A DNA stretch of 64,000 bases from Elusimicrobia bacterium GWB2_63_22 (GTDB lineage: Bacteria > Elusimicrobiota > Elusimicrobia > Elusimicrobiales > UBA9959), in NCBI GenBank assembly GCA_001799735.1, contig MGUA01000012.1, forward strand, positions 97,108 to 161,107, read 5' to 3'. The notes under the pieces are model-generated. The model saw only the letters and a program-made list of their open reading frames with translations. It did not search any database and had not been told where the DNA came from. The position numbers were made by a program, and so were the translations under genes. Below, piece by piece: positions 1 to 64,000 of this stretch. Within the stretch, counting starts at the first letter, position 1. Every line of letters begins with the position of its first letter.

Positions 1-902
1 TCCGCCAGGGCGAAGCCCAGGTAGACGGCGGCGAAGACGGCGAAGCCGAAAGCCATGGTCTTGATCTTGCCCAGCCGGTCGGAGAGCCAGCCGGCCGGGG
101 AGGCCAGCAGGGCGTAGACCAGGTTGTAGCCGGTGTAGGCGAGGATGATCCCGGTGAGGCTGAACCCCAGCTCCCTGGCTTTCATGATCAGGAAAACGTC
201 GCTGGAATTGCCCAGTGCGAAGACGGCGTAAAGGGCCACGAAAGTCTTGAAGTCCCGGCTCATAGGCTCGGGAGCGGGAGCGGGCGCGCCGGCGGGACGG
301 GGGCGGACGCCTTCCTTTACGAAATACACCAGCACACCTACGCCCAGCAGGGCCGGCACGAAGGCCGCCAGGAAGATGAACCGGTAATCCGGTTTTTCCG
401 AGCCCATGAAGTGTATCATCGCCAGCGCCGTGAGCGGGCCCAGCGCGGCGCCCAGCGTGTCCATGGCGCGGTGGAAGCCGAAGGCCTTGCCCCAGTGCGC
501 CTTGTCGACGGAGCCGGCGATCAGCGCGTCGCGCGCCGAGGTGCGCAGGCCCTTGCCTACGCGGTCGATAAAGCGCGAGAACAGCACGAAGTGCCAGCCC
601 GCGGCCAGCGCGAGCAGGGGTTTGGAAATGGCCGAGAGGGAGTAGCCGGCTACCACGAAAGGCTTGCGGACGTTGTACCGGTCCGAGAGGCGGCCGCCGA
701 GGATCTTGACGAAGCTGGCCGTGGCCTCGGCCACGCCCTCTATCAGGCCCACCACCTGCATGGGGGCGCCGAGCACCGAGGTCAGGAAGACCGGCACTAT
801 GGGGTAGAGCATCTCGCTGGAGATGTCGGTGAGGCCGCTGACCACGCCGAGAAAAGTGACGTTGCGGCTGAGCCCGCTCCTCATGTCCTTGAAAAAGCCC
901 AT
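1..902 (-). CDS. MFS transporter, N-terminal ~300 aa (gene continues past the left window edge)
   Basis: Absent from the ORF track because it has no stop inside the window. Manual minus-strand translation from ATG at 902-900 gives MGFFKDMRSGLSRNVTFLGVVSGLTDISSEMLYPIVPVFLTSVLGAPMQVVGLIEGVAEATASFVKILGGRLSDRYNVRKPF... This shows successive hydrophobic helices and the MFS loop motif G-x-L-S-D-R. The start lies 2 nt after the feoB stop, so co-transcription is likely. The + strand ORFs 406-645 and 411-908 are antisense shadows. Confidence 0.75.
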   Translation of the reverse strand, partial: MGFFKDMRSGLSRNVTFLGVVSGLTDISSEMLYPIVPVFLTSVLGAPMQVVGLIEGVAEATASFVKILGGRLSDRYNVRKPFVVAGYSLSAISKPLLALAAGWHFVLFSRFIDRVGKGLRTSARDALIAGSVDKAHWGKAFGFHRAMDTLGAALGPLTALAMIHFMGSEKPDYRFIFLAAFVPALLGVGVLVYFVKEGVRPRPAGAPAPAPEPMSRDFKTFVALYAVFALGNSSDVFLIMKARELGFSLTGIILAYTGYNLVYALLASPAGWLSDRLGKIKTMAFGFAVFAAVYLGFALA

Positions 903-904
903 AG

Positions 905-2872
905 CTAGATGAATTTTACCAGGAGGTTGAGGGCCGAGGCCAGCAGCAGCGCCGCGGCGAAGTTCATGGCGAAAACTTTAGAGGAATCCGCCGCGCCCAG
1001 CTCGCGCAGCGTGACCATGAAGCTGCCCAGGCAGGGCAGGTACAGGCTCAGGAAGACGCTGGCCACCACGATGGACGCCGGGGCCAGCGCGAACGGCGCC
1101 AGCATGGCGATGGAGACGTCCTTGCGCAGGAAGCCGAGCACCATGACGGAGACGGTCTCCTCCGGCAGGCCCAGCAGGCCCGTGACGGCCGGCCGGAAGA
1201 ACCGCGCCGCGCCCTCCAGCAGGCCGCTGTAGTCCAGCAGGCTGATCACCAGCACGCCGAAAACTATCATCGGCACCGCCTCGGTCAGGAAATCCTTTAT
1301 ACGGAAATAAAGTTTTTTCGCCAGGATATTGCAGCAGGGCGCCTGGTAAGGGGGGATCTCCAGGAACAGCTCCGGGGTCTCGCCTTTGAGCAGGCGGCTG
1401 AGCAGCAGCGAACTGACGATGCCCGCCGCCGCGATGGCCCCGAAGGCGGCGAGCGTGTACTTGATGCTGTAGGGCGCCAGCAGGCTGAGGATCATGGCCG
1501 TCTGCGGCATGCAGGGCGCCAGGCCCAGCGTCAGGGCTGTGGCGATCACCCTTTCGCGCCGGGTCTCCAGCACCCTTGTGGCCAGGATGGCCGGCACCTT
1601 GCAGCCCAGGCCCAGCATCAGCGGGATAGTGCCGTAGCCGTGCAGCCCCAGGCGGTGCATGGAACTGTCGAGCATCACCGCCAGGCGCGGCAGGTAGCCG
1701 ATGTCCTCCAGCAGGCCCAGCGCCGCGTAGAAGGAAACGATATAGGGCAGCACCGTGACGAAGGGGATATAGAGGCCCGTGGTCAGCAGGCCGAAGGATT
1801 CCATCGGGGCCGGGGTGGCGCCCAGCAGCATTACCTTGAAGAAAGTCCCGTCCTGCAGGCCGGAGAGAGCCGCGGTGACCAGCGGCATCCAGAGCGACTG
1901 GAACAGCGGGTCGAGCACGTGGTTGATGAGGCCTTCGCCGATAAAGCGGATTGTCCAGAAGACGGCCAGCATCACCAGGGCCGCGAAAGGCAGGCCGGTG
2001 TTGGGGCGGGAGGTGACGTCTTCGAGCTTCTCCAGTAGCGTGGCGTGCTTGTGGGTGATCTTCTGGCAGGCGGCCGAGATGCGCCCGATCAGGGCCCATT
2101 TCTCGTCGGGGTCGGCCGGCACTCCGGCGGGCGCGGGCAGGCGGCCGGCGTTAAAGTCCTCTACGGCGGTCTTAAGCCCGGAGAGGCCCTCGCCGGTGGT
2201 GGCTACGAAAGGCACTACGCGCAGGCCCAGCTGGCGCTCGAGCGCTGCGGCGTCAATGTCCACGCCGCGCCGGCGGGCGACGTCCCATTTGTTGAGCAGG
2301 ATCACCGTCGGGACGCCCAGGGCGGCCAGCTCCAGGGTGTAGAACAGGTTGCGCTCCAGGTTGGTGGCGTCGATGACGTTGAGTATGAGCGCTTTGTCCG
2401 GCTGAGCCAGGAGTTCCCGGGCCACTTCCTCGGCCTTGTTGGTGGCGGCGTGGCTGTAGGCGCCGGGCACGTCCACCACGGTAAAGCGTTCTCCGGCGAG
2501 CACGGTGTGCCCGGCCGTATATTCCACGGTGGTGCCGGGATAGTTGGAGGAGATCACCTCCAGCCCGGTGAGGCGGGAGAAGACTACGCTCTTGCCGACG
2601 TTGGGGTTGCCGGCCAGCAGCACTCTGCGGGACCTGGTCTTGACAGAGATCTTGCCGGCCATGCCGCGGCCCAGGGCGACGCGCGTGCCCATGACCTCCA
2701 CTACCACCGGCCCGCCCGAGCCTTCATGGGAGCGCTTGGTGATGTGCCGCCCGGCGTAAAGGCCCATCGCCTTCAGCTTGGCCTGGAAATTCTCTCCGCC
2801 GGCGACTTCGAAGATGTAGCCGGACTCGTTCTCGCGCATGGCGATCAGCGTGATCGGGGGGGAGGGCTTCAT
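905..2872 (-). CDS. feoB: Ferrous iron transporter FeoB with fused N-terminal FeoA domain
   Basis: 655-aa ORF. N-terminal FeoA-like SH3 segment (GYIFEVAGGENFQAKLKAMGLYAGRHI...VEVMGTRVALGRGMAGKISV). G-domain motifs GNPNVGKS, DVPG and NKWD, followed by a long polytopic membrane domain. ATGA overlap with the upstream regulator gene. Confidence 0.9.
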   Translation of the reverse strand: MKPSPPITLIAMRENESGYIFEVAGGENFQAKLKAMGLYAGRHITKRSHEGSGGPVVVEVMGTRVALGRGMAGKISVKTRSRRVLLAGNPNVGKSVVFSRLTGLEVISSNYPGTTVEYTAGHTVLAGERFTVVDVPGAYSHAATNKAEEVARELLAQPDKALILNVIDATNLERNLFYTLELAALGVPTVILLNKWDVARRRGVDIDAAALERQLGLRVVPFVATTGEGLSGLKTAVEDFNAGRLPAPAGVPADPDEKWALIGRISAACQKITHKHATLLEKLEDVTSRPNTGLPFAALVMLAVFWTIRFIGEGLINHVLDPLFQSLWMPLVTAALSGLQDGTFFKVMLLGATPAPMESFGLLTTGLYIPFVTVLPYIVSFYAALGLLEDIGYLPRLAVMLDSSMHRLGLHGYGTIPLMLGLGCKVPAILATRVLETRRERVIATALTLGLAPCMPQTAMILSLLAPYSIKYTLAAFGAIAAAGIVSSLLLSRLLKGETPELFLEIPPYQAPCCNILAKKLYFRIKDFLTEAVPMIVFGVLVISLLDYSGLLEGAARFFRPAVTGLLGLPEETVSVMVLGFLRKDVSIAMLAPFALAPASIVVASVFLSLYLPCLGSFMVTLRELGAADSSKVFAMNFAAALLLASALNLLVKFI

Positions 2873-3306
2873 GCCTTCCTCCCGGCCAGGGCTTTCCTCG
2901 CCGAGAGCAGCAGCGCGCGGCGCCCCGGGGCTTTAAGGAACAGGGCCAGCGCGCCCACGCGCCCCAGCGCTTCGGGGCTGAGCGCGTGCTCGGCCCGGCA
3001 GGCGTCGCGCTCCGCCAGGCCGGGCGGCATGGCCAGCACTTCCACGAAGAAATCTTTCAGCAGGGCGTGGCGGCGCGCTATTTCTCCGCCGGCCTTCTGC
3101 CCCGCGGGCGTCAGGCTGACGGCGCCGTAGCGCTGCTGGCAGAGCAGGCCGCGGGCGGCCAGGGTCTTGACGGCGGCGTTCACCGACGGCTTTGAGACGC
3201 GCAGCAGGCGGCTGATGGCGCTGGGCTTGGCGTAGCCGGTCTCAAGGGCGAGGCTATAGGCGGCTTCCAGGTAGTCTTCGAGGCTGGAGGAAAGTTTGTT
3301 CGGCAT
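2869..3306 (-). CDS. DtxR/MntR-family metal-dependent transcriptional repressor
   Basis: 145 aa. N-terminal winged HTH plus metal-binding helix pattern typical of the DtxR/IdeR/MntR family (LEDYLEAAYSLALETGYAKPSAISRLLRVSKPSVNAAVKTL...RRHALLKDFFVEVL). First gene of the operon, 4-nt overlap with feoB. Confidence 0.85.
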   Translation of the reverse strand: MPNKLSSSLEDYLEAAYSLALETGYAKPSAISRLLRVSKPSVNAAVKTLAARGLLCQQRYGAVSLTPAGQKAGGEIARRHALLKDFFVEVLAMPPGLAERDACRAEHALSPEALGRVGALALFLKAPGRRALLLSARKALAGRKA

Positions 3307-3324
3307 AAGTTAGGTGAGGATAAC

Positions 3325-3346
3325 AAAGTTAGCTCAACCTAACTTT
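3325..3346. promoter_or_regulatory. Candidate DtxR-type operator (perfect 8-bp inverted repeat AAAGTTAG-N6-CTAACTTT)
   Basis: AAAGTTAGCTCAACCTAACTTT lies 19-40 bp upstream of the regulator start codon (3306, minus strand). It shares the GTTAG...CTAAC core of known DtxR/IdeR boxes. A further half-site-like AAGTTAGGT sits at 3307-3315. Confidence 0.45.
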
Positions 3347-3395
3347 AGCAAAACAAGGGGGCCGTGCGCAAGCCGGCCCGTATGCGGGGCGCCGG

Positions 3396-3581
3396 TTAGC
3401 TGCAGGCGCCCGTCAGGCAGGGGATGTAGGAGGGGAAGTTGACGACTATAAGGTACAGGGCGCCCGCGCAGGCGGCGAAGATGGCCAGGGAAAGGACCAG
3501 GCCGATCAGCGGGTGCCGTTTTATGAAATTCCAGTAGATTTGCAGCAGCTGCGCTATGTTTTTCCTCATAATGTCGCTCAC
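3396..3581 (-). CDS. Small hypothetical membrane protein (61 aa)
   Basis: One clear hydrophobic helix (LIGLVLSLAIFAACAGALYLIVV) and a Cys-containing tail. 4-nt overlap with the stop of the upstream dehydrogenase gene suggests translational coupling. No recognisable family. Confidence 0.4.
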   Translation of the reverse strand: MSDIMRKNIAQLLQIYWNFIKRHPLIGLVLSLAIFAACAGALYLIVVNFPSYIPCLTGACS

Positions 3582-4462
3582 CTCAGGGGTTCGGTCAGGT
3601 TGGAGAGGATCACGCTCAGGTCCTTCTCGCCGTAGCCGCTATTATAGGATTTAGAGAGCAGGCTTTCCACGGCGGCGGTCACCGGCAGCTCCATTTTCTT
3701 CTTCGCGGCCTCGGCCAGCATGAACCGGGCGTCCTTGAGCATGTGCTTGAGCGGGAAAGCCGGGGGGAAGTCCTTGTTGAGGATATTGTCCTTCTTGAGC
3801 GCGAAATAGCCGCAGTTCATGACGGGGTTCTTCTCCAGGGCTTCGAACACCAGAGCTGGCGCTATGCCCTGCGCCTCGGCCAGCGCGGCCGCCTCGGCCA
3901 GGGCCGTGGTGAGCTGCGCCACCACCAGGTTGACGCAGAGCTTGAGCGCGGTGCCGGCGGGGGGCTGTCCGGCGTAGATTATTGCCCGGCTCATGGCTTT
4001 CAGCACCGGGGAGAGTTTTTCCAGCAGCGGCTTTTCGCCGGCGGCCAGCAGCACCAGCTGGGCCTTTTCGGCGGCGCCCTTGGAGCCGGAGACCGGGCAG
4101 TCGAGGAATCCCACGCCGGCCGTGTAGCATTTCTTCGCCAGCGCGGCGGTGTAATCCGGCGAGAGGGTGCTCATGTTGATCAGGGTGTTGCCGCCGGCGA
4201 AGGCGGAGATGACGCCCTCCGGGCCTTCCATCACGGCGTCCATGGCGGCGTTGTCGGCCACCATGGTGATCACCAGGTCGCACATCTTGGCCAGCGCGCG
4301 CGGCGTGGAGGCCGTCTGGCAGCCGAGGTCGGCGAACTCCGTGGTGCGCTGGCGGGTGCGGTTGTAGACCGAGACCTGGAAGCCGGCCTTGACGAGGTTG
4401 AGGGCCATGGCCCTGCCCATGATGCCGAGGCCGATAAAACCTATCCGGGGGGGAACGCTCAT
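3578..4462 (-). CDS. NAD(P)-dependent beta-hydroxyacid dehydrogenase (3-hydroxyisobutyrate / 6-phosphogluconate dehydrogenase-like)
   Basis: 294 aa. N-terminal Rossmann motif IGFIGLGIMGRAMALNLVKAGFQVSVYNRT and a C-terminal all-helical domain typical of the family. AAGGAG RBS 7 nt upstream of the ATG. Confidence 0.85.
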   Translation of the reverse strand: MSVPPRIGFIGLGIMGRAMALNLVKAGFQVSVYNRTRQRTTEFADLGCQTASTPRALAKMCDLVITMVADNAAMDAVMEGPEGVISAFAGGNTLINMSTLSPDYTAALAKKCYTAGVGFLDCPVSGSKGAAEKAQLVLLAAGEKPLLEKLSPVLKAMSRAIIYAGQPPAGTALKLCVNLVVAQLTTALAEAAALAEAQGIAPALVFEALEKNPVMNCGYFALKKDNILNKDFPPAFPLKHMLKDARFMLAEAAKKKMELPVTAAVESLLSKSYNSGYGEKDLSVILSNLTEPLR

Positions 4463-4477
4463 ATTAAGCTCCTTATC

Positions 4478-5038
<561 letters not shown>

Positions 5039-5090
5039 CTGGATCGGCGGCCTCCCCGAAAGGCCTCCCTAAATGTTATTATATTTTATC

Positions 5091-6233
5091 ATGAGTTACT
5101 CGTTCATCGATAAACAGAAAGATTTTGACGAACTGTGCGTCAAGCTCGCCTCCCATAAGTACATCTCCATAGACACCGAGTCTAACAGCCTCTACGCCTA
5201 CAAGGAGAAGTTCTGCCTGATGCAGCTCTCCAGCGAGCATTCCAACGCGGTGATAGACACGCTCGCCGTGGACATCAGCCCCATCCTGCCTATTTTCGCC
5301 GACCCGGCGGTGGAGAAGATCTTCCACTCGGCCGATTCCGATATCCGCGTCTTCAAGGCCGCGATAAAGTGCTCCTTCGTCAATATTTTCGACGTGATGG
5401 TGGCGGCCAAGTACCTCGGCATCATAAAGTGCGGCCTCGACAATATGGTGAAGGAGTTCTTCAAGACGGAACTGAACAAGAAGTTCCAGAAGGCCGACTG
5501 GGGCCGCCGCCCGCTGACAAAAGAGATGCTGGACTACGCCAGCTGCGATACGGTGTATCTCAAGAAGCTGCGCGACCTGCTGGGCGCAGAGCTGGAAAAG
5601 AAGGGCCGCATGGAAGAGGCGATGAGCCAGTTCGCCCAGATTTGCAAGATCGAGCCTACCCCCATGCGCTTCGACGAGAGCGGCTTCCTGACGCTCAAAA
5701 GTGCGCGGCAGCTCAACGGGCGCGGCCTGGCCGTGCTGCGCGAGCTCTACATCGCCCGCGAGGTGGCGGCGATAAAGAAGAACACGCCGTCTTTCAAGGT
5801 GATCAGCGAGGACCTGATGCTGCGCCTGTCGGTGGCGCCGCGCGAGGGCCTGACCAATCTTTCTATTTTCAAGGGCGTCAGCGGCTACGTGCTGGCCAAC
5901 CACGGCGCCTGGATCCGCGAGGCGCTGCAGCGGGGCCTGAAGGCGCCGGAATACAACGTGCCGCGCCGGGAGATCTCCCGCGAGAAGCGCGCCTATTTCG
6001 AGTCCATCAAGACCCGTTTCAAGACCCTCAAGCTCTGGCGCAAGGAGACGGCGGTCCGCCGCAACATGCTGCCGGAGTCTATCCTGGGCAACGACGTGCT
6101 GGAGCGGGTGGCCCTGTCCCAGCCCAAGTCGCTCGAGGACCTGCTGGCCATCAAAGGCCTCGGCGCCGAAAAAGTCTCCCTCTACGGCTCCGAACTCCTC
6201 GCCTTCGTCAAAAAACACCACCCCAATAAATAG
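5091..6233 (+). CDS. rnd: Ribonuclease D (DEDDy 3'-5' exonuclease + HRDC domain)
   Basis: ExoI motif ISIDTESNSL, ExoII HSADSDIRVF, ExoIII YASCDTVYL, and a C-terminal HRDC-like helical region (ILGNDVLERVALSQPKSLEDLLAIKGLG). The track starts the ORF at 5073. ATG at 5091 (MSYSFIDKQ) is equally possible. Confidence 0.8.
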   Translation: MSYSFIDKQKDFDELCVKLASHKYISIDTESNSLYAYKEKFCLMQLSSEHSNAVIDTLAVDISPILPIFADPAVEKIFHSADSDIRVFKAAIKCSFVNIFDVMVAAKYLGIIKCGLDNMVKEFFKTELNKKFQKADWGRRPLTKEMLDYASCDTVYLKKLRDLLGAELEKKGRMEEAMSQFAQICKIEPTPMRFDESGFLTLKSARQLNGRGLAVLRELYIAREVAAIKKNTPSFKVISEDLMLRLSVAPREGLTNLSIFKGVSGYVLANHGAWIREALQRGLKAPEYNVPRREISREKRAYFESIKTRFKTLKLWRKETAVRRNMLPESILGNDVLERVALSQPKSLEDLLAIKGLGAEKVSLYGSELLAFVKKHHPNK

Positions 6234-6429
6234 CCTCGCGGTCAGGCTTGCCGCTCGCTCATAAGCGGGCGCGGCCGAAGAGGGCCTGCGGTCCTCCGCC
6301 GGCCTCGAACTCGCTCGGCACACAGTGCCTCGCTCAAACAATCTCGGCCGCAGCCCTAATGATAGGCTGTCCGCTGCGGACCTTGGCCCTGCGCCCTAAA
6401 ATCGCTCACGTCAAGCCTGACCGCGAGGC
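6233..6429. repeat. Perfect 18-bp long-range inverted repeat enclosing nested hairpins (noncoding)
   Basis: GCCTCGCGGTCAGGCTTG (6233-6250, begins in the rnd stop codon) is the exact reverse complement of CAAGCCTGACCGCGAGGC (6412-6429). Inside are smaller hairpins (GGCAC-ACA-GTGCC; CCGCAGC...GCTGCGG containing CCTA-ATGA-TAGG) and four TCGCTC motifs (6255, 6311, 6330, 6402). Confidence 0.6.
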
Positions 6430-6461
6430 ACCCTCCAACTATGGCGGTTCCGGCCTGACGC

Positions 6462-6576
6462 GGGTATAGGGGGTGGCAAAACCCTGTCGGAGGCCGAGGC
6501 TTGCGTAAGCGCCGAGGCCGAGACGGGGAGTGGCGAGCACGGTGTGCGAGACCACGTTTTTGACAACCCCTATGCC
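6462..6576. repeat. Imperfect ~21-bp inverted repeat enclosing a GC-rich structured segment (noncoding)
   Basis: GGGTATAGGGGGTGGCAAAAC (6462-6482) pairs with GTTTTTGACAACCCCTATGCCC (6556-6576) with 3 mismatches or wobbles. The interior has a GCTT-GCGT-AAGC hairpin flanked by duplicated GCCGAGGC. Confidence 0.45.
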
Positions 6577-6600
6577 CGTGGCAGGCCTGGCCCAGGCAGA

Positions 6601-8367
6601 TTAAAGTAACTTCTTTATGAGGTCCGGGCGGTTGATTTCGCGGAGGGCTTTGGTGATGAGGGGGCGGTTCTCGGGTTTGTAGTACTGGAGGAGCGCGCGC
6701 TGCATGCGGCGCTCGGTTTCTTTTTTGGGGACGTAGACCGGTTCGAGGGTGAAGGGGTCGAGGCCGGTGAAATAGATGGAGGTGGCGTATTCCATGGGGG
6801 CCGGCAGGAAGTCGTTGATCTGCTGCGGCCGGATGTTGCGTTCCTTCAGGAACACGGCGAGGTCGGCCATGTCCGCCAGCGTGGAGCCCGGGTGGGCCGA
6901 GATGAAATAGAGCACCAGGTACTGCTCCTTGCCGGCCTTCTTGGACTCGGCCAGGAACCTGTCCGCGAATTCCTTGAAGACCTCCACGGAGGGCTTCTTC
7001 ATCACCGACAGCACCTTCGGGGAGATGTGCTCCGGCGCGACCTTCAGCAGGCCGCCGGTGTGGAAGCGCGCGATCTCGGAGATATACTCACCGCATTTAA
7101 GCGCCAGGTCCATCCGGATGCCGCTGGCCACGAAAGCTTTCTTCAGACCCTTCACTCCGCGGATGCGGCGCATCAGCGCCAGCAGCGGCTTGTGGTCCGT
7201 GTTGAGGTTGGGGCAGATGACGGGGTGCACGCAGGATAATTTGCGGCAGGCGTGGCAGACTTTCATGTCCCGCCCGCGCATCTCGTACATGTTGGCCGAC
7301 GGGGCGCCCAGGTCCGAGATATTGCCCGGGTGGCGCGGGGTCTTAAGCAGGCGCTGCGCCTCCTGCTCCACCGACGCCGGAGAGCGGCTCTGGATGAAGC
7401 GGCCCTGGTGCAGCGTCAGCGAGCAGAACGAGCAGCCGCCGAAGCAGCCGCGGTGCAGCACGATGGAATCCTTGATCATCTCCAGCGCCGGGATGGGCTG
7501 CCGGTACGACGGGTGCGCGAGCTTGGTGAAAGGCAGCCCGTAGATAAAATCCATCTCTTCCGTGGACAGCGGCAGGGCGGGGGGATTCTGCACCACGGCC
7601 TTGCCCTCGCTCTTCTGCACCAGCACCGCCGCGTTGAAAGGGTTGGAATTCTCGTAGATAAGGCGGGTGGCCGTGGAGAATTTTATGCGGTCGCCCGCGA
7701 CCTCCCCGGCGGTAGGCAGCTCCACTGCGCCCGGTATGGCCAGGGCCGCGGTTTCCCTGGCGCCCAGCGGATAGGCCGTGCCGCGGATGTCGCGCAAATT
7801 AAGTATTGTGTCCCCGGAATTCAGGCGGGTGGAGATTTCGCGGATCTGGCGCTCGCCCATGCCGTAGACGAGGAGGTCGGCCTTGGAGTCCAGCAGCACG
7901 CTGTGGCGCACCTTGTCCGACCAGTAATCGTAATGCGCGAAGCGCCGCATGGTGGCTTCGATGCCGCCGATGATTACCGGCGCGTCCGGGTAGGCTTCCC
8001 GCGCCCGCTGCGAATAGATGATGGTGGCCCGGTCGGGGCGCAGGTTGGGGAGGGCGCCGGGGGAAAAATCGTCCGTGGACCGCAGCTTGCGGTTGTGGGT
8101 GTACTTGTTGATCATCGAGTCCATGTTCCCGGCTGAAACGCCGAAGAACAGGCGGGGCTTGCCGAATTTCCTGAAATCCGCGCAGTTGTCCCAGCGCGGC
8201 TGGGCGAGGATGGCCACCCGCAGGCCTTCGGCCTCCAGCACGCGGCCCACCAGGGCCATGGCGAAAGAAGGATGGTCCACGTATGCGTCACCGGTGACCA
8301 GGACCACGTCCACGGCGTCCCAGCCGAGGGCTTTGACTTCCTGAGGCGTAGCGGGAAGGAAACTCAT
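6601..8367 (-). CDS. ygiQ: YgiQ-family radical SAM protein (UPF0313)
   Basis: 588 aa. N-terminal VDVVLVTGDAYVDHPSFAMALVGRVLEAEGLRVAILAQPRW, characteristic of the YgiQ N-domain. Radical-SAM cluster motif CFGGCSFCS. Family-typical conserved C-terminal extension. Confidence 0.9.
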   Translation of the reverse strand: MSFLPATPQEVKALGWDAVDVVLVTGDAYVDHPSFAMALVGRVLEAEGLRVAILAQPRWDNCADFRKFGKPRLFFGVSAGNMDSMINKYTHNRKLRSTDDFSPGALPNLRPDRATIIYSQRAREAYPDAPVIIGGIEATMRRFAHYDYWSDKVRHSVLLDSKADLLVYGMGERQIREISTRLNSGDTILNLRDIRGTAYPLGARETAALAIPGAVELPTAGEVAGDRIKFSTATRLIYENSNPFNAAVLVQKSEGKAVVQNPPALPLSTEEMDFIYGLPFTKLAHPSYRQPIPALEMIKDSIVLHRGCFGGCSFCSLTLHQGRFIQSRSPASVEQEAQRLLKTPRHPGNISDLGAPSANMYEMRGRDMKVCHACRKLSCVHPVICPNLNTDHKPLLALMRRIRGVKGLKKAFVASGIRMDLALKCGEYISEIARFHTGGLLKVAPEHISPKVLSVMKKPSVEVFKEFADRFLAESKKAGKEQYLVLYFISAHPGSTLADMADLAVFLKERNIRPQQINDFLPAPMEYATSIYFTGLDPFTLEPVYVPKKETERRMQRALLQYYKPENRPLITKALREINRPDLIKKLL

Positions 8368-8476
8368 AGAATAATGATAGCAAAAACCGGGAAAGGGCCG
8401 GGGGTTCCAATATTAATTTAATTATGTAATAATAGATATGGGGAACGCACAGTTCTCCGCACTTCTAGGAGGGAAA

Positions 8477-9214
8477 ATGAAAAAAATACTGCTTTCGCTG
8501 TGCCTGCTGCCGCTGCTCGCGGCCGGGGCCAAGGCCGATCCTTTTGAGGATTTCAAGGCTATTATCGCCGCCCAGGGCGAGGGCCTTCTTAAGCCTTTCG
8601 CCGCCGACCTCGGCGGCCTGATAGGCGCCAATGACTTCAATTCCGGCCGCTCGCTGGGCTTCCCCGGCTTCGAAGCCGGCCTGGCCGCCACCGTGCAGGC
8701 CAAGCCCAGCTCCGACAACCGCATTCTGCGCGACGCGGACGTGAAAGCGTTCGGCGTGCCGATGCTGCACGCGGGCGCGGCCCTGCCCCTGGTGGGCGCC
8801 GACGTGATGGTGCGCGCTACCGGCTACTCCGGCTTCTCCATAATCGGCGGCGGCCTGCGCTACGGCCTCATCAAGAGCGGCACGCTGACCAAGTTCATCC
8901 CGGACGTCGCGCTGTCGGCCTACTACGACGTGATCACCTACGACTATTTCAAGGGCAGCCATATGTCCTTCGACGCGTCGGCCTCTTTCGACATCCCGGT
9001 GATAAAGCCGTATGTCGGCGTGGGCATAGACCGCACCACCCTGGAGATAAAGAACGTCAACGCCGCCCTTAACGGCGTGGACGCCACCATCTCCAAGCCG
9101 CGTTATACCATCGGCGTGCGCCTTTCGCCGCTGCCGCTGCTCTACGTCTACGGCGCTTACAACATCCTGCACGGCCAGACCGGGTATTCCCTGGGCGCCG
9201 GCGCGAAGTTTTAA
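8477..9214 (+). CDS. Hypothetical outer-membrane beta-barrel protein with signal peptide
   Basis: MKKILLSLCLLPLLAAGAKA signal peptide preceded by AGGAGGG. Alternating hydrophobic beta-strand pattern, aromatic girdle residues and a C-terminal ...GAGAKF (terminal Phe), typical of OMPs. The track start at 8438 lacks an RBS. Confidence 0.55.
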   Translation: MKKILLSLCLLPLLAAGAKADPFEDFKAIIAAQGEGLLKPFAADLGGLIGANDFNSGRSLGFPGFEAGLAATVQAKPSSDNRILRDADVKAFGVPMLHAGAALPLVGADVMVRATGYSGFSIIGGGLRYGLIKSGTLTKFIPDVALSAYYDVITYDYFKGSHMSFDASASFDIPVIKPYVGVGIDRTTLEIKNVNAALNGVDATISKPRYTIGVRLSPLPLLYVYGAYNILHGQTGYSLGAGAKF

Positions 9215-9277
9215 AAAGAGTTGGGAGGCTGGCAGCCTTAAAACGCAGGGCCGCTCCACTAAAAAAGGAGACCAACA

Positions 9278-10489
9278 ATGGACACTAACACCGAAAATAC
9301 CGAAAGCCGCAAGCTCATAGAGGTGGCCGAGAAGTACGGGGCCAACAACTATCACCCGCTTCCCATAGTTATTTCCACCGCCAAGGGCGTGTGGGTGAAG
9401 GACCCGGAGGGGAACAAGTACATGGACATGCTCAGCGCCTACTCGGCGCTGAACCACGGCCACAGGCACCCGCGCGTGCTCAAGGCGCTGACCGAGCAGG
9501 CCAAACTTGTTACGCTTACCTCCCGCGCCTTCAATAACGCCCAGCTGGGCCCGTTCCTCAAGGAGCTGTGCGAGTTCTCCGGCTACGAGATGGCCCTGCC
9601 CATGAACACCGGCGCCGAGGCCGTAGAGACCGCGCTGAAAGCGGTGCGCAAGTGGGGCTACAAGGTGAAGGGTGTGGCTGCCGACCAGGCCGAGATCATC
9701 ACCTGCTCCAATAACTTCCACGGCCGGACGATAAGCACCATCTCGTTCTCCACCGAGCCGCAGTACAAGGACGGCTTCGGGCCGTTCACCCCGGGCTTTA
9801 AGACCGTGGAGTACGGCAACATAGAGGCGCTCAAGGCCGCGATCACCCCGAACACCGTGGCTTTCATGCTGGAGCCCATCCAGGGCGAGGCCGGCATCAT
9901 AGTGCCCCCGGCGGGCTACCTGAAGGCCGCCTACGACCTGTGCAAGGCCAACAGGGTGCTGTTCGTCGCCGACGAGATCCAGACCGGCTTCGGCCGCACC
10001 GGCAAAAAGTTCGCCTGCGACTACGAGAACGTCAAGCCCGACATGATCACCATGGGCAAAGCCCTCGGCGGCGGCGTGCTGCCGATCTCGGCCGTAGTGT
10101 CCTCCAAGGAAGTGCTCGGCGTCTTCAACCCCGGCGACCACGGCAGCACGTTCGGTGGCAACCCGCTGGCCTGCGCGGTGGCGCGCGAGGCGCTGAAGGT
10201 GCTGACGGAAGAAAAGCTCGTGGAAAATTCCTACGAGATGGGTAAGTATTTCACCGACAAGCTGCGCTCCATCAAGGGCAAGCATATCAAGGAAGTCCGC
10301 GGCAAAGGCCTGCTGATCGGCGTGGAGATGGACTGCGCGGCCCGCCCGTACTGCGAGCAGCTGATGGCCCTGGGCCTGCTGGCCAAAGAGACCCACGACC
10401 ACGTGATCCGCTTCGCCCCGCCGCTCGTGATCACGCAGAAAGAAATAGACTGGGCTTTCCGCCGCATAAAGAAAGTCCTGTCCAAGTAA
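9278..10489 (+). CDS. rocD: Ornithine aminotransferase (class-III PLP aminotransferase)
   Basis: 403 aa. [61 protein letters not shown]-lysine context [10 protein letters not shown] and [14 protein letters not shown] are strongly RocD/OAT-like. AAGGAG RBS. Confidence 0.9.
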
Positions 10490-10501
10490 GCGTTGCTTCA
10501 G

Positions 10502-10541
10502 AAGCCCCGTCAGCCGGTTTGCCGCGCTGGCGGGGCTTTTT
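10502..10541 (+). terminator. Probable intrinsic terminator after rocD
   Basis: AAGCCCCG ... CGGGGCTT stem with inner CAGC/GCTG and CGG/CCG pairs, followed by TTTTT (10537-10541). Confidence 0.5.
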
Positions 10542-10548
10542 AGCGCCG

Positions 10549-11478
10549 ATGAGCACCAACGATAAAAACAATAATTGGCTTTACTTCCAGGTGGTCGTCG
10601 CCGCCGCCGTGTGGGGCGCCGCCTACCCGTTCACCAAGATCCTCGTCGCCGAGCTCTCCCCGCTTTCCATCGTCACCTTCCGCGCCCTTACCGGCGCGCT
10701 CCTGCTCCTGGTCTTCAGCGGTTCCCGCTTCGAACTGAAAGATTTCAGGCCCGCCATTCTCTGGCGGCTCCTCGTCATGTCGGCGCTGGGGATCTCCTCC
10801 CAGCAGTACATGCAGTCCTACGCCCTCAAGTACACGGAGGCCTCCCACGCCGGCTGGCTGATCGCCTCCACGCCTATCATAGTGGCCGGCCTGATGGCCG
10901 CGCTGGGTGAGAAGATAGGCGCCCTCAAATTGACGGCTTTCCTGCTGGGCTTCGCCGGCGCCATGCTGGTGGTCTTCGCGAAGGCCGGGACCGGCGCCTT
11001 CGCCCTGCCCTCTACCCGGGGGGACCTGATCCTGCTGTTCACCTGCCTGACCTGGGCCTTCTACGTGCTGTGCGCTAAAAAGTGGCTGACCTCCTGGCGG
11101 CCCGCCAAGGTTACCACGGCCACCATGCTGGTGGCCCTGGCGAGCGTGCTGCCCTTCTGGTTCGCCGCCGGCGGCCCGGCCGAGTTCGCCAACGTCTCGG
11201 CGGCCGGCTGGCTGAGCCTCGGCTACCTGGGCGTGCTCTCCTCCGCGCTGGGCTACCTGTTCTGGAACAACGCCGTGGAAGGCCTCGGCGCGGTCAAAGC
11301 TTCGTATTTCATCAACGTCGAGCCTTTCTCCACGCTGCTCTCGGCCTACCTGCTGCTCGGCGAGCGGGCTACCCTTGCGGCTTTCGCCGGGGGCCTGCTG
11401 ATCATGGCCGGGGTGTACCTGGTTAACATGAAAGAAGGCCGCGCCGGGGCGTTAAAAGGAGCCTCTATCAATGCCTGA
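10549..11478 (+). CDS. EamA/DMT-family transporter
   Basis: About 10 hydrophobic helices in two EamA-like halves (WGAAYPFTKILV..., GYLGVLSSALGYLFWNNAVEGLGA). I prefer ATG 10549 (MSTNDK) to the track's TTG 10519, which lies inside the rocD terminator hairpin. Confidence 0.85.
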   Translation: MSTNDKNNNWLYFQVVVAAAVWGAAYPFTKILVAELSPLSIVTFRALTGALLLLVFSGSRFELKDFRPAILWRLLVMSALGISSQQYMQSYALKYTEASHAGWLIASTPIIVAGLMAALGEKIGALKLTAFLLGFAGAMLVVFAKAGTGAFALPSTRGDLILLFTCLTWAFYVLCAKKWLTSWRPAKVTTATMLVALASVLPFWFAAGGPAEFANVSAAGWLSLGYLGVLSSALGYLFWNNAVEGLGAVKASYFINVEPFSTLLSAYLLLGERATLAAFAGGLLIMAGVYLVNMKEGRAGALKGASINA

Positions 11479-12367
11479 TTATTCCCCGCTTAAAGACCGG
11501 TTCGGGGAGCATTGCCGCTTCGGCGAAGGAGCGGCCGGCTTTACCACCTACCGGGCGGGAGGGGCCGCCGAGGTGACGGTGCGCCCGGGCACTACGGAGG
11601 AACTGCTGTGGCTGGCCGGCTGGTGCCGCGCCGCCGCCGTGCCTTTTCTGGTGCTGGGCCGCGGCTCCAACGTGCTGGTGAGCGACCGGGGCCTGCCCGG
11701 CGTGACGGCCCTCACGGAGCGCCTCGACAGAATAACTATTTCAGGCGGAGCCATAGAGGCCCAGGCCGGGGCGGCCTGGGACGAGGTGGCGCGCCTCTCC
11801 GCGGAGGCCGGCCTGGCCGGCTTTGAGAAGACCTCCGGGATACCCGGCTCGGTAGGCGGGGCCGTGCGCATGAACGCCGGGGCTTTCGGCCAGGAAACTT
11901 TCGACAGGCTGGTTTCCCTCGACGCCTTTGACCGGCAGGGTAAACCGGTGCGGCTGCCCAAGGCCGGCATCAAGTTCGGCTACCGCTCCGTCGGGGGCCT
12001 GGACGGCCTCACCGTCCTGTCGGCGCGCTTTGAACTGCCGGCGGGGGACAAGGCCGTGCTGATACAGGACCGCTCCTGCGTGCTGGCCGCCAGGGCGGCC
12101 AAGCAGCCTCTGGACCACCCGTCGGCCGGCAGCGTGTTCAAGCGCCCGCCCGGGGATTACGCTTCCCGCCTGATAGACGCCGCCGGCCTTAAAGGCCTGC
12201 GGATAGGCGGCGCCGAGGTTTCTGGCGTGCACGCCGGCTTCATCGTCAACGCCGGCGGGGCCACCGCCGCCGATATCTACGCCCTGATGCAGGAAGTGCG
12301 CGCGCGGGTGAAGGCCGGGACCGGGGTGGAGCTGGAGCTGGAGCAGATACTGCTCGGGGAATTTTAA
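11471..12367 (+). CDS. murB: UDP-N-acetylenolpyruvoylglucosamine reductase
   Basis: 298 aa. FAD-binding domain motifs TTYRAGGAAE and LVLGRGSNVLVSD. C-terminal MurB motifs PSAGSVFKRPPG, GGAEVSGVHAGFIVN and EQILLGEF. Confidence 0.9.
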   Translation: MPDYSPLKDRFGEHCRFGEGAAGFTTYRAGGAAEVTVRPGTTEELLWLAGWCRAAAVPFLVLGRGSNVLVSDRGLPGVTALTERLDRITISGGAIEAQAGAAWDEVARLSAEAGLAGFEKTSGIPGSVGGAVRMNAGAFGQETFDRLVSLDAFDRQGKPVRLPKAGIKFGYRSVGGLDGLTVLSARFELPAGDKAVLIQDRSCVLAARAAKQPLDHPSAGSVFKRPPGDYASRLIDAAGLKGLRIGGAEVSGVHAGFIVNAGGATAADIYALMQEVRARVKAGTGVELELEQILLGEF

Positions 12368-12384
12368 GGGTTACGGGGGGAAGA

Positions 12385-15300
12385 ATGAAACTGCTGCTTT
12401 CCATACTGCTGCTTATGCCCGGGTTCTGTTACGGAGCTGGCCTGCCGGAAGCCGACCGCTTTTTTGAAAAAGGACTTTACGAAGAAGCGCTGAAGATCTA
12501 CTCCTCGTCCGCCGCCGCCGCGGGGCCGGAGGCCCTGAAGGCCGCCTACCGCGCGGCCGAATGCGAAGCGCTGCTTTTCCGCTACGCCGAGGCTGCCGGG
12601 CGCCTGAACGCGCTTAAGCTGCCGCCGGACCCGCTCTGGCAGGGCCGCCTGCTCCTCCTGCGCGCCGGCGCCGGCGAGCAATTCCTCGCCCATTACGGCT
12701 ATTCGCTGCCGGCCGACGAGCAGAAGGGCACCCGGGACGTCACCAAGTTCACCAGGGCTCAGTGGGACAGGCTGATAGACGCCGATTACGCCTCCCTCTG
12801 GCCGCTGCGCCACGAGCTTCTCAAATACCCGCTCGCCAAACAGGGCTATTTCATCGGCCTGAAGGACGCCACGCTGGACTATACGCCCACCCTGTGGCAT
12901 TTCGCCGTGCTGCGTTGGGGCGAGCGCCTGCTGTCTTCCGTGGGCTACGTCGACACCCTGCCCGAGGCGGCCCTCTTCGTCGCGCCGGAGTATAGCCGCG
13001 ACTATTCTCCCTCCGCCTCTCCCGCCGAGCGCGCGGCCGCCTTGTTCGAATCGCTGGCGGCCGGCGAAGGCTTCGCCGCCGAGCATTGGCGCCTGCGCCG
13101 GCTGCTGATCGCCATAGAGCACAGCGGCGCCGTGCCCAGCCCAGTAGAGAAAACGGTGCGCGCGGCCGCGGAAGAAAAGGCGGTGCGCGCCGCCGCGCTG
13201 GCCACGCTGAAAGGCTGGGGCCGGACCTTTAAAACCCCGCTCGGCCGGGCCTGGGCGCTGCTGCGCGCCGCCTGGCTGCTCAACGAAGGAGAGGAATTTA
13301 AAGAAGCGGTGGACCTCTGCCTGAAGGCCGAGAAGGAGGCCCCCGGTTCCAACCCGGCGGCCCATTGCGCCGGGCTGCGCCTGAGCATTGAGACCCCCGA
13401 ACTGGCACTGATCCCTTCTTTCTCCCTGCCGCCCGGCAAGGGCGCCGTAAAGGTGCGGGCCCGCAACCTGCCCGAGGTGTATCTCCGTGCCTACCGCACC
13501 ACGCCGGAGGAGCTGGCCTCCCTGTCCAGGGACCGGGGCAACGGCTGGGGCGCGCTGCGCTACCTGGGTGCCGAGGCCGCGCGCGCTTTCCTGGCGCGCA
13601 CGCCGGACCTGCGCTGGAGCGTCCGCCCGCAGTACCCCGCGCCGTACCAGCGCCGGGAGCAGGCGGCACCGCCGCCTCCGATGAAGAAGGGCGTCTACGT
13701 GGTGATCGCCTCCGGCGACTCCGGCTTCGAGGACGGCTCCTCGCTGCTCAGCGCCGCCTCGGTGAATATCACCGACGTGCTGCTGATGGGCACCGCCGGC
13801 CTGGCCGGCGACCCCGAGGCTTTTCTCTACGATCCCGCGCTGCCCGCCCGGCAGTCTGGCGGGGACCTGTTCCGGCTTTACGCCGTGGACGCCGTGAGCG
13901 GCCGCCCTCTGGCCGGCGCCCCGATAGACGCCTACCTTAACAGGGCGCACGGCGACTGGGAGCGCGTGCCGCTGCGCACCGGGCCCGACGGCGCGGCCGG
14001 GCTGTCGGCGCCCCTGCGGCTGGCCTATCCCGCCCATCAGAGTTTCTCGCTGGACCCGCTGCTCGAGCACGCCGGCGCCTACGCCTACTGGGGCAATTAC
14101 GCTTCGGCTTCTTTCTCCCTGCCGCAGCCGGTGTCCCTCTTCCTGGAGACCGACAGGCCGGTCTACCGGCCGGGCCAGGAGGTGAAGTTCAAGGTTACGG
14201 CCCTGCTGCGCGAGCCGCGCGGCTACCGCGTCTACGACGGGAGAGAACAACTGGCCGTGACGGTGCGCGACGCCAACTGGCAGGAACTTTATTCAAAGAA
14301 ACTTCCGGTGACCGGCCTCGGCAGCGCCGCCGGCTCGTTCACGGTGCCGGCCGGCCGGCTGCTGGGCCGCTACACCGTTACGGCGACCCTGCGCGAGTAC
14401 GGCTATAACTTCAGCGGCTCGGCTACCTTCGGCGTGGAGGAGTACAAGCGCCCCGAGTTCGAGGTGCAGCTGGCCGCCGCGGAGAAGCCCTACCGCTACG
14501 GCGTCCCCGCCGAGATAACCGGCTCCGCTAAATATTATTTCGGCTCGCCGGTGCCCGGGGCCGCGGTGAAATATCGCGTGACCCGCCACCGCTATATCCC
14601 CTGGTACTGCTGGTACTGGCGCTGGTTCTACTCCGATACCGGCCCTGTGGAGGCCGCCGCGGGGGAGACTAAAACCGGCGACGACGGCAAGTTCTCCTTC
14701 AGCTTTACGCCCGCGCCCGAGAGCGGCGCCTACGCCGACTACCCGGCCGCCTATACGGTGGAGGTGGAGGCCCGGGACGCCGGCGGCAGGACCATAAAGG
14801 ACAGCCGTTCCTACCGCGCCGGCGCCAAGGCTTATGCTTTCGACGTGACGCCGGAGGCCGGCTTTTTTACTCCCGGCAAGCCGGCCGCCCTGAAGGCCCG
14901 CCTGATGGACCTCAACGACGCGCCGCAGGATGGCAGCGCGCGCTATTACGTCTATAAACTGGAAGGGGAGCCTGCCGAAGCCCCTGCCCGGTCCCGGCTG
15001 AGCCGGTATCTCTCTTTCGACCAGAACCCGTCGCTGGAACAGGCTTTCTCCAAAGTCCCCGACGGCCCGCTGGCCGACTCGGGGGAGATAAAGTTCTCCA
15101 AGGACGCGCCGGCCCGGCTGAACCTCAAAGCCCTGCCGCCGGGGGCCTACCGCCTGCGGCTGAAGGCCGGAGACCCGTGGGGCGGCGAGAGCGCCTCCGA
15201 GCTGGTAATAGTTTCCGCCGCCAGGGAGGCCGGCCGGAACAGGGCGCTTAAGCTGCCGCCGGTGGCACTGTTCGAGTACGGCTCGTATAAGCCCGGCGAG

Positions 15301-18300
15301 ACCGCCAGGGTGCTGATAGGCGCCTCCGCGCTGAAGGGAGCTAAATTCGTGGAGCTGACGGCCGGCGCTTTTGTGCTGGCGCGCGAAACCCTGGCCGAGG
15401 GCGGGCTTTCCGTCTACGGCGTTAAGGTGGGAGCGCAGCACGCCGGCGGTTTCGGCCTGCGCTGGCTGGGCGCCGGGGATTTTAAATTCTACTCCGCGGT
15501 GTCCGACGCCCGCGTGCCGCGCGACGACAGGGGGCTGTCGCTGGAGATGGACTATGCCAAGGTGCTGGCCCCCGGCCAGCGGGCCAACTGGGCGCTGAAA
15601 GCCAGGGACGCCGCCGGCCGGCCAGTTTCCGGCGAGGCGCTGGTAAAGATCTTCGACCGCTCGCTGGAGTACTACGCCGCCGACGCCGGCTTCTGGGGAG
15701 CTGTGCTCTACCCGGACCGGCGCACTTCCGGAGCCGGGCAGTCTTCCCTTTTTACACCGCACGCGCTGCAGCTGCCGGTAAAGGACAGGGTAGCGTCGCG
15801 CTACCGCGCTTTGCGCGCCGCGGTCTTGGCGGAAAACCTGCCGTCCCTGCGCCTCGCCCGGGCCGGTTACAGCGCCGGGGGCGGGGGCAGGATGTACGCC
15901 AAAGGCCTGATGATGGAGGCCGACGGGGCTTCCCTCTCCGGCGGCTTCGCCGCCAGGGAGAACAGCGTGGGCGCCGTACGCGGCTCCATGGCCAAGGCCA
16001 CGATGGCGGCCCCCGGCAGCCCGGCTGACGAGGTGCAGGAGCTGGGAGCGATCAGGGACACATCCTGGGCCCCGGAGCCCGAAGTGCAGGCCCGCAAGGA
16101 CTTCTCCGAGACCGCCTACTACGAACCCCAACTGAAGGTGCTTAACGGGGAGGGGAAATTCTCTTTCAAGATCCCCGAGCGGCTCACCGCCTGGAAAATA
16201 TCCTCGTACGTGCTGACGCGCAGCGCCGCGCGCGGCTCTTTCTCGGCCGAAACCGTAACGAAGAAAGACCTGATGGTCCGCCTCGACATCCCCCGCTTCT
16301 TCCGCGAGGGAGACCGCTCCCGCCTGACCGCGCTGGTCACCAACGACACGGCGGAGAACCTGGCCGGGGAAGTCACCCTGGCTATAACTCTCGACGGTGA
16401 GGACGCCGCCGGCAGGTTCAAGGCCGGCGAGGCCCGCCTGCCTTTCACGGTAAAGCCGCACGGCACCGCCTCCGTGTACTGGGAGATAGAGGCGCCGCGC
16501 GGCACGGCCGCCTACAAGGTGCGGGCGGTGGCCCGCTCCGGGCGGCTGGCCGACGCGCAGGAGAACGACCTGCCGGTGCTGCCGTCGCGCGAGCGCCTGA
16601 TCGCTTCCTCGGTGGCCGCGCTGGACGGCGCCGCCTCTAAAACTTTCCGGCTGGCCGAACTGGAGGCCGCCGACAGTTCGCGGGAGGTGGAGTCCCTGCA
16701 CCTGGAGGTGCAGCCGCAGCTTATCCTCACCGTGCTCAACAGCCTGCCCGCGCTGGTGCGCTATCCCTACGAGTGCACCGAGCAGCTGATGAACCGCTAC
16801 GTACCGCTGGCCATAGTGAACGGCTTCTACAACAAGTACCCGGCGCTGCGCGCCGCGGCCGCCAAGGTGCCCAGACGCACAACCCTTACCCCGGCGTGGG
16901 AGCGGGACAATCCCGTGCGCCTGATGGCGCTGATGGAAACACCCTGGGAGCAGGACTCCAAGGGGCGCAGTTCACGCCTGGACGCTACCGATATGCTGGA
17001 CCCGAAGCTGGTGGGAGGAGAGCGCGAGGCCGCCTTCGCCAAGCTGAAGACCTACCAGAACGCAGACGGCTCCTTCCCGTGGTTCCCCGGAGGGCGCCCC
17101 AGCCTCTACATGACCCTCTACGCGCTGGAGGGGCTGGCCGAGGCCTCGCGCTACGGCGTGGCTATACCGGAGGACATGGCCCGGCGCGCGCTGGCCTACG
17201 TTATCTCCGAGATCCCGGCCCACATGAAGGCGGACGAAGAGCATCTCTCCCTGTCCCTGTACGGGGCTTACGTGATCACCTCGTTCCCCAAAGCCTGGCC
17301 CGAAAGCCGGACGGCCCTGGCCTACGCCAAGAGCTGGGCCGACTACGCCGACAAGCATGCCGCCGCCCTGACGGCTTTCGGCAAGGCCTACGCGGCCTAT
17401 GTCTACCTGCGCCTCGGCGAGAAAGCCAAGGCCGGGAGCTACCTGGACCGCGCCATGGACGGGGCCCGCTCCGACGATATAGCCGGCGTGTACTGGACCC
17501 CGGAGAAGATCTCCTGGCTGTGGTATAACGACACGGTGGAAAAGCACGCCTTCATCCTGAGGACCCTGCTGGCGCTGCGGCCCGCCGACCCGAAGATCCC
17601 CGGGCTGGTGCGCTGGCTCCTCTTCAACCGCAAGGCCGGCGAGTGGAAGTCCACCAAGGCCTCGGCGGCGGCCATCTACTCGCTGCTCGACGTCATGAAG
17701 ACCAGGGGCGCCCTGGATAACCCCGACAGCTACGCGGTTAAATTCGGAAAAACCGACCAGGCGCTGGAACTGCAGCCTTTCGACTGGATAGGCAGCCCGC
17801 TGCGCTGGTCCAAGTACGGCGCCGAGACCGCCGAGAAAGGCGCCCTGCGGCCTTCCGTCTCCAAGCGAGGACCGGGCCTCGCCTTCGCGTCCTTTACCGG
17901 CATCTATACCACGGAAAAACCGGCGGAAGAATCTCCCGCCGGCATGATGAACGTGTCGCGCTCCTACTTCCTGCGCGAAAAAGACGGCAAAGGCTACTCC
18001 CTAAAGCCCTTGGCCTCCGGAGACACCGTGGCCGTGGGCGACCAGGTGGAAGTGCAGCTTACCGTCGCCACCCGCAGCCAGTTCGAGTACGTGCACCTCA
18101 AGGACCCCAAGCCGGCCGGCTTCGAGGCGGAGGAACTCAACAGCGGCTGGAAATGGGAACAGCTGTCCCGCTACGAGGAGCCGCGCGACTCGCTGACCAA
18201 CTTCTTCATGGAATGGCTGCCGCACGGCGAGTACGTGCTCAAATACCGCCTGCGCCCCACCGTCCCCGGCAAGTTCCGGCTCGGCGCCGCCGTAATGCAG

Positions 18301-18360
18301 TCCATGTACGCCCCCGAGTTCGCCGCCCACTCCGCCGGCATGCTCATCAACGTGAAGTAG
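12385..18360 (+). CDS. Bacterial alpha-2-macroglobulin family protein (thioester-containing, 1991 aa)
   Basis: Signal peptide MKLLLSILLLMPGFCYGA. ~450-aa helical/TPR-like N-terminal extension. Multiple macroglobulin-like beta domains (e.g. VSLFLETDRPVYRPGQEVKFKV). Thioester motif C-T-E-Q in YPYECTEQLMNRY. Alpha/alpha-toroid TED region and a C-terminal MG8-like domain. Confidence 0.9.
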   Translation: MKLLLSILLLMPGFCYGAGLPEADRFFEKGLYEEALKIYSSSAAAAGPEALKAAYRAAECEALLFRYAEAAGRLNALKLPPDPLWQGRLLLLRAGAGEQFLAHYGYSLPADEQKGTRDVTKFTRAQWDRLIDADYASLWPLRHELLKYPLAKQGYFIGLKDATLDYTPTLWHFAVLRWGERLLSSVGYVDTLPEAALFVAPEYSRDYSPSASPAERAAALFESLAAGEGFAAEHWRLRRLLIAIEHSGAVPSPVEKTVRAAAEEKAVRAAALATLKGWGRTFKTPLGRAWALLRAAWLLNEGEEFKEAVDLCLKAEKEAPGSNPAAHCAGLRLSIETPELALIPSFSLPPGKGAVKVRARNLPEVYLRAYRTTPEELASLSRDRGNGWGALRYLGAEAARAFLARTPDLRWSVRPQYPAPYQRREQAAPPPPMKKGVYVVIASGDSGFEDGSSLLSAASVNITDVLLMGTAGLAGDPEAFLYDPALPARQSGGDLFRLYAVDAVSGRPLAGAPIDAYLNRAHGDWERVPLRTGPDGAAGLSAPLRLAYPAHQSFSLDPLLEHAGAYAYWGNYASASFSLPQPVSLFLETDRPVYRPGQEVKFKVTALLREPRGYRVYDGREQLAVTVRDANWQELYSKKLPVTGLGSAAGSFTVPAGRLLGRYTVTATLREYGYNFSGSATFGVEEYKRPEFEVQLAAAEKPYRYGVPAEITGSAKYYFGSPVPGAAVKYRVTRHRYIPWYCWYWRWFYSDTGPVEAAAGETKTGDDGKFSFSFTPAPESGAYADYPAAYTVEVEARDAGGRTIKDSRSYRAGAKAYAFDVTPEAGFFTPGKPAALKARLMDLNDAPQDGSARYYVYKLEGEPAEAPARSRLSRYLSFDQNPSLEQAFSKVPDGPLADSGEIKFSKDAPARLNLKALPPGAYRLRLKAGDPWGGESASELVIVSAAREAGRNRALKLPPVALFEYGSYKPGETARVLIGASALKGAKFVELTAGAFVLARETLAEGGLSVYGVKVGAQHAGGFGLRWLGAGDFKFYSAVSDARVPRDDRGLSLEMDYAKVLAPGQRANWALKARDAAGRPVSGEALVKIFDRSLEYYAADAGFWGAVLYPDRRTSGAGQSSLFTPHALQLPVKDRVASRYRALRAAVLAENLPSLRLARAGYSAGGGGRMYAKGLMMEADGASLSGGFAARENSVGAVRGSMAKATMAAPGSPADEVQELGAIRDTSWAPEPEVQARKDFSETAYYEPQLKVLNGEGKFSFKIPERLTAWKISSYVLTRSAARGSFSAETVTKKDLMVRLDIPRFFREGDRSRLTALVTNDTAENLAGEVTLAITLDGEDAAGRFKAGEARLPFTVKPHGTASVYWEIEAPRGTAAYKVRAVARSGRLADAQENDLPVLPSRERLIASSVAALDGAASKTFRLAELEAADSSREVESLHLEVQPQLILTVLNSLPALVRYPYECTEQLMNRYVPLAIVNGFYNKYPALRAAAAKVPRRTTLTPAWERDNPVRLMALMETPWEQDSKGRSSRLDATDMLDPKLVGGEREAAFAKLKTYQNADGSFPWFPGGRPSLYMTLYALEGLAEASRYGVAIPEDMARRALAYVISEIPAHMKADEEHLSLSLYGAYVITSFPKAWPESRTALAYAKSWADYADKHAAALTAFGKAYAAYVYLRLGEKAKAGSYLDRAMDGARSDDIAGVYWTPEKISWLWYNDTVEKHAFILRTLLALRPADPKIPGLVRWLLFNRKAGEWKSTKASAAAIYSLLDVMKTRGALDNPDSYAVKFGKTDQALELQPFDWIGSPLRWSKYGAETAEKGALRPSVSKRGPGLAFASFTGIYTTEKPAEESPAGMMNVSRSYFLREKDGKGYSLKPLASGDTVAVGDQVEVQLTVATRSQFEYVHLKDPKPAGFEAEELNSGWKWEQLSRYEEPRDSLTNFFMEWLPHGEYVLKYRLRPTVPGKFRLGAAVMQSMYAPEFAAHSAGMLINVK
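16774..16785 (+). other. Thioester-forming CTEQ codons of the alpha-2-macroglobulin
   Basis: tgc acc gag cag, in frame with the start at 12385. CxEQ is the established thioester motif of A2M/C3 family proteins. Confidence 0.8.
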
Positions 18361-18381
18361 GAGCAAGCATTTAAACCAGCG

Positions 18382-18496
18382 GGCTGGCCGGGGTATCACC
18401 CCGGGCACCCGTTGGGGAAGGGGGGCCCCGCTTCGGGGGGGAACCGCGCAACGGTTCCCTGCAGTCCGGGTGAACGGGGTGATACCCCGGTCAGCC
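18382..18496 (+). repeat. Structured intergenic element, copy 1 (22-bp closing stem + conserved 56-nt core)
   Basis: 5' arm GGCTGGCCGGGGTATCACCCCG (18382-18403) pairs with 3' arm CGGGGTGATACCCCGGTCAGCC (18475-18496), with one G-T position. The core 18412-18467 is identical to 40879-40934. An outer TTTAAAC/GTTTAAA extension lies at 18370-18376 and 18504-18510. Located 22 nt after the A2M stop. Confidence 0.7.
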
Positions 18497-18505
18497 CCAG
18501 ACTGT

Positions 18506-18841
18506 TTAAAAGCGGCGGAAGATGAAGGTGTTCTTGGAACCGAAAGAGAGGAATTTGAACAGCACGAAGAAGAGGGCGGCGCCGGCGAGCAGCAGCGGTA
18601 TGCCCAGGATGGCGCCGATCACCGTGGAGGTCAGCAGCGCCCCGGCCATCACCAGGCCCAGCGCCAGCAGCCCCACCCCGGCGGCGACCAGCATCTTGAG
18701 CCGCGTGAACAGCCCCGGCTTTTCGGGAGGGGGAAAACCCCGCCCCGGGCCCGGGCCGGCGGAACGGAAGCCGCCTTCGCCCGGGCGCACCAGCTCCGGC
18801 TCCACGCAGTCTTCGGTCACCGTCACGCGCCTGTCAGTCAT
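18506..18841 (-). CDS. Small hypothetical membrane protein (111 aa)
   Basis: I use the internal ATG at 18841 (MTDRRVTVTEDC...). The upstream part of the 205-aa track ORF runs antisense through the AT-rich promoter gap and into the start of the + strand gene at 18918. The C-terminal half contains two hydrophobic helices (MLVAAGVGLLALGLVMAGALL; GAILGIPLLLAGAALFFVLF). Confidence 0.5.
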   Translation of the reverse strand: MTDRRVTVTEDCVEPELVRPGEGGFRSAGPGPGRGFPPPEKPGLFTRLKMLVAAGVGLLALGLVMAGALLTSTVIGAILGIPLLLAGAALFFVLFKFLSFGSKNTFIFRRF

Positions 18842-18917
18842 TAAGACTATTTTATCAAAACGCGCAACAATTCCGTTATATACCGCGGTTAGAATATAGA
18901 GACCCGGAGAACATGAC

Positions 18918-19907
18918 ATGAACCTGAAAAAAATTACGCTGCGCCCGGCCCTCCTGCTGGCCGCCCTGCTGTATTGCCTGCCGGCCGAGGCGGCGCGCCC
19001 GGAGCCGGCCAACGCCCTCCTCGTCGTGCCCTCTGGCCAGGTAGTCTTCAATCCCAAGTTCCAGGAATTCATGGACGCCAGGGGCGCCCGCCTGCTGGAG
19101 TTCTTCCAGCCCAACGTTTTCATCGGCTACATCCCCCAGGGCATAGAGAAAGACCTGGAGCGCACCTTCGGGGCCCAGGTCTACCGCGGCAAGATAGACG
19201 ACTGGAGCTCCTTCGCCCGCTACGGCGAAAGGGCCGTGCTCGGAGTAAATTCCTGGAACAAGCGCTTCGTGGAGGACCCGCCGGAGGCCCCGCTGGTAGT
19301 CAGCTCCAGGGTGCAGAAGGCCGGCAAGAAGGGGGACTCCTTCCTGTTCACCTGGAACCAGGTCATGAAAGCCGCCTCCTACCGGCTGCAGATAAGCTCC
19401 TCACCGGATTTTTCCTACCCGCTGCTGGACACCCTGGTCGCGCGCAACAGCTACCGCCTGGTGCCGGCCTTCTGGCGGGACGGCGTGTACTACTGGCGCG
19501 TGGCAGGCCTCATGCGGCTAAACAGCGGCGAAACCCGCGACGGCGCTTTTTCCAAGCCCGCTCCCTTCGCCGTCTCCAACGGCGCCCGCCCCCGCGGCGC
19601 CAGGCTGGGCAAGCCGCCCGTGCCCCCGAGAGCAGCCGTCAAGGACCGGCCCCTGTCCTGGGCCTCGCCCGTGGCCTTCAAGTATTACCGCCTCCAGATC
19701 TCCGACGCCGCCGATTTCAGCTCGCCGCTGGTGGACGTCTTCACCGATACCTGCACCTACCGGCTTTACGGCCTGGGTTTCAGCCCCATGACCCCGTACT
19801 ACATGCGCGTCATGGGTTCGGACGGCGTTTCCGCCGGGGACTGGTCCGGGCCTTCCGAATTCACCCTGGAACCGCTGGAGAGCGAGGAGGCGGGAAAGAA
19901 CCGCTAG
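18918..19907 (+). CDS. Secreted hypothetical protein with two FN3-like 'YR' beta-sandwich domains
   Basis: Signal peptide MNLKKITLRPALLLAALLYCLPAEA. Two internal repeats (FLFTWNQVMKAASYRLQISSSPDFSYPLLDTLV...YYWRVAG and LSWASPVAFKYYRLQISDAADFSSPLVDVF...YYMRVMG). Its stop lies 3 nt before the next start. Confidence 0.7.
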   Translation: MNLKKITLRPALLLAALLYCLPAEAARPEPANALLVVPSGQVVFNPKFQEFMDARGARLLEFFQPNVFIGYIPQGIEKDLERTFGAQVYRGKIDDWSSFARYGERAVLGVNSWNKRFVEDPPEAPLVVSSRVQKAGKKGDSFLFTWNQVMKAASYRLQISSSPDFSYPLLDTLVARNSYRLVPAFWRDGVYYWRVAGLMRLNSGETRDGAFSKPAPFAVSNGARPRGARLGKPPVPPRAAVKDRPLSWASPVAFKYYRLQISDAADFSSPLVDVFTDTCTYRLYGLGFSPMTPYYMRVMGSDGVSAGDWSGPSEFTLEPLESEEAGKNR

Positions 19908-19910
19908 CCT

Positions 19911-22900
19911 ATGGGCAACAGCCGCTCCACACCTCCGCTTAACCCCTTCAGAGCCCTGTGCCTCTGCGCCCTGGCCGCCCTTGCCCTGCGCGGCGCAGCC
20001 TGGGCCGTGCCTGCCCACCCGCGGCCCATGCAGGCCGAACAGCCCGACGGCGCAAAGATCCCGGTCGCCCTGAAGGGCGACGAATACCACCACTGGCACG
20101 AGGACGCGGCGGGTTACACCATAATCAAGGACGCCGGCAGCAAAGCCTGGTTCTACGCCGAGAAGGACGCGGCGGGAACCTTGCGCCCCGGCGCGCACCG
20201 GGTAGGCGCCGCCGACCCTGAGAAACTGGGCATTAAAAAAAATCTGCGCGACGAGCGCCGGGTAAAAGCCGGCGCCGCCCGCCGCGCCAGGGCGGATTCG
20301 GTAAGGCGCAAACGGGCAGCGTCCGCGCCGTCGCGCGTCTCCTCCACGGTCTCCTCCGTCTCCGGCGCCAGCGCTCCGCCTTCCCGGGTCTATACCCCCA
20401 TAGCCAGCGGCACCATGAAGAACCTGGTGATCCTGGCCAGGTTCTCCGACACACCCAACATTTATTCCTCCGCCCTCATCAATAACCTTTTTAACACCGT
20501 GGGCTATTCTTACGACGGAGCCCTGGGCTCGGTGAAGGATTACTTCCAGGAAGTATCCTACGGCGGGCTTAACGTGGACTCCGTGGTTTCGGTCTGGGTC
20601 GACCTGCCTGGTACCGCGGCCTACTACGGAGCGAACGACGCTGAAGGCTGGGACCTGCGGCCGCAGCAGATGGTCATAGACGCCATAAATGCGCTGGATG
20701 CGGCCGGTTTTAATTTTGCCCAATGCGACGGCAATGGCGACGGATGGGTGGACGGCCTGACCATCATACACTCCGGCCGGGCCGAGGAGATGGGGGGTAA
20801 TGACCCGGATTATATCTGGTCCCATCAGTGGGAGCTGGATACGCCGCTGGTAAAAGACGGCGTCTCCATGCAGGTGTACCATACCGAGGCCGAGCAGCGC
20901 GGCTGGGACGCTTACGTCGATACTTGGGGCCTTGCCCGCATAGGCACCATCTGCCACGAGACCGGCCACTTCCTCGGTCTGCCTGACCTTTACGATACCG
21001 ACGGGGGCAGCAGCGGCCTGGGCGAGTTCTGCCTGATGTCCGGCGGTTCCTGGAACGGTCCCGACTATCCCGACGATTCCGGCGACGGCGCCTCGCCGGC
21101 GCACCCGAGCGCCTGGCCAAAGAAATATCTGGGCTGGGCTACGGCCACGCAGCTTACCACGGTAGGCACCAAGTTCCTCAACCGCATAGAGGACAACGCC
21201 TCCGCCCTCTACAAACTGCGCGACAGCGCCTTTCCGGCCAATGAATACTTCCTGGTGGAGAACCGGCAGGGCTACGGCTTCGACGCCTATCTGCCCGGCA
21301 TGGACCGCGGCCTGCTGATCTGGCACGTGGACGAGGGCCAGGACGGCAATACCGACCCCGCGCATTACCTGGTGGACCTGGAGGAGGCCAGCGGCGTGCA
21401 GCACCTGACTTCCGGAGAGAATGTGTACGGCAACGACCTGGACTATTACCGCGCCGGGAATAACGCTTTCAGCGACGCCAGCACGCCCAACAGCAGGAGC
21501 TACTCGGGTCTGGCCCTGAAGCTTGTCCTGGAAGGCGTGTCGCCTACCGGTTCCCCGATGAGTTTCGAGCTGGGCAGCACCGACACCTCGCCGCCTACGG
21601 CGCCCGGCGCCGTTAACGACGGCCTGACGCCCCCCGATATCAATAAGACCGGCTCCACCTCCCAGCTGTCGGCCAACTGGACCGCCTCCGGCGATCCCGA
21701 GACCGGCATTTCGGCCTACTACTACGCCATCGGCACCACGGCGGGCAGCGATAATTTTGTCGGCTGGACCACCAACGGCCTGGCCCTTTCCGTTACCCGC
21801 TCCGCCCTGGCCCTGGCCAACGGCACTACCTATTACTTCGGCGTTAAGGCCCTGAGCGGCGTGGGCGTTTTTTCTGCAGCGGCCTGGTCCAATGGCCAGT
21901 ACGTGGACCTTAATTCCCCGGCCGACGTCACCTACGTTAACGACGGCACCGGAGCCGACGTGGATTATGTCTCCTCCGAGGGCCGGCTTTACGCCAACTG
22001 GGGAGCCTCGCCTTCGCCGGGGATAGCCAGCTACTGGTACGCCATCGGCACCACGCCGGGGGGAACTAATAAGCTTGGCTGGACCACCGCCAATTTGAAC
22101 ACTTCGGTCGCCACCACCGGCCTGACCTTCCTGGAGGGGACTACCTATTACTTCTCGGTAAAGGCGCGCAACGCCTCCGGCTTCGACTCCTCGCCCGTCT
22201 CTTCCGACGGCCAGCTGGTGGACGTTACCAGCCCCACCGCCCGCATCCTTTACACCTCGGCCCAGCCGGCCAGGCCCGGCGCCTTCTCCGCCAAACTGGT
22301 GATCTCGGAGGTCAACCCCCTGTACGGCTCGCCGCAGCTGCGGCTGAGGACTTCCGGCGGCGTGTATGTTCCGCTGACGGTCAGCCACCTGATCTACTCC
22401 ACCTGGACGGTTTCGGCGAACCTGGAATCCTATCACTCCAGCGGCACGGCTACTTTCTCCCTCACCGTCGCCGACCAGGCGGGCAATAATTGCACGGGCA
22501 TCGCCCCCGGCGGGACTTTTTCCATCCAGACCTCGGTGTCCGGCACTTCGGGCGGGAGCATAGCCAATACCGACGGCATGGCGGTGGCCGTGCCGGCCGG
22601 CAGCTACGCGGGGGACCTGTTTATAACGGTTTCCACGGTGCCGGACTCGCGCGTCAGCTCCGCCGACTCCGCCTCTCCCGGTTCCTCCAAGCTGTTCACC
22701 TACGACCTGGCCCGGGAGTTCAGGGCGGTCAACGCCGCCGGCACGCCGGTCGCCGTCTTCTCGCACCCGCTGACCATAACCCTGGCCTATCCCGACGCCA
22801 ACGACGACGGCCGCATAGACGGGGACCTGGTGCGCGAAAGCCTGGCCTGGATCTATTACCTCGACGAAACCCTTGGCAGATGGACCCCCGTGCAGGGCGT

Positions 22901-23279
22901 CGTCAAGAACGCCTCCGCCAACACGCTTACCGCGCAGGTGCCGCATTTCTCCGTCTACTCGGTCAGGGCCGCGCCGGGCGCGGATGCCGGGCTGGGCGGG
23001 CTTAAGGCCTATCCCAACCCCGTCGACCTGCGCACGGTGCCGGCGCTGACCATAGCGGGCATTCCCGCCGACGCGGCCGACCCGCGCGTCTACATCTACA
23101 ACGAGGCGGCGGAACTGGTGCGCACGCTCTCGCCCGGCGACGGCCTGGACGCGCTGAACACCGCCTCCTGGGACGGCCGGCTTAAGAACGGCTCCCGGGC
23201 GGCTACCGGGCTGTACCTCTACCTGGTCCGGACCACGAATTACGGTAAAGGGAAGGGGAAGTTCTTCCTTATCTGGTGA
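19911..23279 (+). CDS. M6 (InhA-like) zinc metalloprotease with FN3-like repeats and C-terminal T9SS/FlgD-Ig-type sorting domain (1122 aa)
   Basis: Signal peptide. Catalytic context TICHETGHFLGLPDLYD (HExxH at 20955-20969), typical of M6 immune-inhibitor-A peptidases. Two ~95-aa FN3-like repeats (ISAYYYAIGTT.../IASYWYAIGTT...). C-terminal domain at 23001-23276. Confidence 0.85.
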   Translation: MGNSRSTPPLNPFRALCLCALAALALRGAAWAVPAHPRPMQAEQPDGAKIPVALKGDEYHHWHEDAAGYTIIKDAGSKAWFYAEKDAAGTLRPGAHRVGAADPEKLGIKKNLRDERRVKAGAARRARADSVRRKRAASAPSRVSSTVSSVSGASAPPSRVYTPIASGTMKNLVILARFSDTPNIYSSALINNLFNTVGYSYDGALGSVKDYFQEVSYGGLNVDSVVSVWVDLPGTAAYYGANDAEGWDLRPQQMVIDAINALDAAGFNFAQCDGNGDGWVDGLTIIHSGRAEEMGGNDPDYIWSHQWELDTPLVKDGVSMQVYHTEAEQRGWDAYVDTWGLARIGTICHETGHFLGLPDLYDTDGGSSGLGEFCLMSGGSWNGPDYPDDSGDGASPAHPSAWPKKYLGWATATQLTTVGTKFLNRIEDNASALYKLRDSAFPANEYFLVENRQGYGFDAYLPGMDRGLLIWHVDEGQDGNTDPAHYLVDLEEASGVQHLTSGENVYGNDLDYYRAGNNAFSDASTPNSRSYSGLALKLVLEGVSPTGSPMSFELGSTDTSPPTAPGAVNDGLTPPDINKTGSTSQLSANWTASGDPETGISAYYYAIGTTAGSDNFVGWTTNGLALSVTRSALALANGTTYYFGVKALSGVGVFSAAAWSNGQYVDLNSPADVTYVNDGTGADVDYVSSEGRLYANWGASPSPGIASYWYAIGTTPGGTNKLGWTTANLNTSVATTGLTFLEGTTYYFSVKARNASGFDSSPVSSDGQLVDVTSPTARILYTSAQPARPGAFSAKLVISEVNPLYGSPQLRLRTSGGVYVPLTVSHLIYSTWTVSANLESYHSSGTATFSLTVADQAGNNCTGIAPGGTFSIQTSVSGTSGGSIANTDGMAVAVPAGSYAGDLFITVSTVPDSRVSSADSASPGSSKLFTYDLAREFRAVNAAGTPVAVFSHPLTITLAYPDANDDGRIDGDLVRESLAWIYYLDETLGRWTPVQGVVKNASANTLTAQVPHFSVYSVRAAPGADAGLGGLKAYPNPVDLRTVPALTIAGIPADAADPRVYIYNEAAELVRTLSPGDGLDALNTASWDGRLKNGSRAATGLYLYLVRTTNYGKGKGKFFLIW
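23001..23276 (+). other. C-terminal sorting-type domain (T9SS type-A CTD / FlgD Ig-like pattern) of the M6 protease
   Basis: LKAYPNPVDL...RVYIYNEAAELVRTL...ASWDGRLKNGSRAATGLYLYLVRT...GKFFLIW. This is the AYPNP...IY...G..V..L...W.G...G...A.G.Y.Y pattern shared with the C-terminus of the 1568-aa protein (50755-51027). Confidence 0.65.
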
Positions 23280-24328
23280 TTATGAGACTCCTCGCGCCGC
23301 TGCTCCTCCTGACGCTGGCCGCGCCGCCCTTAACGGCGGAGACGGGGACTACCGCTTTGCCTTTCCTGAAGCTGGACGCCGGCGCGCGGGCGGCCGCCCT
23401 GGCCGGCGCGTACTGCGCCGCCGGGGACGACGCCCTGGCGGTTTTCTACAACCCCGCCGGCACGGCCCTGGCCGAGCGCAAGGAGATCCTGCTGGGGCAT
23501 AACGAGTGGCTGGGCGGGCTCAGGAACGAGACCGCGGCCTACGTGCATCCTTTCGAAAGCGGGCTCTCGGTCTTCGGCGGGGTCAACGCGCTTTTCAGCG
23601 GCGAGATGGATAAGTACGACGCGGCGGGCGCGGCCCGGGGCTCTTTCAGCTCCAGGGAAGGCGCGGCTTCGGCCGGAGCGTCGGCCCGGCTGGGGCGGGG
23701 GTACTACGGCGGGCTGGCGGTAAAGGGGCTTTACCAGTCGGCCGACGGGACGAGCGCCATGGCCTGGGCGGGAGACGCCGGCCTGCTGAAGACCCACGGC
23801 CGGTGGCGGCTGGGGCTTTCGGCCTCTAATTTCGGGGGGAGCATGAAACTAGGCTCCAAAGCCTTCTCCCTGCCGCTCATGCTGCGGGGCGGCGTTTCCG
23901 CCGAAGTTGTGGAGCATGTACGGCTCTCTGCCGACGCCGTGAAACCCGGAGAGGGAGTCCTGCAGGGGGCTTTCGGGGCGGAGGCCGAGCTGCCGGCCAA
24001 CCCGAAAGAAGCTTTCTACCTGCGCGCCGGCTACCGCACCGGGCGCGGAGCCAACTCCGGGCCGGGGTTGTCGGCCGGGCTGGGGTTCCGCAACGGGGAC
24101 CTGCGGCTGGATTACTCTTTCGTCCCCTACGGGGACCTTGGCGATTCGCACCGCATCACCGTAGCCGTGGGGTTCGGGAGCGTGCGCCTGGCACCGGAAG
24201 AAAAGAGGGCGTATAAAATAGTGGCCCCGCGCAAACCCGGCCAAAAGAAAGCGCCGCCGGCCCGGCGGCAGGAGAAACAGAAAAAGGCCGGGTCCGGGGG
24301 GAGCGAGCCGGTTTATTTTATGTGGTAG
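23276..24328 (+). CDS. PorV/PorQ-family (FadL-like) outer-membrane beta-barrel protein, copy 1
   Basis: Signal peptide MIMRLLAPLLLLTLAAPPLTA. N-terminal family motif ALPFLKLDAGARAAALAGAYCAAGDDALAVFYNPAG. Amphipathic beta-strand pattern. GTG start overlaps the protease stop (GTGA). Basic, low-complexity C-terminal tail. Confidence 0.7.
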   Translation: MIMRLLAPLLLLTLAAPPLTAETGTTALPFLKLDAGARAAALAGAYCAAGDDALAVFYNPAGTALAERKEILLGHNEWLGGLRNETAAYVHPFESGLSVFGGVNALFSGEMDKYDAAGAARGSFSSREGAASAGASARLGRGYYGGLAVKGLYQSADGTSAMAWAGDAGLLKTHGRWRLGLSASNFGGSMKLGSKAFSLPLMLRGGVSAEVVEHVRLSADAVKPGEGVLQGAFGAEAELPANPKEAFYLRAGYRTGRGANSGPGLSAGLGFRNGDLRLDYSFVPYGDLGDSHRITVAVGFGSVRLAPEEKRAYKIVAPRKPGQKKAPPARRQEKQKKAGSGGSEPVYFMW

Positions 24329-25535
24329 CGCCTTTCTCCAGCAGGTCCCGCCAGCGCGGCACGGCCTTTGAAAGTTCGAAGTCGGCGGCGCGCGCCAGGG
24401 AGGCGCGGGAATACTTTTCCAACAGAGCCTTGTCGGCCAGCAGGCCGGCTATTTTTTCAGCCCAGACTTTTTCGTGCGCCAGCGCCGGGGTCCCGGCCGG
24501 GAGCCTGTCCGCCGTCAGCGGCGGCATCAGCACGCCGAAGGGCGCGTCTTCCGGGGCGGCGGCGCGCCTGGCGAACGGCGCGGCCGGCGCCAGTATTTCG
24601 CGCGGGCCGGAGTCGCAGTCAGCGGAGATGACGGGGGTCCCGCAGGCCATGGCCTCGAGGAGCGAGTTGGGGAAACCTTCCCAGACCGAAGTGAAAGCGA
24701 AAAGAGCGGCGTTGGCGATGAACGGGTAGGGGTTCTCGCGGAAGCCGGCAAAATAGACGTCCGCGTCCGGCGGGGGCTCGCCGGGGCCCGCGTAAGTTTT
24801 TAAACCCAGGTCTGCCGAGAGGCCCGCGAGATAACCCCGCAGCCCGCCTTCACCGGCCAGCACCAGGGCCGCGCCGGGCACCGCGGCCTTCACTTCGCGG
24901 AAGAGCCTGAGCAGGTGCCACTGGCCCTTGGCGGCGGTCAGCCTGCCGCTGGTGCAGATCACCGGCCTGGCGTAAACCCGGGCCCAGGCCGCGTCCAGGG
25001 GCAGTCGGGCCAGCGCGGCTATCGCCCCGGTATCGCAGCCGTTATTTATGACCGTGATCTTCGCGGGGGGGACGTCGAAATTAAGTTCCAGGTCCGCCTT
25101 TACTCCGAGGGAGTTGGCCGCTATGGCCGCGGCTTCCGGATAGAATTTCCGGATAAGCGGGCGCATCAGCGCGCCGCGCAGGCCGGAGAACTCTCCCGAA
25201 GGGCGGGTGCGCTCGCAGATCACCGCCCGGTGGCCGGAGCGCCTGGCCGCGAGGACGTTCACCAGGTTGGCCCGCTCCATGAAGGAGAGCACCGTGTCTC
25301 CCGGGCCGGCCAGCGCGGCCAGGCGGCGGGCGTAGGCGGGGATGGCGGCGGTCTTGAGGAAAGAAGGCGTGGCGGCGGTATGGGAGGACAGGAAAACGGG
25401 GGTGCCGGGCAGCGGCAGGGAAACTTCGTTCTCGAGCAGGACCAGGGCGTCGTGCGGCAGCAGGGCGGCCAGGGCCGCGAACTGTTTTTCGGCCCCGCCC
25501 CTGAACAGCGAGTTTATCAGAAGCTTTACTCCCAT
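24318..25535 (-). CDS. Glycosyltransferase family 4 (GT-B fold)
   Basis: 405 aa. N-terminal GGAEKQ sugar-acceptor domain. C-terminal GT1/GT4 signature with EGFPNSLLEAMACGTPVIS (E-x7-E). Its 3' end overlaps the convergent PorV-like gene by 11 bp. Confidence 0.85.
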   Translation of the reverse strand: MGVKLLINSLFRGGAEKQFAALAALLPHDALVLLENEVSLPLPGTPVFLSSHTAATPSFLKTAAIPAYARRLAALAGPGDTVLSFMERANLVNVLAARRSGHRAVICERTRPSGEFSGLRGALMRPLIRKFYPEAAAIAANSLGVKADLELNFDVPPAKITVINNGCDTGAIAALARLPLDAAWARVYARPVICTSGRLTAAKGQWHLLRLFREVKAAVPGAALVLAGEGGLRGYLAGLSADLGLKTYAGPGEPPPDADVYFAGFRENPYPFIANAALFAFTSVWEGFPNSLLEAMACGTPVISADCDSGPREILAPAAPFARRAAAPEDAPFGVLMPPLTADRLPAGTPALAHEKVWAEKIAGLLADKALLEKYSRASLARAADFELSKAVPRWRDLLEKGATT

Positions 25536-25637
25536 AAGCCAATTCTAGAATATTTTTGCCGGGGCCGCTTTGAAAGGGCCCCGGCATAGTGTAAAATGTA
25601 AGCGTTAGCCGTCTTTGGCGGCAGGGAGGGTTCGGGG

Positions 25638-26570
25638 ATGAATATATTATTGTCTTTGTTGCTGTTCTCGTGCGCGGCCTATGGCGCGGACGCGCCCGCG
25701 CGGGTCCTTTCCGGCCATTCCGCCGGCGTGCAGGCCCTTGCTTTTTCACCGGACGGCCAATACCTGGCCTCCGGCGGCATGGACCTGAACGTGGCGCTCT
25801 GGAGCGTTAAGACCGGCAAGCTAAAAAAGGTCATGGTCGGGCACAGGACCGGCGTGACCGGGGTGGATTTTTCCCCGGAAGGCGACTACCTGGCTTCCGT
25901 GGATACCAAGGGCATAGAGGTCTGGAAGGTTCCGGGCGGCAAGAATTTCAAGAGCGTCACCGGGCACAGCCATACCCTCTTCAGCGTGCGCTTCTCCGCG
26001 GGCGGCGAGTACCTGACCGCCGGCGGTTACGGCGGGGTGGGCGTCTGGACCTTCCCGGAAGGCGAACTGCTGCGCAATATGAAAGCGCAGGTGGAGAGCG
26101 CCAACGCGGTGGCCTTCCTGCCTAACGGCCACTACGTGGTGTCGGGCAACAGCAACGGCACCGTAACGGTGTGGAACCGCAACGACGGCAAGATCACCCG
26201 CACCATAGCCGCCCATAAGGACGCGGTGCGCGGCCTGGCCCTGACCACCGACGGGGGGCACGCGGTCTCCGCCGGCATGGACGGCGAGGTGAAGGTGTGG
26301 CGGCTGGTGGACGGCTTCCTGGCCGGCGCTTTTACGGCGCACGCCGGCGGCGTCAAGGCCGTGGCCGTCTCTCCCGACGGCAAGCGTGTCGCCAGCGGCG
26401 GCCTGGATAATTCGGTCAAGCTCTGGGCGCTCACCGGCATGCAGAAGGCCCCGATCAAGGAATTTAAAGGGCACAAGGACAGCGTAGAGGCTCTGGCCTT
26501 CTCCCCGGACGGCAGGACCCTGGCCTCGGGTTCCAAGGACAAGACTATCCGGATCTGGAAAATTAAATAA
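25638..26570 (+). CDS. Exported WD40-repeat beta-propeller protein
   Basis: Signal peptide MNILLSLLLFSCAAYGA, then seven WD40 units (GHSAGVQALAFSPDGQYLASGGMDLNVALWSV ... GHKDSVEALAFSPDGRTLASGSKDKTIRIWKI). Confidence 0.85.
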   Translation: MNILLSLLLFSCAAYGADAPARVLSGHSAGVQALAFSPDGQYLASGGMDLNVALWSVKTGKLKKVMVGHRTGVTGVDFSPEGDYLASVDTKGIEVWKVPGGKNFKSVTGHSHTLFSVRFSAGGEYLTAGGYGGVGVWTFPEGELLRNMKAQVESANAVAFLPNGHYVVSGNSNGTVTVWNRNDGKITRTIAAHKDAVRGLALTTDGGHAVSAGMDGEVKVWRLVDGFLAGAFTAHAGGVKAVAVSPDGKRVASGGLDNSVKLWALTGMQKAPIKEFKGHKDSVEALAFSPDGRTLASGSKDKTIRIWKIK

Positions 26571-26591
26571 GCCGGCGGGGGAAAAGAAAAA

Positions 26592-26617
26592 GGGCGGACA
26601 AGGTCCGCCCTTTTTTT
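26592..26617. terminator. Bidirectional intrinsic terminator between convergent genes
   Basis: GGGCGGAC-AAG-GTCCGCCC, preceded by an A-run and followed by TTTTTTT. Confidence 0.75.
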
Positions 26618-26634
26618 ATTGCCCGGGCCGCTCG

Positions 26635-27879
26635 CTAGATGAGGATGCCGGCGATGGTGGCCGACAGGAAGCCGGCCAGGGAGCTGGCAAGCAGGGCGTA
26701 CAGGCCGAGCTTGGCCAGGTCGTGGCGCCGCTCGGGCGCCATGGCGCCTATGCCGCCTATCTGTATGGCGATGGAGAGGAAGTTGGCGAAGCCGCAGAGG
26801 GCGTAGGAGGCCATGGCGACGGAGCGCTCGCTCATAACGCCTGGGTTGGCCTTCAGGTAGGTGGCCATGTTCAGGTAGGCCACGAACTCGTTGAGCACGG
26901 TCTTCTGGCCCATCCAGCTGGCAACCTGCGGCACTTCGTGCGAGGGCACGCCCATCACCCAGGCCAGCGGGGTGAAGATCCAGCCGAAGATCCTCTCGAA
27001 AGTCATGCCCTGTATGCCGGCGTAACCGGCGCCCAGCCCAAGGAGGTAGTTCGCCATGGCGAGGATGGCCATGAAAGCCACCAGGCAGGCGGCCACGTTG
27101 ATGGCCAGCTGCATGCCCACGGAGGAGCCGTTGGCCGCGGCGTCGATGACGTTGGCGTCGGTGATCTCAAGCTGCAGCTTGACTATCCCCTTGGTCTCGG
27201 GCTCTTCGGTCTCGGGGACGAGGATCTTGGCCATCACCAGGCCGGCCGGGGCCGCCATGATGGAGGCGGCCAGCAGGTGGCCGGCGATATTCGGAATGGA
27301 CTCGACCAGCAGCCCGACGTAGGCGGCCATGATGCCGCCGGAGATGGTGGCCATGCCGCCGGTCATGATGGCCATCAGTTCGGACTGGGTCATGCTGGCC
27401 ACGTAGGGGCGCACCACCAGGGGGGCCTCCGTCTGGCCGACGAAGATGTTGGCGCTGGCGGAGAGGGATTCCGCGCCGGAAGTGCCCATCAGTTTGGCCA
27501 TGATCCTGGCGAAGAAGAGCACTACTTTCTGCATGATGCCCAGGTAGTAGAGCACCGCCATGATGGAGGAGACGAAGATGATGGTGGGCAGCACGCGCAC
27601 CGCGAAGATGAAGCCCATCGACGGGTTGGTCACCAGGCCGCCGAAGACGAACTCCGCGCCCTTGTCCGAGAAGGACAGCAGCTTCACGATCACGTCGTTC
27701 ATGAAGGAGAAGAAGTACCTGCCCCAGGGCAGCTTGAGCACGATCACCGCGAAGGTGATCTGCAGCAGCAGGCCGGCGAGCACGGTCTTGTAATTTATAG
27801 CCCTCTTGTTCTTGCTGAAGGCCCAGGCGATGCCCAGCAGCACGAAAACTCCGAAGAAACCGATTATCTTAGGTGACAT
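26635..27879 (-). CDS. nupC: NupC/NupG-family concentrative nucleoside transporter
   Basis: 414 aa polytopic protein. Family-typical segments GAEFVFGGL, FAVRVLPTIIFVSSIMAVLYYLGIMQ, NIFVGQTEAPLVVRPY, GGMATISGG and GFANFLSIAIQIGG. Confidence 0.9.
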   Translation of the reverse strand: MSPKIIGFFGVFVLLGIAWAFSKNKRAINYKTVLAGLLLQITFAVIVLKLPWGRYFFSFMNDVIVKLLSFSDKGAEFVFGGLVTNPSMGFIFAVRVLPTIIFVSSIMAVLYYLGIMQKVVLFFARIMAKLMGTSGAESLSASANIFVGQTEAPLVVRPYVASMTQSELMAIMTGGMATISGGIMAAYVGLLVESIPNIAGHLLAASIMAAPAGLVMAKILVPETEEPETKGIVKLQLEITDANVIDAAANGSSVGMQLAINVAACLVAFMAILAMANYLLGLGAGYAGIQGMTFERIFGWIFTPLAWVMGVPSHEVPQVASWMGQKTVLNEFVAYLNMATYLKANPGVMSERSVAMASYALCGFANFLSIAIQIGGIGAMAPERRHDLAKLGLYALLASSLAGFLSATIAGILI

Positions 27880-27932
27880 TTCCGCTCCTTTCTGTCTTGA
27901 AACCGAAGATTAATTATACAAATAAACAATTC

Positions 27933-28448
27933 TCAATAGATGCCGCGCACGCGGCCGGTAACCGAGGCGAGGGGGAGGAAATGGAGCGGTTCCCCGGTGG
28001 ACGGGTCCCGCCAGGACGCGGAGTCGTTGGAATTGTCTCGGTTGTCGCCCAGCACGAAGACCGCTCCCCCGGGAACCGTCAGCGGTCCCAGGCTGTCCCC
28101 GGCGAGGGCTTCGTCCGGCCGGGCGTAATAGGCGTAGATCTCCAGCTGCGCCTCGCCGTTGAGGTGAACCTTCTTCTGGCGCAGTTCCACGGTGTCCCCG
28201 GCCACGGCTATGACGCGCTTGACGGATTCATGGTCCTCGCCGACGGGCGACTTGAAGGCCAGGATCTCGCCGCGCAGCGGCGCGCGGAAGCGGTAGGTGA
28301 CCTTGTCGAGCAGGAGGTGGTGCCCCTTGGTCAGGGTGGGGGCCATGGAGTCGCTGGCTATGTAGATGGGCTCGCCGAGCCAGCGGCGCGCGGCCAGCAC
28401 GGAGACCACTGTTATTATTACGATGAGCGTCGTTCTTAAGGGCTTCAT
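27933..28448 (-). CDS. lepB: Signal peptidase I
   Basis: N-terminal anchor helix. Catalytic Ser box SDSMAPTL, Lys box KRVIAVAGDTV, and GDNRDNSNDS box. Confidence 0.85.
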   Translation of the reverse strand: MKPLRTTLIVIITVVSVLAARRWLGEPIYIASDSMAPTLTKGHHLLLDKVTYRFRAPLRGEILAFKSPVGEDHESVKRVIAVAGDTVELRQKKVHLNGEAQLEIYAYYARPDEALAGDSLGPLTVPGGAVFVLGDNRDNSNDSASWRDPSTGEPLHFLPLASVTGRVRGIY

Positions 28449-28455
28449 AGGCGTC

Positions 28456-30057
28456 CTATTTAGGCAGGGTGACGGGCAGCCTGCCCGCGGGCTTAAACAG
28501 CCCGGCCAGGGCTTCGCCGGCGGCGGCCATGGACGGGGCGGTCATGCCGTAGAGCGCCATGGTGCAGGCGGCCTGCGGGTAGCCGGCCAGGTCGTAGGGG
28601 TTCATCAGGCTTATCAGTACCGACGGCTTGCCGGCGGCGAGCAGGCGGTTTATGGTCTCACGCTGGGTGGCGTTCTGCGCGCCGGCCCATTGGAAACTGC
28701 CTATCACCAGGATGTCGGCCTCGCGGGCCGCGGCCAGGATCTTCCTGGCGTCCGCGCCGTCCACTCCGATGTCGTAGAAATACTGGCTGGCCGGGTAGCC
28801 GTTCTCGAGCAGCGCGCGGTAGAGGTGGATGGAGTTAGAGGCGAAGCGCTGGGGGGCGAACATTATGACGGCTATCTTCTTGTCCTTGGGCAGCGGGAGC
28901 GAGCAGCCCGCGCCGGCGAGCGTGACGGCCTGGCGGGACAGGGCGGCGGTGATCTCCAGGTAGGCCTTGTCGAAGGGCGTCGGGGCCTCGGGCGGGTCGA
29001 AAAGCCCGGCGGCCCGCTTGGCGGCCAGGACTTTGTGGTAGGCGTCGTTGAGCCGGGTCTCGTTGATCCTGCCGGAGCGCACCTGCGCCGCTATCTCCCT
29101 CACCGCACGGCGCGGGTCGCCCCTGCCTATGAGCAGCAGGTCCGCCCCCGACCGAAGAGCTTCGGCCGCCGCCCTGTGTATGGACAGGCGCGAGGTGATA
29201 GCGCTCATGTCCAGGCTGTCGGTGATCACCAGGCCGCGGTAGCCCAGGTCTTTCTTCAGCAGGCCGCCGAGCACGGCGCGCGACAAGGTGGCCGGCCTTT
29301 TGGCGTCCAGGGCCGGGTAGCGGATATGGGCGGTCATGATGCCGGGGACGCCGAGCTCTATGGCCCGCTTGAAGGGGACCAGGTGGGCGGTGTGCAGTTC
29401 CGCCGTGGAGAGGGAGATCTCGGGCAGGGTCTTGTGCGAGTCCTGCAGGGCCGCGCCGTGGCCCGGGAAGTGCTTGCCCACGGCGATGACGCCGGCGGCC
29501 TTAAGGCCGTTGATAACGGCCCCGCCGAGCAGGGCTACCCTCTGCGGGTCCGAGCCGAAGGAGCGGATGCCGATGATGGGGTTCTTTGGATTGGTGTTGA
29601 CGTCGAGCACCGGCCCGAAAGCCACGTTGATGCCGGCGCGCTTGAGCTCCTTGCCGGCGAGGTAGAACAGCATGGCCGTATTGTTCTCGTCGGCGGCCGC
29701 GCCGAGCATCATGTTGGTGGGAAGTTCCAGCAGGCCGAGGGTGGTGGGGACGTAGACGCTGCCGCCCTCGTAGTCCACCGCGATGAACAGCGGCGTGCCG
29801 GAGGGGGAGGCCGCGGCTTCGGCCTGCAGGCTGTCGGCCAGCCGGCGGGTCTGCTCCAGCGAGTACGAGCCCCACTGCAGCTGTACGCCGCCCAGCCCTT
29901 CCCGGGCCGCGGCGGCCGCGGTGGAAACGTCGGCCGCCTCGGCGGAGACGATCAAGAGCTGGGCCGCCTTCTCCTCTATAGAGGGTTCGGCGGCCCATGA
30001 CCGGGATGCGGGGGCCAGGAGAAACGCGAGGAGTAAAAGTCCGCCCGGGATCTTCAT
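28456..30057 (-). CDS. Glycoside hydrolase family 3 protein (beta-N-acetylhexosaminidase / NagZ-like, exported)
   Basis: Signal peptide. GH3 N-domain motifs (GINVAFGPVLDVN, KHFPGHGAA, GIMTAHIRYPALD, VITDSLDM) followed by an additional alpha/beta domain. Confidence 0.8.
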   Translation of the reverse strand: MKIPGGLLLLAFLLAPASRSWAAEPSIEEKAAQLLIVSAEAADVSTAAAAAREGLGGVQLQWGSYSLEQTRRLADSLQAEAAASPSGTPLFIAVDYEGGSVYVPTTLGLLELPTNMMLGAAADENNTAMLFYLAGKELKRAGINVAFGPVLDVNTNPKNPIIGIRSFGSDPQRVALLGGAVINGLKAAGVIAVGKHFPGHGAALQDSHKTLPEISLSTAELHTAHLVPFKRAIELGVPGIMTAHIRYPALDAKRPATLSRAVLGGLLKKDLGYRGLVITDSLDMSAITSRLSIHRAAAEALRSGADLLLIGRGDPRRAVREIAAQVRSGRINETRLNDAYHKVLAAKRAAGLFDPPEAPTPFDKAYLEITAALSRQAVTLAGAGCSLPLPKDKKIAVIMFAPQRFASNSIHLYRALLENGYPASQYFYDIGVDGADARKILAAAREADILVIGSFQWAGAQNATQRETINRLLAAGKPSVLISLMNPYDLAGYPQAACTMALYGMTAPSMAAAGEALAGLFKPAGRLPVTLPK

Positions 30058-30060
30058 TCC

Positions 30061-31620
30061 TTATTTAGAGAACTTGTAGCCGCGCCTGGTGGCCTGCCGG
30101 CGGATGGTGTCGATCATGGCCTTGTCGAGGGTGTTGGCGCCGGCCTGCTTCTTCTCCTCCTGGGCGATGTAGACCTTGCGCTGGGCCTGCAGGCTGTTGA
30201 TCTCTTCTTTTATCTTCTTGCGCTCGGCCAGCTTCTCGTCGAGGTATTTCTCGCGCGCTTTTTTGTCCAGCTTGCGGACTTCCTCGGGCAGCTGCTCGGC
30301 GTCGATGTCCTCTTTTTTCATGGCGCCGCTCTCCAGGGCGGAGACCGCGTCCCAGGAGGCTTCGGACGCCACCTGCGCCGGGGCCGCCGAGGCCTGGAAG
30401 GCCGCGCGCTCCGCGACTACAGCCCTGCCGGCGCTTTTGGCGGCGCCGTACGCGCCGCGCTTGGCCTCTATCCGGCCGCCGGCCCCGGCGCCGTAGCCCA
30501 CGTAGGTGTCGTTGAGCCGGCCGCTGAGCGCGGCTATCTTGTCGTCCTGCGGGGCGGCGATGGCGTAGTCGCGCAGGGACTGGTCGATGTTGGCGTAGTC
30601 GCCCTCGGCCAGCTCCGCGCCGGTTTTCCACTGCTCCGCCAGGCCCTGCTGGCGCGCGCCGCAGTAGATGGTGTTGACGAAAATATTCTTGGCCTTGGCC
30701 CTGGCGACCGCGTCCTGGAACGGCACCGGGCCCTGGGTGAACGGCTCGTTGCCGGCGATGAAGATGGCCTTGTACACGTCGGACTTGGGGCTCCACTTCA
30801 GGTCTTTGACGGCTTCCCCGATGACCTGGCCGCAGTACTCGTCGCCGCCGTTGGTCTTGAGCGCGAAAAGTTCCTGGGCGACCTTGTCGAGGTCGGCGGT
30901 GAACGGCAGCACCCGGCGTATCCAGCCGCCCTCCCGGGGGAGCGACGAGTTGCCGTATTCGTAGAGGGCTACTTCGATGAGGGGCTTGGAACCGCTCTTT
31001 TCCGAGGAGACCAGCTCGTTGACGATCTTCCAGACCTGGGTGCGGGCCTGGTTTATGAGGCCGTCCATGGAATTGGAGGTGTCGAGCAGGATGGCCACCT
31101 GCACCAGCGGCTTGGAGCCGTAGTCCTGCGGGCGGGGCCCGACGGGAGCGGTATCCTTCCAGGTCTTTTCGACGTTAGAGGAGGCGGCGGCGAGGATCTT
31201 GCCGGTTTCGGTCTCCACTACGCGGGCGTTGATCTCGGTCTCGGTCTCTTTCAGGTCGTTGAGCGTGCCGGTGACGACAGCGTCGGCGCCGAGCATCTTG
31301 CCCAGTTTCTTGGCCGTCTCGTCGTCTATGGCGCCGGAAGACTGCAGGTTGAGCTCGCCCATTACCTTCTTAAGGAGGCCGCGCTCTATCAGGGTTATTT
31401 TCTTGTTCTGGGCCAGGGCGGTGGTGAGGCGCTCCTGCACTATGACCGGGCCGTCGGAGGCCCTGCCGCCGGCGTAGGGGAATTCCAGCACCGCCAGCTT
31501 TATGGCCGGGCGGTCCTTGATCCCGTTAGAAAGCCGGCCCGCCAGTTTTTCCAGCGGCTGCGCCCAGGCTCCGCCGCAGAGGGTGCCGAGCAGTAGCGCC
31601 GAGGTTAAAAGTTTTTTCAT
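30061..31620 (-). CDS. Exported VWA-domain protein with LpoB/CsgG/FlgO-like N-terminal domain and charged coiled-coil tail
   Basis: Signal peptide. N-domain LAVLEFPYAGG...LTTALAQNKKITLIERGLLKKVMGELNLQSSG...GADAVVTGTL. VWA MIDAS motif VAILLDTSNSMDG. K/E-rich helical C-terminus. Confidence 0.75.
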   Translation of the reverse strand: MKKLLTSALLLGTLCGGAWAQPLEKLAGRLSNGIKDRPAIKLAVLEFPYAGGRASDGPVIVQERLTTALAQNKKITLIERGLLKKVMGELNLQSSGAIDDETAKKLGKMLGADAVVTGTLNDLKETETEINARVVETETGKILAAASSNVEKTWKDTAPVGPRPQDYGSKPLVQVAILLDTSNSMDGLINQARTQVWKIVNELVSSEKSGSKPLIEVALYEYGNSSLPREGGWIRRVLPFTADLDKVAQELFALKTNGGDEYCGQVIGEAVKDLKWSPKSDVYKAIFIAGNEPFTQGPVPFQDAVARAKAKNIFVNTIYCGARQQGLAEQWKTGAELAEGDYANIDQSLRDYAIAAPQDDKIAALSGRLNDTYVGYGAGAGGRIEAKRGAYGAAKSAGRAVVAERAAFQASAAPAQVASEASWDAVSALESGAMKKEDIDAEQLPEEVRKLDKKAREKYLDEKLAERKKIKEEINSLQAQRKVYIAQEEKKQAGANTLDKAMIDTIRRQATRRGYKFSK

Positions 31621-31729
31621 AAGCCTCCCTGACCTGTCCCCAAAAGGATACCAAAAAATCCGAATTTATGGCTATTGAAGTTTATACGGTAAAATTGTAA
31701 TTTAATCCTATAGAAGCATAGGGGGAAAT

Positions 31730-32743
31730 GTGAACCGAACCTGTTATAAGCTCCCGCTGGTGATTTTCGCCGTCATGCTCGCCGCCTGCGGCCGGAAGGA
31801 GCCGGCCGCCTACGAACAGACCGCTTTTATCATGAACGTGCCCGCCCAGGTTAAAGTTTACGGGGCGGACGGAGCCGCCGGCAAGGCCGTGGCCGACGCC
31901 GTGCTGGGGGAATGGCGGCGCATCTCCGACGAGTTCAGCTTCAGCGAACCGTACAGCCAGACCACGCTGGTGAATAAAAAAGCCTACGGGGACTGGGTGA
32001 AGGTGGAGCCGGAGATGTTCTACCTGCTGCAGCTGTCGATGGATTACTACAAGCTTACGGGGGGGGCTTTCGACATAACCTTCGCCCCGCTCTGGCCGAT
32101 CTGGAAGGACGCCGCTTCCACCCGCAAGATGCCTGCCCGGGAGGACATCCAGAAGGCCCTGACCAACATGGGCGCGGGTTACGTGCAGCTGGACCCGGCC
32201 CGGCGGATGGTGCGGTTTACGAAGCCGGTGCAGATCAACATGGGCGGGATCATGCGCGGCTACTGTTTTGTAAGGGCGGCGCGGCTCCTTAAAGAACTGG
32301 CGCCGGCCTACCCGGTGGAACTGCGCCTGGGCGGCAATATGCTGGCCTACGGCGCCCGGAGCTGGGACTACACCATAGAAGATCCGTTTCACGACGACAG
32401 GGTGTTCGGCAAGTTCTCCTTCCCCGGCGGGGTGGTCATGTCCTCCTCGGGGCGGGACAAGTTCGTGCAGATAGAGGGCAAACTCTACTCCCACATCCTC
32501 GACCTGAAGACCGGCTACCCGATAGAGGACTTTTCCAACCTTGTGGTGTATTTTCCGGACCTCGGCAACGAGAACTTTATCCCGTCCGCGGTGCTCGCGG
32601 TGATGGGGCAGGAGAAGGCGTTCGCCCTGCTCTCGAAGATGAAAGGGACCGCCGCCGTCTGGCTGGACGGGGCGGGCAAGGATACCGTCTTTACGGCCCC
32701 GGAGTCCAAAGCCTCCTGGGCGAAGACCCGGCGCCTGTTCTGA
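31730..32743 (+). CDS. apbE: FAD:protein FMN transferase (ApbE family lipoprotein)
   Basis: GTG start. Lipobox-like VMLAAC. ApbE motifs GGAFDITFAPLW, GGIMRGYC, SSSGRDKF and YSHILDLKTGYP. Confidence 0.85.
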   Translation: MNRTCYKLPLVIFAVMLAACGRKEPAAYEQTAFIMNVPAQVKVYGADGAAGKAVADAVLGEWRRISDEFSFSEPYSQTTLVNKKAYGDWVKVEPEMFYLLQLSMDYYKLTGGAFDITFAPLWPIWKDAASTRKMPAREDIQKALTNMGAGYVQLDPARRMVRFTKPVQINMGGIMRGYCFVRAARLLKELAPAYPVELRLGGNMLAYGARSWDYTIEDPFHDDRVFGKFSFPGGVVMSSSGRDKFVQIEGKLYSHILDLKTGYPIEDFSNLVVYFPDLGNENFIPSAVLAVMGQEKAFALLSKMKGTAAVWLDGAGKDTVFTAPESKASWAKTRRLF

Positions 32744-32767
32744 GGCCCTTTTTTGAGGAAATAAAAA

Positions 32768-32790
32768 AGCCCGGCACGCCGGGCTTTTTT
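32768..32790. terminator. Bidirectional intrinsic terminator
   Basis: AAAAAA-GCCCGGC-ACGC... The sequence AGCCCGGCACGCCGGGCT forms a hairpin flanked by an A-run and TTTTTT, between convergent apbE and the asparaginase-like gene. Confidence 0.75.
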
Positions 32791-32807
32791 GTTCGCAGGC
32801 GCGGTGC

Positions 32808-33296
32808 TTACTTTATCTCTTCGAATTCGCCCTTGGCCTTGTTCTTGCGGACGTTGTACCAGTTGAAATACCTGCCGTTCATGGCGATATAGACGCCGGG
32901 GGGGAGGGTCTGCGAGAAGGAGAGTGCCGAGCCGAGGTTGAACATCCCGTCGGAGGAGCCGAATTTGTACGGGATCATGGCCCCGGTAAGGATGACGGTC
33001 TTGTTCTTGATGGCCGGGCCCAGCAGGCGGGCGGTTTCGGGCATGGTGTCGGTGCCGTGCGTGACGACCAGGCTGCGCTCTTTGGAGGCCAGGCATTCCC
33101 GCAGGATCTTTTTGCGGTGGGCCGCCGTCATGAAAAGGCTGTCTATCATCAGCAGCGTCTTTACGGCTATCTTCAGGCGGGAACGGCCGAGGGCCAGCAT
33201 CTCTTTGACGTGGCTCTCCCGGAAGAAGAGCTCGCCGTTGAGCTCGTTGTATTCCTTGTCGAAAGTGCCGCCGGTTATTATAAGTTTTATGCTCAT
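32808..33296 (-). CDS. Asparaginase-domain protein (stand-alone N-terminal domain, 162 aa)
   Basis: Active-site threonine motifs ITGGTFDK and VVTHGTDTM of the L-asparaginase/GatD N-domain. Only about half the length of a canonical type I asparaginase. Confidence 0.7.
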   Translation of the reverse strand: MSIKLIITGGTFDKEYNELNGELFFRESHVKEMLALGRSRLKIAVKTLLMIDSLFMTAAHRKKILRECLASKERSLVVTHGTDTMPETARLLGPAIKNKTVILTGAMIPYKFGSSDGMFNLGSALSFSQTLPPGVYIAMNGRYFNWYNVRKNKAKGEFEEIK

Positions 33297-33384
33297 ATTT
33301 TAAGGGTTTGGGACTCTCAGAACTGAAAATCAGGCCGCAGAACTTATATTAGCATTTTTAGCATTTTGCTATGATTGTAGGGCG

Positions 33385-34593
33385 ATGGACAATCCTAAAT
33401 ACGCCCGCCGGGTGATGCTGCTGGTCTTCTGCCTCAGCCTTTTTAATTACATAGACCGCCAGGTGCTCTACGCGGTTTTCCCGCTGATCAAGGCCGACCT
33501 GCACCTGAGCGACGCCAAGCTGGGCTTCCTCGCGTCCTCGTTCATGCTGGTCTACATGTGCTTCGCGCCTTTTGTGGGCTACTTCGGAGACCGAGTGCGC
33601 CGGCCGCTGATAATAGGCGTGAGCGCGATCTTCTGGAGCGTCTCCACGCTGTTCAGCGGCCTGGTGAAGAATTACGGCCAGCTGCTGGCCACGCGCTCCG
33701 CGGTGGGCATAGGCGAGGCCGGCTACGGCACGGTCTGCCCGTCTTTCCTGGCCGAGTGGTTCCCGACCGAGCGGCGCGCCCGCGTGATGGCGCTGTACGC
33801 GCTGGCCATCCCGGCCGGCAGCGCCGTCGGCTACCTGCTCGGCGGTTTCCTGGGCCAGCATTTCGGCTGGCGCAACGCTTTCTTCATTGTGGCCGTGCCC
33901 GGCATGCTGCTGGGCGTCATCGCCCTGTTCCTCCGGGAGACGCCGGAAAAGCTGCAGCGCGCGGAGCATATCTCCTTCGGAGGCTATAAAGCCCTGCTCA
34001 AGAACCGCACCTTCCTGCTGATCTGCCTGGCGCAGTCCATCGGCACCTTTTCGGTGGGCGGGCTCGCGGCCTGGATGCCGTCCTACTTTGTCCGCGCCTT
34101 CGGCGTGTCGGTGGGCAAGGCCGGGTTCCTGTTCGGCGCCGTTACGGTGGTGGCCGGCCTGCTGGGCAACTTCGCCGGGGGCTGGGCCGCGGACTGGCTG
34201 CACAAGCGCACAAAGCGGGCCTACTTCGTGGTGGGCTACATGAGTTTTTTCCTGAGCATCCCGTTCGGCGTGTCGGCCATCTTTACCGACGATCTTAATA
34301 CGTGCCTGGCTATGATCTTCTTCGCCGAGTTCTTTATCTTCGCCTACTCGGGCCCCTACCACGCGGCCATCGTGGAGACGGTGCCTGTTACCATGCGCTC
34401 CATGGCCTTCGCGCTGGATATCTTCATCATCCACGCGCTGGGCGACGCCGTCTCGCCTTTCCTGCTCGGCGTAGTGTCGGACTCGGCCGGCCTGCCCGTG
34501 GCCATCTTTATCGCCATGATCTACCTGCTCGCCGGCGGGGTGATCTCTATCCTGGCCGGCGAAGCTTACAAAAAGGACTTCCACGCCGCATGA
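33385..34593 (+). CDS. MFS transporter (Spinster-like)
   Basis: 402 aa, 12 predicted helices. MFS motifs NYIDRQVL, GYFGDRVRRP and RSAVGIGEAGY. Confidence 0.85.
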   Translation: MDNPKYARRVMLLVFCLSLFNYIDRQVLYAVFPLIKADLHLSDAKLGFLASSFMLVYMCFAPFVGYFGDRVRRPLIIGVSAIFWSVSTLFSGLVKNYGQLLATRSAVGIGEAGYGTVCPSFLAEWFPTERRARVMALYALAIPAGSAVGYLLGGFLGQHFGWRNAFFIVAVPGMLLGVIALFLRETPEKLQRAEHISFGGYKALLKNRTFLLICLAQSIGTFSVGGLAAWMPSYFVRAFGVSVGKAGFLFGAVTVVAGLLGNFAGGWAADWLHKRTKRAYFVVGYMSFFLSIPFGVSAIFTDDLNTCLAMIFFAEFFIFAYSGPYHAAIVETVPVTMRSMAFALDIFIIHALGDAVSPFLLGVVSDSAGLPVAIFIAMIYLLAGGVISILAGEAYKKDFHAA

Positions 34594-35240
34594 AACCAGA
34601 CGCTATCGAAATAGTGCGCGAGACCCCGGAACTGCTGGTGGTCAACAAGCCCTCGGGCCTGCTGACCATGCCGGCGCGCGGCGACCTGGCCAAGGCCAAG
34701 CACCTCGTGGGCCTGCTGCACCAGCGCTTCGGCCGGGTGTACGTTACGCACCGCCTGGACCGGGACGCCAGCGGCCTCATCATCTTCGCCCGCAATCCCG
34801 AGGCGCACCGCTATTATTCCGGGCTTTTCGAGACGCGCGCGGTGGAAAAGAAATACCTGGTCGTGGTGGAGGGGAAGGTGGCCGACGACCGGGGCGAGAT
34901 AGACAAGCCGCTCAAGGAGCGGGGCTCCGGGCGGATGTCGGTGGTCTTCGACGGTAAGCCTTCGCTTACCCGGTACAAGGTGCTGGAGCGGCTTAAGGGC
35001 GCGACCGTGCTGGAGGTCTCCATCGTTACGGGCCGCCGGCACCAGATCCGGGCGCACCTCTATTCCATAGGCAACCCGGTGCTGGGCGACAGCATGTACG
35101 GGGACGCCGTCAAGCAGAGTAAATTCCCGCGCCTGATGCTGCATTCCTGGAAGCTGCGGTTTACCGATACGGCCGGGAAAGTGATGTCGCTGGAGGCCGA
35201 CCCGCCGGACGATTTCATGGGCGTGCTCAAGGTGCTATAA
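34590..35240 (+). CDS. RluA-family pseudouridine synthase
   Basis: The true start is ATG 34590 (MKPDAIEIV...), overlapping the MFS stop (ATGA). The first 96 aa of the track ORF 34302-35240 are an off-frame read-through of the MFS gene. Motifs LLVVNKPSGLL, HRLDRDASGLIIFA (catalytic Asp), GRRHQIRAH and LHSW. Confidence 0.85.
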   Translation: MKPDAIEIVRETPELLVVNKPSGLLTMPARGDLAKAKHLVGLLHQRFGRVYVTHRLDRDASGLIIFARNPEAHRYYSGLFETRAVEKKYLVVVEGKVADDRGEIDKPLKERGSGRMSVVFDGKPSLTRYKVLERLKGATVLEVSIVTGRRHQIRAHLYSIGNPVLGDSMYGDAVKQSKFPRLMLHSWKLRFTDTAGKVMSLEADPPDDFMGVLKVL

Positions 35241-35267
35241 TCTAGGCTCATCGTAAGGCTTCCCAAT

Positions 35268-35297
35268 AAGGCATCCGTTCCGGGTGCCTTTTTGTTT
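35268..35297 (+). terminator. Intrinsic terminator after the RluA-family gene
   Basis: AAGGCATCCG-TTC-CGGGTGCCTT (10 bp including one G-U), followed by TTTGTTT. Confidence 0.6.
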
Positions 35298-35358
35298 AGG
35301 TGAAACTTTCAGCCGACCTCGGCATCTAACAAGGAAGGGATAAAAAGGAGTGATCGCT

Positions 35359-36006
35359 ATGACTTTCATGGACCAGCAGACCGCCGACGAAGTCAGGAAA
35401 CGCCTCGAGACGCTGGAGGCGGAGGTAAAAATAGTCTATTTCAAGGAATCGCTGCTCTGCCAGACCTGCGGGCCGGCCGAGGATTTCTATAAGGAAGTGG
35501 CCGCGCTCTCGCCCAAGGTGAAGCTGGAGGTGTACAACCGGGTGACGGATACGGAGAAGGCCGCGGCCTACGGCGTAAGCCTGACCCCTGCGGCGGTGAT
35601 AGAAGGGGGCAAAGGCGCCCGGGTGCGTTTTTACGGCATACCCGCCGGCTACGAGTTCGTCTCCCTGCTGGAGGCGCTCAAGAACTCGGCTGCTCCCGCG
35701 CAGGAGCTGCAGCCCGAGACCCTGGCCGCCCTGGGCGCGCTGACCGCGCCGGTGAACATAAAGGTGTTCGTCACGCCCACCTGCCCTTATTGCCCGCCGG
35801 CGGTGGTGCTGGCGCATAAGTTCGCGCTGGCCTCCCCGCAGGTCACGGCCGAGATGATAGAGTCGAGCGAATTTCCTGAGCTGGCGGCCAAGTACGAGGT
35901 GTCGGGCGTGCCGCAGATAGTGGTCAACGAGAAGACCACGCTGGTGGGCGCGCAGCCGGAAGCGGCCCTGCTGAAGGCCGTGCTGGACAGCGTGGCCGCG
36001 GCGTAG
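35359..36006 (+). CDS. Two-domain thioredoxin-fold protein disulfide oxidoreductase (glutaredoxin-like PDO)
   Basis: N-domain CQTC and C-domain CPYC (VTPTCPYCPPAV...VSGVPQIVVN) redox motifs. AAGGAG RBS 8 nt upstream of ATG 35359. The track's GTG 35350 overlaps the RBS. Confidence 0.75.
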   Translation: MTFMDQQTADEVRKRLETLEAEVKIVYFKESLLCQTCGPAEDFYKEVAALSPKVKLEVYNRVTDTEKAAAYGVSLTPAAVIEGGKGARVRFYGIPAGYEFVSLLEALKNSAAPAQELQPETLAALGALTAPVNIKVFVTPTCPYCPPAVVLAHKFALASPQVTAEMIESSEFPELAAKYEVSGVPQIVVNEKTTLVGAQPEAALLKAVLDSVAAA

Positions 36007-36023
36007 GTCTTACTGGAGGAAAT

Positions 36024-36233
36024 ATGATAACCAAGAATGTCGGCGGGATAGACAGGGTGATACGGCTGGTGGCGGGGCTCGCCCTGGCCTACGCGGCTTA
36101 CGTCACTTCGGGGCCGGCGGCCTACATACTGTGGGCGGCGGCGGCGATGGCCGTTTTTACCGGCCTGGTGGGCTGGTGCGGGATCTACCGGCTGTTCGGC
36201 CTGAACACCTGCGAGATAGCCGATAAGCCCTGA
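36024..36233 (+). CDS. DUF2892/YgaP-like small membrane protein
   Basis: 69 aa. N-terminal GGIDRVIRLVAGL motif and two helices, ending in WCGIYRLFGLNTC, typical of DUF2892. GGAGG RBS. Confidence 0.7.
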   Translation: MITKNVGGIDRVIRLVAGLALAYAAYVTSGPAAYILWAAAAMAVFTGLVGWCGIYRLFGLNTCEIADKP

Positions 36234-36236
36234 CCG

Positions 36237-39200
36237 CTACCTGGAGCCCAGCTCCAGCTCGGCGGCGGTTTCTTTTCCTCCGGAGAGGAAGGTGATGCTT
36301 ACCTTCTGCCCGGGGGAAAACTTTTTGAGGGCTTCGGAATACGCCTTAAGCCCCTCGACGGGGACGCCGCCGATGGCCGTTACCACGTCGCCGGCCTTGA
36401 AGGCGGTCCTGGAGAGCGGGGAGCCGGGGGTCACTTCCTGCGCTCGCACGCCGGGGCCGGCAAAGGAAAAATCCGGGACCAGCCCGGTGGAGGCCCGGCG
36501 CGGGCCGGACCCGCTGCCCGCCGCCGGCGCGCCGGAAGGGCGGGTCAGGAAGTCGGACTCTCCGGCCAGGTAGTCTATGATCTCTTTTGCGAACTCGGCC
36601 TGCCGCACTATGCCGGCGGCGTCTATCCTGTCGGCCGTATCCGACGGCTTGTGGTAGTCGGCGTGCGGCCCGCTGAAGAACTGCACGGCCGGGATGCCCG
36701 CCTCTATGAAGCTGGCCTGGTCGCTGGAGTCCAGGTCCTCCTTGACCAGGTCGTAGGCCGAGCCGGTAACAAAGCCCGCCCCGCGGAAGATATGGACCCA
36801 TTTGTCAGAAGAGCCGGAGCCGAGCACTAAGATTTTCCCGCTCCCGAGGCGGCCGACCGTGTCAAAGTTGAGCGCCGCGTTGACCTTGGCCTTGCCGTCG
36901 GGCGGCAGCGCCTTCAGGAAAGCCCTGGAGCCCAGGCGCCCGCCCTCCTCCCCGTCGAAAGCCGCGAATATTATGGAGCGCTCGGGCCTGCGGGCGCCGT
37001 AGTAGCGCGCCAGCTCCAGCAGCAGCGCCACACCGGAGGCGTTGTCGTCCGCGCCGGGAAAGACCTGCCCGTCCTTAGCCGGCAGGTGGTCGTAATGAGC
37101 GGAGAGTACGACGTACTCATCTTTTTTTGAGGTTCCTTCTACGACCCCGACGACATTGCCCTGCCCTGACCTGGCGTACGGCTTGAGCCCGGCTTTGACT
37201 AGCGCGGCGTTCACTGATTTTTTCGCCGCCAGGTGGCCCGGGGTGCCGGGGGCCCTGCCGCCCTTGACCGAGGAGAGGGCGCGCACGTCGGCCAGGACGC
37301 GGCTTGCCGAGAAGAGAGAGGGAAGTTCCGCCAGCGGGGCGCGTGCGGGATAATTGCGGGCCGGTGCTCCGCCGGGCCCCGGGAGGGGCACGGCCAGCGG
37401 CGAACCGGCGGCGGTCCAGACGCCGGAGGCGGCGGCGGCCATGTTCTCGTCGAAGACCAGCCAGGAGTACTTGCCGTAATGCGGCAGCTTGGCGGCCAGC
37501 AGGGGCAGCTTCTCCGGCGTGCCGGAGACAACCAGGGCCCCCGAGAAGGCCGGGTCGGCCTGGTTAAAGGCCGCGAAGACGAAGGTGTGCCCCGCGCGCG
37601 GGAAGCGGCGGTTCTCGAGCGTGACGGAGTCGGGAGTAAAGACGGCCCCGTAAGCGCCGAGGGCGGCCTCGAAAGCAGGCGCCAGGAGGTTGCCGCCGCC
37701 GAAGATCCAGTAGGACGAGGCCGGGGGAGCGGAACTCTCGTCGTCGCCGGAGACGGCCGGGAGGTTCTCTTTATCCTTGTTCCAGGCGGCGGCCAGCGCG
37801 CGCCACGGGGCGCCCGCCGCGCCGGCGGGTACGATGACGTCCGGCTTGACCGCGCCCAGCAGGCGCGAGAGCGTGGGAGGAGTTTCCAGGGGGCTGAGCC
37901 GCCGGAACAGGTCGAATTCAGGGTCTATCTCCAGGCGCACGGGGCGCAGCAGGGCCGAATTGTAATGGTAGGTTTCCTCTTTGGACTTCATCGTGAGGGT
38001 CTTCATCCGGGGGGCCTCGACGCCCTCCAGGTAGATGACGGACGGAACTTCCAGCTCGTAGGCTGGTCCGTCCTGCGTCTGGGCCAGGGTGAACTCCAGG
38101 TCGTAGCCGAACTGGCCCTTGGTCAGGTTGACGCTCTTTATGGCCAGCGCCGGCGCGCCCGCGCGCGCGGTCCACTGCTCGAAGAAAGGCTTAAGCCGGC
38201 CTGGGCCGGTGACTTTTTCAAAAGCCTGGCGCAGCTGGGCGAACCCCGCGGTATTGAATTTATTGGCGGCGTAAAAACCGCGCAGGCCCTTGCGGAAGCC
38301 CTCGTCGCCCAGCAGGCGGCGCAGCATATGGTAGAACATCAGGGCTTTGCCGTAGCCGACGGCTTCCGATGCCGAGGAATGGCGCGAGCGGAATTCCGTA
38401 AGCGGGAAATCCTTGCCCCCGCGCACGTAGTCCGAATACTTCTGCAGGGTGGTCATCCTGTAGTCGGTCCCCTTGCCTCTGTTCTCGGCTATAAGGTAGT
38501 CGGCCAGGTAGGCGGTCAGCCCTTCGCACCAATTGCCCTTCTCGTAGTCCACAAAAACGCCGTTGCCCCACCAGTTATGCAGGATCTCGTGCGGGTAGGA
38601 GCTGTTGATGATGAAAGGCAGGCGCAGCACCTTGGTCCCGAGCAGGGTAAAAGAGGGCATGCCGTAGCCGGTCTCCCAGAAATTCTCGACGAGGGCGAAC
38701 TTCCCGTAAGGATACGGTCCGATCAGGCCGGAATAGAGCTTGATATAGCGGCCGGTGGCCTCCAGGTATTTGTCGGCCAGCGCCTTGTCCGGCGTGAGCA
38801 GAAAGGCCTGGGAGGTAACCGGGCCCCCGTCCAGGGAGTACTCCGCGTAGCGGCCGCAGGTGAGGGTTATCTCGTCCTGCGGGGCCGCCGTCTCCCAGAC
38901 GGAAACGTTACTGCCGGCCAGAGACTTCCGAGAAGAGCGCGCGCCGCCGGCCACCGAGTCGTAGGGCGCCGGGAGCTCGGTCCTGAGGCGGAAAGAGACC
39001 AGCTCTTTTTCGAAGACCGGGTACCAGCCGGAGGAGCCGGAGAGGTAGCAGCCGGCGGGGGAGATGACTCCGGGAGTTTCGGAGAAGCTGCGCGCGTAAT
39101 CCTGCGCCTGCTCGCCGGGCGCGTGGCTGATGACGCCGGAATAGTTGAGTGTAAAACGGTCCGCCGGCGCGGGCAGGGTAAGGCGGTAGGCGGAGTAGAG

Positions 39201-39461
39201 GCCGGCGGCGGAGGAGAAGTTTATGCCGTAGGAGGCGGCCGCGGCCAGGCCCAGCTCTTCCAGTTTTCCGGCGCTTGCGGACGGGGCCAGCCCCTTGTGC
39301 AGGGAGAAGACATGCTCGGCCGAGGGGGAGGGGAAGGAGACCGTGTCCTTGGCGGTTATCCCGCCGGAGGCCGGGTCCAGGCTGACGCTGAGGTCGTGGC
39401 GGACGGCGGCCGCGGCGGGCAGGGCGCAAAGCAGCAGGAGGGACGGGAGAAAAAATTTCAT
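36237..39461 (-). CDS. Exported tri-domain peptidase: M1 aminopeptidase-like + M28 aminopeptidase-like + PDZ (1074 aa)
   Basis: True start is ATG 39461 (MKFFLPSLLLLCALPAAAA signal peptide). M1 gluzincin signature HEILHNWWGNGVFVDYEKGNWCE (HExxH-x18-E, HEILH at 38577-38591). M28 motifs VLSAHYDHL, DDNASGVALLLELAR and FDGEEGGRLGS. C-terminal PDZ (GVRAQEVTPGSPLSRTAFKAGDVVTAIGG). The 1577-aa track ORF extends it artificially, antisense through deoB. Confidence 0.85.
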   Translation of the reverse strand: MKFFLPSLLLLCALPAAAAVRHDLSVSLDPASGGITAKDTVSFPSPSAEHVFSLHKGLAPSASAGKLEELGLAAAASYGINFSSAAGLYSAYRLTLPAPADRFTLNYSGVISHAPGEQAQDYARSFSETPGVISPAGCYLSGSSGWYPVFEKELVSFRLRTELPAPYDSVAGGARSSRKSLAGSNVSVWETAAPQDEITLTCGRYAEYSLDGGPVTSQAFLLTPDKALADKYLEATGRYIKLYSGLIGPYPYGKFALVENFWETGYGMPSFTLLGTKVLRLPFIINSSYPHEILHNWWGNGVFVDYEKGNWCEGLTAYLADYLIAENRGKGTDYRMTTLQKYSDYVRGGKDFPLTEFRSRHSSASEAVGYGKALMFYHMLRRLLGDEGFRKGLRGFYAANKFNTAGFAQLRQAFEKVTGPGRLKPFFEQWTARAGAPALAIKSVNLTKGQFGYDLEFTLAQTQDGPAYELEVPSVIYLEGVEAPRMKTLTMKSKEETYHYNSALLRPVRLEIDPEFDLFRRLSPLETPPTLSRLLGAVKPDVIVPAGAAGAPWRALAAAWNKDKENLPAVSGDDESSAPPASSYWIFGGGNLLAPAFEAALGAYGAVFTPDSVTLENRRFPRAGHTFVFAAFNQADPAFSGALVVSGTPEKLPLLAAKLPHYGKYSWLVFDENMAAAASGVWTAAGSPLAVPLPGPGGAPARNYPARAPLAELPSLFSASRVLADVRALSSVKGGRAPGTPGHLAAKKSVNAALVKAGLKPYARSGQGNVVGVVEGTSKKDEYVVLSAHYDHLPAKDGQVFPGADDNASGVALLLELARYYGARRPERSIIFAAFDGEEGGRLGSRAFLKALPPDGKAKVNAALNFDTVGRLGSGKILVLGSGSSDKWVHIFRGAGFVTGSAYDLVKEDLDSSDQASFIEAGIPAVQFFSGPHADYHKPSDTADRIDAAGIVRQAEFAKEIIDYLAGESDFLTRPSGAPAAGSGSGPRRASTGLVPDFSFAGPGVRAQEVTPGSPLSRTAFKAGDVVTAIGGVPVEGLKAYSEALKKFSPGQKVSITFLSGGKETAAELELGSR

Positions 39462-39533
39462 GCGGGCTCCGTGTTTTAAATGACCGCTTAACTTATTACA
39501 ATATATTACAACTTTCAGCCGAACGGAGGCTTC

Positions 39534-40763
39534 ATGAAGCATAAACAGCAGACGGCCCTTCTGATGGTCATAGACGCGGTGGGCCTTTCCACCCTGGAGT
39601 ACCTGCTCGACAAGTTCCCGGGCAAGGTGAAGCTCCCCAACCTTTCGCGCCTCGGCCTCGGCGAGATCGTGCGCCCGGAGTATAGAAAGCGCTTCCCGGT
39701 GAAATCCGCCGGCAAAGCCTATGCCGCCCGCGTCAGCCAGGTTTCGGCCACCGCCGACAGCCTGGTGGGGCACCGCGAGATGATGGGCGTGCTGGACGAC
39801 CGCACCTACGACCTTTTTCCGGACGGGTTCGACAAGAAGTACCTGGCCGAGCTGGCCAAGCGCATAGGCCGCAAGACCTTCTTCAACAAGATGGCCGCCG
39901 GCATGGAGGCCATAGAGCTCAACGCCGCCGAGCACGAGCGCACGGGCTCGCCGATAGCCTACGCCAGCAAATGCGACCCGCTGATCCAGCTGGCCATGAA
40001 CGAGGCCGTCATCCCGGTGCACGAGCAGCATAAGATCGCCGATACCGCCTTCGCGCTGGCGATGGAGATGGGCATCCCGATAACCCGCGCCATCGCCCGG
40101 TCCTACGTGAAGAACGCGCAGGGCGAGATCATCCGCACCTCCAACCGCCACGACGCGGTGCTGCCGATAGGGCAGGATACGCTGGTGGACATCCTGCACG
40201 ACAACGCGGTGTGGACCGTGGCCGTGGGCAAGACCAGCGACCTGGTGAACACCGCCTACCACGCCAAGGTGAAGCTCAATCATGAGATCTTCATCGACCC
40301 GTCGCTGGGGCTGCGCTTCGTGCACCCGAAGAAGAAGGACACCAATCCCTTCTCCATCCAGGGCACCATCAACGCCCTCGAAGCCGCCCACTCGGTCTAC
40401 CGCCCGAAAGGCACCTTCATCTTCACCAACCTCGTCGACACCGACAGCGTCTACGGCCACACCCGCGACATAGAAGGCGCCCTCCGCTCTCTCGAAGAGA
40501 TCGACCGCACCCTGCCGCTGATAGAGAAAAATCTGGCCAAGGGCGACCTGCTCGGCCTCACGGCCGACCACGGCATGCTGCACCGCGAGGACTACGGCTA
40601 CCACAACAACGAGCCGCTGCCCTTCATCGCCTGGCGCAAAGGCTATGACCGCAAGCTCGGCGGGCTCAAGACCGGCACCATGCCCGGCCTGGCCGACATC
40701 GGCAGCGTCTTCGCCCAATACTTCGGCCTCCACGCCGAGTATAAAAAGATCGTGAAGCTCTAA
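39534..40763 (+). CDS. deoB: Phosphopentomutase (alkaline-phosphatase superfamily)
   Basis: 409 aa. N-terminal metal-site motif LLMVIDAVG, GHREMMG, NLVDTDSVYGHTRD and TADHG are colinear with DeoB. Confidence 0.8.
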   Translation: MKHKQQTALLMVIDAVGLSTLEYLLDKFPGKVKLPNLSRLGLGEIVRPEYRKRFPVKSAGKAYAARVSQVSATADSLVGHREMMGVLDDRTYDLFPDGFDKKYLAELAKRIGRKTFFNKMAAGMEAIELNAAEHERTGSPIAYASKCDPLIQLAMNEAVIPVHEQHKIADTAFALAMEMGIPITRAIARSYVKNAQGEIIRTSNRHDAVLPIGQDTLVDILHDNAVWTVAVGKTSDLVNTAYHAKVKLNHEIFIDPSLGLRFVHPKKKDTNPFSIQGTINALEAAHSVYRPKGTFIFTNLVDTDSVYGHTRDIEGALRSLEEIDRTLPLIEKNLAKGDLLGLTADHGMLHREDYGYHNNEPLPFIAWRKGYDRKLGGLKTGTMPGLADIGSVFAQYFGLHAEYKKIVKL

Positions 40764-40848
40764 TTGGCACGTCCGCCAAGGGGGTCGGAACGCAAAAACG
40801 TGGTCCAGAAGGTGTCGCTTCGCTCCACACGCACACCGAGCGCTCCAA

Positions 40849-40964
40849 GGTCCGGCCAGGGGGAGGTCCCGAGCGACTTTGGGGAAGGGGGGCCCCGCTT
40901 CGGGGGGGAACCGCGCAACGGTTCCCTGCAGTCCAGGAGCGCGGGACCTCCCCCTGGTTGGACC
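40849..40964 (+). repeat. Structured intergenic element, copy 2 (23-bp closing stem + conserved 56-nt core)
   Basis: 5' arm GGTCCGGCCAGGGGGAGGTCCCG (40849-40871) pairs with 3' arm CGGGACCTCCCCCTGGTTGGACC (40942-40964), with two adjacent G-T positions. The core 40879-40934 is identical to 18412-18467. Lies 86 nt after the deoB stop and upstream of the terminator at 40993. Confidence 0.7.
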
Positions 40965-40992
40965 GGGCACTTGCCAGCCTGCACAAAATAAA

Positions 40993-41025
40993 AGAGACCG
41001 GTATTTGCCGGTCTCTTTTCTTTTT
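40993..41025. terminator. Bidirectional intrinsic terminator
   Basis: AGAGACCGG-TATTTG-CCGGTCTCT, flanked by AAAATAAA and TTTTCTTTTT, between convergent deoB and the hydrolase gene. Confidence 0.75.
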
Positions 41026-41039
41026 AAGCCTTCGAGGTG

Positions 41040-42161
41040 TTATTTGTAGTCGGGGTCGACGAAGGCGCGGTAGGACTGGGGGGTGAGGGCCGCCCAGGTG
41101 TAGCGGTTGCCGGCGTTCCACAGCACCCAGCTCTCCAGGTGGTTGAGCCGCGTAGCCATGATCTGCGCGCGCACTTCCGACGGGCCGTAAGTATGGCCCA
41201 GCGAGAAGTCCTGCAGATAGGGCCGCAGACGGGCGTAGCTGGTGCCCAGCTTGCCCATGGCGTCCTTCAGCCCCCGGTTTATCACCTTGAACGGGCTGGC
41301 ATTGGGGCTCTTCAGGTTGTACTCGCCGGGATTGTAATGCGACGGGTACATCATCGGGTACACGTAGTCCGCGCCCTCCGCGAGGATCTTGATGTCCTGG
41401 CCGATGCCCATGTCGTCCTTCACCGAAGTCGTAAGTCCGAACACGTCGGCGGAGATCTTCACCTTGTACGGCGCCAGGCGGCGGCGCGAGTAATCCAGGA
41501 AATCCTTCAGGTTGCGGGCCGCGGCCGCGCGGTTGTGCGTCTTGGAGTAGCGGCACAGCGAGGTGTTGCCCTCCGAGGGGTAGCGGATGTAGTCGAACTG
41601 GATCTCGTCGAAGCCCAGCTTCGCGCAGAGCTCGGCCAGGTCCAGGTTATAGTCCCAGACCTCCCTGTGGTAGGGGTCCACCCAGGTAGCGCCGTTGCGG
41701 CTGCGCCAGAGGCTCCCGTCGGGGTTGCGCACCGCCAGGTCAGGCCTGGTCCGGGGGACCACTTTATCCTTGAAGACCACTATCCGCGCCACGGTGTACA
41801 TGCCGGCGGCTTTAAAATCCTTCAGCATCCCGGCCGGGTCGCCGATAGCTGCCTGGTACGTGCCGAACTTGTGGGCCTTGTCCACTCCGGGGATATAGAC
41901 CTTGCCGTCGGTCTCCTTGATGGCGATGACCACCGTGTTGATGACCGAACCCGAGATCTTCTTGATCATTTCCCGGCGCAGTTTGGTGGAGCCGGCGCCC
42001 CAGGAGGTGAGGTGGATGCCGCGCACCCGGCGGTCGGCGAGGACCAGCTCACGGATGGCCGTGGTGGAAACTGCGACCTTGGCCGTATCGGTTGCGGCGG
42101 CAACTCCGGCGGCGGCGCAGGGCTGAGAAGCGAGCAGTAAAAATAGCGCTGTATGGAGCAT
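41040..42161 (-). CDS. Putative glycoside hydrolase, TIM-barrel (DUF4015-like), exported
   Basis: Signal peptide. Colinear motifs RGIHLTSW, NTVVIAIKETDGKVY, ARIVVFKD and WVDPYHREVWDYNLDLAELCAKLGFDEIQFDYIRYP, as I recall for the DUF4015 putative-glycosidase family. Confidence 0.65.
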   Translation of the reverse strand: MLHTALFLLLASQPCAAAGVAAATDTAKVAVSTTAIRELVLADRRVRGIHLTSWGAGSTKLRREMIKKISGSVINTVVIAIKETDGKVYIPGVDKAHKFGTYQAAIGDPAGMLKDFKAAGMYTVARIVVFKDKVVPRTRPDLAVRNPDGSLWRSRNGATWVDPYHREVWDYNLDLAELCAKLGFDEIQFDYIRYPSEGNTSLCRYSKTHNRAAAARNLKDFLDYSRRRLAPYKVKISADVFGLTTSVKDDMGIGQDIKILAEGADYVYPMMYPSHYNPGEYNLKSPNASPFKVINRGLKDAMGKLGTSYARLRPYLQDFSLGHTYGPSEVRAQIMATRLNHLESWVLWNAGNRYTWAALTPQSYRAFVDPDYK

Positions 42162-42203
42162 ATGGATATATTTTACAATTTACATGTCGCTAAGGGGACC
42201 TAA

Positions 42204-44693
42204 ATGAAATTTCTGCTGATTCTGCTTACCGGAGCCATACTTATGCCGCCGAGCCTGCACGCCGCCGACAAACTGGTGATACATTACAACCGCCTGGACA
42301 AGGTCTATTCCGGCTGGAACCTCTGGGTCTGGAACGACGAGGAAAAAACCCCGGGGTTCGAACTGCCCCAGGCCGGCAACGGCCCTTTCGGGGTCTTTTT
42401 TGAGCTGGACCTGGACGCCTCCGGGCTGTCCGGGAAGCGCGCAGGTTTTCTGCCGCGGCAGGGCAACTGGACCAACAAGGATGCGCCAGACCGGGTGCTG
42501 CCGGCGGCCCGGCAGGGCGAGGTGTACCTGCTGGAAGGCGACGCCAAAGTTTACGCCGCCCCGCCAGCCGTGTCCACCGCCGTGACCGGGGCCTGGCTGG
42601 ACGGGGAGAACGTGGTGCGCGCCGCTTTCACCCGCCCGCTTGGAGAGGCTTTCCTGAGAGAGCAGGCTTTCTATCTTAAACGGGGGGAGAAAGAATTTAA
42701 AGCCGTGTCAGCCGTGCCCGTGGACGGGCCCTATTCCCGCGCGGCCCGCCTGACGTTCAAAGACCTGAAGGCCGACTACGCGGCCGCTAACGCCGGAGAG
42801 TACCGCCTCCTCTCTAAAACCCTGGAGCCCGTGACGGTGCGCCTGGGCGAGGCCGTCTACGGCGAAGAATTTTACAGCCCGCTGGAGATGGGGCTCTCCG
42901 GGGATAAGGCCCGGCCCGTATTCCGCCTGTTCGCGCCCTACGCGGTGGAAGCCGCCGTGCTGGTCTACGATAGCGCCGCGGGAGAGCCCGCCGTCTATCC
43001 GCTGGAGCGCCGGCCCGGCGGGGTCTGGAAAAAGCGTTTTGACGCCCCGCTGGAGGGGAAATATTACCGCATCCGCACCAGGCAGAACGGCCGGGTCTAC
43101 GAGGGGCTGGACCCCTACGCGCGCTCCGTCACCGGCGACGGCGGCAAGGCGCTGGTCCTTAAGGACGAGACCCCCATCGCGCCCGGGCCGGTCTTCGGCC
43201 TGCCGGAGGCGGTGGTCTACGAGGTGCACCTGCGCGACCTTACCTCCGACGAGTTCTCCGGGGTCCGGCGCAAGCGCGGCTACCTGGGCGCGGCCGAAAC
43301 CGGCACGCGCCATCCCAAGTTCCCGGACGTGGCCACCGCGCTCGACCATATCGCCGAGCTGGGCGTGAACACGGTGCATATCATGCCTTTCCAGGATTTC
43401 GAGAATCGCGACGACCCGGCGGTCTATAACTGGGGTTACATGCCGGTGAACTTCAACTCGCCGGAGGGCTCCTACGCCAGCAGCCCCGCGGACGGCTCGC
43501 GCGTGCGCGAGGCCAAGCTGATGATAGACGCCTTCCACCGCAAAGGCCTCAAGGTGATCCTCGACGTGGTCTACAACCATACCGCGGAAACCCGCGCCAC
43601 CACCTACAACTTCAACGCGGCGGCGCTGGACTACTATTACCGGGTCAATCCCGACGGCACCTACTCCAACGGCTCCGGCTGCGGCAACGAGCTGCGCACC
43701 GAGGCCCCGATGGCCCGAAAGTTCCTCATCGACAGCCTGCTGTACTGGGTGCGCGAGTATAAGGTGGACGGGTTCCGCTTCGACCTGATGGGCCTTATCG
43801 ACGAGGCCGCGGCCGCCGAAATTATGAAAGCCCTGAAGGCCGAGAAGCCGGATATCTTCGTCTACGGCGAGCCCTGGAAGGCCGGGTCCAGCCCGGTGAA
43901 GGGCGTGCAGAAGGGCAGCCAGCGCGGGCAGGGCTTCGCCGTCTTTAACGACGGGTTCCGCGACGCCATCAAGGGCAGCGTGTTCTCGGTGGCCGACCTG
44001 GGCTACGTGCAGGCCGCGCGCTACCGCGACGGGGTGCTGCGCGGCATCCGCGGCGCCGTGGACGATTTCGCCGACGGCCCGCTGGAGACCATGAACTACG
44101 TGTCCTGCCATGACAACCACACGCTGTGGGACAGGCTGGACCTGTCGGCCAAGGACGCGACGCATAAAGAGAAGGTGGCCATGGATAAGCTGGCCAACGC
44201 GCTGGTGCTGACCTCCCAGGGCATACCCTTCCTGCACGCCGGGGAAGAGTTCCTGCGCACCAAGAAGGGGGAGGAGAACTCCTACAACCTCCCCGACGAG
44301 ATCAACCGCCTGGACTGGACCCGCAAGAAGGAGAACTTCTCGGTCTACTCTTTCTACCGGGACCTGATCGCCCTGCGCAAGGCGCACCCCGCTTTCCGCA
44401 TGAAGACCGCCGCCGAAGTGCGCGATAACCTGAAGTTCTACGAGGAACTCGGGCTGAAGGTGGAGCCGCCGGCCATCGCCTACCAGCTGTACGGCGACAA
44501 GGCCGGGGACGCCTGGGCCCGCATCCTGGTGCTGGTGAACCCGGAAAGGACGGCGCATAAATTCGCCCTGCCGCCCGGCCGCTGGCTCAGGGCCTTCGAC
44601 GCGTCCGGCCTGGCCAGGGAGCCGGGGGCGCCCGTCACGGGGCATTTTACGGCGGAGCCGCTCTCCCTGACCGTGCTGCGCCTGGACCTTTAG
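42204..44693 (+). CDS. pulA: Type I pullulanase (GH13), exported
   Basis: 829 aa with signal peptide. N-terminal CBM-like domains (HYNRLDKVYSGWNLWVW). GH13 regions YNWGYMPVNFNSPEGSY, DVVYNHT, GFRFDLMG, YGEPW and YVSCHDN. Confidence 0.9.
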   Translation: MKFLLILLTGAILMPPSLHAADKLVIHYNRLDKVYSGWNLWVWNDEEKTPGFELPQAGNGPFGVFFELDLDASGLSGKRAGFLPRQGNWTNKDAPDRVLPAARQGEVYLLEGDAKVYAAPPAVSTAVTGAWLDGENVVRAAFTRPLGEAFLREQAFYLKRGEKEFKAVSAVPVDGPYSRAARLTFKDLKADYAAANAGEYRLLSKTLEPVTVRLGEAVYGEEFYSPLEMGLSGDKARPVFRLFAPYAVEAAVLVYDSAAGEPAVYPLERRPGGVWKKRFDAPLEGKYYRIRTRQNGRVYEGLDPYARSVTGDGGKALVLKDETPIAPGPVFGLPEAVVYEVHLRDLTSDEFSGVRRKRGYLGAAETGTRHPKFPDVATALDHIAELGVNTVHIMPFQDFENRDDPAVYNWGYMPVNFNSPEGSYASSPADGSRVREAKLMIDAFHRKGLKVILDVVYNHTAETRATTYNFNAAALDYYYRVNPDGTYSNGSGCGNELRTEAPMARKFLIDSLLYWVREYKVDGFRFDLMGLIDEAAAAEIMKALKAEKPDIFVYGEPWKAGSSPVKGVQKGSQRGQGFAVFNDGFRDAIKGSVFSVADLGYVQAARYRDGVLRGIRGAVDDFADGPLETMNYVSCHDNHTLWDRLDLSAKDATHKEKVAMDKLANALVLTSQGIPFLHAGEEFLRTKKGEENSYNLPDEINRLDWTRKKENFSVYSFYRDLIALRKAHPAFRMKTAAEVRDNLKFYEELGLKVEPPAIAYQLYGDKAGDAWARILVLVNPERTAHKFALPPGRWLRAFDASGLAREPGAPVTGHFTAEPLSLTVLRLDL

Positions 44694-44777
44694 GCCCGGG
44701 CCGCGGTAGGTCTAAAGGCGCTTACGGAGCGCCCCGCGCGGGAGTACAATATTACGGTATAGTCCTTAGGAGGGTTA

Positions 44778-45434
44778 ATGAAAAAACTCATATTAGCGCT
44801 GCTCTCGGTCGCCTGCGTTTCCACCGCCTACTCCCTTGATTTCTCCCTTGAAAAGATGAAGGCCTCCTCGTTCGACGTGAAGGCCGCCGCCGTGCCCGTG
44901 CCCGCGGCCCCGGTTAAAGAGGATGCCCAGGTGCCGCAGGACCTGGTCTACAAGTTCAACCAGGCCAAGAACGACCTGTGGCGCCTCGAGAGCGACACCA
45001 CCTGGCTGCGCTCCGACATAGACCGCCTCGAGAACACGGCCCGCCGCATAGTCCAGACCAACAGCGCCGACGCTTTCTTCCAGCACGACCTGCAGCGCAT
45101 GGCCTCCGACATCAGCCGCTATAACAACGACGCCGGCCGCGTGCGCGACCAGGTTAAAAACCTGCTGCAGCTCGCGCAGAAGAGCCAGGACCTCAACCGC
45201 ATAGCGCGCGACATCGACATGGACGCCCGTACCCTGCTCAACCGCGCGCAGTTCGACATTGAGAACTCGGCGCAGCGCCTGGAATGGGCCGTGCGCGGCG
45301 CCAAGTCGGAACTTGTCGGCTATAACGCCCAGTGGCAGGCTATGGACATCTCACGCTACAGCCGGGACTTCACCTGGAAGGCGCGGGACCTTTCCTTCGA
45401 CGCGCAGTCGCTGGTCAACCAGACCCGGCCCTGA
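44778..45434 (+). CDS. Secreted hypothetical helical protein (218 aa)
   Basis: Signal peptide MKKLILALLSVACVSTAYS with AGGAGGG RBS. The remainder is predicted helical/coiled-coil with internal repeats (..DISRY..D......RD...). No recognisable family. Confidence 0.6.
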   Translation: MKKLILALLSVACVSTAYSLDFSLEKMKASSFDVKAAAVPVPAAPVKEDAQVPQDLVYKFNQAKNDLWRLESDTTWLRSDIDRLENTARRIVQTNSADAFFQHDLQRMASDISRYNNDAGRVRDQVKNLLQLAQKSQDLNRIARDIDMDARTLLNRAQFDIENSAQRLEWAVRGAKSELVGYNAQWQAMDISRYSRDFTWKARDLSFDAQSLVNQTRP

Positions 45435-45453
45435 CCGGCGTCCCAAAACGGAA

Positions 45454-45478
45454 AAGGCCGCGACGAGCGGCCTTTTTT
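45454..45478 (+). terminator. Intrinsic terminator
   Basis: AAGGCCGC-GACGA-GCGGCCTT with a TTTTTT run. Confidence 0.65.
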
Positions 45479-45505
45479 CGGCCCCGCCGAGCTAGAGGTA
45501 ATACA

Positions 45506-46144
45506 ATGGACGAAAACAAGAAAGCCTTCGGACTTAAAGCGCTGGACTGCGCGGCCGCCGCGCTCCGGAAAAACAATTTCGGCGCCGAGGTTTACCCCGA
45601 CGGGGCCGCGGCCGCGGCGGCCCTGCTGGCCCTGGCCGGCACGGGCAAAAAGATCGGCCTCGGCGGCTCGGTGACGGTCAGCGAGCTGGGCCTGCCCGCG
45701 CGCCTGGCCGCCGCCGGCAACGAAGTGATAACCCACGCCCCCGGCATGCCGCCGGAGGAGCGCCGCCGGGTCTGGCTGGCCGCGCTCGCCTCCGACATCT
45801 ACCTGGCTTCGCCGCAAGCGGTCACCAGCGACGGAAAACTTATACTGGTGGACGGCAACGGCAACCGCTGCGCCGCCGTCACCTGGGGCCCGCGCCGGAT
45901 AATCCTGCTGGCCGGGGTAAACAAGCTGGCCCGGAACCAGGAGGAGGGGCTCTGGCGCGCCCGCAACACGGCCGCCATCGCCAACAACCTCCGCCTTAAA
46001 AAGGACAATCCCTGCGTAAAGGCCGGCCGCTGCCTGGACTGCGCCTCGCCCTCGCGCATCTGCAACGTGGCCACGGTGCTCTGGAAGAAGCCGCCGGTCA
46101 GCGACATCCTGGTGCTGCTCATCAACGAAGAACTCGGTTATTGA
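45506..46144 (+). CDS. LUD-domain (lactate-utilisation LutB/C-like, YkgG family) protein
   Basis: True start is ATG 45506 (MDENKKAFGLKALD...). Motifs IGLGGSVTVSELGL, SPQAVTSDGKLILVDGNGNR, and a C-terminal PCVKAGRCLDCASPSRICN...ILVLLINEELGY tail, typical of LUD-domain proteins. Confidence 0.7.
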   Translation: MDENKKAFGLKALDCAAAALRKNNFGAEVYPDGAAAAAALLALAGTGKKIGLGGSVTVSELGLPARLAAAGNEVITHAPGMPPEERRRVWLAALASDIYLASPQAVTSDGKLILVDGNGNRCAAVTWGPRRIILLAGVNKLARNQEEGLWRARNTAAIANNLRLKKDNPCVKAGRCLDCASPSRICNVATVLWKKPPVSDILVLLINEELGY

Positions 46145-46323
46145 CCCCCGCGCCCTCGTTTTCGCGGGGGGGGGGCCTGCGTTTATCAATGTAAACCCCG
46201 TCACAGTTGACCAATATCACCTTACGGGCTCTTATATTATTAACTATAATATAACTTGGTACGGAAAATCCCCTGCTGCCAGGGGATACTTTTTGCTTTC
46301 TACGGGGGCGAAAGAATAAGGCA

Positions 46324-49300
46324 ATGGGCTGCATTAACCGGTTAAAACCTTATACACGCACCGCAAGGGGAATATTCCTCCTGGCGGCGCTGGTTTTTGC
46401 CTGTTTTGCCTCCGCGGGGGCGACCGGCTTTACCGGGAAGGTCACCGGGGAGGACGGCGTCACCCCCATAGCGGGGATTTCCGTGCAGGCGGTCGATCCT
46501 AACGGCGACGCCATATTGGCCTCGGCTGTCACGGCCGGGGACGGCACTTATTCCCTTACTTCCATCTCTCCCGGCACCTATCACCTCCAGGTCGACCCGC
46601 CCGGCTACTTCCCGAGCGTCCGCAGCAGCCATACCGTGGCCTCCGGCCAGGACCTGCAGGTGAATTTCGCGCTGCAGTGGAGCGGCGAGACCTGGCGCGA
46701 CACTTTCGCCACCGATACCTGGAGCGTCTTCATCTCGGCCGACAGGAAGAGCACCAACGGCAACGTGCTGCGCTTCGGCACGGTGTCCACCGGCGGCGGG
46801 GACTATGACAGCATCCGTAAAACGGCCGCCATCAGTTACGCGTTACACCCTTACGTGACCATCCGCAACAAGTACAAGGTCAACTCCGGCACCATGGGCA
46901 ACGTCAACTTTATCGTGGACACCATGGGAGACTGGAGCAACCGGCTGATCCTGGTTAACGATTATTCGGTGTCCTGGCCCTGGCAGGAGCGCACGTATAC
47001 CATAGGCGAGGATATGACCTGGGCCTCGTTCCTGCAGGGGGACGCGGCAGGCGACGTGGACCATTATTTCGACTACCTCATTTTCCATTCCGCGGACCGC
47101 GGCTACGTGGCGGGGCAGGTGAAGACCCCGGCCGGCACGCCCCTGCCGGACACCCGGGTGCAGCTGCTCAAGGGCTCGGCTGTCATAGGCGAGGCCCTTT
47201 CCGACGGGGCGGGCAATTATTCCATCTGGGCCGCCACCTCTACGGGGGGGTACACGGTATACGCCTCAACGGTCAACGGGGCGCAGTTCAGCCAGGCTTC
47301 GGTATCCATAGGCGGCCGCGTCCAGACCACGGTGAACGTCACGCTCGACCCTTTCCCGCCGGCGGCGGTTCCCGGGGTCAGGTTCACCGCGACGACCGGG
47401 AATTCCGCTGGTGTCGCCTGGGACGCTTACGGCTATGCCGGGTACTGGATCGCTTTTTCGTCTGATCCCGCTTTCGAGGTCTGGCACGCCAGCCAGGCTA
47501 TCACGGCGGGTTCTCCTACTACTTTGGGGGTTTACAGCCTGGAGCCCGACACCACTTACTACTTCAAGGTCAAAAGCGCCGACCTGGACGACAGCTATTA
47601 TTCGACCGCGGTCTCCTCCGCCACGCCGCCGGTGCTGCCGGGGGCCGTCTCCTTCTCCGCCGTCTATATAACCAGCGCCGTGCTGCAGTGGGCGGACGGG
47701 GGGAACCCGCCGGGGACCTGGTATCAGGTAGAATACGCCATAGACGAGGGCTTCGTCTCCAACCTGGGTTTCAGCAGCGGCACGGCCCTTTCGGCCACCT
47801 TCGGGGCGCTCAACCCCAACACCACCTATTATTTCGGAGTGCGGGCCCTGGGCTTCGGCGGGCAGGATACGGCGGCTACGGTCCCGGTCTCCACTATAAC
47901 TCTGGCCGCTCCTCCCGCGGGCGAGGCCTACGCGCTGGTCGCCTCCACCGGGCTTTCTGTCTTCTGGAGCAATAACGGCAACCCGGACGGCACCCGCTAC
48001 GAGATCACCGAGGCCACCGCAGCGGCTTTCGCTACGCTCAATTATTCCAGCGTCACCCCCGGCAATTACTTCGAGGCCGGGGGCCTCCTCCCCAATACCA
48101 CGTATTATTACCGGGCGGCCGCCCTGAACGGTTCAGGGCTGCGCTCGGCCGTAACCGAGTTCGCCCCGGTGGTCACGCTTTCCGCTGTGCCGCTGCCCAT
48201 CCCCAACCCGACCTGGTCCCTGGGCCTGGTCACAGGCACTTCGGTGGAGACGTTCTGGCTGGTGAACAACAACCCTAACTATACCGAGTATTACGTCGGC
48301 GTCAGCACGGACGTGAACTTCAACGGCCTGGACTACGGCCCCCTCGCCTGGTTCGCCGCGCCCTCCTACAACGTTACCGGCCTGGAGTCGGGCCTGACCT
48401 ACCATTTCAGGGTTAAAACCAGGGACGTCCTGAACCGGTCCAGCGCCTGGCTGTACCTGGGGACCGCCCAGACAGAGGCCGGGGCGGACAATACCCCGCC
48501 GTCGGTGAACGACCTGCAGGGGGGCGACGACGCCTGGCGCGGCGCCGCCGGCGGCGCCTACATGGTCCACTTCTCAGACCTCGGTTCCGGCCTGGACAAG
48601 TTCCAGGTGCAGGTGACCTCGGGGTTGTCGGCTAACGGGATAATCGTGCACGCCTGGGCCGACGCCGTGACCGGGATAAATGCCGCCGACTACGAGCAGG
48701 ACTGGGTGCTGCCCCAGGCGGTTTTCGAAACGATACTGGAGAACGTCACCAGCTACGTCTCCGTGAAAGCTTTCGACCTGGCCGGCAATTCCACCATTTA
48801 CCCCGACGCCTTCTATGTCAGGCGCGACACTACCCCGCCTACGATAACCAGTTACGCCTCTTCCCCGGCCGGCTGGCTGGCCGCCGACCCCGGGGCGGTC
48901 TTCGACGTGGATTTTGCCGACGCCCTCTCCGGCCTTGCGCAGGTGCTCTACAGCGCCAGCAACCAGCCGGCCCTGGCCGACGCCAACGTGCTGGGCTGGA
49001 CCCCGGTGGACGCCATAGTATCGAGCCCGTCGGTAACCGCGCTCTGGGGCGTTAACTTCGGCCTCCTGGCCGACGGCGCCAGCAATTATATCAGCGTCAA
49101 GGCCGTGGACGCGGCGGGAAATTATACCGTGCTCCAGGACGTGTTCCGTATCCTCAAGAACACGGTGGGCCCGGCCGTAGCCATAGCCGCCCCGCAGGCG
49201 GGCTACGTTTCCACCGCGGCCGTCCTGTCCGGTTCGGCTTCGGCGATGAACGAGGCCTCCCCGGTGGCCGGCAGCGAGGTGGCCATACAGGAACTGACCG

Positions 49301-51030
49301 GGAGCCAGTATTACGACGGAACGGCTTTCGCCTCCGGGGCCCCGGTCTGGCTGGCGGCCTCCGGCCTGGCCTCCTGGTCCTATAACGCCTCCACCGTGCC
49401 TTTTGCGGCCGGGACGCAGTATAAAGTTTACGCGCGGTCCCGGGACGTGAACTCTTTCGTGACGCCCATCCCTTATCCCAGCGTGACCTTCCAGCTGGAC
49501 CAGGACGCCCCGACCGTCTGGGTCTCCACCCCGGCCGTCGCCTCCCTTGTCTACGCCTTCGACGCCGTGGAGGGTACAGCCGCCGACACCGGCGGCGCCG
49601 GCCTGGCCAACGCGGAGGTGTACCTGATGCGCCTGGTGGACGGGCGGTGGTGGAACTTCCAGACCGACGCCTGGGGGGATGTGCCGGTCTCCAGCGCGGC
49701 GGCCCCGGGCGCCGCCTGGGCCTTCTCGCCCGGCCTGAAGCTGCGCGGCGGTCTGGTGCACGGCCAGCAATATTACGTCGGGGGCGCGGCCAGGGACGCG
49801 GCTTCCCCGGCCAACGTTTCGGCTTTCGGCTCGGCGGGCTCTACCTTTACCTGGGTGGACGCCTATGCGCCCGAGGCGGTAGCCCAGTTCGCCCCGTCCA
49901 CGGGCACGGCCCCGGGCCGCGTCAACCTGGCCTGGACCTTCCCCGGCGACGACGGCGGCGCCTTCCCGCTCACCTTCGGCCGCTACGCCGTGCAGTACTC
50001 CACCTACCCGGAGGCGGTGTTCAGCACGCAGGCGGCGCAGGTAATGATCTCCACGGGGCTGGTGCTCGCGGCCGCGCCCCAGGCCTACACCGTGGCCGGG
50101 CTAAACCCGGCCGCCACCTATTATTTCCGCCTGTGGACCGAGGACGACGCCGGCCTCTGGTCCGGCCCCTCGCCCCTGGCCTCCACGCTGTCCGGCGAGG
50201 CCCTCGACGACATGATCTCCGGCTCGGTGAAGAACCCGGCCGGGCAGGGCATTACCGGCGTCATGGTGGAGGCCATAACCAATAGCGGCCTCGTAGTCGC
50301 CTCGGTCTATACGCTCGACGACGGCTTCGGCTCCTTCACCCTGCCGGGGCTGCCCGACGGCCTCTACCGGGTGCAGGCCACCTGGCTCGAGGACGGGTTC
50401 TCCAGCTCCATCGCCAAGGACCAGATCCCGATGGGCTACGCCGACGCCAACTTCGAACTTTCCGTGGCCTACGAACTGGCCAGCGTGTCCGGCTCCGTGC
50501 CGGCCTCCGCGCCGTCCGCCCTGCGGCCTTCCGCCGCCGGGGCCGCGGGCGTACAGCTGTGGCAGGGCACGCGCCTGATAGCTTCCGCCTCGCCCGACGC
50601 CTCCGGCAGGTTCTCCATACGCAACCTGCTGCCGGGGAGCTACACGCTCAGGGCGGCCGGGACCGACGGCGTCTGGAAGAGTTTTACCATACAGCTGGCC
50701 GGCGGCGAGGACCTGCAGGTGACGCCGCTCGGCGCGCTGCTGCGCCAGGCTTCCGCCTACGCGTACCCGAACCCGGCGCGCGGCTTTGTGAAGTTCCGGC
50801 TTTATACCGAGGTCGCCCCGGTGCGGTTCAGCCTGGCGGTCTACTCTTTGGACGGTTCGCAGGTTAAAGCGGCGGAGGAGACTTTTAGCGGCACCGGCGT
50901 CAACGAGTACCTCTGGACTTTCACCGGCGGCCGGCCGGCCAGCGGGGTGTATTTCTACACGCTGCGGCTGAAGTACCCTTTCAGCGGGGAAACCGAAAGC
51001 GTCAGGGGTAAATTCGCGGTGATAAGGTGA
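46324..51030 (+). CDS. Giant secreted surface protein: CarboxypepD_reg-like + multiple FN3-like domains + T9SS/FlgD-Ig-type C-terminal domain (1568 aa)
   Basis: Signal peptide (GIFLLAALVFACFASAGA). N-terminal GKVTGEDGVTPIAGISVQAVDPNGD...GTYSLTSISPGTYHLQV (carboxypeptidase-regulatory-like). At least five FN3-like repeats ending in ...NTTYYF.V.A. More CarboxypepD_reg-like units near the C-terminus (GSVKNPAGQGITGVMVEA..., GSYTLRA). C-terminal domain at 50755-51027. Confidence 0.85.
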   Translation: MGCINRLKPYTRTARGIFLLAALVFACFASAGATGFTGKVTGEDGVTPIAGISVQAVDPNGDAILASAVTAGDGTYSLTSISPGTYHLQVDPPGYFPSVRSSHTVASGQDLQVNFALQWSGETWRDTFATDTWSVFISADRKSTNGNVLRFGTVSTGGGDYDSIRKTAAISYALHPYVTIRNKYKVNSGTMGNVNFIVDTMGDWSNRLILVNDYSVSWPWQERTYTIGEDMTWASFLQGDAAGDVDHYFDYLIFHSADRGYVAGQVKTPAGTPLPDTRVQLLKGSAVIGEALSDGAGNYSIWAATSTGGYTVYASTVNGAQFSQASVSIGGRVQTTVNVTLDPFPPAAVPGVRFTATTGNSAGVAWDAYGYAGYWIAFSSDPAFEVWHASQAITAGSPTTLGVYSLEPDTTYYFKVKSADLDDSYYSTAVSSATPPVLPGAVSFSAVYITSAVLQWADGGNPPGTWYQVEYAIDEGFVSNLGFSSGTALSATFGALNPNTTYYFGVRALGFGGQDTAATVPVSTITLAAPPAGEAYALVASTGLSVFWSNNGNPDGTRYEITEATAAAFATLNYSSVTPGNYFEAGGLLPNTTYYYRAAALNGSGLRSAVTEFAPVVTLSAVPLPIPNPTWSLGLVTGTSVETFWLVNNNPNYTEYYVGVSTDVNFNGLDYGPLAWFAAPSYNVTGLESGLTYHFRVKTRDVLNRSSAWLYLGTAQTEAGADNTPPSVNDLQGGDDAWRGAAGGAYMVHFSDLGSGLDKFQVQVTSGLSANGIIVHAWADAVTGINAADYEQDWVLPQAVFETILENVTSYVSVKAFDLAGNSTIYPDAFYVRRDTTPPTITSYASSPAGWLAADPGAVFDVDFADALSGLAQVLYSASNQPALADANVLGWTPVDAIVSSPSVTALWGVNFGLLADGASNYISVKAVDAAGNYTVLQDVFRILKNTVGPAVAIAAPQAGYVSTAAVLSGSASAMNEASPVAGSEVAIQELTGSQYYDGTAFASGAPVWLAASGLASWSYNASTVPFAAGTQYKVYARSRDVNSFVTPIPYPSVTFQLDQDAPTVWVSTPAVASLVYAFDAVEGTAADTGGAGLANAEVYLMRLVDGRWWNFQTDAWGDVPVSSAAAPGAAWAFSPGLKLRGGLVHGQQYYVGGAARDAASPANVSAFGSAGSTFTWVDAYAPEAVAQFAPSTGTAPGRVNLAWTFPGDDGGAFPLTFGRYAVQYSTYPEAVFSTQAAQVMISTGLVLAAAPQAYTVAGLNPAATYYFRLWTEDDAGLWSGPSPLASTLSGEALDDMISGSVKNPAGQGITGVMVEAITNSGLVVASVYTLDDGFGSFTLPGLPDGLYRVQATWLEDGFSSSIAKDQIPMGYADANFELSVAYELASVSGSVPASAPSALRPSAAGAAGVQLWQGTRLIASASPDASGRFSIRNLLPGSYTLRAAGTDGVWKSFTIQLAGGEDLQVTPLGALLRQASAYAYPNPARGFVKFRLYTEVAPVRFSLAVYSLDGSQVKAAEETFSGTGVNEYLWTFTGGRPASGVYFYTLRLKYPFSGETESVRGKFAVIR
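50755..51027 (+). other. C-terminal sorting-type domain (T9SS type-A CTD / FlgD Ig-like pattern)
   Basis: AYAYPNPARGFVKFRLYTEVAPVRFSLAVYSLDGSQVKAAE...YLWTFTGGRPASGVYFYTLRL...GKFAVIR. Same pattern as 23001-23276. Confidence 0.65.
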
Positions 51031-51043
51031 CAGGAGAGAACAG

Positions 51044-52798
51044 ATGAAAACTATCTATTTCGCGGCGGTCCTGGCCGCGCTATTGCCGGCGGCGGGCTAC
51101 GCCCAGAACCTGACCCCCCAGGGGGCTTCCGTGCACGACTCGGCGGGCACCCTGCGCTCGGACGCCTCCCGTACCGGCAGCTTCACCACGGCGGAGTCCG
51201 TTACGCTGCGCCAGAGCGTGAGCAACTCCGTCACCAGCCTGAACCCCATAGTCTTCACGTTCAAGATCAAGAACCCGGCCGGGGCCGAGGTGTTCACCCA
51301 CTCCGGCAACTCCGCCCCCGGCACGGCCGGCACGGCGCAGACCCAGCTGGCCGGCATAGCCATCTCTTCTTTCTACTCCGCCCCCGGCAACTACACCTTT
51401 GTGGGGACGGCCTCCCTGGACGGCGACACCGTGACCCAGCAGGCCGTGTTCATGATCTCCAGCCCCAACATCACGCTCATCTACCCGCCCTACGGGGCGC
51501 GCGGCCTGTCCGACAAGCCGCTGACCTTCCGCTGGACGGCCAGCGGCGCCGCGCGCTACCGCGTTACCGTAGCCGAGAACGCCGGGCTCTACAACCCGGT
51601 GCACATGGCCCTGAACGCCGGGGAAAGTTACTATTCCTACCCGGCCAGCCCGGCGGAGCCGCGGGAGCAGCTGGTGGCCGACCAGGTCTATCACTGGAAG
51701 GTGGAAGGCCTGGACGGCAGCAACAACAAGATCTCCGAGAGCAGCGTGTACAACTTCTCCATGAAGTCCCTCGCCTCGGCGCAGACCCGCAACATAGCGA
51801 TAACCCTGCTCGAGCTCAGCGCGCCGATCCTGGATTTCGAAAAGCCGGTAAACATGAAGGCCACGCTGTACAACAGCGGCTCCATCACCGAATCCAATAT
51901 CGCGGTCAAGCTGTCGCTGGGGGGGATAGCCGCGCAGGATTCGCCCAAGCAGGTGCTCTCCATAGCGCCGGGGGAGAAACAGGTCCTCGCTTTCACGGCG
52001 TTCATGCCCGGCGGGCAGGAGCAGGGGCTGGCCGTGGCCTGCGCCGACCTGTTCGACGACAATATCCCGGACAACTGCAAGACCATGCTGCTGTCCAAGA
52101 GCTCCGGCGACGCCTCGGCGCCGACCGCCAGGAAGAAGCTCAGCTACGACGAGATGTTCCAGGAGATCCTCAAGCGGCTAGGCCCGGAGGCCGCCAAAGC
52201 CCTGGAGGGTTACACTTTCGAGAGCCTCACCTGCGGCGGCTGCACGCAGGATGACCTGTCGGCCATCATCGCCGCCCTGATCAGCGGCGAGGCGCAGCTG
52301 GTGGACGCCTCCGTGCTCGACGACGGCACTGGCGCGGCGCCCTCGCCCGCGGCCCAGACCGCCGCCTCCTCCGCTTCCGGCGGCGAGGCGCCCGGGGACA
52401 TCAGCGAGAGCTCCCTGGACCTGGCGCCGGTGCGGCATGAAACCCCGGGCGAATGGACCGGCTTCATGGAGCCGCCCAGCGCCAAGGCGCCCTCTTTCTT
52501 CGTGGTGCGCGACCGCAAGGAATGGCGGAAGGTCTGGAAACTCCTCTCCCCGGAGGAGGACCTGCCGGACGTGGATTTTAAGACCAAGATGGTGGTGGGC
52601 GTGGTGGCCGCCCCGCAGGACCGGGCCGAGACCGTGCGCATGCTCGGCAAGCGCAAGACGGACGAAGGAATAGCGTTTGATTACTATGTCATCGAGGCGG
52701 CGGACGGGCAGAAGCCCTCGCTGGCCGCCTATATCTTCAGGATCTACGACAGGTCGGAGGACAAAGCCGACTTCAAGCGGTTGGACGTGAAGAAGTGA
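51044..52798 (+). CDS. Secreted hypothetical protein with 'YR' beta-sandwich and CARDB-like domains (584 aa)
   Basis: Signal peptide MKTIYFAAVLAALLPAAGYA. PLTFRWTASGAARYRVTVAENAGLYNPV...VYHWKVEGLD resembles the repeats of the 329-aa protein at 18918. NIAITLLELSAPILDFEKPVNMKATLYNSGSITESNIAVKLSLGG...LSIAPGEKQVLAF looks CARDB-like. GGAGAG RBS, 13 nt after the upstream stop. Confidence 0.7.
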   Translation: MKTIYFAAVLAALLPAAGYAQNLTPQGASVHDSAGTLRSDASRTGSFTTAESVTLRQSVSNSVTSLNPIVFTFKIKNPAGAEVFTHSGNSAPGTAGTAQTQLAGIAISSFYSAPGNYTFVGTASLDGDTVTQQAVFMISSPNITLIYPPYGARGLSDKPLTFRWTASGAARYRVTVAENAGLYNPVHMALNAGESYYSYPASPAEPREQLVADQVYHWKVEGLDGSNNKISESSVYNFSMKSLASAQTRNIAITLLELSAPILDFEKPVNMKATLYNSGSITESNIAVKLSLGGIAAQDSPKQVLSIAPGEKQVLAFTAFMPGGQEQGLAVACADLFDDNIPDNCKTMLLSKSSGDASAPTARKKLSYDEMFQEILKRLGPEAAKALEGYTFESLTCGGCTQDDLSAIIAALISGEAQLVDASVLDDGTGAAPSPAAQTAASSASGGEAPGDISESSLDLAPVRHETPGEWTGFMEPPSAKAPSFFVVRDRKEWRKVWKLLSPEEDLPDVDFKTKMVVGVVAAPQDRAETVRMLGKRKTDEGIAFDYYVIEAADGQKPSLAAYIFRIYDRSEDKADFKRLDVKK

Positions 52799-52824
52799 AA
52801 ATTCGGTAACTTACGGGAGGACAT

Positions 52825-53559
52825 ATGACCAAGACAATGAAACTGATGGCGGCGGCGGCTGTGGTGGCCGCGGCGTCGCTGGCGGGTTGGGGGCAGGCCG
52901 CTTTCTGCGCGCCTAAGATAGCGGCGGTGACGGTGTATATCACCGGCGAAGTGCAGGTGAAGCGCACGGGCGAGAAAGCCTTCGCGGAGCTCAAGGTGAA
53001 CGACATGCTCTACCCCGGGGACAACATCAAGACGGGTCCCGGCGCCAGGGCGGGCCTGGTAACCAAGGGCGGAGCCGAGGTGCGCCTGAACGAGAACTCG
53101 AACTTCGAGATCTCCGGGGCGGGCAAGCTGCGCGAGATGCTTAACCTCTCGGTCGGGCAGCTGTGGACCAGGATGCTGCACAAGATGGCCAAGATCAACG
53201 TGCGCACCCCGTCGGCCGTCTGCGCCGTGCGCGGCACCGAGGCCGACATCGAGCAGCGCAGCCTCCTGACCGTCAAGGTGTACGAGGGGCACGTGGACGT
53301 GCAGAACTCGCTGGGCAAGCAGTCGCTCAAGGCGGGCCAGATGACCACCGTGGCCGGCGCCAACGCCGCGCCCGAAGCGGCCAAGGCCATGTCGGGCGGC
53401 GACGCCGGCAAATGGCAGGAAGACGTGAAGGTCAGCGACTACGACAAGTTCGTCAAACTGATGGAAGAGAGCGCCGCGTCCGGCAAGAAGCTCAAGACCT
53501 CGGTCAAGATGCCCGACGGCACCGTGAAGCAGATAGAAGGCGGCCTGAAGAAGAAGTAA
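52825..53559 (+). CDS. FecR-domain protein, exported
   Basis: Signal peptide. FecR-domain pattern GEVQVKRTGEKAFAELKVNDMLYPGDNIKTGPGARAGLVTKGGAEVRLNENSNFEI...VRTPSAVCAVRGTE...VKVYEGHVDV. GGAGG RBS. Confidence 0.8.
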   Translation: MTKTMKLMAAAAVVAAASLAGWGQAAFCAPKIAAVTVYITGEVQVKRTGEKAFAELKVNDMLYPGDNIKTGPGARAGLVTKGGAEVRLNENSNFEISGAGKLREMLNLSVGQLWTRMLHKMAKINVRTPSAVCAVRGTEADIEQRSLLTVKVYEGHVDVQNSLGKQSLKAGQMTTVAGANAAPEAAKAMSGGDAGKWQEDVKVSDYDKFVKLMEESAASGKKLKTSVKMPDGTVKQIEGGLKKK

Positions 53560-53601
53560 GCCGAAGCCGCGTCCGCGGCCGGCTTAGCCGGCCGCGGGGC
53601 A

Positions 53602-54537
53602 ATGGAGGAGCGAATGAGAGTCTTAATGCTGGCCGCCGCCCTGCTGTGGCAGGCGCCGGCCCTTAACGCCGCGGAAAGTTCCGCCGCCCAGTTCCTGAGC
53701 CTCGGTTTCGGGGCCAGGGCGCTGGGCATGGGCGAGGCCTACACCGCGGTGGCGGACGACATCTCGAGCGTCTACTATAACCCGGCCGGGCTGGCCGCGG
53801 GGGACGCGGGCAGGGAGGTTTCTTTCTCCCACGCCTGGCACGTGCAGGACACCGCGGTTTCGCAGCTGGCCTACATGCGCCGGCCGTACGCCTTTCTGGT
53901 CACCTACTTTTCGGCGGGGGACCTGGAAGGGCGCGACGACGCCGGCAGTCCCACGGGGGACTTTACGGCGCGCGACCTGGCGCTGCAGGCCTCCCGCGGG
54001 GTGAGGCTGGGGCCGCTGCAGGCGGGCGCTTCGGTCAAGCTGATCAGCCAGCGGATCAAGTCCAGCGGGGCGACGTCATTCGCCGCCGACCTGGGCCTGC
54101 TCTACCGGCCGGAGGGCTCGCCGTATTCGCTGGGCGCGGCGCTCACGAACTTCGGCACTAAAGTGAAGTTCGAGGAAGAGAGCTACCCGCTGCCGCTCAA
54201 GTTAAAGGCCGGCGCCGCCGCGGCGCTGTCCGAAGGGCGGCTGCTGCTGGCGCTGGACGCCGAGTTCCCCAACGACGGGCCGGCCGCGGCGCGGGCGGGG
54301 GCCGAGTACAAGGGCATAGAGGGTATAGCCCTGCGCCTGGGCTACAGGACGTACCCGAAGGGACAGCGGGACGCGGTGCTGGCCGAAGGGTTCGGCGGCG
54401 TTTCCGGGGTTTCGTCCATGTACGGCTTCTTCGCGGGCGTCGGGTTCGCGTATGCCGGCTTTACGCTGGATTACGCCCTGCTGCCATACGGGGACCTGGG
54501 CAGCGCGCACAGGTTCTCGCTGGGGATGAAGTTCTGA
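53602..54537 (+). CDS. PorV/PorQ-family (FadL-like) outer-membrane beta-barrel protein, copy 2
   Basis: Signal peptide (MRVLMLAAALLWQAPALNA). Family motif AAQFLSLGFGARALGMGEAYTAVADDISSVYYNPAGLA. Beta-strand pattern, ending ...AHRFSLGMKF (terminal Phe). Paralogous to 23276-24328. An alternative start lies at 53614. Confidence 0.75.
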   Translation: MEERMRVLMLAAALLWQAPALNAAESSAAQFLSLGFGARALGMGEAYTAVADDISSVYYNPAGLAAGDAGREVSFSHAWHVQDTAVSQLAYMRRPYAFLVTYFSAGDLEGRDDAGSPTGDFTARDLALQASRGVRLGPLQAGASVKLISQRIKSSGATSFAADLGLLYRPEGSPYSLGAALTNFGTKVKFEEESYPLPLKLKAGAAAALSEGRLLLALDAEFPNDGPAAARAGAEYKGIEGIALRLGYRTYPKGQRDAVLAEGFGGVSGVSSMYGFFAGVGFAYAGFTLDYALLPYGDLGSAHRFSLGMKF

Positions 54538-54649
54538 CCCGGCCCGGGATCCCCGGGCCGGCGGTCGGCTTTGAAATAAGCGCAGGAGCCACGGCTGCCG
54601 CGCATATTTGAACGCACGACGGAGTCAGCTGTTTTACGGAGGCGGTCTT

Positions 54650-57600
54650 ATGAAGAAAAACATACTCGCTATCTCTATTTTCCTGCTCGGCTGGGCGGCC
54701 CCGCTGCCGGCGGAGATCATCACCTACCAGGGCCGGCTGAAAGAAGCCAGCCTGCCCGTCAATGACAACCGCCTCTTCCTTTTTGAATTCTGCGATGACG
54801 AATCCGCCGGGGCCTGCACTGCGTCGCCCTCCGGCGCGCAGCCTTTCGCTGTGCAGAACGGTCTCTTTAAATCCACCTTCACCGCGCCCGCCGTAAATCT
54901 GACTTCCGGCCAGTGGTATCTCAAGGTGTCCGTGGCGGGCACCCCTCTGACCCCCCGCGAGCGCCTTACCGCGGTGCCGTACGCCGTTTACGCTTCCTCC
55001 TCCGCCTATTCCTCCATGTCCGTCCAGAAGACGGGGGATACCATGTCCGGGCAGCTGACCCTGGACGGCTCGACACTTACCGTTACCGGCAACGAATTCT
55101 CCGTGGGCGGTTCTACCCTGACGGTAAAATACGGAAATGTCGGCGTAGGCACGCAGAACCCTTTGGGCGCCCTGCACGTGGACCGCGCCGTTAACGCCCC
55201 GCTGCTGGTAGGCGGCCCCACCGTTTCGTACACCGCGGCGGACGCCGCCATACAGGACAGCGGGTCCCTGCTGCTGCGGTCAGCGCTGCTTGCAGGTATC
55301 GGCAGCGAGGCGGATATCGTGGCCGTAGGCAAGGTGACCGGTTGTTTTAATTCCACTCTTTCGCTGTGGACGCGTCCCGACGGCTGTGCCGGGGTAAGCC
55401 CGGTCCGCAGGATGATCGTCAACGAATTCGGCAACGTGGGCATCAGCACCTTCACTCCCCAGGCCCGCCTGGATGTGCTGGCGGCGGGCGCCTCACCGGA
55501 CGCCATCGCCCAGATCTGGCGCGATTCTTCCGGCGTCGTGGTCTCTTCCGTCAGCGCCACCGGCATGGTGATGGGCGTCAAGTTTATCGGCGACGGCTCG
55601 GGCCTTATCAACGTGGCCGCGACCACCGGCGTGGACGCGACCAAAGTGGCCAAGGCCGGGGATACCATGACCGGGCAGCTGACCTTGGACGCCTCCACGC
55701 TGACGGTCACCGGCAACGCCTTCAGCGTGTCCGGCTCCACCCTGGTGGTGGCGGACGGCAAGGTCGGTATCGGGGCCGAAGTCCCCCAGGCCAAGCTGCA
55801 CATAAGTTCCGGCGGGATGATAATAGACGGCGATGTCGCGGGGGTCATGCTGCACGTAAAAGCTCCGCCCAGCGGGACCACCACCCGCATCAGCCTGGAA
55901 GGCTCCGACAGCAACAGCTTCCAGGCCTACGAATTAAAACAGCCGAGCCGGACCTGGTGGATAGCGCAGAACCTTGGCAATTTCAGCGACGGCCGCCTGC
56001 AGATCTTCGACGCCTCCGCCTCCAATTACCGGGCCGTCTTCTTTGCCACCGGCGACATCGGGTTGGGGGGGACCGACGCGCAGACCGCCCCGGTCCTGAT
56101 GGTGAAGCCTTCCGGCCTTGTCGGCATAGGCGCGAATTCCCCCGGGGCCGCTTTGGACGTGCGGGCCCCCGGCACGATTGACATGGCGCAGATCTGGCGC
56201 GATCCCGCCGGCACCGTAGTCAGTTCCGTCTCCGTCTCCGGAGTTATGCGGGCGATACAGTTCGTTGGCGACGGCTCGGGGCTGACCAACGTGGCCGCGG
56301 CCACCGGCGTGGACGCCAGCAAGGTGGCCAAGGCCGGCGACACCATGACCGGCCAGCTGACGCTGGCCGCTTCCACGCTGACAGTTACAGGCAACGCCTT
56401 CAGCGTGGGCGGCTCCACGCTGGTAGTGGACGGCGGCAATGTCGGTATCGGCGTGGCCTCCCCCTGGTCCAGGCTTACTATAGCGGGCGGCGTCGGCAAC
56501 GAGATAGAGATCCCTTCCGCCGGCACCAACGTGCAGATCCTGGGCACCGGCTCTCCGGCCCAGTTCCAGATAGGCGGAGGCACCTCCTTCGAGGCCTTGA
56601 TCGGGGCCACTCCCCGCCTGGTCATCGACGGCGCCGGCAACACTTCCGTCAGCACCCTCGCCGCCTCCGGCAGCATCACCGCGGCGCGCTACCAGATAAA
56701 TGGCGCCAACGTGCTTGCGCTGTTGCCCGGCATAGACAGCCTGGGGGTGGGAAAGTTCGCCGGGCTTGTAAACACCGGGGACAGCAACGTGTTTCTCGGC
56801 TATGCTGCGGGTTACTACAACACTACGGCGGCCCAAAACACCTTCATCGGCTATGAGGCCGGGTATTCCAATGTCAGCGGAGGTAATAATTCTTTCCTTG
56901 GCTATAAAGCCGGAGCCTCCAACCTTACAGGCGGTAACAATTCGCTTGTGGGCTATCAGACGGCCTATTTTAACCAGACGGGTTCTGCTAACGCCATCTT
57001 CGGCAACGACGCCGGTGGTTTCGGCAGCGCGGCCTCGAACTCTTTCTCCAGTTCGACTATTGTCGGGTACAGGGGTGGTTACAACCTGACTACGGGCTCG
57101 GATAACACTTTTCTCGGCTGGCAGTCCGGATATAACGTCACTACCGGCAACGGCAATATAATCATCGGCTACGGCCAGAACGCGCAGGCCGCCGGCGCCA
57201 ACAGTTCTCTCAACATCGGCGGGGTGCTGTTCGGCGACCTGGCCGCCGGGACCATAGGTATCTCCACGGGGAACCCGCAGGCCGCGCTGGACATGGTTTC
57301 CACCGCCACGGACCCCAATGTGTACGCGCAGCTCTGGCGCAACAGCGCGGGCGTTATCGTGGGGTCGATGTCCTCTACCGGCAATATGACCGCCGTGCGT
57401 TACGCCGGCGACGGCTCCGGCCTGACCAACGTGGCGGCTACCACCGGCGTGGACGCCAGCAAGGTGGCCAAGGCCGGCGACACCATGACCGGGCAGCTGA
57501 CCCTGGCGGGCAGTTCCCTGACCATGCATACAGCCGGCGTCGTTAATTTTACCGCCGACGCGGCCGGGCATGTGGGCATAAACGGCTACCCTGACGCCGC

Positions 57601-60600
57601 GTCCGGGCTGCATATCTCGGGGACCGGCTCCTACGAAGCCGGGATCAGGCTGAACAACGGCGGCACGGTATGGAGCATGAGCAATACCGGCGGCCCGCTT
57701 TCATTCATAAAAGTGGATGGTTCCACGTACACGCCGTTCACGTTCTCCCAGACCGGAGTGCTTACGGCGGTCAGCAGCCCTGCGGGCAACAGTGAGGTCC
57801 ACGCCGACCGTTTTTACGGCAGCGGCGCTAACTTGACCGGGGTGCTGGACTCCACCAAACTTCCTCTCTCCGGGGGAACAATGAGCGGCGGTTTGATCAT
57901 AGGAGACGTGTCAGGGACGGCCTTCAGGGTGGGCGGCTCCACTCTTACCGTGACTAACGGCAGGGTCGGAATCAATACCGCCTCCCCCGCCGAGGCTCTG
58001 GATATCGGTTCCGGCAATCTGCGCCTGATGGCCGGAGGGATGCTGGAGTGGGGCAGCGCGGCTCTCTCCATTTTAGCCTCCGCCCCCGGCATGGCTTTTT
58101 ATGAAGGAGGCCAGGTGCGTCTCAACATCAGTTCCTTTGGCGGGTACACCTCCGTGGGCGCGGGCGATATTTTAGGCGTCAATATAGATACCACCTCCGC
58201 CCTGCACGTGGCGGCCAAGGCCAGCCCGGGCGCCGACGGCAGGGTGGCCGTTTTCGGCGATCTCCGCAGCAACGGTTCCGTCTCCGGCCAGTATCTGGCC
58301 TCCGGCAACTTTGAAACTACCATAGAGGGCGCGGACAGCGCGGACCTGGCCGCCGGCCTGCGCGCCGTTATCAGGCATGAGAATGCCGGGGTCGGAGTGG
58401 TTAAGAAAGCCTACGGGCTCATCGTGGATGACCTGCAGAACAGCGGGGGCACGATAGACACCACCTACGGCGTCTATATCGGAACGCAGACGGCGGGAGC
58501 GCAGGTCAATCCCCCGTACAGCCTGTACGCGGCCGACCAGGCAGCCTGGAATTATTTCGGCGGGCGCGTCGGCATCGGCACGGAGTCGCCCCAGGATATG
58601 CTGCACATGATCGGCGCCAACCCGTGGATACAGATAAGGGATACCGGCGGCACCAAGGGCGCCTCTATCGGCATGGACGTCAACAAGCTGCGCTTCGACG
58701 AATCGGGCATGGGTAACAGGATGGTCCTGGACCTCAACACTTCCCGCGTGGGCATCAACACGCTTGGCCCTAACTATACCCTGGACGTGCAGGGCGGCTA
58801 TGTTAACGCCTCGGGCGGTCTCTGCATAAACGATAACTGCGTCAGCGACTGGGGCAGCGCCGGCGTCTGGAGCAGGAACGGCTTGGTTGTGTCTCCCTCC
58901 AACGCCTCCAATAACGTGCTGATACAGTCCACGCTGACCGTGGCAGGCAACGCCTTCAGCGTGGGCGGGTCTACGCTGGTCGTCGACGCGGGAAGGGTCG
59001 GCATCGGCGTCCCGAACCCCACCGTCGCGCTGGACGTCAGCGGAGGGATAAACGCTACTACCATTTACGCGGGGAATTCCGTGTCGGCTGCCAGCATAGT
59101 GAAGGTGAACGGCGGCGGCATGGTCGCCCTGGAATCTGTGGCGGGGAACTCCAATATTTCCGCCACCGCCGCGGGCGCTAAGAACATGACCTTCACGACC
59201 GACTCGGTGGAGAGGATGCGCATAGACAGCAACGGGAGGGTAGGCGTGGGAACCGCTTTGCCGGCCTACGCGCTGCATGTTTCTTCCGGCGACGCTTCCG
59301 GCTGGAGGCCTGACGTGATGATAGAGAGTACGGCTTCAGGTACCCCGCAGCTCCTGCTGCAGTCAGGCGGGCACCAGGGCCGTATTGCGACCTCCGGCAG
59401 CAACGGCGGGACGTACATCGGCAGCATGACCAACGACTTCGTGAGCCTGCATACCAACGGCGTCGAAGTGATTCGCCTGGCTACGGACAAAAAAGTCGGT
59501 ATTGGCGCTACCTCTCCCGGAGCGCTCCTGGAGATCCGGGACAACGCCGCCGCCAATAGCTACATGTTATTGATCGGGACCGGGGCGTCCGGTTCCTTCG
59601 TAAGCATTTCGTCCATGGGCGTAGTCGGCATAGGCTACGGCAATCCTTCCACCAGTACCGTCCTGCACGCCCAGGCCGTGGCCACCAACCTCACCGCGGG
59701 CGAAGACGTGGCCGCCGGTCTTATAGGCAGCGCGCGCGCGATAGGCACCGGCCCCGAGGACGTGGCGGTGGGCGGTGACTTCCGGGCTGAAGCCGACGGC
59801 AACCAGAACCTGGCCTTCCTGGCGGGCCTGCACGCCAACGTGGAGCGCACCAGCGCCGGCACCGGCGTAATAGCCAACGCGGTGGGCCTCTATATCGACA
59901 TGCCGCGCAACGGCTCGTCCCCCGGAGGCTTCACTGATACCTACGGCATTTACATAGCCACCCAGACCTCCGGGAACCAGACCAACCTGCCGTACGCCGT
60001 CTATTCGGAGGACCAGAACGCCCGCGCCTATTTCGCGGGTAAGATGGGCCTTGGTACGGCCAGCCCCCGCTACGCGCTGGAGATCTCCAGCGCGGCCGGG
60101 AGTTCCGACCAGATGCTGGTGGTCTCCACCGGCACGGATATGGTCTTCGGCGTAAAGGGTAACGGCGAGGTCTACGGCGCCAAGTTCATCGGCGACGGTT
60201 CGGGGCTGGTCAACGTCGTTATGAACGGCGGCACTATGTCCCAGCCGCTCGTCATTAATGCGGATACGGCCGTCTATCCCTCCAATCTGGTGACTGCCGG
60301 GCTGGTCATCTCTACGTCGGGTGCGCTGCAGACCGCCGGCATGGGCAACGGCGGCATAGTCGGCAACCCGCGCGGTATCGGCGCGGTGGACCTGCAGACT
60401 AGCCGGTTAGCGGCTACCGAAGTGGCTTCCGCGGCGTACTCCGTGGTCGGCGGCGGCAAGGGGAACAAGGCGACGATTGCATTCGCGGTCGCTTCCGGCG
60501 GCAACAACAACATCGCCTCGGGCGGTTATTCTGTGGTAGGCGGCGGAGCCTCCAACACGTCCAGTAATGGCTGGACTACCGTTGGCGGCGGCTCTAGCAA

Positions 60601-62773
60601 CGTGGCTTCGCAGAATAACGCTACGGTCGGCGGAGGAAGTGCTAACATCGCTTCCGGCTATTCCGCCACCGTCGGCGGCGGCAGCAGTAACTTGGTTTCA
60701 GGGAACATTTCCGCCGTGGGCGGCGGCAGCAATAACTCGGTTTCAGGAATCATTTCGGCCGTGGGCGGCGGCGAGTACAACGTCGTCTCCGGCTCGGATT
60801 CAGCTGTCGCCGGCGGTTCCTATAATACCGTGGTCGGTACTTCCGCCGTGGTGGCGGGTGGTTATAACAACAAGGCCGGGGGGGTGTACTCCTTCATTGG
60901 CGGCGGTTCCGGAAATACGGCCCTGGATTACTCGCTGGTCGCCGGCGGGGCCTCCAACAACGCCATGGGCTACTATACCGCCATCGGCGGCGGCCGCGGC
61001 AACTATGGCGCCTACTTCGCGACCATAGGCGGCGGCTCCAACAACAGGGTCGAAGGGTACTTTGCGGTTGTTTCCGGAGGCGAGAATAACCTCTCCACCG
61101 CCCCGTATTCGGTGGTGGGCGGCGGCCTGTTCAATACCTCCAGCGGCACCTACTCCGGCGTGCTGGCCGGGCATATGAACGAGGCTTTAGGCACAGCGGC
61201 CGCCATCGGCGGCGGCCGCAGCAACAGGGCGACCGGCGAAAATTCCTTTGTCGGCGGCGGCAGCGGCAATATCGCCTTTGACCTCGGCACCACGGTGGCC
61301 GGCGGCGTCACTAATACCGCCAACGAGGCCTACTCGTTCGTGGGCGGCGGCAACCAGAACAACGCCGCGACAGGTTATACCGCTATAGCCGGCGGCTATC
61401 AGAACACTATCGGGACCGTCGGCGGGGACGGCGCCTACTCTTTCATCGGGGCCGGCTACAGCAACGAGACCCAGACCGATTACACCGTTATCGGCGGCGG
61501 TATAGATAACTACATCACTAACGCCGGCATGTACAGCGTGATCGGCGGCGGCGGCGGCAATACGGTCAGCGCGCAATACGCCGCCGTAGTGGGCGGCCTG
61601 AATAATTCCGCGAAGGGCCAGTATTCTTTCGTCGGCGGCGGCGGGCCTAACGCCACCATTACCGGCAACGAGGCCGCGGGGGACTTCTCTGCGGTGGTGG
61701 GCGGCAGTTCCAATACCGTGACGGCCCAGCTCGGCTTTGTCGGCGGCGGCGATGATAACCACGTGTACGGCGACAGGGGCGTGGCGGTGGGCGGCGCCAG
61801 GAACACGGCCGGCGTGACCGGGACCAAGTTCCATGCCGCGGTGGTGGGCGGCCAGGATAACAGGGCCATAGGCGAGGGCTCCTTCGTGGGCGGCGGCGCC
61901 GCCAACACGGCCTTCGGCAATTATTCCGTAGTGCCGGGCGGGCACAGCAACTGGGCCGGCGGCAGTAATTCTTTCGCGGCCGGCTATACTTCCACCGCGG
62001 CCGCCGACGGCTCTTTTGCCTGGAACGACGCCAGCGTGGATTCGCTCGTCAATACCTACACGAACCAGGTGCAGTTCAGGGCCACCGGCGGCTTCTGGGT
62101 GTCCACCGGGACCATACACGCGACGCCGGGTCTGTTTGTCAGCATGGCCAACTGGGTGGGTATGGGCACCGACGCGCCTGCCAAGATGCTGCATATTAAA
62201 AATCAGAACGTGGTGCCGGATATACGCCTGGAGCGCGGCTTCGGCGGGAATTATTGGGATATCGGCGGCCTTAGCGGGACGTATTTTAATATCGCCTATG
62301 GCGGCACCATGCACATAAGTGTCTCTGATAGCGGCGGCCAGGTGGGTATAGGCGTGAGTCCTACCACCAGCCGGCTCCAGATCAACGGAGACCTGGGCCT
62401 TGGCGACGGCACGGCGGTTGGCAATGCTCCGATAGTTATACGGCTTACAGCGGCGGCGGCGGTGCAGGACGGCGACGTGGTGGTAGCGAGCGGCGGCAAT
62501 CAGTTCAGCACTACACTTACCGGGAACGACTACCGGGCTATCGGGGTCGCGGTCGGGGCGACCGCCGGGGGGAGCGTCGGGAAGGTCGCGGTAGGTGGCG
62601 TGGCGCTGGTCAACTGTGCGGCTGGCCCTACCGCCGGTCAGCACGCTGTTGCCAGTGCGACGGCCGGGCAGGCCGCGGGAACGATCACCCCTGCAGCCGG
62701 GAGCAGCATCGGCCAATTCCTTACCAGCTGCGGGACCCCTTCGGCCGGCAAGGCTTACCTGTTGCTGAATTAA
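54650..62773 (+). CDS. Giant secreted fibre-like protein: tail-fibre-type modules + N-x-F-x-G-Y repeats + ~1.6 kb YadA-head-like G-G-G-x-x-N repeats (2707 aa from ATG 54650)
   Basis: I prefer ATG 54650 (MKKNILAISIFLLGWAAPLPAE, GGAGG RBS 8 nt upstream) to the track's TTG 54608. Five or six K-x-GDTM(T/S)GQLTL / LPLSGGTMSGGL motifs and at least a dozen (G/N)xVGIGTxxPxxxLxV motifs, both hallmarks of phage tail-fibre-like proteins. NTFIGYEAGYSN-type repeats. A long array of SVVGGGxxNxAxGxx units. No T9SS-type C-terminal domain. Confidence 0.85.
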   Translation: MKKNILAISIFLLGWAAPLPAEIITYQGRLKEASLPVNDNRLFLFEFCDDESAGACTASPSGAQPFAVQNGLFKSTFTAPAVNLTSGQWYLKVSVAGTPLTPRERLTAVPYAVYASSSAYSSMSVQKTGDTMSGQLTLDGSTLTVTGNEFSVGGSTLTVKYGNVGVGTQNPLGALHVDRAVNAPLLVGGPTVSYTAADAAIQDSGSLLLRSALLAGIGSEADIVAVGKVTGCFNSTLSLWTRPDGCAGVSPVRRMIVNEFGNVGISTFTPQARLDVLAAGASPDAIAQIWRDSSGVVVSSVSATGMVMGVKFIGDGSGLINVAATTGVDATKVAKAGDTMTGQLTLDASTLTVTGNAFSVSGSTLVVADGKVGIGAEVPQAKLHISSGGMIIDGDVAGVMLHVKAPPSGTTTRISLEGSDSNSFQAYELKQPSRTWWIAQNLGNFSDGRLQIFDASASNYRAVFFATGDIGLGGTDAQTAPVLMVKPSGLVGIGANSPGAALDVRAPGTIDMAQIWRDPAGTVVSSVSVSGVMRAIQFVGDGSGLTNVAAATGVDASKVAKAGDTMTGQLTLAASTLTVTGNAFSVGGSTLVVDGGNVGIGVASPWSRLTIAGGVGNEIEIPSAGTNVQILGTGSPAQFQIGGGTSFEALIGATPRLVIDGAGNTSVSTLAASGSITAARYQINGANVLALLPGIDSLGVGKFAGLVNTGDSNVFLGYAAGYYNTTAAQNTFIGYEAGYSNVSGGNNSFLGYKAGASNLTGGNNSLVGYQTAYFNQTGSANAIFGNDAGGFGSAASNSFSSSTIVGYRGGYNLTTGSDNTFLGWQSGYNVTTGNGNIIIGYGQNAQAAGANSSLNIGGVLFGDLAAGTIGISTGNPQAALDMVSTATDPNVYAQLWRNSAGVIVGSMSSTGNMTAVRYAGDGSGLTNVAATTGVDASKVAKAGDTMTGQLTLAGSSLTMHTAGVVNFTADAAGHVGINGYPDAASGLHISGTGSYEAGIRLNNGGTVWSMSNTGGPLSFIKVDGSTYTPFTFSQTGVLTAVSSPAGNSEVHADRFYGSGANLTGVLDSTKLPLSGGTMSGGLIIGDVSGTAFRVGGSTLTVTNGRVGINTASPAEALDIGSGNLRLMAGGMLEWGSAALSILASAPGMAFYEGGQVRLNISSFGGYTSVGAGDILGVNIDTTSALHVAAKASPGADGRVAVFGDLRSNGSVSGQYLASGNFETTIEGADSADLAAGLRAVIRHENAGVGVVKKAYGLIVDDLQNSGGTIDTTYGVYIGTQTAGAQVNPPYSLYAADQAAWNYFGGRVGIGTESPQDMLHMIGANPWIQIRDTGGTKGASIGMDVNKLRFDESGMGNRMVLDLNTSRVGINTLGPNYTLDVQGGYVNASGGLCINDNCVSDWGSAGVWSRNGLVVSPSNASNNVLIQSTLTVAGNAFSVGGSTLVVDAGRVGIGVPNPTVALDVSGGINATTIYAGNSVSAASIVKVNGGGMVALESVAGNSNISATAAGAKNMTFTTDSVERMRIDSNGRVGVGTALPAYALHVSSGDASGWRPDVMIESTASGTPQLLLQSGGHQGRIATSGSNGGTYIGSMTNDFVSLHTNGVEVIRLATDKKVGIGATSPGALLEIRDNAAANSYMLLIGTGASGSFVSISSMGVVGIGYGNPSTSTVLHAQAVATNLTAGEDVAAGLIGSARAIGTGPEDVAVGGDFRAEADGNQNLAFLAGLHANVERTSAGTGVIANAVGLYIDMPRNGSSPGGFTDTYGIYIATQTSGNQTNLPYAVYSEDQNARAYFAGKMGLGTASPRYALEISSAAGSSDQMLVVSTGTDMVFGVKGNGEVYGAKFIGDGSGLVNVVMNGGTMSQPLVINADTAVYPSNLVTAGLVISTSGALQTAGMGNGGIVGNPRGIGAVDLQTSRLAATEVASAAYSVVGGGKGNKATIAFAVASGGNNNIASGGYSVVGGGASNTSSNGWTTVGGGSSNVASQNNATVGGGSANIASGYSATVGGGSSNLVSGNISAVGGGSNNSVSGIISAVGGGEYNVVSGSDSAVAGGSYNTVVGTSAVVAGGYNNKAGGVYSFIGGGSGNTALDYSLVAGGASNNAMGYYTAIGGGRGNYGAYFATIGGGSNNRVEGYFAVVSGGENNLSTAPYSVVGGGLFNTSSGTYSGVLAGHMNEALGTAAAIGGGRSNRATGENSFVGGGSGNIAFDLGTTVAGGVTNTANEAYSFVGGGNQNNAATGYTAIAGGYQNTIGTVGGDGAYSFIGAGYSNETQTDYTVIGGGIDNYITNAGMYSVIGGGGGNTVSAQYAAVVGGLNNSAKGQYSFVGGGGPNATITGNEAAGDFSAVVGGSSNTVTAQLGFVGGGDDNHVYGDRGVAVGGARNTAGVTGTKFHAAVVGGQDNRAIGEGSFVGGGAANTAFGNYSVVPGGHSNWAGGSNSFAAGYTSTAAADGSFAWNDASVDSLVNTYTNQVQFRATGGFWVSTGTIHATPGLFVSMANWVGMGTDAPAKMLHIKNQNVVPDIRLERGFGGNYWDIGGLSGTYFNIAYGGTMHISVSDSGGQVGIGVSPTTSRLQINGDLGLGDGTAVGNAPIVIRLTAAAAVQDGDVVVASGGNQFSTTLTGNDYRAIGVAVGATAGGSVGKVAVGGVALVNCAAGPTAGQHAVASATAGQAAGTITPAAGSSIGQFLTSCGTPSAGKAYLLLN
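56783..57178 (+). repeat. Intragenic N-x-F-(L/I)-G-Y-x-A-G-x-x-N-x-(T/S)-G repeat block
   Basis: NVFLGYAAGYYNTTAAQNTFIGYEAGYSNVSGGNNSFLGYKAGASNLTGGNNSLVGYQTAYFNQTGSANAIFG...DNTFLGWQSGYNVTTGNGNIIIGYG. Confidence 0.7.
60431..61995 (+). repeat. Intragenic array of ~35-40 degenerate 14-15-aa units (x-S-x-V-G-G-G-x-x-N-x-A-x-G), YadA-head / beta-roll-like
   Basis: AYSVVGGGKGNKATIAFAVASGGNNNIASGGYSVVGGGASNTSSNGWTTVGGGSSNVASQNNATVGGGSANIASGYSATVGGGSSNLVSGNISAVGGGSNNSVSG..., continuing to ...NSFAAGYTS. Confidence 0.75.
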
Positions 62774-62816
62774 AATCTTGAAAGGATGGAATTAAGGAGA
62801 GCGTAGCGGACGCAGT

Positions 62817-64000
62817 ATGATAGCGCGAACGATGATGGCGGCGCTGCTTTTGCTGGCGCAAACAGCCGCCGCGGGGACTAAAAGCGCCGGAAACCTGGCC
62901 GTGCTCGGGGACTCCCACGAATTTTCTTCGGGGAGCCTGGGCCTGGCGGGGGGGCTTTATTCCCTGGACGGGGCCATCCCCGGCATAGCTCACGACGTTT
63001 CAGCGCCGGGCGTAACCGTCCTCGAGTCCGGCTTCTACTCGCGCCTGGTCTCTACGCCGGCCGCTCCCGGCTACGGTACCGTCTCCACCGCCGCCTACGC
63101 GCTGGGCTGGACCGGCAGCGGCGCGCCGGTAAGCAACCCCGCCGGTACCACCTACGGCCTGGCCGTCTCCACCTGGGCCCAGGCCGAGCCCTACATGGCC
63201 TTCTATACCACCGGCGCCGACGGCTACCCGGTGGAAACCCTGGCGCCTAATGCCAGCTACTACAATTTTATCTACGCCAATTACATGGACGGGGACTATT
63301 CCGGCCTCGCCTCCACTACCGCCGTCACCTACGCCGCCGTGCCTTCCTCCTGGTCGTTCACCTTCTCGGACGCCGGGCATAACACGGTCAGCCTCTCTTT
63401 CTCGGATTTCGAGAATACCCCGCCGTACACGGGGTCCGGCTGGGGGGAACTGACCGCCTCTTCGCTGGCCGCCGCCGGCTACGGGCAGGCCTCGGTGGTC
63501 TACGGCTCCCACGTTTTCATCTCGGGCGGCTTTAACGGCGTGTCTTTCTCCAGCGCGGTCTACCGCGCCTCGCTGGCCCCGGCTACCGGCCTGTCGGCCT
63601 GGGCGAGCGCCGGCTATATGCCCGCCGCTCGCTACGGCCACCAACTGGTCGCCGCCCGCGGGCGCCTGTACCTGCTGGGCGGCTACGATTCCGCCGGCTC
63701 CCACGCCGAGGTCTGGTCCGCCGACGTTTCCACCGCCGGCGAGCTGGGCGCCTGGACGCCCGAGACGTCCCTGCCCGAGCCCGTCTATTTCCACGCGGCC
63801 GTAGTGGCCGCGGACCGCATAATCGTTTCCGGCGGCTACCGCAGCGGCGTCGGCGTGCTGTCCGCGGTATACGCCAACCGGCCCTATGACGACGGTTCGC
63901 TGCAGGGCACCTGGGCGATCTCCGACCCGCTGCCTTCCCCCAGGTATTCCCACGGCATGACCCTGGCCGGCGGGCGCAGGCTCTACGTCACCGGCGGCCG
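62817..64000 (+). CDS. Exported Kelch-repeat (beta-propeller) protein, N-terminal 394 aa (continues past the right window edge)
   Basis: Not in the track (no stop in the window). Manual translation from ATG 62817: MIARTMMAALLLLAQTAAAGTKSAG... (signal peptide), later ...SHVFISGGFNGVSFSSAVYRA...ARYGHQLVAARGRLYLLGGYDSAGSHAEVWSA...VYFHAAVVAADRIIVSGGYRS...PRYSHGMTLAGGRRLYVTGG. These are repeated Kelch-type blades. Starts 43 nt after the giant gene. Confidence 0.7.
   Translation, partial: MIARTMMAALLLLAQTAAAGTKSAGNLAVLGDSHEFSSGSLGLAGGLYSLDGAIPGIAHDVSAPGVTVLESGFYSRLVSTPAAPGYGTVSTAAYALGWTGSGAPVSNPAGTTYGLAVSTWAQAEPYMAFYTTGADGYPVETLAPNASYYNFIYANYMDGDYSGLASTTAVTYAAVPSSWSFTFSDAGHNTVSLSFSDFENTPPYTGSGWGELTASSLAAAGYGQASVVYGSHVFISGGFNGVSFSSAVYRASLAPATGLSAWASAGYMPAARYGHQLVAARGRLYLLGGYDSAGSHAEVWSADVSTAGELGAWTPETSLPEPVYFHAAVVAADRIIVSGGYRSGVGVLSAVYANRPYDDGSLQGTWAISDPLPSPRYSHGMTLAGGRRLYVTGG

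Follow-up and report, generated by a model that had tools for sequence, protein, structure and literature searches.

Element A, a dispersed and probably REP/MITE-like palindromic repeat with a covarying, RNA-like fold in Elusimicrobia genomes

The two large hairpins in the window (the whole 64-kb stretch of DNA that was analysed) belong to a previously undescribed, lineage-specific repeat family, here called element A, of which the intergenic spacers of Elusimicrobia genomes hold well over a hundred copies, pointing either way. What is conserved in element A is a single-stranded fold. The family is most probably a dispersed, non-autonomous, REP/MITE-like palindromic repeat with an RNA-like, covarying fold, and not a dedicated 3'-UTR regulatory RNA; as its centre is the most conserved part and its arms the least, the reverse of a REPIN or MITE, this likeness is an analogy to the class, not to a family. 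A REP/MITE-like palindromic element was one of the candidate identities offered in a preliminary description of this DNA, and it is the one that the evidence favours.

That description reported an element with an identical 56-nt core in both copies, closing stems complementary within each copy, and G opposite T on the + strand as the sole mismatches. All of this was confirmed, with the core occurring exactly twice in the window (18412–18467 and 40879–40934, both on the + strand, with 0 mismatches, where shuffled sequence gives an expectation of 0) and with 23 bp of closing arms per copy, of which one pair in copy 1 and two in copy 2 are G·T (Table 1). The element is present as claimed, but the length of ~115 nt given for it was too short, as judged from the spans matched by covariance model R1. 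A repeat finder stretched the arms to 31 nt in copy 1 (inverted repeat I1, 90% complementary) and to 26 nt in copy 2 (inverted repeat I3, 88% complementary). There is no third copy in the window, where R1 returned these two and weak reverse-strand echoes of both. The folding energy of both copies is well below chance by shuffle z-scores, at −98.1 kcal/mol (z = −8.2) on the + strand and −89.2 kcal/mol (z = −6.8) on the − strand for copy 1, and −94.5 kcal/mol (z = −6.4) and −84.5 kcal/mol (z = −4.8), respectively, for copy 2.

Table 1. Positions in the window of the two copies of element A, their parts, and the neighbouring terminator.
Feature	Position	Strand	Basis or remark
Element A copy 1, full length	18378–18505	+	Covariance model R1, 122.4 bits, E = 1e-25, model positions 1–138
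Copy 1 P1, 5' arm, GGGCTGGCCGGGGTATCACCCCG	18381–18403	+	Sequence, inverted repeat I1; partner 18475–18497
Copy 1 GG opposite AA	18404–18405 vs 18473–18474	+	Sequence
Copy 1 P2, 5' strand, CACCCG	18406–18411	+	Sequence
Copy 1 J2/3, unpaired G-rich strand, TTGGGGAAGGGGGG	18412–18425	+	Conserved columns in family alignment
Copy 1 P3 hairpin, short type, CCCCGCTTCGGGG	18426–18438	+	
Copy 1 P4 hairpin, 8 bp, loop CGCAA, GGGAACCGCGCAACGGTTCCC	18439–18459	+	Pattern for genome scan
Copy 1 J4/2, TGCAGTC	18460–18466	+	Sequence
Copy 1 P2, 3' strand, CGGGTG	18467–18472	+	Sequence
Copy 1 AA opposite GG	18473–18474	+	Sequence
Copy 1 P1, 3' arm, CGGGGTGATACCCCGGTCAGCCC	18475–18497	+	Sequence, inverted repeat I1
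Element A copy 2, full length	40846–40972	+	Covariance model R1, 113.9 bits, E = 9e-24
Copy 2 P1	40849–40871 with 40942–40964	+	Sequence, inverted repeat I3
Copy 2 P2 region, G·A-rich	40872–40878 with 40935–40941	+	Sequence
Copy 2 core	40879–40934	+	P3 40893–40905, P4 40906–40926
Canonical bidirectional intrinsic terminator, separate from element A	40990–41019	Both	Terminator scan; 12–13-bp stem, T-runs

In the family fold, a long stem P1 and P2 close a three-way junction consisting of a G-rich strand, a variable P3 and a near-invariant P4. When copies were aligned with MAFFT on sequence only (alignment A1), 88.4% of cells were paired vs 70.7% in shuffles, and the covariation score was 0.425 vs 0.13 in shuffles and 0.07–0.14 in slid controls. 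The model-fitted alignment of 108 copies (A2) gave 92.6% of cells paired vs 70% in shuffles, a covariation score of 0.517 vs 0.133 in shuffles and 0.07–0.11 in slid controls, and both-side changes at 37 of 44 pairs. Covariation in A2 extends to all 23 pairs of P1, all six of P2 and all seven of P3, the last being 97.4% paired and varying among copies in sequence and length, with at least four types. One pair of P4 changes from G-C to A-U in four copies of A2, and the helix is kept in the variants GGGAAACCG/CGGTTTCCC (L067) and GGAAACC/GGTTTCC (L003 and L107). The compensation of the stems, first described from two copies, is thus found across about 100, with covariation far above shuffles and slid controls. 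Its reading as selection on RNA structure stands as far as the conservation of a single-stranded fold is concerned, but use of that fold as RNA by the host does not follow from it.

The unpaired parts of the junction are also conserved, the J2/3 columns being invariant or at least 90% conserved across 99 copies, and tandem G·A/A·G mismatches recur between P1 and P2 in the family alignment. J4/2 differs by subfamily (TGCAGTCC, CTCTGCCC, ATCTTCC or GGGTC). A pseudoknot is possible between GGGAA of J2/3 and the TTCCC loop of the long P3 types, both partners being invariant. The inverted arms are long but are the most variable part of the element; they follow a family-wide consensus, GGAGGGG-CGGCC-GGGGTRTT...CCCC-GAC, of which the common outer portion is short (GGAGGGG...CCCCGAC), and fall into recognisable subfamilies that are common to unrelated loci and genomes.

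The mismatches that remain in the stems are biased to one strand. Family-wide there are 169 of G·U type vs 73 of A·C type, after clustering at 70% identity 52 vs 28, and within P1 144 vs 38, giving an overall ratio of 2–4 : 1, so that the strand-specific wobble noted earlier in the two copies holds across about 100. It had been taken as part of the signature of selection on RNA structure. The bias does not track host transcription, being present in copies sense to host genes (49:32) as well as in antisense copies (54:24). Among the matches listed, copies between co-directional genes number 35 sense and 30 antisense, about equal use of both orientations being the very outcome that the preliminary description had set against its suggestion of a cis RNA borne in 3' UTRs. 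The same orthologous spacer, moreover, can hold element A in opposite orientations in different genomes, as seen at nifS-like, BMC-shell and hydE genes. A cis-regulatory 3'-UTR RNA is not supported as an identity, there being neither a consistent sense orientation nor a defined gene family or pathway.

A genome scan that used the 21-nt P4 core hairpin as its pattern matched at least 106 stretches of DNA, spread among the matches listed over 25 MAGs that were Elusimicrobia or unnamed, with at least 18 of the stretches in one MAG. The element measures 125–145 nt, and a search of viral contigs found no copy. The copies occupy intergenic spacers, among the matches listed usually no more than about 20 nt behind a stop codon, and spacers between convergent genes (21) are preferred to divergent ones (6). 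Each stands alone, in one orientation or the other, among the genes of housekeeping operons, and arrays were not seen. Among the flanking genes are hydEFG, etfB, purN-like, nifS-like, BMC shell, ABC ATPase, recN-like and A2M genes, which are functionally unrelated and show no tie to one gene family or pathway. Element A also forms mosaic clusters with a second covarying repeat family, element B, which shares its design and an ACGCAAG-type loop motif, and a third palindrome occurs in mosaic with both.

The earlier failure to recognise a known RNA family in the element was borne out by Rfam 15, both at gathering and at permissive thresholds. There were no matches at the gathering threshold in the window, a single tRNA was the sole match over 14 related loci, and at E values up to 10 element A returned chance sub-threshold matches only, such as a microRNA at 28.5 bits vs a threshold of 268. 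Neither the core sequence nor repeats of Elusimicrobia turned up anything relevant in literature searches. Group II intron domain V, HDV-like, hammerhead and twister ribozymes, SRP and RNase P fragments, and attC sites were considered and rejected, as none of their defining motifs was apparent and there was no Rfam signal.

Orthologous sites may be empty, filled or hold remnants. In L010 and L097 an empty spacer of 7 nt separates hydG from hydE, whereas this spacer contains the element in sense orientation in L012, in antisense orientation in L102, and as a remnant in L023; an internal-deletion remnant of element A lies between hydE and hydF in L010. At loci orthologous to the A2M end, element A is present in 2 of 44 (L137 sense, L107 antisense). 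Of the others, L108 and L111 have an empty spacer of 6 nt, L110 has a plain terminator, L112 a truncated copy, and L109, L113 and L114 have element B. In orthologous-site copies 147 double changes keep pairing and 27 break it, which may stem from selection by the host for the hairpin as readily as from turnover. The stems at these sites are 38–93% identical vs 70–96% for the flanking proteins.

Gene calls confirmed the context described earlier for both window copies. Copy 1 starts 21–22 nt past the stop of an alpha-2-macroglobulin (A2M) gene (12385–18360, +) and ends 7–8 nt short of the stop of a small membrane ORF (18506–18826, −), the two genes being convergent around it, and a terminator scan detected no intrinsic terminator between them, in agreement with the earlier account. 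Copy 2 starts 86 nt past the stop of a deoB-like metalloenzyme gene (39534–40763, +), and its stem ends 26 nt upstream of the terminator in Table 1. The further suggestion that element A doubles as a terminator did not survive. It has no U-tract in either orientation, copy 1 is not terminator-like in the scan, and in L110 a plain terminator takes the place of the element; copy 2 lies upstream of its own separate terminator and is therefore not itself the terminator. The identity of an intrinsic terminator, as a GC-rich hairpin with a U/T-run, was accordingly rejected at copy 1, which does not have that combination, and at copy 2, which has a true terminator beside it.

Element A shows features typical of MITEs, being small, non-coding, multicopy and polymorphic for insertion. 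Across 99 copies no target-site duplication was found at any fixed offset, and shared k-mers (k = 3–6) were not above those of shuffled flanks, though as the element ends are not base-precise a short (2–3 bp) or variable-offset duplication could escape detection. The lack of a detectable duplication fits mobilisation through a single strand. No conserved target motif was evident on inspection of the copy flanks, no R1 model match was a split copy flanking an ORF, and a tblastn search with E. coli RayT over ~1.03 Mb of Elusimicrobia DNA, a small fraction of the 25 genomes and hence a test of low power, returned nothing (best E = 0.06).

A mechanism may be proposed in which lineages would keep spreading only if the strand that folds is the G-rich + strand, and in which that folding strand would tolerate G·T/G·U but not A·C regardless of the direction of host transcription. 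From such an own-strand folding requirement we infer that the conserved junction would most likely be the recognition site of a putative trans-acting, structure-specific mobilising enzyme on a single-stranded intermediate, for which the pairing of REP/REPIN and RAYT, or that of IS200/IS605 ends and Y1/HUH transposases, could serve as models. It is possible, if doubtful, that the junction, with its G-rich strand, CGCAA-loop hairpin and tandem G·A, is the docking site of a dedicated, putative protein that reads one specific strand in single-stranded form. Were this so, Elusimicrobia would hold a new, vertically persisting partnership of repeat and enzyme, REPIN-RAYT-like in function but of opposite layout; mobilisation could go through ssDNA or even an RNA intermediate, and element B, given the shared design and loop, may use the same factor. 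Co-transcribed either way, element A would give 3' UTRs and operon spacers an extra hairpin, of −85 to −98 kcal/mol. If REP, ERIC and Correia elements are a guide, a probable side effect of this hairpin is a change in mRNA decay or in processing by RNase III, and with a predicted stability of about −90 kcal/mol and an uninterrupted duplex of 23 bp such hairpins in operon spacers are likely to affect mRNA processing.

Several other explanations account for part of these observations. Element A might be a cis-acting RNA selected by the host in 3' UTRs and operon spacers, stabilising the upstream message or directing its processing, and being nearly palindromic it would work in either orientation. 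Both strands are indeed very stably folded, copies of both orientations lie no farther than about 20 nt from the stop codon of the gene upstream in transcription, orthologous-site copies persist with pairing kept, and copy 2, between a stop codon and the true terminator, is inside a 3' UTR. This explanation is nevertheless unlikely, since the 6–7 nt empty orthologous spacers often found in close relatives show that the element is dispensable there, internal-deletion remnants are tolerated, and the flanking genes have no common function; a plain hairpin role would also leave unexplained the near-invariant, asymmetric core and the own-strand G·U bias seen even in antisense copies. The RNA-like architecture (three-way junction, own-strand G·U bias, conserved non-Watson-Crick motifs) could also be expected of a multicopy small-RNA gene or protein-binding RNA with its own + strand promoter, independent of flanking genes. 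However, no conserved promoter-like or terminator-like signal lies beside the copies, the spacer between stop and next start is often wholly filled, and sRNA genes do not typically occur several times per 64 kb or decay through deletions, which makes this very improbable.

The long inverted arms, small size, non-coding nature, high copy number and presence/absence polymorphism would also suit a classical MITE of a DDE transposase, with the arms as transposase-bound terminal inverted repeats and a target-site duplication made on insertion. Against this, the 99 copies have no fixed-offset duplication and share 4–6-mers between flanks no more than shuffled flanks do, conservation is lowest in the arms, which covary instead of preserving a sequence to be bound, recognition of double strands does not predict a strand-specific wobble bias, and the examined loci contain no transposase-bearing parent, so that a DDE MITE appears decidedly unlikely. 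Arm complementarity could instead be kept up by mutation without selection on folding, through template switching, hairpin-templated repair or gene conversion between copies. Stems at orthologous sites diverge far more than the flanking proteins, and their many simultaneous double changes look like wholesale replacement, not stepwise compensation. Such upkeep should, however, leave uncorrected G·T and A·C in equal numbers, which is not the ratio found, and does not explain the conserved unpaired junction and tandem G·A motifs; whilst it may contribute alongside selection, as the sole cause it is highly unlikely. The identical core and different stems of the window copies are what would be expected if a short mobile core had entered the loops of hairpins that the host already possessed, terminators for instance, giving a constant centre and site-specific stems. 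This was ruled out with next to no doubt, as the empty orthologous sites are spacers without a hairpin and the arms have a consensus and subfamilies across unrelated loci and genomes.

As a REP/MITE-like repeat, element A would fall into the same broad class as REP/BIME, ERIC, Correia and bcr1 elements, and it can be set beside several known systems. The mobile repeat bcr1 (~155 bp) of the Bacillus cereus group keeps its RNA-level structure by compensatory changes, and like element A is intergenic, multicopy and not conserved in distribution between relatives (PMC3184786). It has no sequence similarity to element A and belongs to a different phylum; it also has 5-bp terminal direct repeats, where no duplication was found for element A, and its transcription is known, whereas element A is known here from sequence alone. 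REPs are found preferentially where genes converge (PMC3184786), and REPINs, which rely on RAYT, adopt hairpins as ssDNA or as mRNA (PMC3116915). REP/BIME elements and REPINs, with RAYT (Y1/HUH) transposases as their mobilisers, resemble element A in being extragenic, in both orientations, with a convergent-end bias and in mosaic clusters, and additionally in their hairpin fold, lack of target duplications and non-autonomy (PMC3116915, PMC3184786). A REP is, however, a 20–40-nt unit, and a REPIN has conserved REP arms and a less conserved spacer, whereas element A has a conserved centre and covarying arms.

The ERIC/IRU (127 bp) repeats of enterobacteria and the Correia/NEMIS (100–155 bp) repeats of Neisseria are MITEs of similar size to element A that form long hairpins when transcribed. 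They likewise lie in 3' UTRs and operon spacers, and they affect mRNA stability and processing. Unlike element A, they show TA duplications and their terminal inverted repeats are conserved; point mutations account for most differences between their copies, whereas copies of element A differ in their compensated stems and share an invariant three-way junction. The attC sites of integrons are conserved in structure, variable in sequence and folded as one specific DNA strand downstream of ORFs, in single-orientation arrays next to an integrase and with RYYYAAC/GTTRRRY end motifs. In arrangement, element A is unlike them, being single, in both orientations, with housekeeping flanks and without arrays. 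IS200/IS605 ends and PATEs, their derivatives without an ORF, have subterminal hairpins recognised on one DNA strand, with no transposase-binding inverted terminal repeats and no target duplication, but their insertion point lies 3' of a fixed tetra- or pentanucleotide, and they carry two different end hairpins, where element A is a single large hairpin.

These results carry a caution for RNA discovery, in that covariation and a strand-specific G·U bias can arise from a repeat that is blind to host transcription; hairpins in 3' UTRs therefore need tests of orientation and of empty sites before they are called regulatory RNAs. An uncultivated phylum is seen to hold an abundant new repeat system, with no fewer than two covarying families, A and B, besides a third palindrome, a system which strikes the same spacers repeatedly, including those of the hydGEF hydrogenase-maturation operon. 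Covariance model R1 is usable for masking or annotating these repeats. The layout of element A, with its invariant junction, free arms, own-strand wobble and lack of duplication, points to structure-specific handling of a single strand, and Elusimicrobia genomes may be a reasonable hunting ground for a new mobilisation enzyme, of the HUH type or of another type that reads hairpins.

Element A orientation was also compared with local GC skew, giving 58 negative and 35 positive among the matches listed (p about 0.014), a weak bias from which no conclusion is drawn as it is confounded with gene strand, with which GC skew correlates (r = −0.48). Genes were called with a best-suffix codon log-odds caller and checked with Pfam; long antisense ORFs, such as that at 36237–40970 (−), were misleading to gene calling based on GC3 or a plain codon model.

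Element A, the 125-145-nt repeat carried twice in the window, is defined here as a dispersed, dispensable, non-coding palindromic repeat of the same broad class as REP/BIME, ERIC, Correia and bcr1. The window has exactly two occurrences of its 56-nt core TTGGGGAAGGGGGGCCCCGCTTCGGGGGGGAACCGCGCAACGGTTCCCTGCAGTCC, where chance would give none, and the closing stems of the two copies are unlike in sequence, with mismatches solely of G opposite T on the + strand; sequence and folds thus bear out the preliminary description of an identical core, individually compensated stems and wobble on one strand. Both strands of both copies fold far better than shuffles, the + strand being about 9-10 kcal/mol the more stable. 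Genes were called with a codon model and checked with Pfam, placing copy 1 between the stops of two genes, and copy 2 86 nt 3' of a deoB-like gene, with a canonical bidirectional terminator beginning 26 nt past it and then a convergent DUF4015 gene. The 1577-codon open frame antisense across the deoB-like gene and copy 2 is a typical high-GC artefact, able to mislead strand calls near element A; only its 3' part is a real gene.

Positions of repeats and neighbouring features in the window and in other loci (L-numbers)
Feature	Locus	Position (strand)	Detail
Element A, copy 1	window	18378-18505 (+)	fold -98.1 kcal/mol (+), -89.2 (-)
Core, copy 1	window	18412-18467 (+)	
G-rich-strand GGGGAA	window	18414-18419	
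Closing stem, copy 1	window	18381-18403 with 18475-18497	23 bp; one G opposite T (+)
Alpha-2-macroglobulin (A2M) gene	window	12385-18360 (+)	
Small membrane ORF	window	18506-18826 (-)	
Element A, copy 2	window	40846-40972 (+)	fold -94.5 kcal/mol (+), -84.5 (-)
Core, copy 2	window	40879-40934 (+)	
Closing stem, copy 2	window	40849-40871 with 40942-40964	23 bp; two G opposite T (+)
deoB-like metalloenzyme gene	window	39534-40763 (+)	
Bidirectional terminator	window	40990-41019	
Antisense open frame	window	36237-40970 (-)	1577 codons
Real gene in this frame	window	~36237-39461 (-)	peptidase M1, M28, PDZ domains
Rejected ORF	window	37233-39479 (+)	spurious
Element B	window	6447-6592 (-)	
Element B	L023	5030-5180	
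Third palindrome	window	6233-6429	21-nt arms, 155 nt apart
Genes flanking both	window	5091-6233 (+), 6601-8313 (-)	convergent
Element A with extra hairpin	L064	651-822	
Element A with extra hairpin	L098	4299-4470	
Truncated or internally deleted element A	L016	4703-4770	
Same	L021	3050-3097	
Same	L074		
Same	L112	~3700-3860	
Same	L010	3412-3509	
Element A pair	L067	1739-1876 (-), 1900-2042 (+)	head to head

An exact scan for the 21-nt hairpin GGGAACCGCGCAACGGTTCCC, using one genome per species, returned at least 106 stretches, with at least 18 in GWA2_62_23. Element A forms a large family whose range, among the matches listed, is restricted to Elusimicrobia: all lie in 25 MAGs that bear the label Elusimicrobia, Elusimicrobiales or Elusimicrobiaceae, or are unlabelled from the same studies; no copy of the hairpin was found in viral contigs. 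The family is new to Rfam, where nothing matches it (the preliminary description had recognised no known RNA family in it), and to the searchable literature, where its sequence was not found, yet the kind of element is already known.

The anatomy was taken from A1, a MAFFT alignment of 99 full copies that align well on sequence alone. The outer consensus GGAGGGG faces CCCCGAC at the 3' end, giving G-C, A·G, G·A and G-C, and is followed by a variable stem P1 of ~23 bp, a tandem G·A/A·G (or G·A, G·A) interruption and a variable 6-bp stem P2. Next come an unpaired, highly conserved G-rich strand TTGGGGARGGGRGG, a hairpin P3 of 4-11 bp with at least four unrelated sequence types, the directly abutting hairpin P4 (GGGAACCG-CGCAA-CGGTTCCC) and a short 3' junction, J4/2, which is TGCAGTCC, CTCTGCCC, ATCTTCC or GGGTC depending on subfamily; the return strands of P2 and then P1 close the element, and some subfamilies have an extra 3' tail GACTGGGCATCTCGCGG. 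Two copies carry an additional ~35-nt hairpin (GGTGACTATTTCGCGTTAGCGAAATAGTCAC then TGCAGTG) between the G-rich strand and P3, which appears to have arisen by nested insertion or by duplication of part of the J4/2 region. In long P3 types the loop reads ...ATAATTTCCCAAG..., and its TTCCC is complementary to GGGAA of the G-rich strand, making a pseudoknot possible on sequence grounds; both partners are invariant, so that the pairing would carry no covariation signal. The window copies are of the short P3 type, without a TTCCC loop.

Covariation in element A is very strong, and the conservation of structure is real. In A1, 88.4% of cells are paired (70.7% in shuffles), 689 are changed on both sides (199 in shuffles) and the covariation score is 0.425 (0.13 shuffled, 0.07-0.14 slid); in A2, 108 copies fitted to the covariance model R1, the figures are 92.6% paired, 896 against 230, and 0.517 (0.133 shuffled, 0.07-0.11 slid). 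With both-side changes at 32 of 44 pairs in A1 and 37 of 44 in A2, compensation of the stems extends to the whole family. P3 is 97.4% paired in A2, with all 7 pairs covarying. The invariance of P4 reflects ascertainment, as it had served as the search pattern; variants found by the model keep the helix, through a compensated A-T pair insertion in L067 (GGGAAACCG/CGGTTTCCC) or as GGAAACC/GGTTTCC in L003 and L107, and one pair goes from G-C to A-U in four copies.

Mutation alone would yield G·U- and A·C-type mismatches at 1:1, whereas the stems hold 169 versus 73 (52 versus 28 once clustered at 70% identity; 144 versus 38 in P1 only). This bias is seen whether a copy is sense (49:32) or antisense (54:24) to both of its neighbours or lies between convergent genes (43:8), indicating that the folding of the G-rich strand matters regardless of the direction of neighbouring genes. 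The wobble noted earlier is therefore a family-wide property, but one of the element's own strand and not of the host gene's.

Among the matches listed, 35 copies lie sense and 30 antisense between co-directional genes, 21 between convergent and 6 between divergent genes, the outcome that the preliminary description itself had named as refuting a transcript-specific RNA element. Measured from the stop codon of the gene upstream in the direction of transcription, the distance is ~20 nt at most in either orientation. Neighbours are mutually unrelated housekeeping genes, and beside nifS-like, BMC shell protein and hydE genes the element points either way, sense or antisense, depending on the genome. 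The L067 pair, of different subfamilies and 23 nt apart in one spacer, forms a BIME-like cluster.

Orthologous spacers differ in what they contain. In the hydG-hydE-hydF operon, L010 and L097 have an empty 7-nt spacer between hydG and hydE, L012 has a sense copy there, L102 an antisense copy and L023 a truncated remnant; the hydE-hydF spacer is filled in L012, L097 and L102, with an internal-deletion remnant joined at a short GGCCCCG repeat in L010 and element B, a second structured repeat, in place of A in L023. At the A2M end, the site of copy 1, element A is present in only 2 of the 44 orthologous metagenomic loci, as a sense copy in L137 and an antisense one in L107. Of the others, L108 and L111 have an empty spacer that leaves 6 nt between the two stop codons, L110 has an ordinary terminator, L112 a truncated element A, and L109, L113 and L114 element B. 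In 28 pairwise comparisons of copies occupying orthologous sites, identity is 70-96% for the flanking proteins and only 38-93% for the stems, and 147 double changes keep pairing versus 27 that break it; stems that diverge to this extent suggest that copies were replaced by other members of the family, no less than compensated step by step. Joins in truncated or deleted copies often fall at short G/C-rich direct repeats, which indicates decay by slippage-type deletion. No target-site duplication was found at any fixed offset.

Several other identities were weighed. The proposal that the palindrome doubles as a terminator is ruled out by the lack of a U-tract and by the separate terminators adjoining it, and a core dropped into host hairpins by empty sites without a hairpin and arms with family consensus. 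The main rival is a host-selected role of the hairpin, as exonuclease barrier or in RNase III processing, effects to be expected from what is established for REP, ERIC and Correia hairpins. If co-transcribed, element A, with its 23-bp uninterrupted duplex and fold of -85 to -98 kcal/mol, would be a barrier to 3' exonucleases and probably an RNase III substrate; empty and decayed alleles nevertheless weaken a host-selected role. Of the preliminary interpretation, structure conservation and the REP/MITE-like identity stand, the latter being the right one of those offered; the 3'-UTR RNA and terminator readings are not borne out.

Element A probably works through a structure-specific trans-acting enzyme: its junction is invariant, its non-Watson-Crick motifs are conserved, its G·U bias follows its own strand, and no target-site duplication accompanies it. 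Such an enzyme would read a single folded strand as the repeat spreads; ssDNA is the simpler assumption, an RNA intermediate the alternative. RayT-like sequences were absent from the ~1 Mb of DNA sampled, a test of little power. Mechanistically, element A comes nearest to REP/REPIN with RAYT, whose unit of replication is a hairpin formed in ssDNA or mRNA (PMC3116915); the closest precedent is bcr1, whose structure is likewise maintained through compensatory changes (PMC3184786). Unlike in both, the central three-way junction is most conserved and the arms need only pair. Element A shows cleanly how a selfish repeat can display "RNA-like" covariation, and gives a lead to a candidate single-strand-reading mobilisation system in Elusimicrobia.

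The third long palindrome has arms GCCTCGCGGTCAGGCTTGCCG and CGTCAAGCCTGACCGCGAGGC (95% complementary), which had no exact match among the other loci examined; it adjoins element B in a common convergent spacer. Element B has at least 21 copies in the window and related loci (including L054, L109, L113, L114 and L137), with long variable arms around a conserved core ...GCGCACACCGTGCGC...CTCGGCCTCGGCGCTTACGCAAGCCTCGGCCTCCGAG... and small stems that appear by eye to covary (GCGC/GCGC versus GGCC/GGCC). It abuts element A on its 5' side in L002, L007, L041, L042, L058, L059, L081, L089 and L093; the two form a ~330-nt composite repeat in several genomes, and in others B occupies spacers that A uses.

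Follow-up and report, generated by a model that had tools for sequence, protein, structure and literature searches.

A type-A-like sorting domain and a PorV/PorQ-family barrel in a probable surface-peptidase cassette of Elusimicrobiota

In Bacteroidota, one PorV shuttle is common to the cargos that carry type-A C-terminal sorting domains (CTDs), and private barrels are found only for type-B CTDs and belong to another family. In the groundwater Elusimicrobia bacterium GWB2_63_22, a PorV/PorQ-like barrel is encoded immediately downstream of a single protease ending in a T9SS-type CTD, within the 64-kb stretch of DNA analysed here (the window). This raises the question of whether such a barrel is tied to one cargo and, if so, what it does for it.

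The sequence-only reading of this DNA placed three open reading frames on the + strand at 18918–19907, 19911–23279 and 23276–24328; all three were found there, with the 3-nt spacer it described between the first two (TAG cct ATG) and with every motif it quoted present in the translations. Gene 1 (18918–19907) encodes a 329-aa secreted accessory protein with a signal peptide, an alpha/beta domain and two FN3 domains; gene 2 (19911–23279) encodes an 1122-aa cargo with a signal peptide, an M6 (InhA-like) zinc metalloprotease head, an FN3-like stalk and a type-A-like CTD; and gene 3 (23282–24328, alternative GTG start at 23276) encodes a 348-aa PorV/PorQ-family outer-membrane barrel with a signal peptide, a plug and 14 strands. 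The GTGA overlap suggested for genes 2 and 3 stands only in part, as there is indeed a GTG at 23276 overlapping the TGA, but the ATG at 23282, 2 nt past the stop, is the likelier start. This ATG was chosen by the gene callers on six public contigs and is consistent with the orthologue N-termini, so that a spacer of 2 nt is the more probable junction; with either start, the packing of the genes is tight. The cargo occurs as an identical protein, in the same gene order, on seven public contigs. The label of an accessory island had to be dropped, since GC content is flat across the region and the genes flanking the module are syntenic in relatives, which argues against a compositional or variable island.

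The catalytic domain of the cargo (nt 20427–21326, + strand; aa 173–472) contains an intact M6 HExxH motif, HETGH, at aa 349 (nt 20955–20969), and its predicted assignment to family M6 was upheld by scores of 211.3 bits with TIGR03296 (M6 domain, cut-off 110.8) and 86.5 bits with Peptidase_M6 PF05547 (cut-off 22). The cargo is far below the cut-off of the NCBIfam equivalog ‘T9SS-dependent M6-like inactivated metalloprotease’ (87 versus 600 bits), and its HETGH is intact. A conserved stalk that includes two FN3-like repeats (nt 21582–22973, + strand; aa 558–1021) leads into the CTD (nt 22974–23276, + strand; aa 1022–1122), a beta-sandwich of the T9SS type-A/FlgD_ig kind, which reads AYPNP...WDG...GLYLYLV and ends in ...GKGKFFLIW. 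The FlgD_ig model (cut-off 27) gives 31 bits for the tail by itself and 26.3 bits for the full protein, and TIGR04183 gave no match to the tail at E ≤ 0.01. Profile comparisons show a clear relationship: the domain matches an in-house CTD HMM (E 4e-24), it aligns with a second barrel-coupled CTD class (A8; hhalign 98.9%), and an orthologue profile searched against the PDB returned the CTDs of PorZ (5m11_A, 2.8e-5) and PorU (6za2_A, 2.3e-4), and FlgD too. Among the 79 tails encoded beside or near barrels, 72 match TIGR04183, 67 the PorZ C-terminus and 66 the PorU C-terminus, and only 5 touch the type-B CTD model, against the 72 for type A. These matches bear out the T9SS-type CTD assignment and indicate, at the level of profile homology, that the window CTD and the type-A sorting domains are homologues, its closest resemblance being to the CTDs that PorZ and PorU retain.

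The barrel carries the signature GARAAALAGAY..GDDALAVFYNPAG, with the conserved GARAAA...FYNPAG in its N-terminal plug. It scores 134.6 bits with the PorV/PorQ family model NF033709 (cut-off 90; aa 25–300, full model aligned), 27.8 bits with Pfam PorV (cut-off 27) and 24.8 bits with Pfam UPF0164 (cut-off 21.4), a Treponema FadL-like family. It falls below both equivalog cut-offs, with 110.9 versus 220 bits for PorQ (NF033711) and 40.7 versus 250 bits for PorV (NF033710), so that function can be transferred by family and not by orthology; the PorQ-model scores of relatives from Ignavibacteria and Zixibacteria are 210 and 178 bits (cut-off 220). No PorP/SprF model matched at E ≤ 0.01, only PorV/PorQ-type models being returned from NCBIfam and Pfam. 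An AF2 model (pLDDT 85.2, pTM 0.80) has 14 long strands and short N-terminal helices, and its best Foldseek match is F. johnsoniae PorV (8gl6_F, E 6e-12, TM 0.67; also 6h3i_F), followed by FadL/TodX. The family score and this structural match agree with the PorV/PorQ assignment made from the sequence. After the last strand follows a K/R/P/E-rich tail of ∼50 aa (24176–24325, + strand; pLDDT 43–57, low confidence) that is specific to the cassette class of the window and ends in a conserved ...VYFMW (alignment A1). All cognate barrels whose stop-to-stop frame closes at this tail end in ...W, as do the cargos of the class.

The 329-aa protein matches no family in Pfam or NCBIfam; it has 127 homologues, of which all the source-named full-length ones are from Elusimicrobia, and in 11 orthologous loci its gene precedes that of the cargo. 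Its N-terminal alpha/beta domain (nt 19005–19271, + strand; aa ∼30–118) is unclassified, the profile of this domain giving no match in the PDB or Pfam. The two ‘YRLQIS...YYWRV’ motifs (YRLQIS at aa 155 and 257), once read as a separate ‘YR domain’, lie in ordinary FN3 domains (nt ∼19299–19583 and 19623–19877, + strand), as seen from an AF2 model (pLDDT 83.9) whose two beta-sandwiches match tandem FN3 structures in Foldseek (E about 1e-7). The protein may serve in the periplasm, as an escort or chaperone, or as an adaptor at the surface. Divergent from the module lies a small gene (18506–18841, − strand) whose 111-aa product combines a soluble N-terminal part with two predicted transmembrane helices. 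A family search with this protein gave no match; the gene is called on every public contig of the GWB2_63_22 strain, a homologue is present at the same position and in the same orientation in nine orthologous loci, and it is probably the fourth member of the module.

The proposal that the barrel is tied to one specific cargo is strongly supported by its distribution. In a barrel-led sample of 80 GTDB genomes, a same-strand ORF ending in a CTD lies within 400 nt upstream of 65 of the 79 assessable barrels (∼1e-59 by chance at a generous base rate of 7.4%), and 3 of the other 14 have one at 475–663 nt. Conversely, among 59 metagenome loci collected through one CTD class, a barrel follows the CTD gene in 48 of the 57 that could be assessed. 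About half of the CTD genes elsewhere in the flanks are without a barrel of their own, and in some cases several CTD genes in tandem precede a single barrel. In the orthologous group conservation extends to the flanking genes, and adjacency there could be plain synteny; however, it is also kept in many distantly paralogous cassettes of different phyla, among them, outside the FCB group, Elusimicrobiota, Aerophobetes, Firestonebacteria, Hydrogenedentota and Sumerlaeota. The conservation in relatives that would be expected of a genuine pairing is thus present, and one barrel per tagged cargo is the rule, although not a universal one, in Elusimicrobiota and several little-studied phyla.

Cargo tails and barrels have also diversified together. 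Distinct tail classes pair with distinct barrel classes, several of them within one genome, and the distances between CTDs are correlated with those between barrels (Mantel r 0.77 for all pairs and 0.74 without close orthologues, neither reached in 2000 permutations), a correlation that includes shared ancestry and hence demonstrates co-inheritance, not necessarily co-adaptation. The catalytic head, in contrast, is exchanged among orthologous cassettes, being M6, papain C1 plus lectin, or another HExxH zincin, while the stalk, CTD, barrel and FN3 protein remain. The junction is sharp: by BLASTP, the window cargo shares 64% identity with the cargo of locus L011 over everything from aa 558 onward and has no match before it, and 53% identity with that of L018 from aa 665. 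Among barrel-coupled cargos as a whole are propellers, Kelch, lectin, S8, C1, M6 and beta-helix proteins; the cargos consist of folded beta-rich domains and are up to 3312 aa long. Coupling therefore tracks the CTD rather than the enzyme.

A recurrence of the same three-part module at 46–54.5 kb, as the sequence-only reading had it, is not what we find. The CTD protein encoded there (46324–51030, + strand; 1568 aa) is a non-protease with four CarboxypepD_reg domains, fn3 and a type-A CTD (TIGR04183, 29.3 bits, cut-off 23; in-house CTD HMM, E 7e-7), and its gene is followed by a 584-aa gene and a FecR-domain gene before a second PorV/PorQ-family barrel (53614–54537, + strand; 307 aa; NF033709, 161.6 bits). 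A homologue of the 329-aa protein is absent from this locus, which resembles the protease module only loosely.

With somewhat more confidence than doubt, we propose that the three genes, probably together with the divergent small gene, form a conserved surface-peptidase cassette in which the barrel is the cognate carrier or anchor of the cargo. All three products, each with a visible signal peptide, would be exported by Sec. The cargo is modular, an exchangeable catalytic head being joined by the conserved FN3-like stalk to the type-A-like CTD, and the extracellular loops of the 14-strand plugged barrel would bind the CTD of the cargo translated from the shared mRNA. Such binding is suggested by analogy with solved PorV–CTD complexes and with the PorZ–PorQ and PorU–PorV sub-complexes. 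The barrel would then be the private carrier of a surface-located cargo and, if the CTD is retained, its non-covalent anchor as well. Passage across the outer membrane may depend on a SprA/Sov-type translocon encoded elsewhere, or on something else.

An explanation that we consider unlikely, but which carries real weight, is that the barrels are class-specific shuttles of a canonical T9SS encoded elsewhere, PorV/PorQ paralogues each docking on one SprA/Sov and a PorU-type sortase cleaving the CTD and attaching the cargo to lipid. It agrees with a cognate carrier or anchor on the binding of CTD and barrel and differs on the machinery and the final anchor. The CTD and the barrel both belong to T9SS families, FCB-phylum relatives in our scan have stand-alone PorQ-like barrels (L066, L068), and in the solved F. 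johnsoniae complexes, where CTDs bind the loops of PorV, PorV acts only jointly with SprA (PMC10994853; PDB 6h3i and 8gl6). However, the window contains no T9SS core gene, whether for SprA/Sov, PorK/L/M/N, PorU, PorW/SprE or PorT, as had been noted before for the core as a whole, and a PorU- or PorZ-like N-terminal part was found in none of 62 barrel-coupled cargos. The published accounts that we consulted confine the T9SS to Bacteroidota or the FCB group (PMC10515386, PMC12398890, PMC4793230), and our literature search found no paper linking it to Elusimicrobia.

Two further explanations separate the barrel from any T9SS. It is very unlikely that the cassette is a self-contained export device, in which barrel and BAM move the cargo across the outer membrane in a type V-like manner (two-partner or autotransporter) with the CTD as targeting element. 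The predicted 14-stranded barrel has an N-terminal plug, as in FadL and PorV, and is without POTRA or Omp85 features, and the great length and folded domains of the cargos also speak against it, even though there is nearly one barrel per cargo, coupling looks translational, no translocon gene is nearby and the pairs occur in phyla not known for T9SS. To our knowledge, no PorV/FadL-family protein translocates proteins, and in every characterised case known to us a 14-strand plugged barrel of the FadL fold is a carrier or anchor and never a translocon. That the barrel is instead a channel of the FadL type taking up hydrophobic or amphipathic products, adjacent to the protease only through co-regulation in nutrient acquisition, seems scarcely probable. 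Spirochaetes do have FadL-like barrels without a T9SS, the UPF0164 score is above threshold and FadL and TodX are the second-best structural matches, but PorV outranks them, and adjacency follows the CTD and not an enzymatic activity, many of the cargos being propellers, lectins or repeat proteins. The co-diversification of CTD and barrel classes, and the retention of the barrel when the head is exchanged, likewise speak against an uptake channel.

What is new is the pairing of type-A-like CTDs with PorV/PorQ-family barrels in private cassettes that diversify together, with many such cassettes in a genome, and this in a phylum without a described T9SS. A bolder and rather doubtful possibility is that Elusimicrobiota, Aerophobetes, Firestonebacteria, Hydrogenedentota and Sumerlaeota lack SprA and PorKLMN and use autonomous cassettes of CTD and PorQ-like barrel as a modular surface display, with a class-specific recognition code and freely exchanged heads. 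If true, the cassettes would be either a secretion or anchoring route in its own right or the ancestral arrangement that gave rise, by recruitment, to the PorZ–PorQ and PorU–PorV pairs of the T9SS attachment complex. Our observations raise the questions of whether CTD proteins can get to the cell surface when the SprA translocon and the PorLM motor are missing, where the attachment-complex pairs originated, and on what the specificity between CTD and carrier is based, for which natural cognate classes are now at hand for comparison. The swapping of heads on a constant stalk–CTD–barrel platform also suggests a natural portable scaffold for enzyme display on diderm cells.

Among known systems, InhA (family M6) shares the catalytic domain and HExxH motif of the window cargo; it is a secreted Gram-positive enzyme without CTD or barrel, whereas the window cargo has a CTD and an adjacent barrel. 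FadL/TodX and Treponema UPF0164 share the 14-strand plugged fold but are small-molecule channels with no link to CTD proteins, whereas the window barrel adjoins a CTD cargo. In F. johnsoniae, sprB and sprF are adjacent genes with cargo-specific pairing. Type-B CTD proteins bind cognate PorP/SprF barrels, for example SprB–SprF and PG1035–PorP (Gorasia et al. 2022, PMC9143113), and the earlier statement that barrels are not normally encoded cargo by cargo, correct for the PorV shared by type-A cargos, overlooked these pairs. They follow the same logic, each cargo having its own barrel for surface anchorage, and differ in barrel family (PorP/SprF versus PorV/PorQ) and in CTD (type B versus type A).

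F. johnsoniae PorV, the best structural match of the window barrel (TM 0.66–0.67), supplies the mechanistic model of barrel loops binding a CTD; it serves all type-A cargos, is encoded apart from them and works on SprA, whereas here each barrel belongs to one cargo or cargo class and no SprA is known for GWB2_63_22. In the P. gingivalis attachment complex, the barrels PorV and PorQ keep PorU and PorZ at the cell surface (Glew et al. 2017, PMC5562754). Its functions (sortase, A-LPS delivery) are not implied for the cassettes described here, in which the cargo heads are unlike PorU or PorZ, the barrel is below both equivalog cut-offs, the phylum is Elusimicrobiota, and the pair forms one cassette, with several cassettes per genome and many kinds of cargo. 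Nevertheless, the window barrel fits the PorQ model with a higher score than the PorV model, the CTD profile matches the CTDs of PorZ and PorU, and PorU is a peptidase, as is the window cargo by family. The arrangement would be alike in both: a surface protein with a retained type-A-like CTD, held by a barrel of the PorV/PorQ family.

The cassette of Elusimicrobia bacterium GWB2_63_22, a groundwater MAG, consists of three plus-strand genes encoding a 329-aa protein (18918–19907), a secreted cargo that ends in a type-A-like C-terminal sorting domain, or CTD (19911–23279, 1122 aa), and an outer-membrane barrel of the PorV/PorQ family (23282–24328, 348 aa). Our coordinates for the three ORFs agree with those of the sequence-only reading, all of whose quoted motifs are present, and the three are taken to be real genes because their GC3 is 0.83–0.88 (genome GC 65%). 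The first and second genes are separated by 3 nt. Between the second and third, where a GTGA overlap had been proposed, there is indeed a GTG overlapping the TGA, yet gene callers and orthologue alignment favour an ATG 2 nt past the stop. The barrel is on record in this ATG-started form, 100% identical to the GWB2_63_22 protein A2X31_07935, and an exact look-up of the GTG-started form gave no match. Seven public contigs carry the protease gene with the neighbours it has here, and a promoter and terminator scan returned none above shuffled expectation.

The cargo carries an M6 domain with an intact HETGH motif (TIGR03296, 211 bits, cut-off 110.8), followed by an FN3-like stalk and a tail of ∼100 aa. 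This tail scores 31 bits against FlgD_ig when scanned alone and 26.3 within the full protein (cut-off 27), and does not match TIGR04183. A profile of the orthologous tails matches the CTDs of PorZ (5m11_A, 2.8e-5) and PorU (6za2_A, 2.3e-4) as well as FlgD, and aligns to another CTD class with 98.9% probability. The barrel scores above the cut-off of the PorV/PorQ family model (134.6 against 90 bits) and lies below both equivalog cut-offs (PorQ, 111 against 220; PorV, 41 against 250); its AF2 model (pLDDT 85) is plugged and has 14 strands, the best PDB matches being F. johnsoniae PorV from SprA complexes (TM 0.66–0.67), then FadL and TodX. The window proteins fall far below the cut-offs of two NCBIfam equivalogs, NF052323 (‘T9SS-dependent M6-like inactivated metalloprotease’) and NF052325 (‘putative type IX sorting system protein PorV2’). 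Barrels of this cassette class have a disordered, lysine-rich C-terminal tail of ∼50 aa (24176–24325 in the window, plus strand) ending in ...VYFMW, and the cargo C-terminus (23250–23276, plus strand) ends in ...GKFFLIW; the two ends are mutually alike and jointly conserved across orthologues, and neither is seen in other cassette classes. Three distant barrel relatives from the protein search (P0104, P0110 and P0112, 476–573 aa) have fused TPR repeats.

For the survey of coupling across genomes, the barrel alignment was searched against one genome per GTDB species and the best 80 of at least 492 matches were used. These genomes are mostly from Elusimicrobiota, with others from Aerophobetes, Firestonebacteria, Hydrogenedentota, Poribacteria, Sumerlaeota, Zixibacteria and Ignavibacteria, and contain 83 barrels, 79 of which were assessed once four at contig edges had been left out. 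For 65 of the 79 barrels in these best-match genomes, the 400 nt upstream include the end of an ORF on the same strand whose product terminates in a CTD; with the base rate of CTD genes in this 1.04 Mb of sequence set generously at 7.4%, the probability of such a count is ∼1e-59. Because these tails had also served to build the CTD HMM, they were checked with curated models, and matches were obtained to TIGR04183 (72/79), the PorZ C-terminus (67/79), the PorU C-terminus (66/79) and the C-terminus of NF052323 (36/79, best E 1e-20). With ascertainment reversed, in a metagenome search started from one CTD class, a barrel directly follows the CTD gene in 48 of 57 assessable loci, and the nine CTD genes without a following barrel are the most distant matches. 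Furthermore, CTD and barrel distances are correlated (Mantel r 0.77 for all pairs and 0.74 without close orthologues, values reached by 0 of 2000 permutations). The two counts and this correlated divergence bear out the earlier proposal that the barrel is coupled to a specific cargo; a literature search on PorV2, PorV-like and PorQ-like barrels found no report of cargo-coupled PorV/PorQ barrels, an apparent mention of ‘PorV2’ in PMC10994853 being ‘PorV’ with citation number 23.

The coupling of CTD gene and barrel is not absolute. Fourteen barrels have no CTD gene within 400 nt upstream, three of these having one at 475–663 nt, and some CTD genes either share one downstream barrel as a tandem run or have none. 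Loci L033, L061 and L064 show tandem runs of two or three CTD genes ahead of a barrel, or a pair of complete cassettes on the same contig. The barrels of an Ignavibacteria genome and a Zixibacteria genome, which at 210 and 178 bits are nearly PorQ, have no adjoining CTD gene and lie in the conserved order hutI, small ORF, barrel (L066, 9977–10921, and L068, 2136–3089, respectively); this is the pattern expected of a generic T9SS component. An ‘LptE-like’ identity for the gene upstream of these two barrels was dropped, as it has no family match. Adjacency in orthologues alone would be weak evidence for coupling, and the argument rests on many independent paralogous cassettes, several tail and barrel classes being present together in one genome. 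Cargos of the ...FFIVW tail class pair with ...YFMW barrels, a second class, with a barrel type of its own, comprises those ending in ...KIAVER, and those ending in ...KLAIIH pair with barrels that mostly bear an extension of ∼130 aa.

The coupled cargos are varied and include FN3, PQQ/BamB-like and Kelch propellers, lectin-like, S8, C1, M6, NHL and beta-helix proteins. Even among orthologous cassettes, where the 329-aa protein, stalk, CTD and barrel are all kept, the catalytic head differs: it is M6 in the window, L012, L014 and L020, papain C1 plus lectin-like in L010, L011, L019 and L030, and an unclassified HExxH zincin (no Pfam family) in L013, L017, L018, L021 and L022. Heads change at a sharp junction just before the stalk (...DTSPPTAPGAV...): between the window cargo and that of L011, identity is 64% over aa 558 to the C-terminus and nil in the preceding part, the window head region being 19911–21581. 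Since orthologous cassettes exchange heads and the cargos are so diverse, the coupling tracks the CTD and not the enzyme, and the cassette is a platform for exchangeable heads.

The 329-aa protein has no family match, and its homologues, of ∼330 aa, are nearly all from Elusimicrobia; FecR+LysM proteins are found among its distant homologues, and a FecR-domain protein is also present in the second CTD–barrel locus of the window. In its structure model a signal peptide is followed by an alpha/beta domain, unclassified, and a pair of FN3 domains, which are the ‘YR’ repeats of the sequence-only reading. The N-terminal domain has a beta-alpha-beta-beta-alpha-beta order resembling that of an I9-like protease propeptide, which we would guess it to be; profile searches of the PDB and Pfam gave no match for it. 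Divergent from the 329-aa gene is a minus-strand gene (18506–18841) for a 111-aa protein with two predicted transmembrane helices and no family match, kept at the same place in nine orthologous loci, which may be a fourth cassette component or a regulator. Directly upstream of the cassette, a bacterial alpha-2-macroglobulin of 1991 aa (MG2, A2M and bMG10 domains; 12385–18360, plus strand), found at this position in at least eight related genomes, may protect the periplasm from the cassette's peptidase. The locus is thus not the accessory island it was taken for, since its neighbours (alpha-2-macroglobulin, the small divergent membrane-protein gene, a glycosyltransferase and a WD40 protein) are conserved in the orthologous group and GC is flat across it.

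The second locus (46–54.5 kb), described earlier as the same arrangement, proved looser: a 1568-aa non-protease CTD protein is followed by a 584-aa protein with a weak CARDB match (51044–52798, plus strand), the 244-aa FecR-domain protein (52825–53559, plus strand) and only then the barrel. The FecR+LysM homologues of the 329-aa protein hint at an accessory role that it may have in common with these two intervening genes. Directly after this barrel lies a gene for a 2707-aa repetitive, fibre-like protein (54608–62773, plus strand) with ...GDGSGLTNV... and YadA-like G-rich repeats; no Pfam or NCBIfam model matches it, it lacks a CTD, and it was ruled out as an SprA-like translocon.

The best-supported reading is that CTD and barrel would form a cognate carrier or anchor pair. 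PorV and PorQ hold PorU and PorZ, which retain their CTDs, on the surface (PMC5562754), the extracellular loops of PorV are bound by CTDs (PMC10994853), and for type-B CTD proteins the binding partner is a PorP/SprF barrel of their own (PMC9143113). As the barrel leans towards PorQ and the cargo CTD resembles those of PorZ and PorU, we infer that the barrel may bind the CTD of the cargo from the same transcript and carry or anchor that cargo, its CTD probably retained, on the cell surface. An export function, which the sequence-only reading had also put forward for the module, is putative. As that reading had it, no core T9SS gene lies within the 64-kb window. Published accounts of the T9SS do not extend it beyond Bacteroidota or the FCB group (PMC10515386, PMC12398890, PMC4793230), and a literature search for T9SS in Elusimicrobia found no relevant report. 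This raises the question of whether the phyla with such cassettes move CTD proteins without a canonical translocon, and the cassettes make natural specificity classes available for studies of CTD–carrier recognition. A type-A-like CTD is here accompanied by a private PorV/PorQ-family barrel, in modular cassettes outside the FCB group.

What the first reader, a model, noticed from the sequence alone, without database searches (positions are those of the whole stretch)
46324..54537. Island 2: second, expanded 'CTD cargo + YR-domain accessory + FecR + PorV/PorQ-like barrel' module, paralogous to island 1
All genes are on the + strand with short gaps of 13, 26 and 42 bp.
- A 1568-aa protein: signal peptide, CarboxypepD_reg-like units, at least five FN3-like repeats, and a C-terminal AYAYPNP...SGVYFYTLRL...GKFAVIR domain at 50755-51027.
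- A 584-aa secreted protein with the same F-x-W...A-x-YR-V...Y-x-W-K-V domain seen twice in the island-1 accessory protein, plus a CARDB-like segment.
- A FecR-domain protein.
- A second PorV/PorQ-like barrel (GARALGMGEAYTAVADDISSVYYNPAG).
Two independent copies of the same trio in one 64-kb window argue for a functional unit rather than chance adjacency. In characterised T9SS organisms PorV is shared by all cargo. Here each cargo has a private barrel and no core T9SS component is nearby. Two readings are possible. Either these are cargo-dedicated PorV paralogues of a T9SS encoded elsewhere, or the module is a self-contained, undescribed outer-membrane export/anchoring system in which a FadL-like barrel captures a FlgD-Ig-like C-terminal domain. 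The FecR-domain protein could be a periplasmic adaptor or sensor.
Basis: partly seen in the sequence, partly recalled or inferred. Interest (0 to 1): 0.7.

Follow-up and report, generated by a model that had tools for sequence, protein, structure and literature searches.

The report
Surface-protein cargo with dedicated PorV-like anchor barrel
An Elusimicrobia genome encodes giant surface proteins whose tail domain resembles the type IX secretion signal, each next to its own small PorV/PorQ-like outer-membrane barrel; this pairing recurs across a phylum where type IX secretion has not been described.

Summary
All four ORFs, the 13/26/42-bp gaps and the domain calls are real. The window comes from an Elusimicrobiales genome whose island-1 barrel is 100% identical to one in Elusimicrobia bacterium GWB2_63_22.

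The arrangement is not chance. Of 98 barrel genes in 90 sequences (89 fetched loci plus the window), 58 have a CTD protein within 3.5 kb upstream on the same strand. These loci are mostly Elusimicrobiota, plus Desantisbacteria and Firestonebacteria MAGs. Barrel and CTD diverge together (Mantel r = 0.84). Passenger domains are swapped while CTD and barrel stay.

The barrel model is a 14-strand FadL-fold barrel, closest to Flavobacterium PorV. It passes the PorV/PorQ family model but fails the PorV and PorQ equivalog cut-offs.

One is a hypervariable fibre gene (54650-62773). The other is a second, Kelch-type cargo (62817 to the window end) whose orthologues carry the same CTD type. So the barrel is cluster-dedicated, not strictly private. 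FecR is dispensable in six loci. The two accessory proteins share only a common FN3-like domain.

Best reading: a cognate CTD-carrier/anchor pair, working like PorZ-PorQ or SprB-SprF. I could not test whether a T9SS translocon and motor exist elsewhere in the genome. This is a new variant of a known kind.

The parts
46268..46287 (+). Terminator-like hairpin with a T-run, between the upstream LUD-domain gene and the cargo gene. Probable 5' boundary of the cluster.
   Evidence: Consensus scan only. Not evidence of function.
46324..51030 (+). Cargo A: 1568-aa secreted protein with a signal peptide, 4 CarboxypepD_reg units, 5 FN3-like units and Ig-like sandwiches. Residues 1 to about 345 have no counterpart in the closest relative's cargo.
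   Evidence: Orthologues sit upstream of the barrel in about 40 loci. The N-terminal region has no counterpart in L010.
50755..51027 (+). C-terminal Ig-like sorting/anchor domain (CTD) of cargo A. Motifs YAYPNPA ... ASGVYFY ... KFAVIR.
   Evidence: TIGR04183 scores 29.3 bits (cut-off 23). It also matches the CTD of PorU (NF033707 positions 955-1093). Homologous to the island-1 CTD family (hhalign 95.5%).
51044..52798 (+). Accessory protein, 584 aa, with a signal peptide. Three beta-sandwiches (aa 23-138; FN3-like 143-239; CARDB-like 251-351), a disordered linker, and a C-terminal alpha/beta domain (470-579). Four conserved cysteines (C333 and C345 invariant, C397 and C400 nearly invariant).
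   Evidence: Family seen only in proteins whose source names are Elusimicrobia (94 hits). About 96 clusters at E <= 1e-30 in 1.84 billion representatives. AF2 pLDDT 75.7. CARDB matches 34 of 42 orthologues. Present in every orthologous locus that has upstream sequence.
52825..53559 (+). FecR-domain protein, 244 aa. It has a signal peptide but no anti-sigma or transmembrane part, and a Lys-rich C-terminal tail.
   Evidence: PF04773 scores 51.1 bits. Weaker hits to Leptospira Lsa33/LipL45 and to the LapA retention module. The N-terminal Cys is not conserved, so it is not a general lipoprotein. Absent in L008, L031, L034, L035, L042 and L045.
53602..54537 (+). Compact 14-strand PorV/PorQ-family outer-membrane barrel, 311 aa, with an N-terminal plug-like segment.
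   Evidence: NF033709 scores 161.6 bits (cut-off 90). PorQ scores 110.9 < 220 and PorV 59.4 < 250. PDB PorV 6H3I_F matches at E = 3e-8. AF2 pLDDT 92.5 and pTM 0.85. The best fold match is PorV 8GL6_F (TM 0.70/0.60), then FadL/TbuX/TodX.
54537..54567 (.). GC-rich inverted repeat (GACCCGGCCCGGGATCCCCGGGCCGGCGGTC) between the barrel stop codon and the fibre gene.
   Evidence: Read directly from the sequence. Function not tested.
54650..62773 (+). Fibre-like giant protein, 2707 aa from ATG 54650 (GGAGG ribosome-binding site upstream). It has a signal peptide, a conserved N-terminal ~160 aa, repeated 'GDTMTGQLTL ... VGIG' units and a UspA1/YadA-like head segment. It has no CTD and no YadA anchor.
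   Evidence: It follows the barrel within 27-135 bp, or overlaps it, in more than 30 loci, including the 44-46% barrel subfamily. UspA1 3PR7 matches at E = 2.6e-20. No Pfam, NCBIfam or PHROG family. Only 55-69% identical to the closest relative, against 96% for the barrel.
62817..64000 (+). Cargo B (5' part only; it runs off the window). Signal peptide followed by Kelch-like repeats.
   Evidence: Translation. It is 52% and 40% identical to the N-termini of the 1531- and 1525-aa proteins of L037 and L032. Those proteins end in the same CTD type (...KFA[VI]IR), and their C-terminal 1000 aa are 38% identical to cargo A. The L007 orthologue has Kelch and Por_Secre_tail hits.
18918..19907 (+). Island-1 accessory protein, 329 aa. 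Conserved N-terminal domain plus two FN3-like units.
   Evidence: No family hit. Orthologues of 327-333 aa sit in the same position in three other genomes.
19911..23279 (+). Island-1 cargo, 1122 aa. M6 metalloprotease, FN3 units and a CTD (...GKFFLIW).
   Evidence: TIGR03296 scores 211 bits. FlgD_ig scores 26.3 (cut-off 27). Weak hit to the PorZ CTD at E = 8e-4. In orthologous loci the passenger is a papain-like C1 peptidase or has no assigned domain, while the CTD is kept at 61-65% identity.
23276..24328 (+). Island-1 PorV/PorQ-family barrel, 350 aa. Its start overlaps the cargo stop codon.
   Evidence: NF033709 scores 134.6 bits. It is 31% identical to the island-2 barrel. It is 100% identical to a protein of Elusimicrobia bacterium GWB2_63_22.

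Best explanation
**What it is.** Island 2 is the core of a conserved, Sec-dependent surface-protein gene cluster of Elusimicrobiales. The gene order is cargo A, accessory, FecR-like, barrel, fibre, cargo B.

**Proposed mechanism.**
1. The small PorV/PorQ-family barrel is the cognate outer-membrane carrier/anchor for the cluster's cargo proteins.
2. The cargo's C-terminal ~90-aa Ig-like domain is homologous to the T9SS type A CTD. It docks non-covalently on the barrel's extracellular face.
3. This holds the long FN3/Ig stalk and its variable head on the cell surface. It is the way PorQ holds PorZ, PorV holds PorU, and SprF/PorP hold type B cargo in Bacteroidota.
4. The accessory and FecR-like proteins are periplasmic or envelope assembly/adaptor factors. 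They would be loosely analogous to PorE in the PorE-PorP-PG1035 complex. FecR is optional.

**Shown here.**
- Homology of the CTD and of the barrel to their T9SS counterparts.
- The barrel fold.
- Conserved adjacency, co-divergence of barrel and CTD, and passenger swapping.

**Inferred, not shown.**
- Physical CTD-barrel binding.
- Retention of the CTD without cleavage.
- Location and roles of the accessory and FecR-like proteins.
- The route across the outer membrane. I lean towards a route that does not use a canonical SprA/PorKLMN machine. T9SS is reported as confined to Bacteroidota or the FCB group, while these pairs occur in Elusimicrobiota, Desantisbacteria and Firestonebacteria MAGs. 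I did not test this.
For: **Family and fold.**
- The barrel passes the PorV/PorQ family model.
- Its confident model (pLDDT 92.5) is closest to PorV in the SprA complexes, then to FadL channels.
- The CTD passes TIGR04183.

**Adjacency.**
- Cargo directly upstream of distant barrels passes TIGR04183 in all seven cases where it was detected among the eight cargos scanned (26-36 bits, cut-off 23; no hit for the L070 cargo).
- The CTDs of seven of these eight cargos hit the C-terminus of PorZ (E down to 1e-24; the L087 cargo did not).
- The barrels score best against PorQ.
- Of 98 barrels, 58 have a same-strand CTD protein within 3.5 kb upstream, and 19 have one within 300 bp.
- Tandem cargo-barrel pairs occur in L078, L082 and L084.

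**Co-divergence.**
- Barrel identity tracks the identity of the adjacent CTD: Mantel r = 0.84, and 0 of 999 permutations reached this value.
- Paralogous pairs within one genome are 24-43% identical in both partners. Orthologous pairs are mostly 64-96% identical in both partners (one L078 pair: barrel 65%, CTD 32%).

**Passenger swapping with a constant CTD and barrel.**
- Island 1 carries M6, C1 or no assigned catalytic domain in different genomes.
- Island 2 carries 1200-aa to 5900-aa and 7900-aa proteins that share the C-terminal 430-1250 aa.
- Distant loci carry GH113, subtilase, NHL and lectin passengers.

**Other.**
- The products of all five complete genes and of the partial sixth start with signal-peptide-like N-termini, and no energy-coupling protein is encoded in the cluster (sequence).
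- Published precedents for CTD proteins anchored on partner barrels: PMC5562754, PMC9143113, PMC10994853.
Against: - No binding or structural test of a CTD-barrel complex was possible.
- The barrels fail the PorV and PorQ equivalog cut-offs and are about 60-90 residues shorter than PorV. The loops that bind the CTD in PorV may therefore be missing.
- Forty of the 98 barrels had no detectable upstream CTD protein. Some of these lie at contig ends. A 44-46% identity subfamily instead has a giant gene directly downstream, and its C-terminus was out of reach.
- The fibre gene has no CTD yet is linked to the barrel at least as tightly as the cargo, so the barrel may serve it as well, or instead.
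- The Mantel test is inflated by shared species phylogeny.
- The loci were found by starting from barrels, so the fraction of CTD proteins that have a partner barrel is unknown.
Confidence: 0.6

Rival explanations
1. The barrels are cargo-dedicated carrier paralogues of a complete canonical T9SS encoded elsewhere in the genome (SprA/Sov translocon, PorKLMN motor and hub, possibly PorU/PorZ). Cargo crosses the outer membrane through SprA and leaves bound to its own barrel.
For: - The CTD and the barrel are true homologues of T9SS parts.
- In Bacteroidota, type B cargo uses dedicated carriers encoded next to it (PMC9143113, PMC10994853).
- T9SS genes are normally scattered, so their absence from a 64-kb window means little.
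Against: - A T9SS was detected only in Bacteroidetes among 1,528 diderm genomes (PMC4793230), and it is described as FCB-specific (PMC12398890).
- Full-text searches found no report of a T9SS in Elusimicrobia.
- No T9SS core family appears among the window genes scanned. None appears in the precomputed Pfam lists of nine flanking regions.
Confidence: 0.3
2. The barrel is itself the outer-membrane translocator for its neighbour, in a two-partner-like system. The CTD targets the unfolded cargo to the barrel and the polypeptide is threaded out through it.
For: - Cargo and barrel genes are tightly coupled, with stop/start overlap in island 1 and many other loci.
- The cluster encodes no other channel and no energy source.
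- T5SS shows that small barrels can export large passengers.
Against: - The model is a 14-strand FadL-type barrel with an N-terminal plug and no POTRA domain.
- Characterised members of this fold carry small hydrophobic molecules or act as carriers, not as protein channels.
- One barrel would have to export proteins of up to about 7900 aa.
Confidence: 0.1
3. The barrel is mainly the partner of the downstream fibre protein, acting as its anchor or assembly site. The CTD cargo genes are co-regulated neighbours.
For: - The fibre gene follows the barrel within 27-135 bp, or overlaps it, in more than 30 loci, including a subfamily without an upstream CTD gene.
- The fibre has a trimeric-autotransporter-like head but lacks an anchor domain of its own.
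Against: - Island 1 and many distant loci have a cargo-barrel pair with no fibre gene.
- In FecR-less loci the fibre gene lies upstream of the cargo and an unrelated 640-aa gene follows the barrel.
- The barrel co-diverges with the CTD.
Confidence: 0.15
4. The barrel is an ordinary FadL-like uptake channel. It is co-located with surface enzymes that generate its substrate, in the manner of a polysaccharide-utilisation-locus, without any CTD contact.
For: - The fold matches FadL, TbuX and TodX.
- Several partner cargos are hydrolases: M6, C1, S8 and GH113.
Against: - Cargo A has no catalytic domain.
- Passengers vary from proteases to mannanase to lectins, while the CTD and barrel are the constant, co-diverging parts.
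- Sequence and fold are closer to PorV/PorQ than to FadL.
Confidence: 0.05

Closest known systems
PorQ-PorZ and PorV-PorU sub-complexes of the Porphyromonas gingivalis T9SS attachment complex (PMC5562754)
   Same: - A surface protein is held on the cell by a PorV/PorQ-family barrel.
- The Elusimicrobial barrels score best against the PorQ model.
- Partner CTDs repeatedly match the C-terminus of PorZ or PorU.
   Different: - The barrels are below the PorQ and PorV equivalog cut-offs.
- The partners are diverse adhesin- or enzyme-like cargos, not PorZ or PorU.
- Cargo and barrel genes are adjacent and multiplied per genome.
- The phylum lies outside the FCB group.
- Extra accessory, FecR-like and fibre genes are present.
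Type B CTD cargo with cognate PorP/SprF-like carrier barrels (SprB-SprF; PG1035-PorP-PorE; PMC9143113, PMC10994853)
   Same: - The logic is the same: each cargo is encoded next to its own barrel, which anchors it.
- A periplasmic partner (PorE) is part of the known complex. It is a possible analogue of the accessory or FecR-like protein.
   Different: - The CTD here is type A-like (TIGR04183 passed; CHU_C/type B mostly below cut-off, passed only by the L078 and L084 GH113 cargos).
- The barrel belongs to the PorV/PorQ family, and no PorP/SprF-family hit was returned for it.
- PorE (TPR, beta-propeller, OmpA_C) is unrelated to the proteins here.
PorV, the general type A carrier of the T9SS (6H3I, 8GL6; PMC10994853)
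   Same: - Best structural match (TM 0.70/0.60, E = 3e-15) and best sequence match in the PDB.
- PorV binds CTDs through its extracellular loops.
   Different: - PorV is one shared shuttle for all type A cargo and works at the SprA lateral gate.
- The barrels here are 311-350 aa against 367-402 aa for PorV.
- They are multiplied and sit next to cargo genes.
- No SprA is known in this phylum.
Treponema UPF0164 / FadL-like outer-membrane proteins (Pfam PF03687)
   Same: Pfam UPF0164 is passed by both barrels (25.2 and 24.8 bits, cut-off 21.4).
   Different: The match covers only the N-terminal ~70-90 residues. No CTD-cargo pairing is known to me for the Treponema family (own knowledge, not tested).

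Membership tests
PorV/PorQ family (NCBIfam NF033709) | Whole-protein HMM score at or above the curated cut-off (90 bits) | tested here: met
   161.6 bits for the island-2 barrel and 134.6 bits for the island-1 barrel.
PorV/PorQ family (NCBIfam NF033709) | 14-strand FadL-type barrel fold like the solved PorV structure | tested here: met
   AF2 pLDDT 92.5 with 14 long strands. Top PDB matches are PorV 8GL6_F and 6H3I_F (TM 0.69-0.70), ahead of FadL/TbuX (about 0.58).
T9SS PorV (equivalog NF033710) | Score at or above 250 bits | tested here: not met
   59.4 and 40.7 bits.
T9SS PorQ (equivalog NF033711) | Score at or above 220 bits | tested here: not met
   110.9 bits for both barrels. Only the N-terminal two-thirds align.
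T9SS type A C-terminal sorting domain (TIGR04183 / PF18962) | C-terminal domain passing the family HMM cut-off | tested here: inconclusive
   - Cargo A passes TIGR04183 (29.3 vs 23) but not PF18962 (16.9 vs 27).
- The island-1 cargo passes neither. FlgD_ig scores 26.3 against 27. Its CTD family is homologous to that of cargo A (hhalign 95.5%).
- Among eight cargos next to distant barrels, seven pass TIGR04183 (26-36 bits; no hit for L070). L084 and L087 also pass PF18962.
T9SS type A C-terminal sorting domain (TIGR04183 / PF18962) | CTD cleaved by the PorU sortase and cargo linked to anionic LPS | not testable with these tools
   Needs proteomics. No PorU-like gene was seen in the window.
Canonical type IX secretion system | Genome encodes SprA/Sov, PorK/L/M/N (GldK-N), PorT, PorU and PorZ | not testable with these tools
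   - No whole genome was accessible.
- No such family was found in the scanned genes of the 64-kb window.
- None appears in the precomputed Pfam lists of nine flanking regions.
- The literature places T9SS in Bacteroidota/FCB only (PMC4793230, PMC12398890).
FecR domain (PF04773) | Domain HMM at or above the cut-off (24 bits) | tested here: met
   51.1 bits at aa 66-157.
FecR-type anti-sigma factor / TonB-dependent signalling | N-terminal cytoplasmic anti-sigma domain plus a transmembrane helix, with a partner ECF sigma factor and a TonB-dependent transducer | tested here: not met
   - The protein is 244 aa with only a signal peptide before the FecR domain.
- There is no sigma factor or TonB-dependent receptor in the cluster.
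- An ECF sigma gene is present upstream in L001 only.
Type B CTD / PorP-SprF pairs | CHU_C/type B CTD on the cargo and a PorP/SprF-family barrel | tested here: not met
   CHU_C scores 16.8 against 27 on the island-1 cargo and gives no hit on cargo A. No PorP/SprF-family hit was returned for the barrels, which are PorV/PorQ family.
Two-partner secretion (T5bSS) | Omp85-type 16-strand TpsB barrel with POTRA domains, and a TPS domain on the cargo | tested here: not met
   No such Pfam or NCBIfam hits. The barrel is a 14-strand FadL-type fold.
Trimeric autotransporter adhesin (for the fibre gene) | YadA-like head/stalk plus a C-terminal YadA anchor barrel segment | tested here: not met
   A head-like segment matches UspA1 3PR7 at E = 2.6e-20. 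No YadA_anchor or any other Pfam/NCBIfam family was found on the 2707-aa protein.

The most novel reading that the evidence does not exclude
Elusimicrobiota, and the Desantisbacteria and Firestonebacteria MAGs with the same pairs, may lack SprA and the PorKLMN motor altogether. The CTD-cargo plus PorV/PorQ-like barrel pair, with lineage-specific accessory and FecR-like proteins, would then be a self-contained, undescribed way to place and hold giant proteins on the outer membrane. It could be the ancestral 'signal plus carrier' core from which the Bacteroidota T9SS was later built by adding a translocon and a motor.
Probability: 0.35. Interest if true: 0.85.

Novelty: new variant of a known kind. 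Interest (0 to 1): 0.66.

Why it matters
**What is known.** T9SS biology rests on a CTD signal recognised by a carrier barrel. Shared (PorV) and dedicated (PorP/SprF) carriers are described only in Bacteroidota.

**What is new here.** Type A-like CTDs are hard-wired to their own PorV/PorQ-like barrels in tens of Elusimicrobiota species and in neighbouring candidate phyla. Passengers swap freely between proteases, glycosidases, lectins and giant adhesins.

**Consequences.**
- If the T9SS core is present in these genomes, the known range and modularity of T9SS widens beyond the FCB group.
- If the core is absent, this points to a minimal CTD/carrier system. The origin of T9SS would become directly testable.
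- It gives a practical rule for predicting the surface proteome of an almost uncultured phylum.
- It offers a compact two-gene cassette (about 90-aa tag plus about 310-aa barrel) that could be tried for surface display.

Tried and rejected
- **Exact-sequence look-up of the barrel** found nothing. The source was instead identified through homologues.
- **A weak NCBIfam hit of that domain to dentilisin PrcB** (E = 0.02) was not reproduced. Pfam found nothing for the isolated domain or in 42 orthologues. I dropped it.
- **FecR protein against PDB sequences:** nothing significant.
- **CTD against PDB sequences:** only E = 1 to a Flavobacterium CTD.
- **Fibre protein:** no Pfam, NCBIfam or PHROG family. 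The first PHROG attempt used the wrong frame.
- **Literature searches** for T9SS, PorV or FecR in Elusimicrobia or related phyla returned nothing relevant. The E. minutum genome paper is not held.
- **An anti-sigma/TonB signalling role for FecR** was considered and rejected. There is no anti-sigma domain, transmembrane helix, sigma factor or TonB-dependent receptor.
- **A complex prediction via a linker fusion** was considered. I did not run it, because the tool returns no coordinates or interface scores.
- **My iterated HMM for the fibre N-terminus** drifted into the internal repeat. I use it only for adjacency, not as a domain definition.

Full report
**1.

The four ORFs lie exactly at 46324-51030, 51044-52798, 52825-53559 and 53602-54537. 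All are on the + strand with gaps of 13, 26 and 42 bp.

- **Cargo.** It carries four CarboxypepD_reg stretches and Pfam fn3 hits. A repeat HMM trained on the protein itself resolves five FN3-like units at aa 344-433, 434-525, 526-619, 623-716 and 1196-1289. Its last ~90 residues (nt 50755-51027) pass NCBIfam TIGR04183, the T9SS type A sorting domain (29.3 bits, cut-off 23). They also align to the CTD of PorU. They stay below the Pfam PF18962 cut-off.
- **FecR protein.** The 244-aa protein passes PF04773 with 51 bits.
- **Barrel.** The 311-aa protein passes the PorV/PorQ family model NF033709 with 161.6 bits against a cut-off of 90. It fails the PorQ (110.9 < 220) and PorV (59.4 < 250) equivalog models.
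- **CARDB.** The hit is sub-threshold in this copy but present in 34 of 42 orthologues.
- **Island 1.** It lies at 18918-24328. It holds a 329-aa accessory protein, an M6 metalloprotease with a FlgD_ig-like CTD, and a 350-aa PorV/PorQ-family barrel.

**2. What is and is not paralogous between the islands**

- The barrels are clear paralogues (31% identity, E = 3e-26).
- The two CTD families are homologous by profile-profile comparison (95.5% probability, E = 1.4e-8).
- That domain type occurs up to 35 times in tandem in unrelated giant proteins. It is therefore no marker of a shared accessory function.
- Island 1 has no FecR gene, and its gene order is accessory-cargo-barrel.

**3. Source organism**

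The named homologues of the island-2 barrel and the accessory, and nearly all of those of the island-1 barrel, are Elusimicrobia/Elusimicrobiales MAG proteins. The island-1 barrel is 100% identical to a protein of Elusimicrobia bacterium GWB2_63_22. No gene scanned elsewhere in the window belongs to a T9SS core family. The scanned genes are FeoB, RNase D, an MFS transporter, an alpha-2-macroglobulin, a pullulanase, peptidases and similar.

**4. The arrangement is conserved far beyond chance**

*Contexts read from public contigs.*

| Locus (call) | Barrel identity | Gene order |
|---|---|---|
| L001 (13) | 78% | 1188-aa FN3/CarboxypepD_reg cargo, 577 aa, FecR, barrel |
| L007 (24) | 73% | 1198-aa cargo, 579 aa, FecR, barrel |
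| L003 (14) | 57% | 5895-aa giant, 698 aa, FecR, barrel |
| L008 (25) | 59% | 1320-aa cargo, 580 aa, barrel (no FecR) |

*Scan of GTDB species genomes.* A scan with a barrel alignment found 454 relatives. The best 80 loci are mostly Elusimicrobiota. They also include Desantisbacteria, Firestonebacteria, Poribacteria, Endomicrobiales and one Nitrospirota-labelled MAG.

*HMM scan of all ORFs in 90 sequences (89 loci plus the window).* I used HMMs built here for barrel, accessory, FecR and CTD.
- About 35 loci have the full cargo-accessory-FecR-barrel order.
- Six loci lack only FecR.
- Of 98 barrels, 58 have a same-strand CTD protein within 3.5 kb upstream. In 19 of these it lies within 300 bp, as in island 1.
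- Tandem cargo-barrel pairs occur in L078, L082 and L084.
- A Desantisbacteria locus (L081) even has CTD, accessory-like, FecR-like and barrel genes.

*Island 1.* Its trio is likewise kept in three other genomes.

**5. The constant parts are the CTD and the barrel; the passenger is exchangeable**

- In island-1 orthologues the M6 protease is replaced by a papain-like C1 peptidase with a lectin domain, or by a protein with no assigned catalytic domain. The CTD stays 61-65% identical.
- In island-2 orthologues, proteins of 1200, 5895 and 7903 aa share only the C-terminal 430-1250 residues with cargo A.
- Cargos next to distant barrels carry GH113, subtilase, NHL-propeller and F5/8-lectin passengers.
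- Seven of the eight such cargos scanned pass TIGR04183 (26-36 bits; no hit for L070). Seven of the eight CTDs hit the C-terminus of PorZ (E down to 1e-24; not L087).
- Barrel identity tracks the identity of the adjacent CTD across 55 non-redundant pairs (Mantel r = 0.84; 0 of 999 permutations reach it).
- Paralogous pairs within a genome are 24-43% identical in both partners. Their orthologues elsewhere are mostly 64-96% identical in both (one L078 pair: barrel 65%, CTD 32%).
- The Mantel value is inflated by shared phylogeny. The paralogue comparison shows that pairs duplicate and diverge as units.

**6. The barrel**

The alignment-based AF2 model is confident (pLDDT 92.5, pTM 0.85). It shows 14 long strands after a short helical plug-like N-terminus. 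Its best PDB matches are F. johnsoniae PorV in the SprA translocon complexes (8GL6_F, 6H3I_F; TM 0.69-0.70, E down to 3e-15). FadL, TbuX and TodX follow at TM about 0.58. PorV is also the only PDB sequence hit (E = 3e-8). At 311 aa it is markedly more compact than PorV.

**7. The other two small proteins**

- **Accessory protein.** It belongs to a modest family. The word-indexed search gave 94 hits, and all that carry a source name are Elusimicrobia. About 96 clusters reach E <= 1e-30 among 1.84 billion representatives.
- **Its model.** Three beta-sandwiches, a disordered linker and a C-terminal alpha/beta domain. Four cysteines are conserved (C333 and C345 invariant, C397 and C400 nearly invariant), which suggests an oxidising compartment. 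Fold search gave only generic Ig/FN3/macroglobulin-domain matches.
- **FecR-like protein.** It has a signal peptide and no anti-sigma or membrane segment. Its N-terminal Cys is not conserved. It gives weak hits to Leptospira surface FecR-domain proteins and to the LapA retention module. It is missing from six intact loci.
- **Roles.** Their roles are inferred only. I take them to be envelope assembly or adaptor factors. PorE in the PorE-PorP-PG1035 complex (PMC9143113) is a functional, not homologous, precedent.

**8. The cluster is larger than the finding**

*Fibre gene.*
- A 2707-aa protein (true start ATG 54650 with a GGAGG site) follows the barrel.
- A gene of this family starts 27-135 bp after the barrel, or overlaps it, in more than 30 loci. 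This includes the 44-46% barrel subfamily that lacks an upstream CTD gene.
- It has a conserved N-terminal ~160 aa, internal 'GDTMTGQLTL' repeats and a segment matching the UspA1 head (3PR7, E = 2.6e-20).
- It has no CTD, no YadA anchor and no family assignment.

*Comparison with the closest relative (L010, about 91-93% nucleotide identity in the flanks)*:

| Gene | Protein identity to L010 |
|---|---|
| Barrel | 96% |
| FecR-like | 95.5% |
| Accessory | 92% |
| Cargo A | 87%, with ~345 N-terminal residues that have no counterpart in L010 |
| Fibre | 55-69%, mosaic |

*Cargo B.*
- Forty-four bp after the fibre gene, a sixth + strand gene begins at 62817 and runs off the window.
- It is the orthologue of 1525-1531-aa Kelch-propeller proteins.
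- The C-terminal 1000 aa of the L032 orthologue are 38% identical to that locus's cargo A orthologue. These proteins end in the same CTD type...KFA[VI]IR.
- The island-2 barrel therefore has at least two cargos of its cognate CTD type in the cluster.

**9. How it most likely works**

*Shown.*
- The products of all five complete genes and of the partial sixth begin with signal-peptide-like N-termini.
- The cluster encodes no ATPase, motor or large channel.
- The CTD and the barrel are homologues of the T9SS signal and carrier.
- They are adjacent, co-diverging and independent of the passenger.

*Inferred.*
- The barrel binds the CTD on its extracellular side and retains the cargo non-covalently on the surface.
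- This is how PorQ retains PorZ and PorV retains PorU (PMC5562754), and how SprF/PorP retain type B cargo (PMC9143113; the carrier concept is in PMC10994853).

*Unresolved.*
- The route across the outer membrane.
- T9SS was detected only in Bacteroidetes in a survey of 1,528 diderm genomes (PMC4793230) and is described as FCB-specific (PMC12398890).
- I found no paper reporting it in Elusimicrobia.
- I could not search a whole Elusimicrobial genome for sprA/porKLMN. The choice between 'dedicated carriers of a T9SS elsewhere' and 'self-contained system' therefore remains open. I put it at roughly 0.3 against 0.35, with the remainder on other or mixed routes.

**10. Verdict**

The finding is real, statistically robust and larger than described. 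Its parts belong to known superfamilies: type A-like CTD, PorV/PorQ family and FecR domain. They are not orthologues of PorV or PorQ. The hard-wired type A-like CTD/PorQ-like barrel cassettes, together with their phylum, their accessory genes and the linked fibre, are not described in the literature I could search. I classify it as a new variant of a known kind, with interest of about 0.66.

Noticed in passing
window 54650-62773: The fibre gene after the barrel is hypervariable. It is 55-69% mosaic protein identity to the closest relative, against 96% for the barrel, and nucleotide alignment breaks down between about 55.15 and 62.84 kb. It carries a UspA1/YadA-like head but no membrane anchor and no known family.
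   Followed up: partly
window 62817-64000: A further + strand gene runs off the window end. It has a signal peptide and Kelch-like repeats and is the orthologue of 1525-1531-aa proteins that end in the same CTD type as cargo A. The ORF listing does not show it because it has no stop codon in the window.
   Followed up: yes
window 46324-47360 (cargo A aa 1 to about 345): The N-terminal region of cargo A (two CarboxypepD_reg units flanking an unassigned ~150-aa domain) has no counterpart in the closest relative L010, whose cargo is 1243 aa. This looks like recent head-domain gain or replacement.
   Followed up: partly
window 12385-18360: A 1991-aa bacterial alpha-2-macroglobulin lies just upstream of island 1, and lies upstream of the island-1 cassette in L090 and L091. 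This places a protease trap next to a secreted-protease cassette.
   Followed up: no
window 24318-25535 (- strand): A GT4 glycosyltransferase converges on and overlaps the end of the island-1 barrel gene. The same convergent neighbour is present in the three other genomes examined. Whether it modifies the cargo or LPS is unknown.
   Followed up: no
window 30061-31620 (- strand); L005 6331-7790: A 519-aa protein with weak CsgG/FlgO/LpoB-like hits lies about 6 kb from island 1 and is syntenic in L090 and L091. A CsgG-like plus GNA1162-like pair sits directly upstream of a distant barrel in L005. This could hint at an outer-membrane channel, or it could be coincidence.
   Followed up: no
L003 13364-17888: A cluster of FliG_C-domain protein, MotA/ExbB, two MotB/OmpA and a TPR protein lies 2.4 kb downstream of the barrel cluster in a 57%-identity locus. 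It is a non-flagellar-looking stator-like set and is not seen in the window.
   Followed up: no
accessory protein aa 95-135 (window about 51326-51448): A profile of the accessory family weakly matches the CnaB2 domain of FbaB, the SpyCatcher parent (E = 0.0014). It may only reflect a shared sandwich fold. No isopeptide residues were checked.
   Followed up: no
proteins P0318, P0324, P0326: Distant relatives of the island-1 barrel are fused to N-terminal TPR repeats (476-573 aa). These are PorV-like barrels with a built-in periplasmic adaptor.
   Followed up: no
proteins P0384, P0403, P0416: The FN3-like 'YR' domain of the accessory proteins occurs as 28-35 tandem copies in giant proteins of 3800-5200 aa.
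   Followed up: no
L001 1477-2956: An ECF sigma factor plus two small genes is inserted between the conserved coiled-coil gene and the LUD-domain gene, upstream of the cluster, in GWA2_61_42 only. It is absent from the window and from L007.
   Followed up: no
L081 5867-7759 (Desantisbacteria): In the Desantisbacteria version of the cluster, a 630-aa protein with a sub-threshold SlpA beta-barrel-domain hit (33 vs 35 bits) lies between the FecR-like gene and the barrel.
   Followed up: no
window 44778-45434 and 45519-46144: A 218-aa secreted coiled-coil protein sits immediately upstream of the cluster in many orthologous loci. The LUD-domain gene after it was seen in the loci with gene calls (L001, L002, L007). 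Whether they are co-regulated with the cluster or merely syntenic is unknown.
   Followed up: partly
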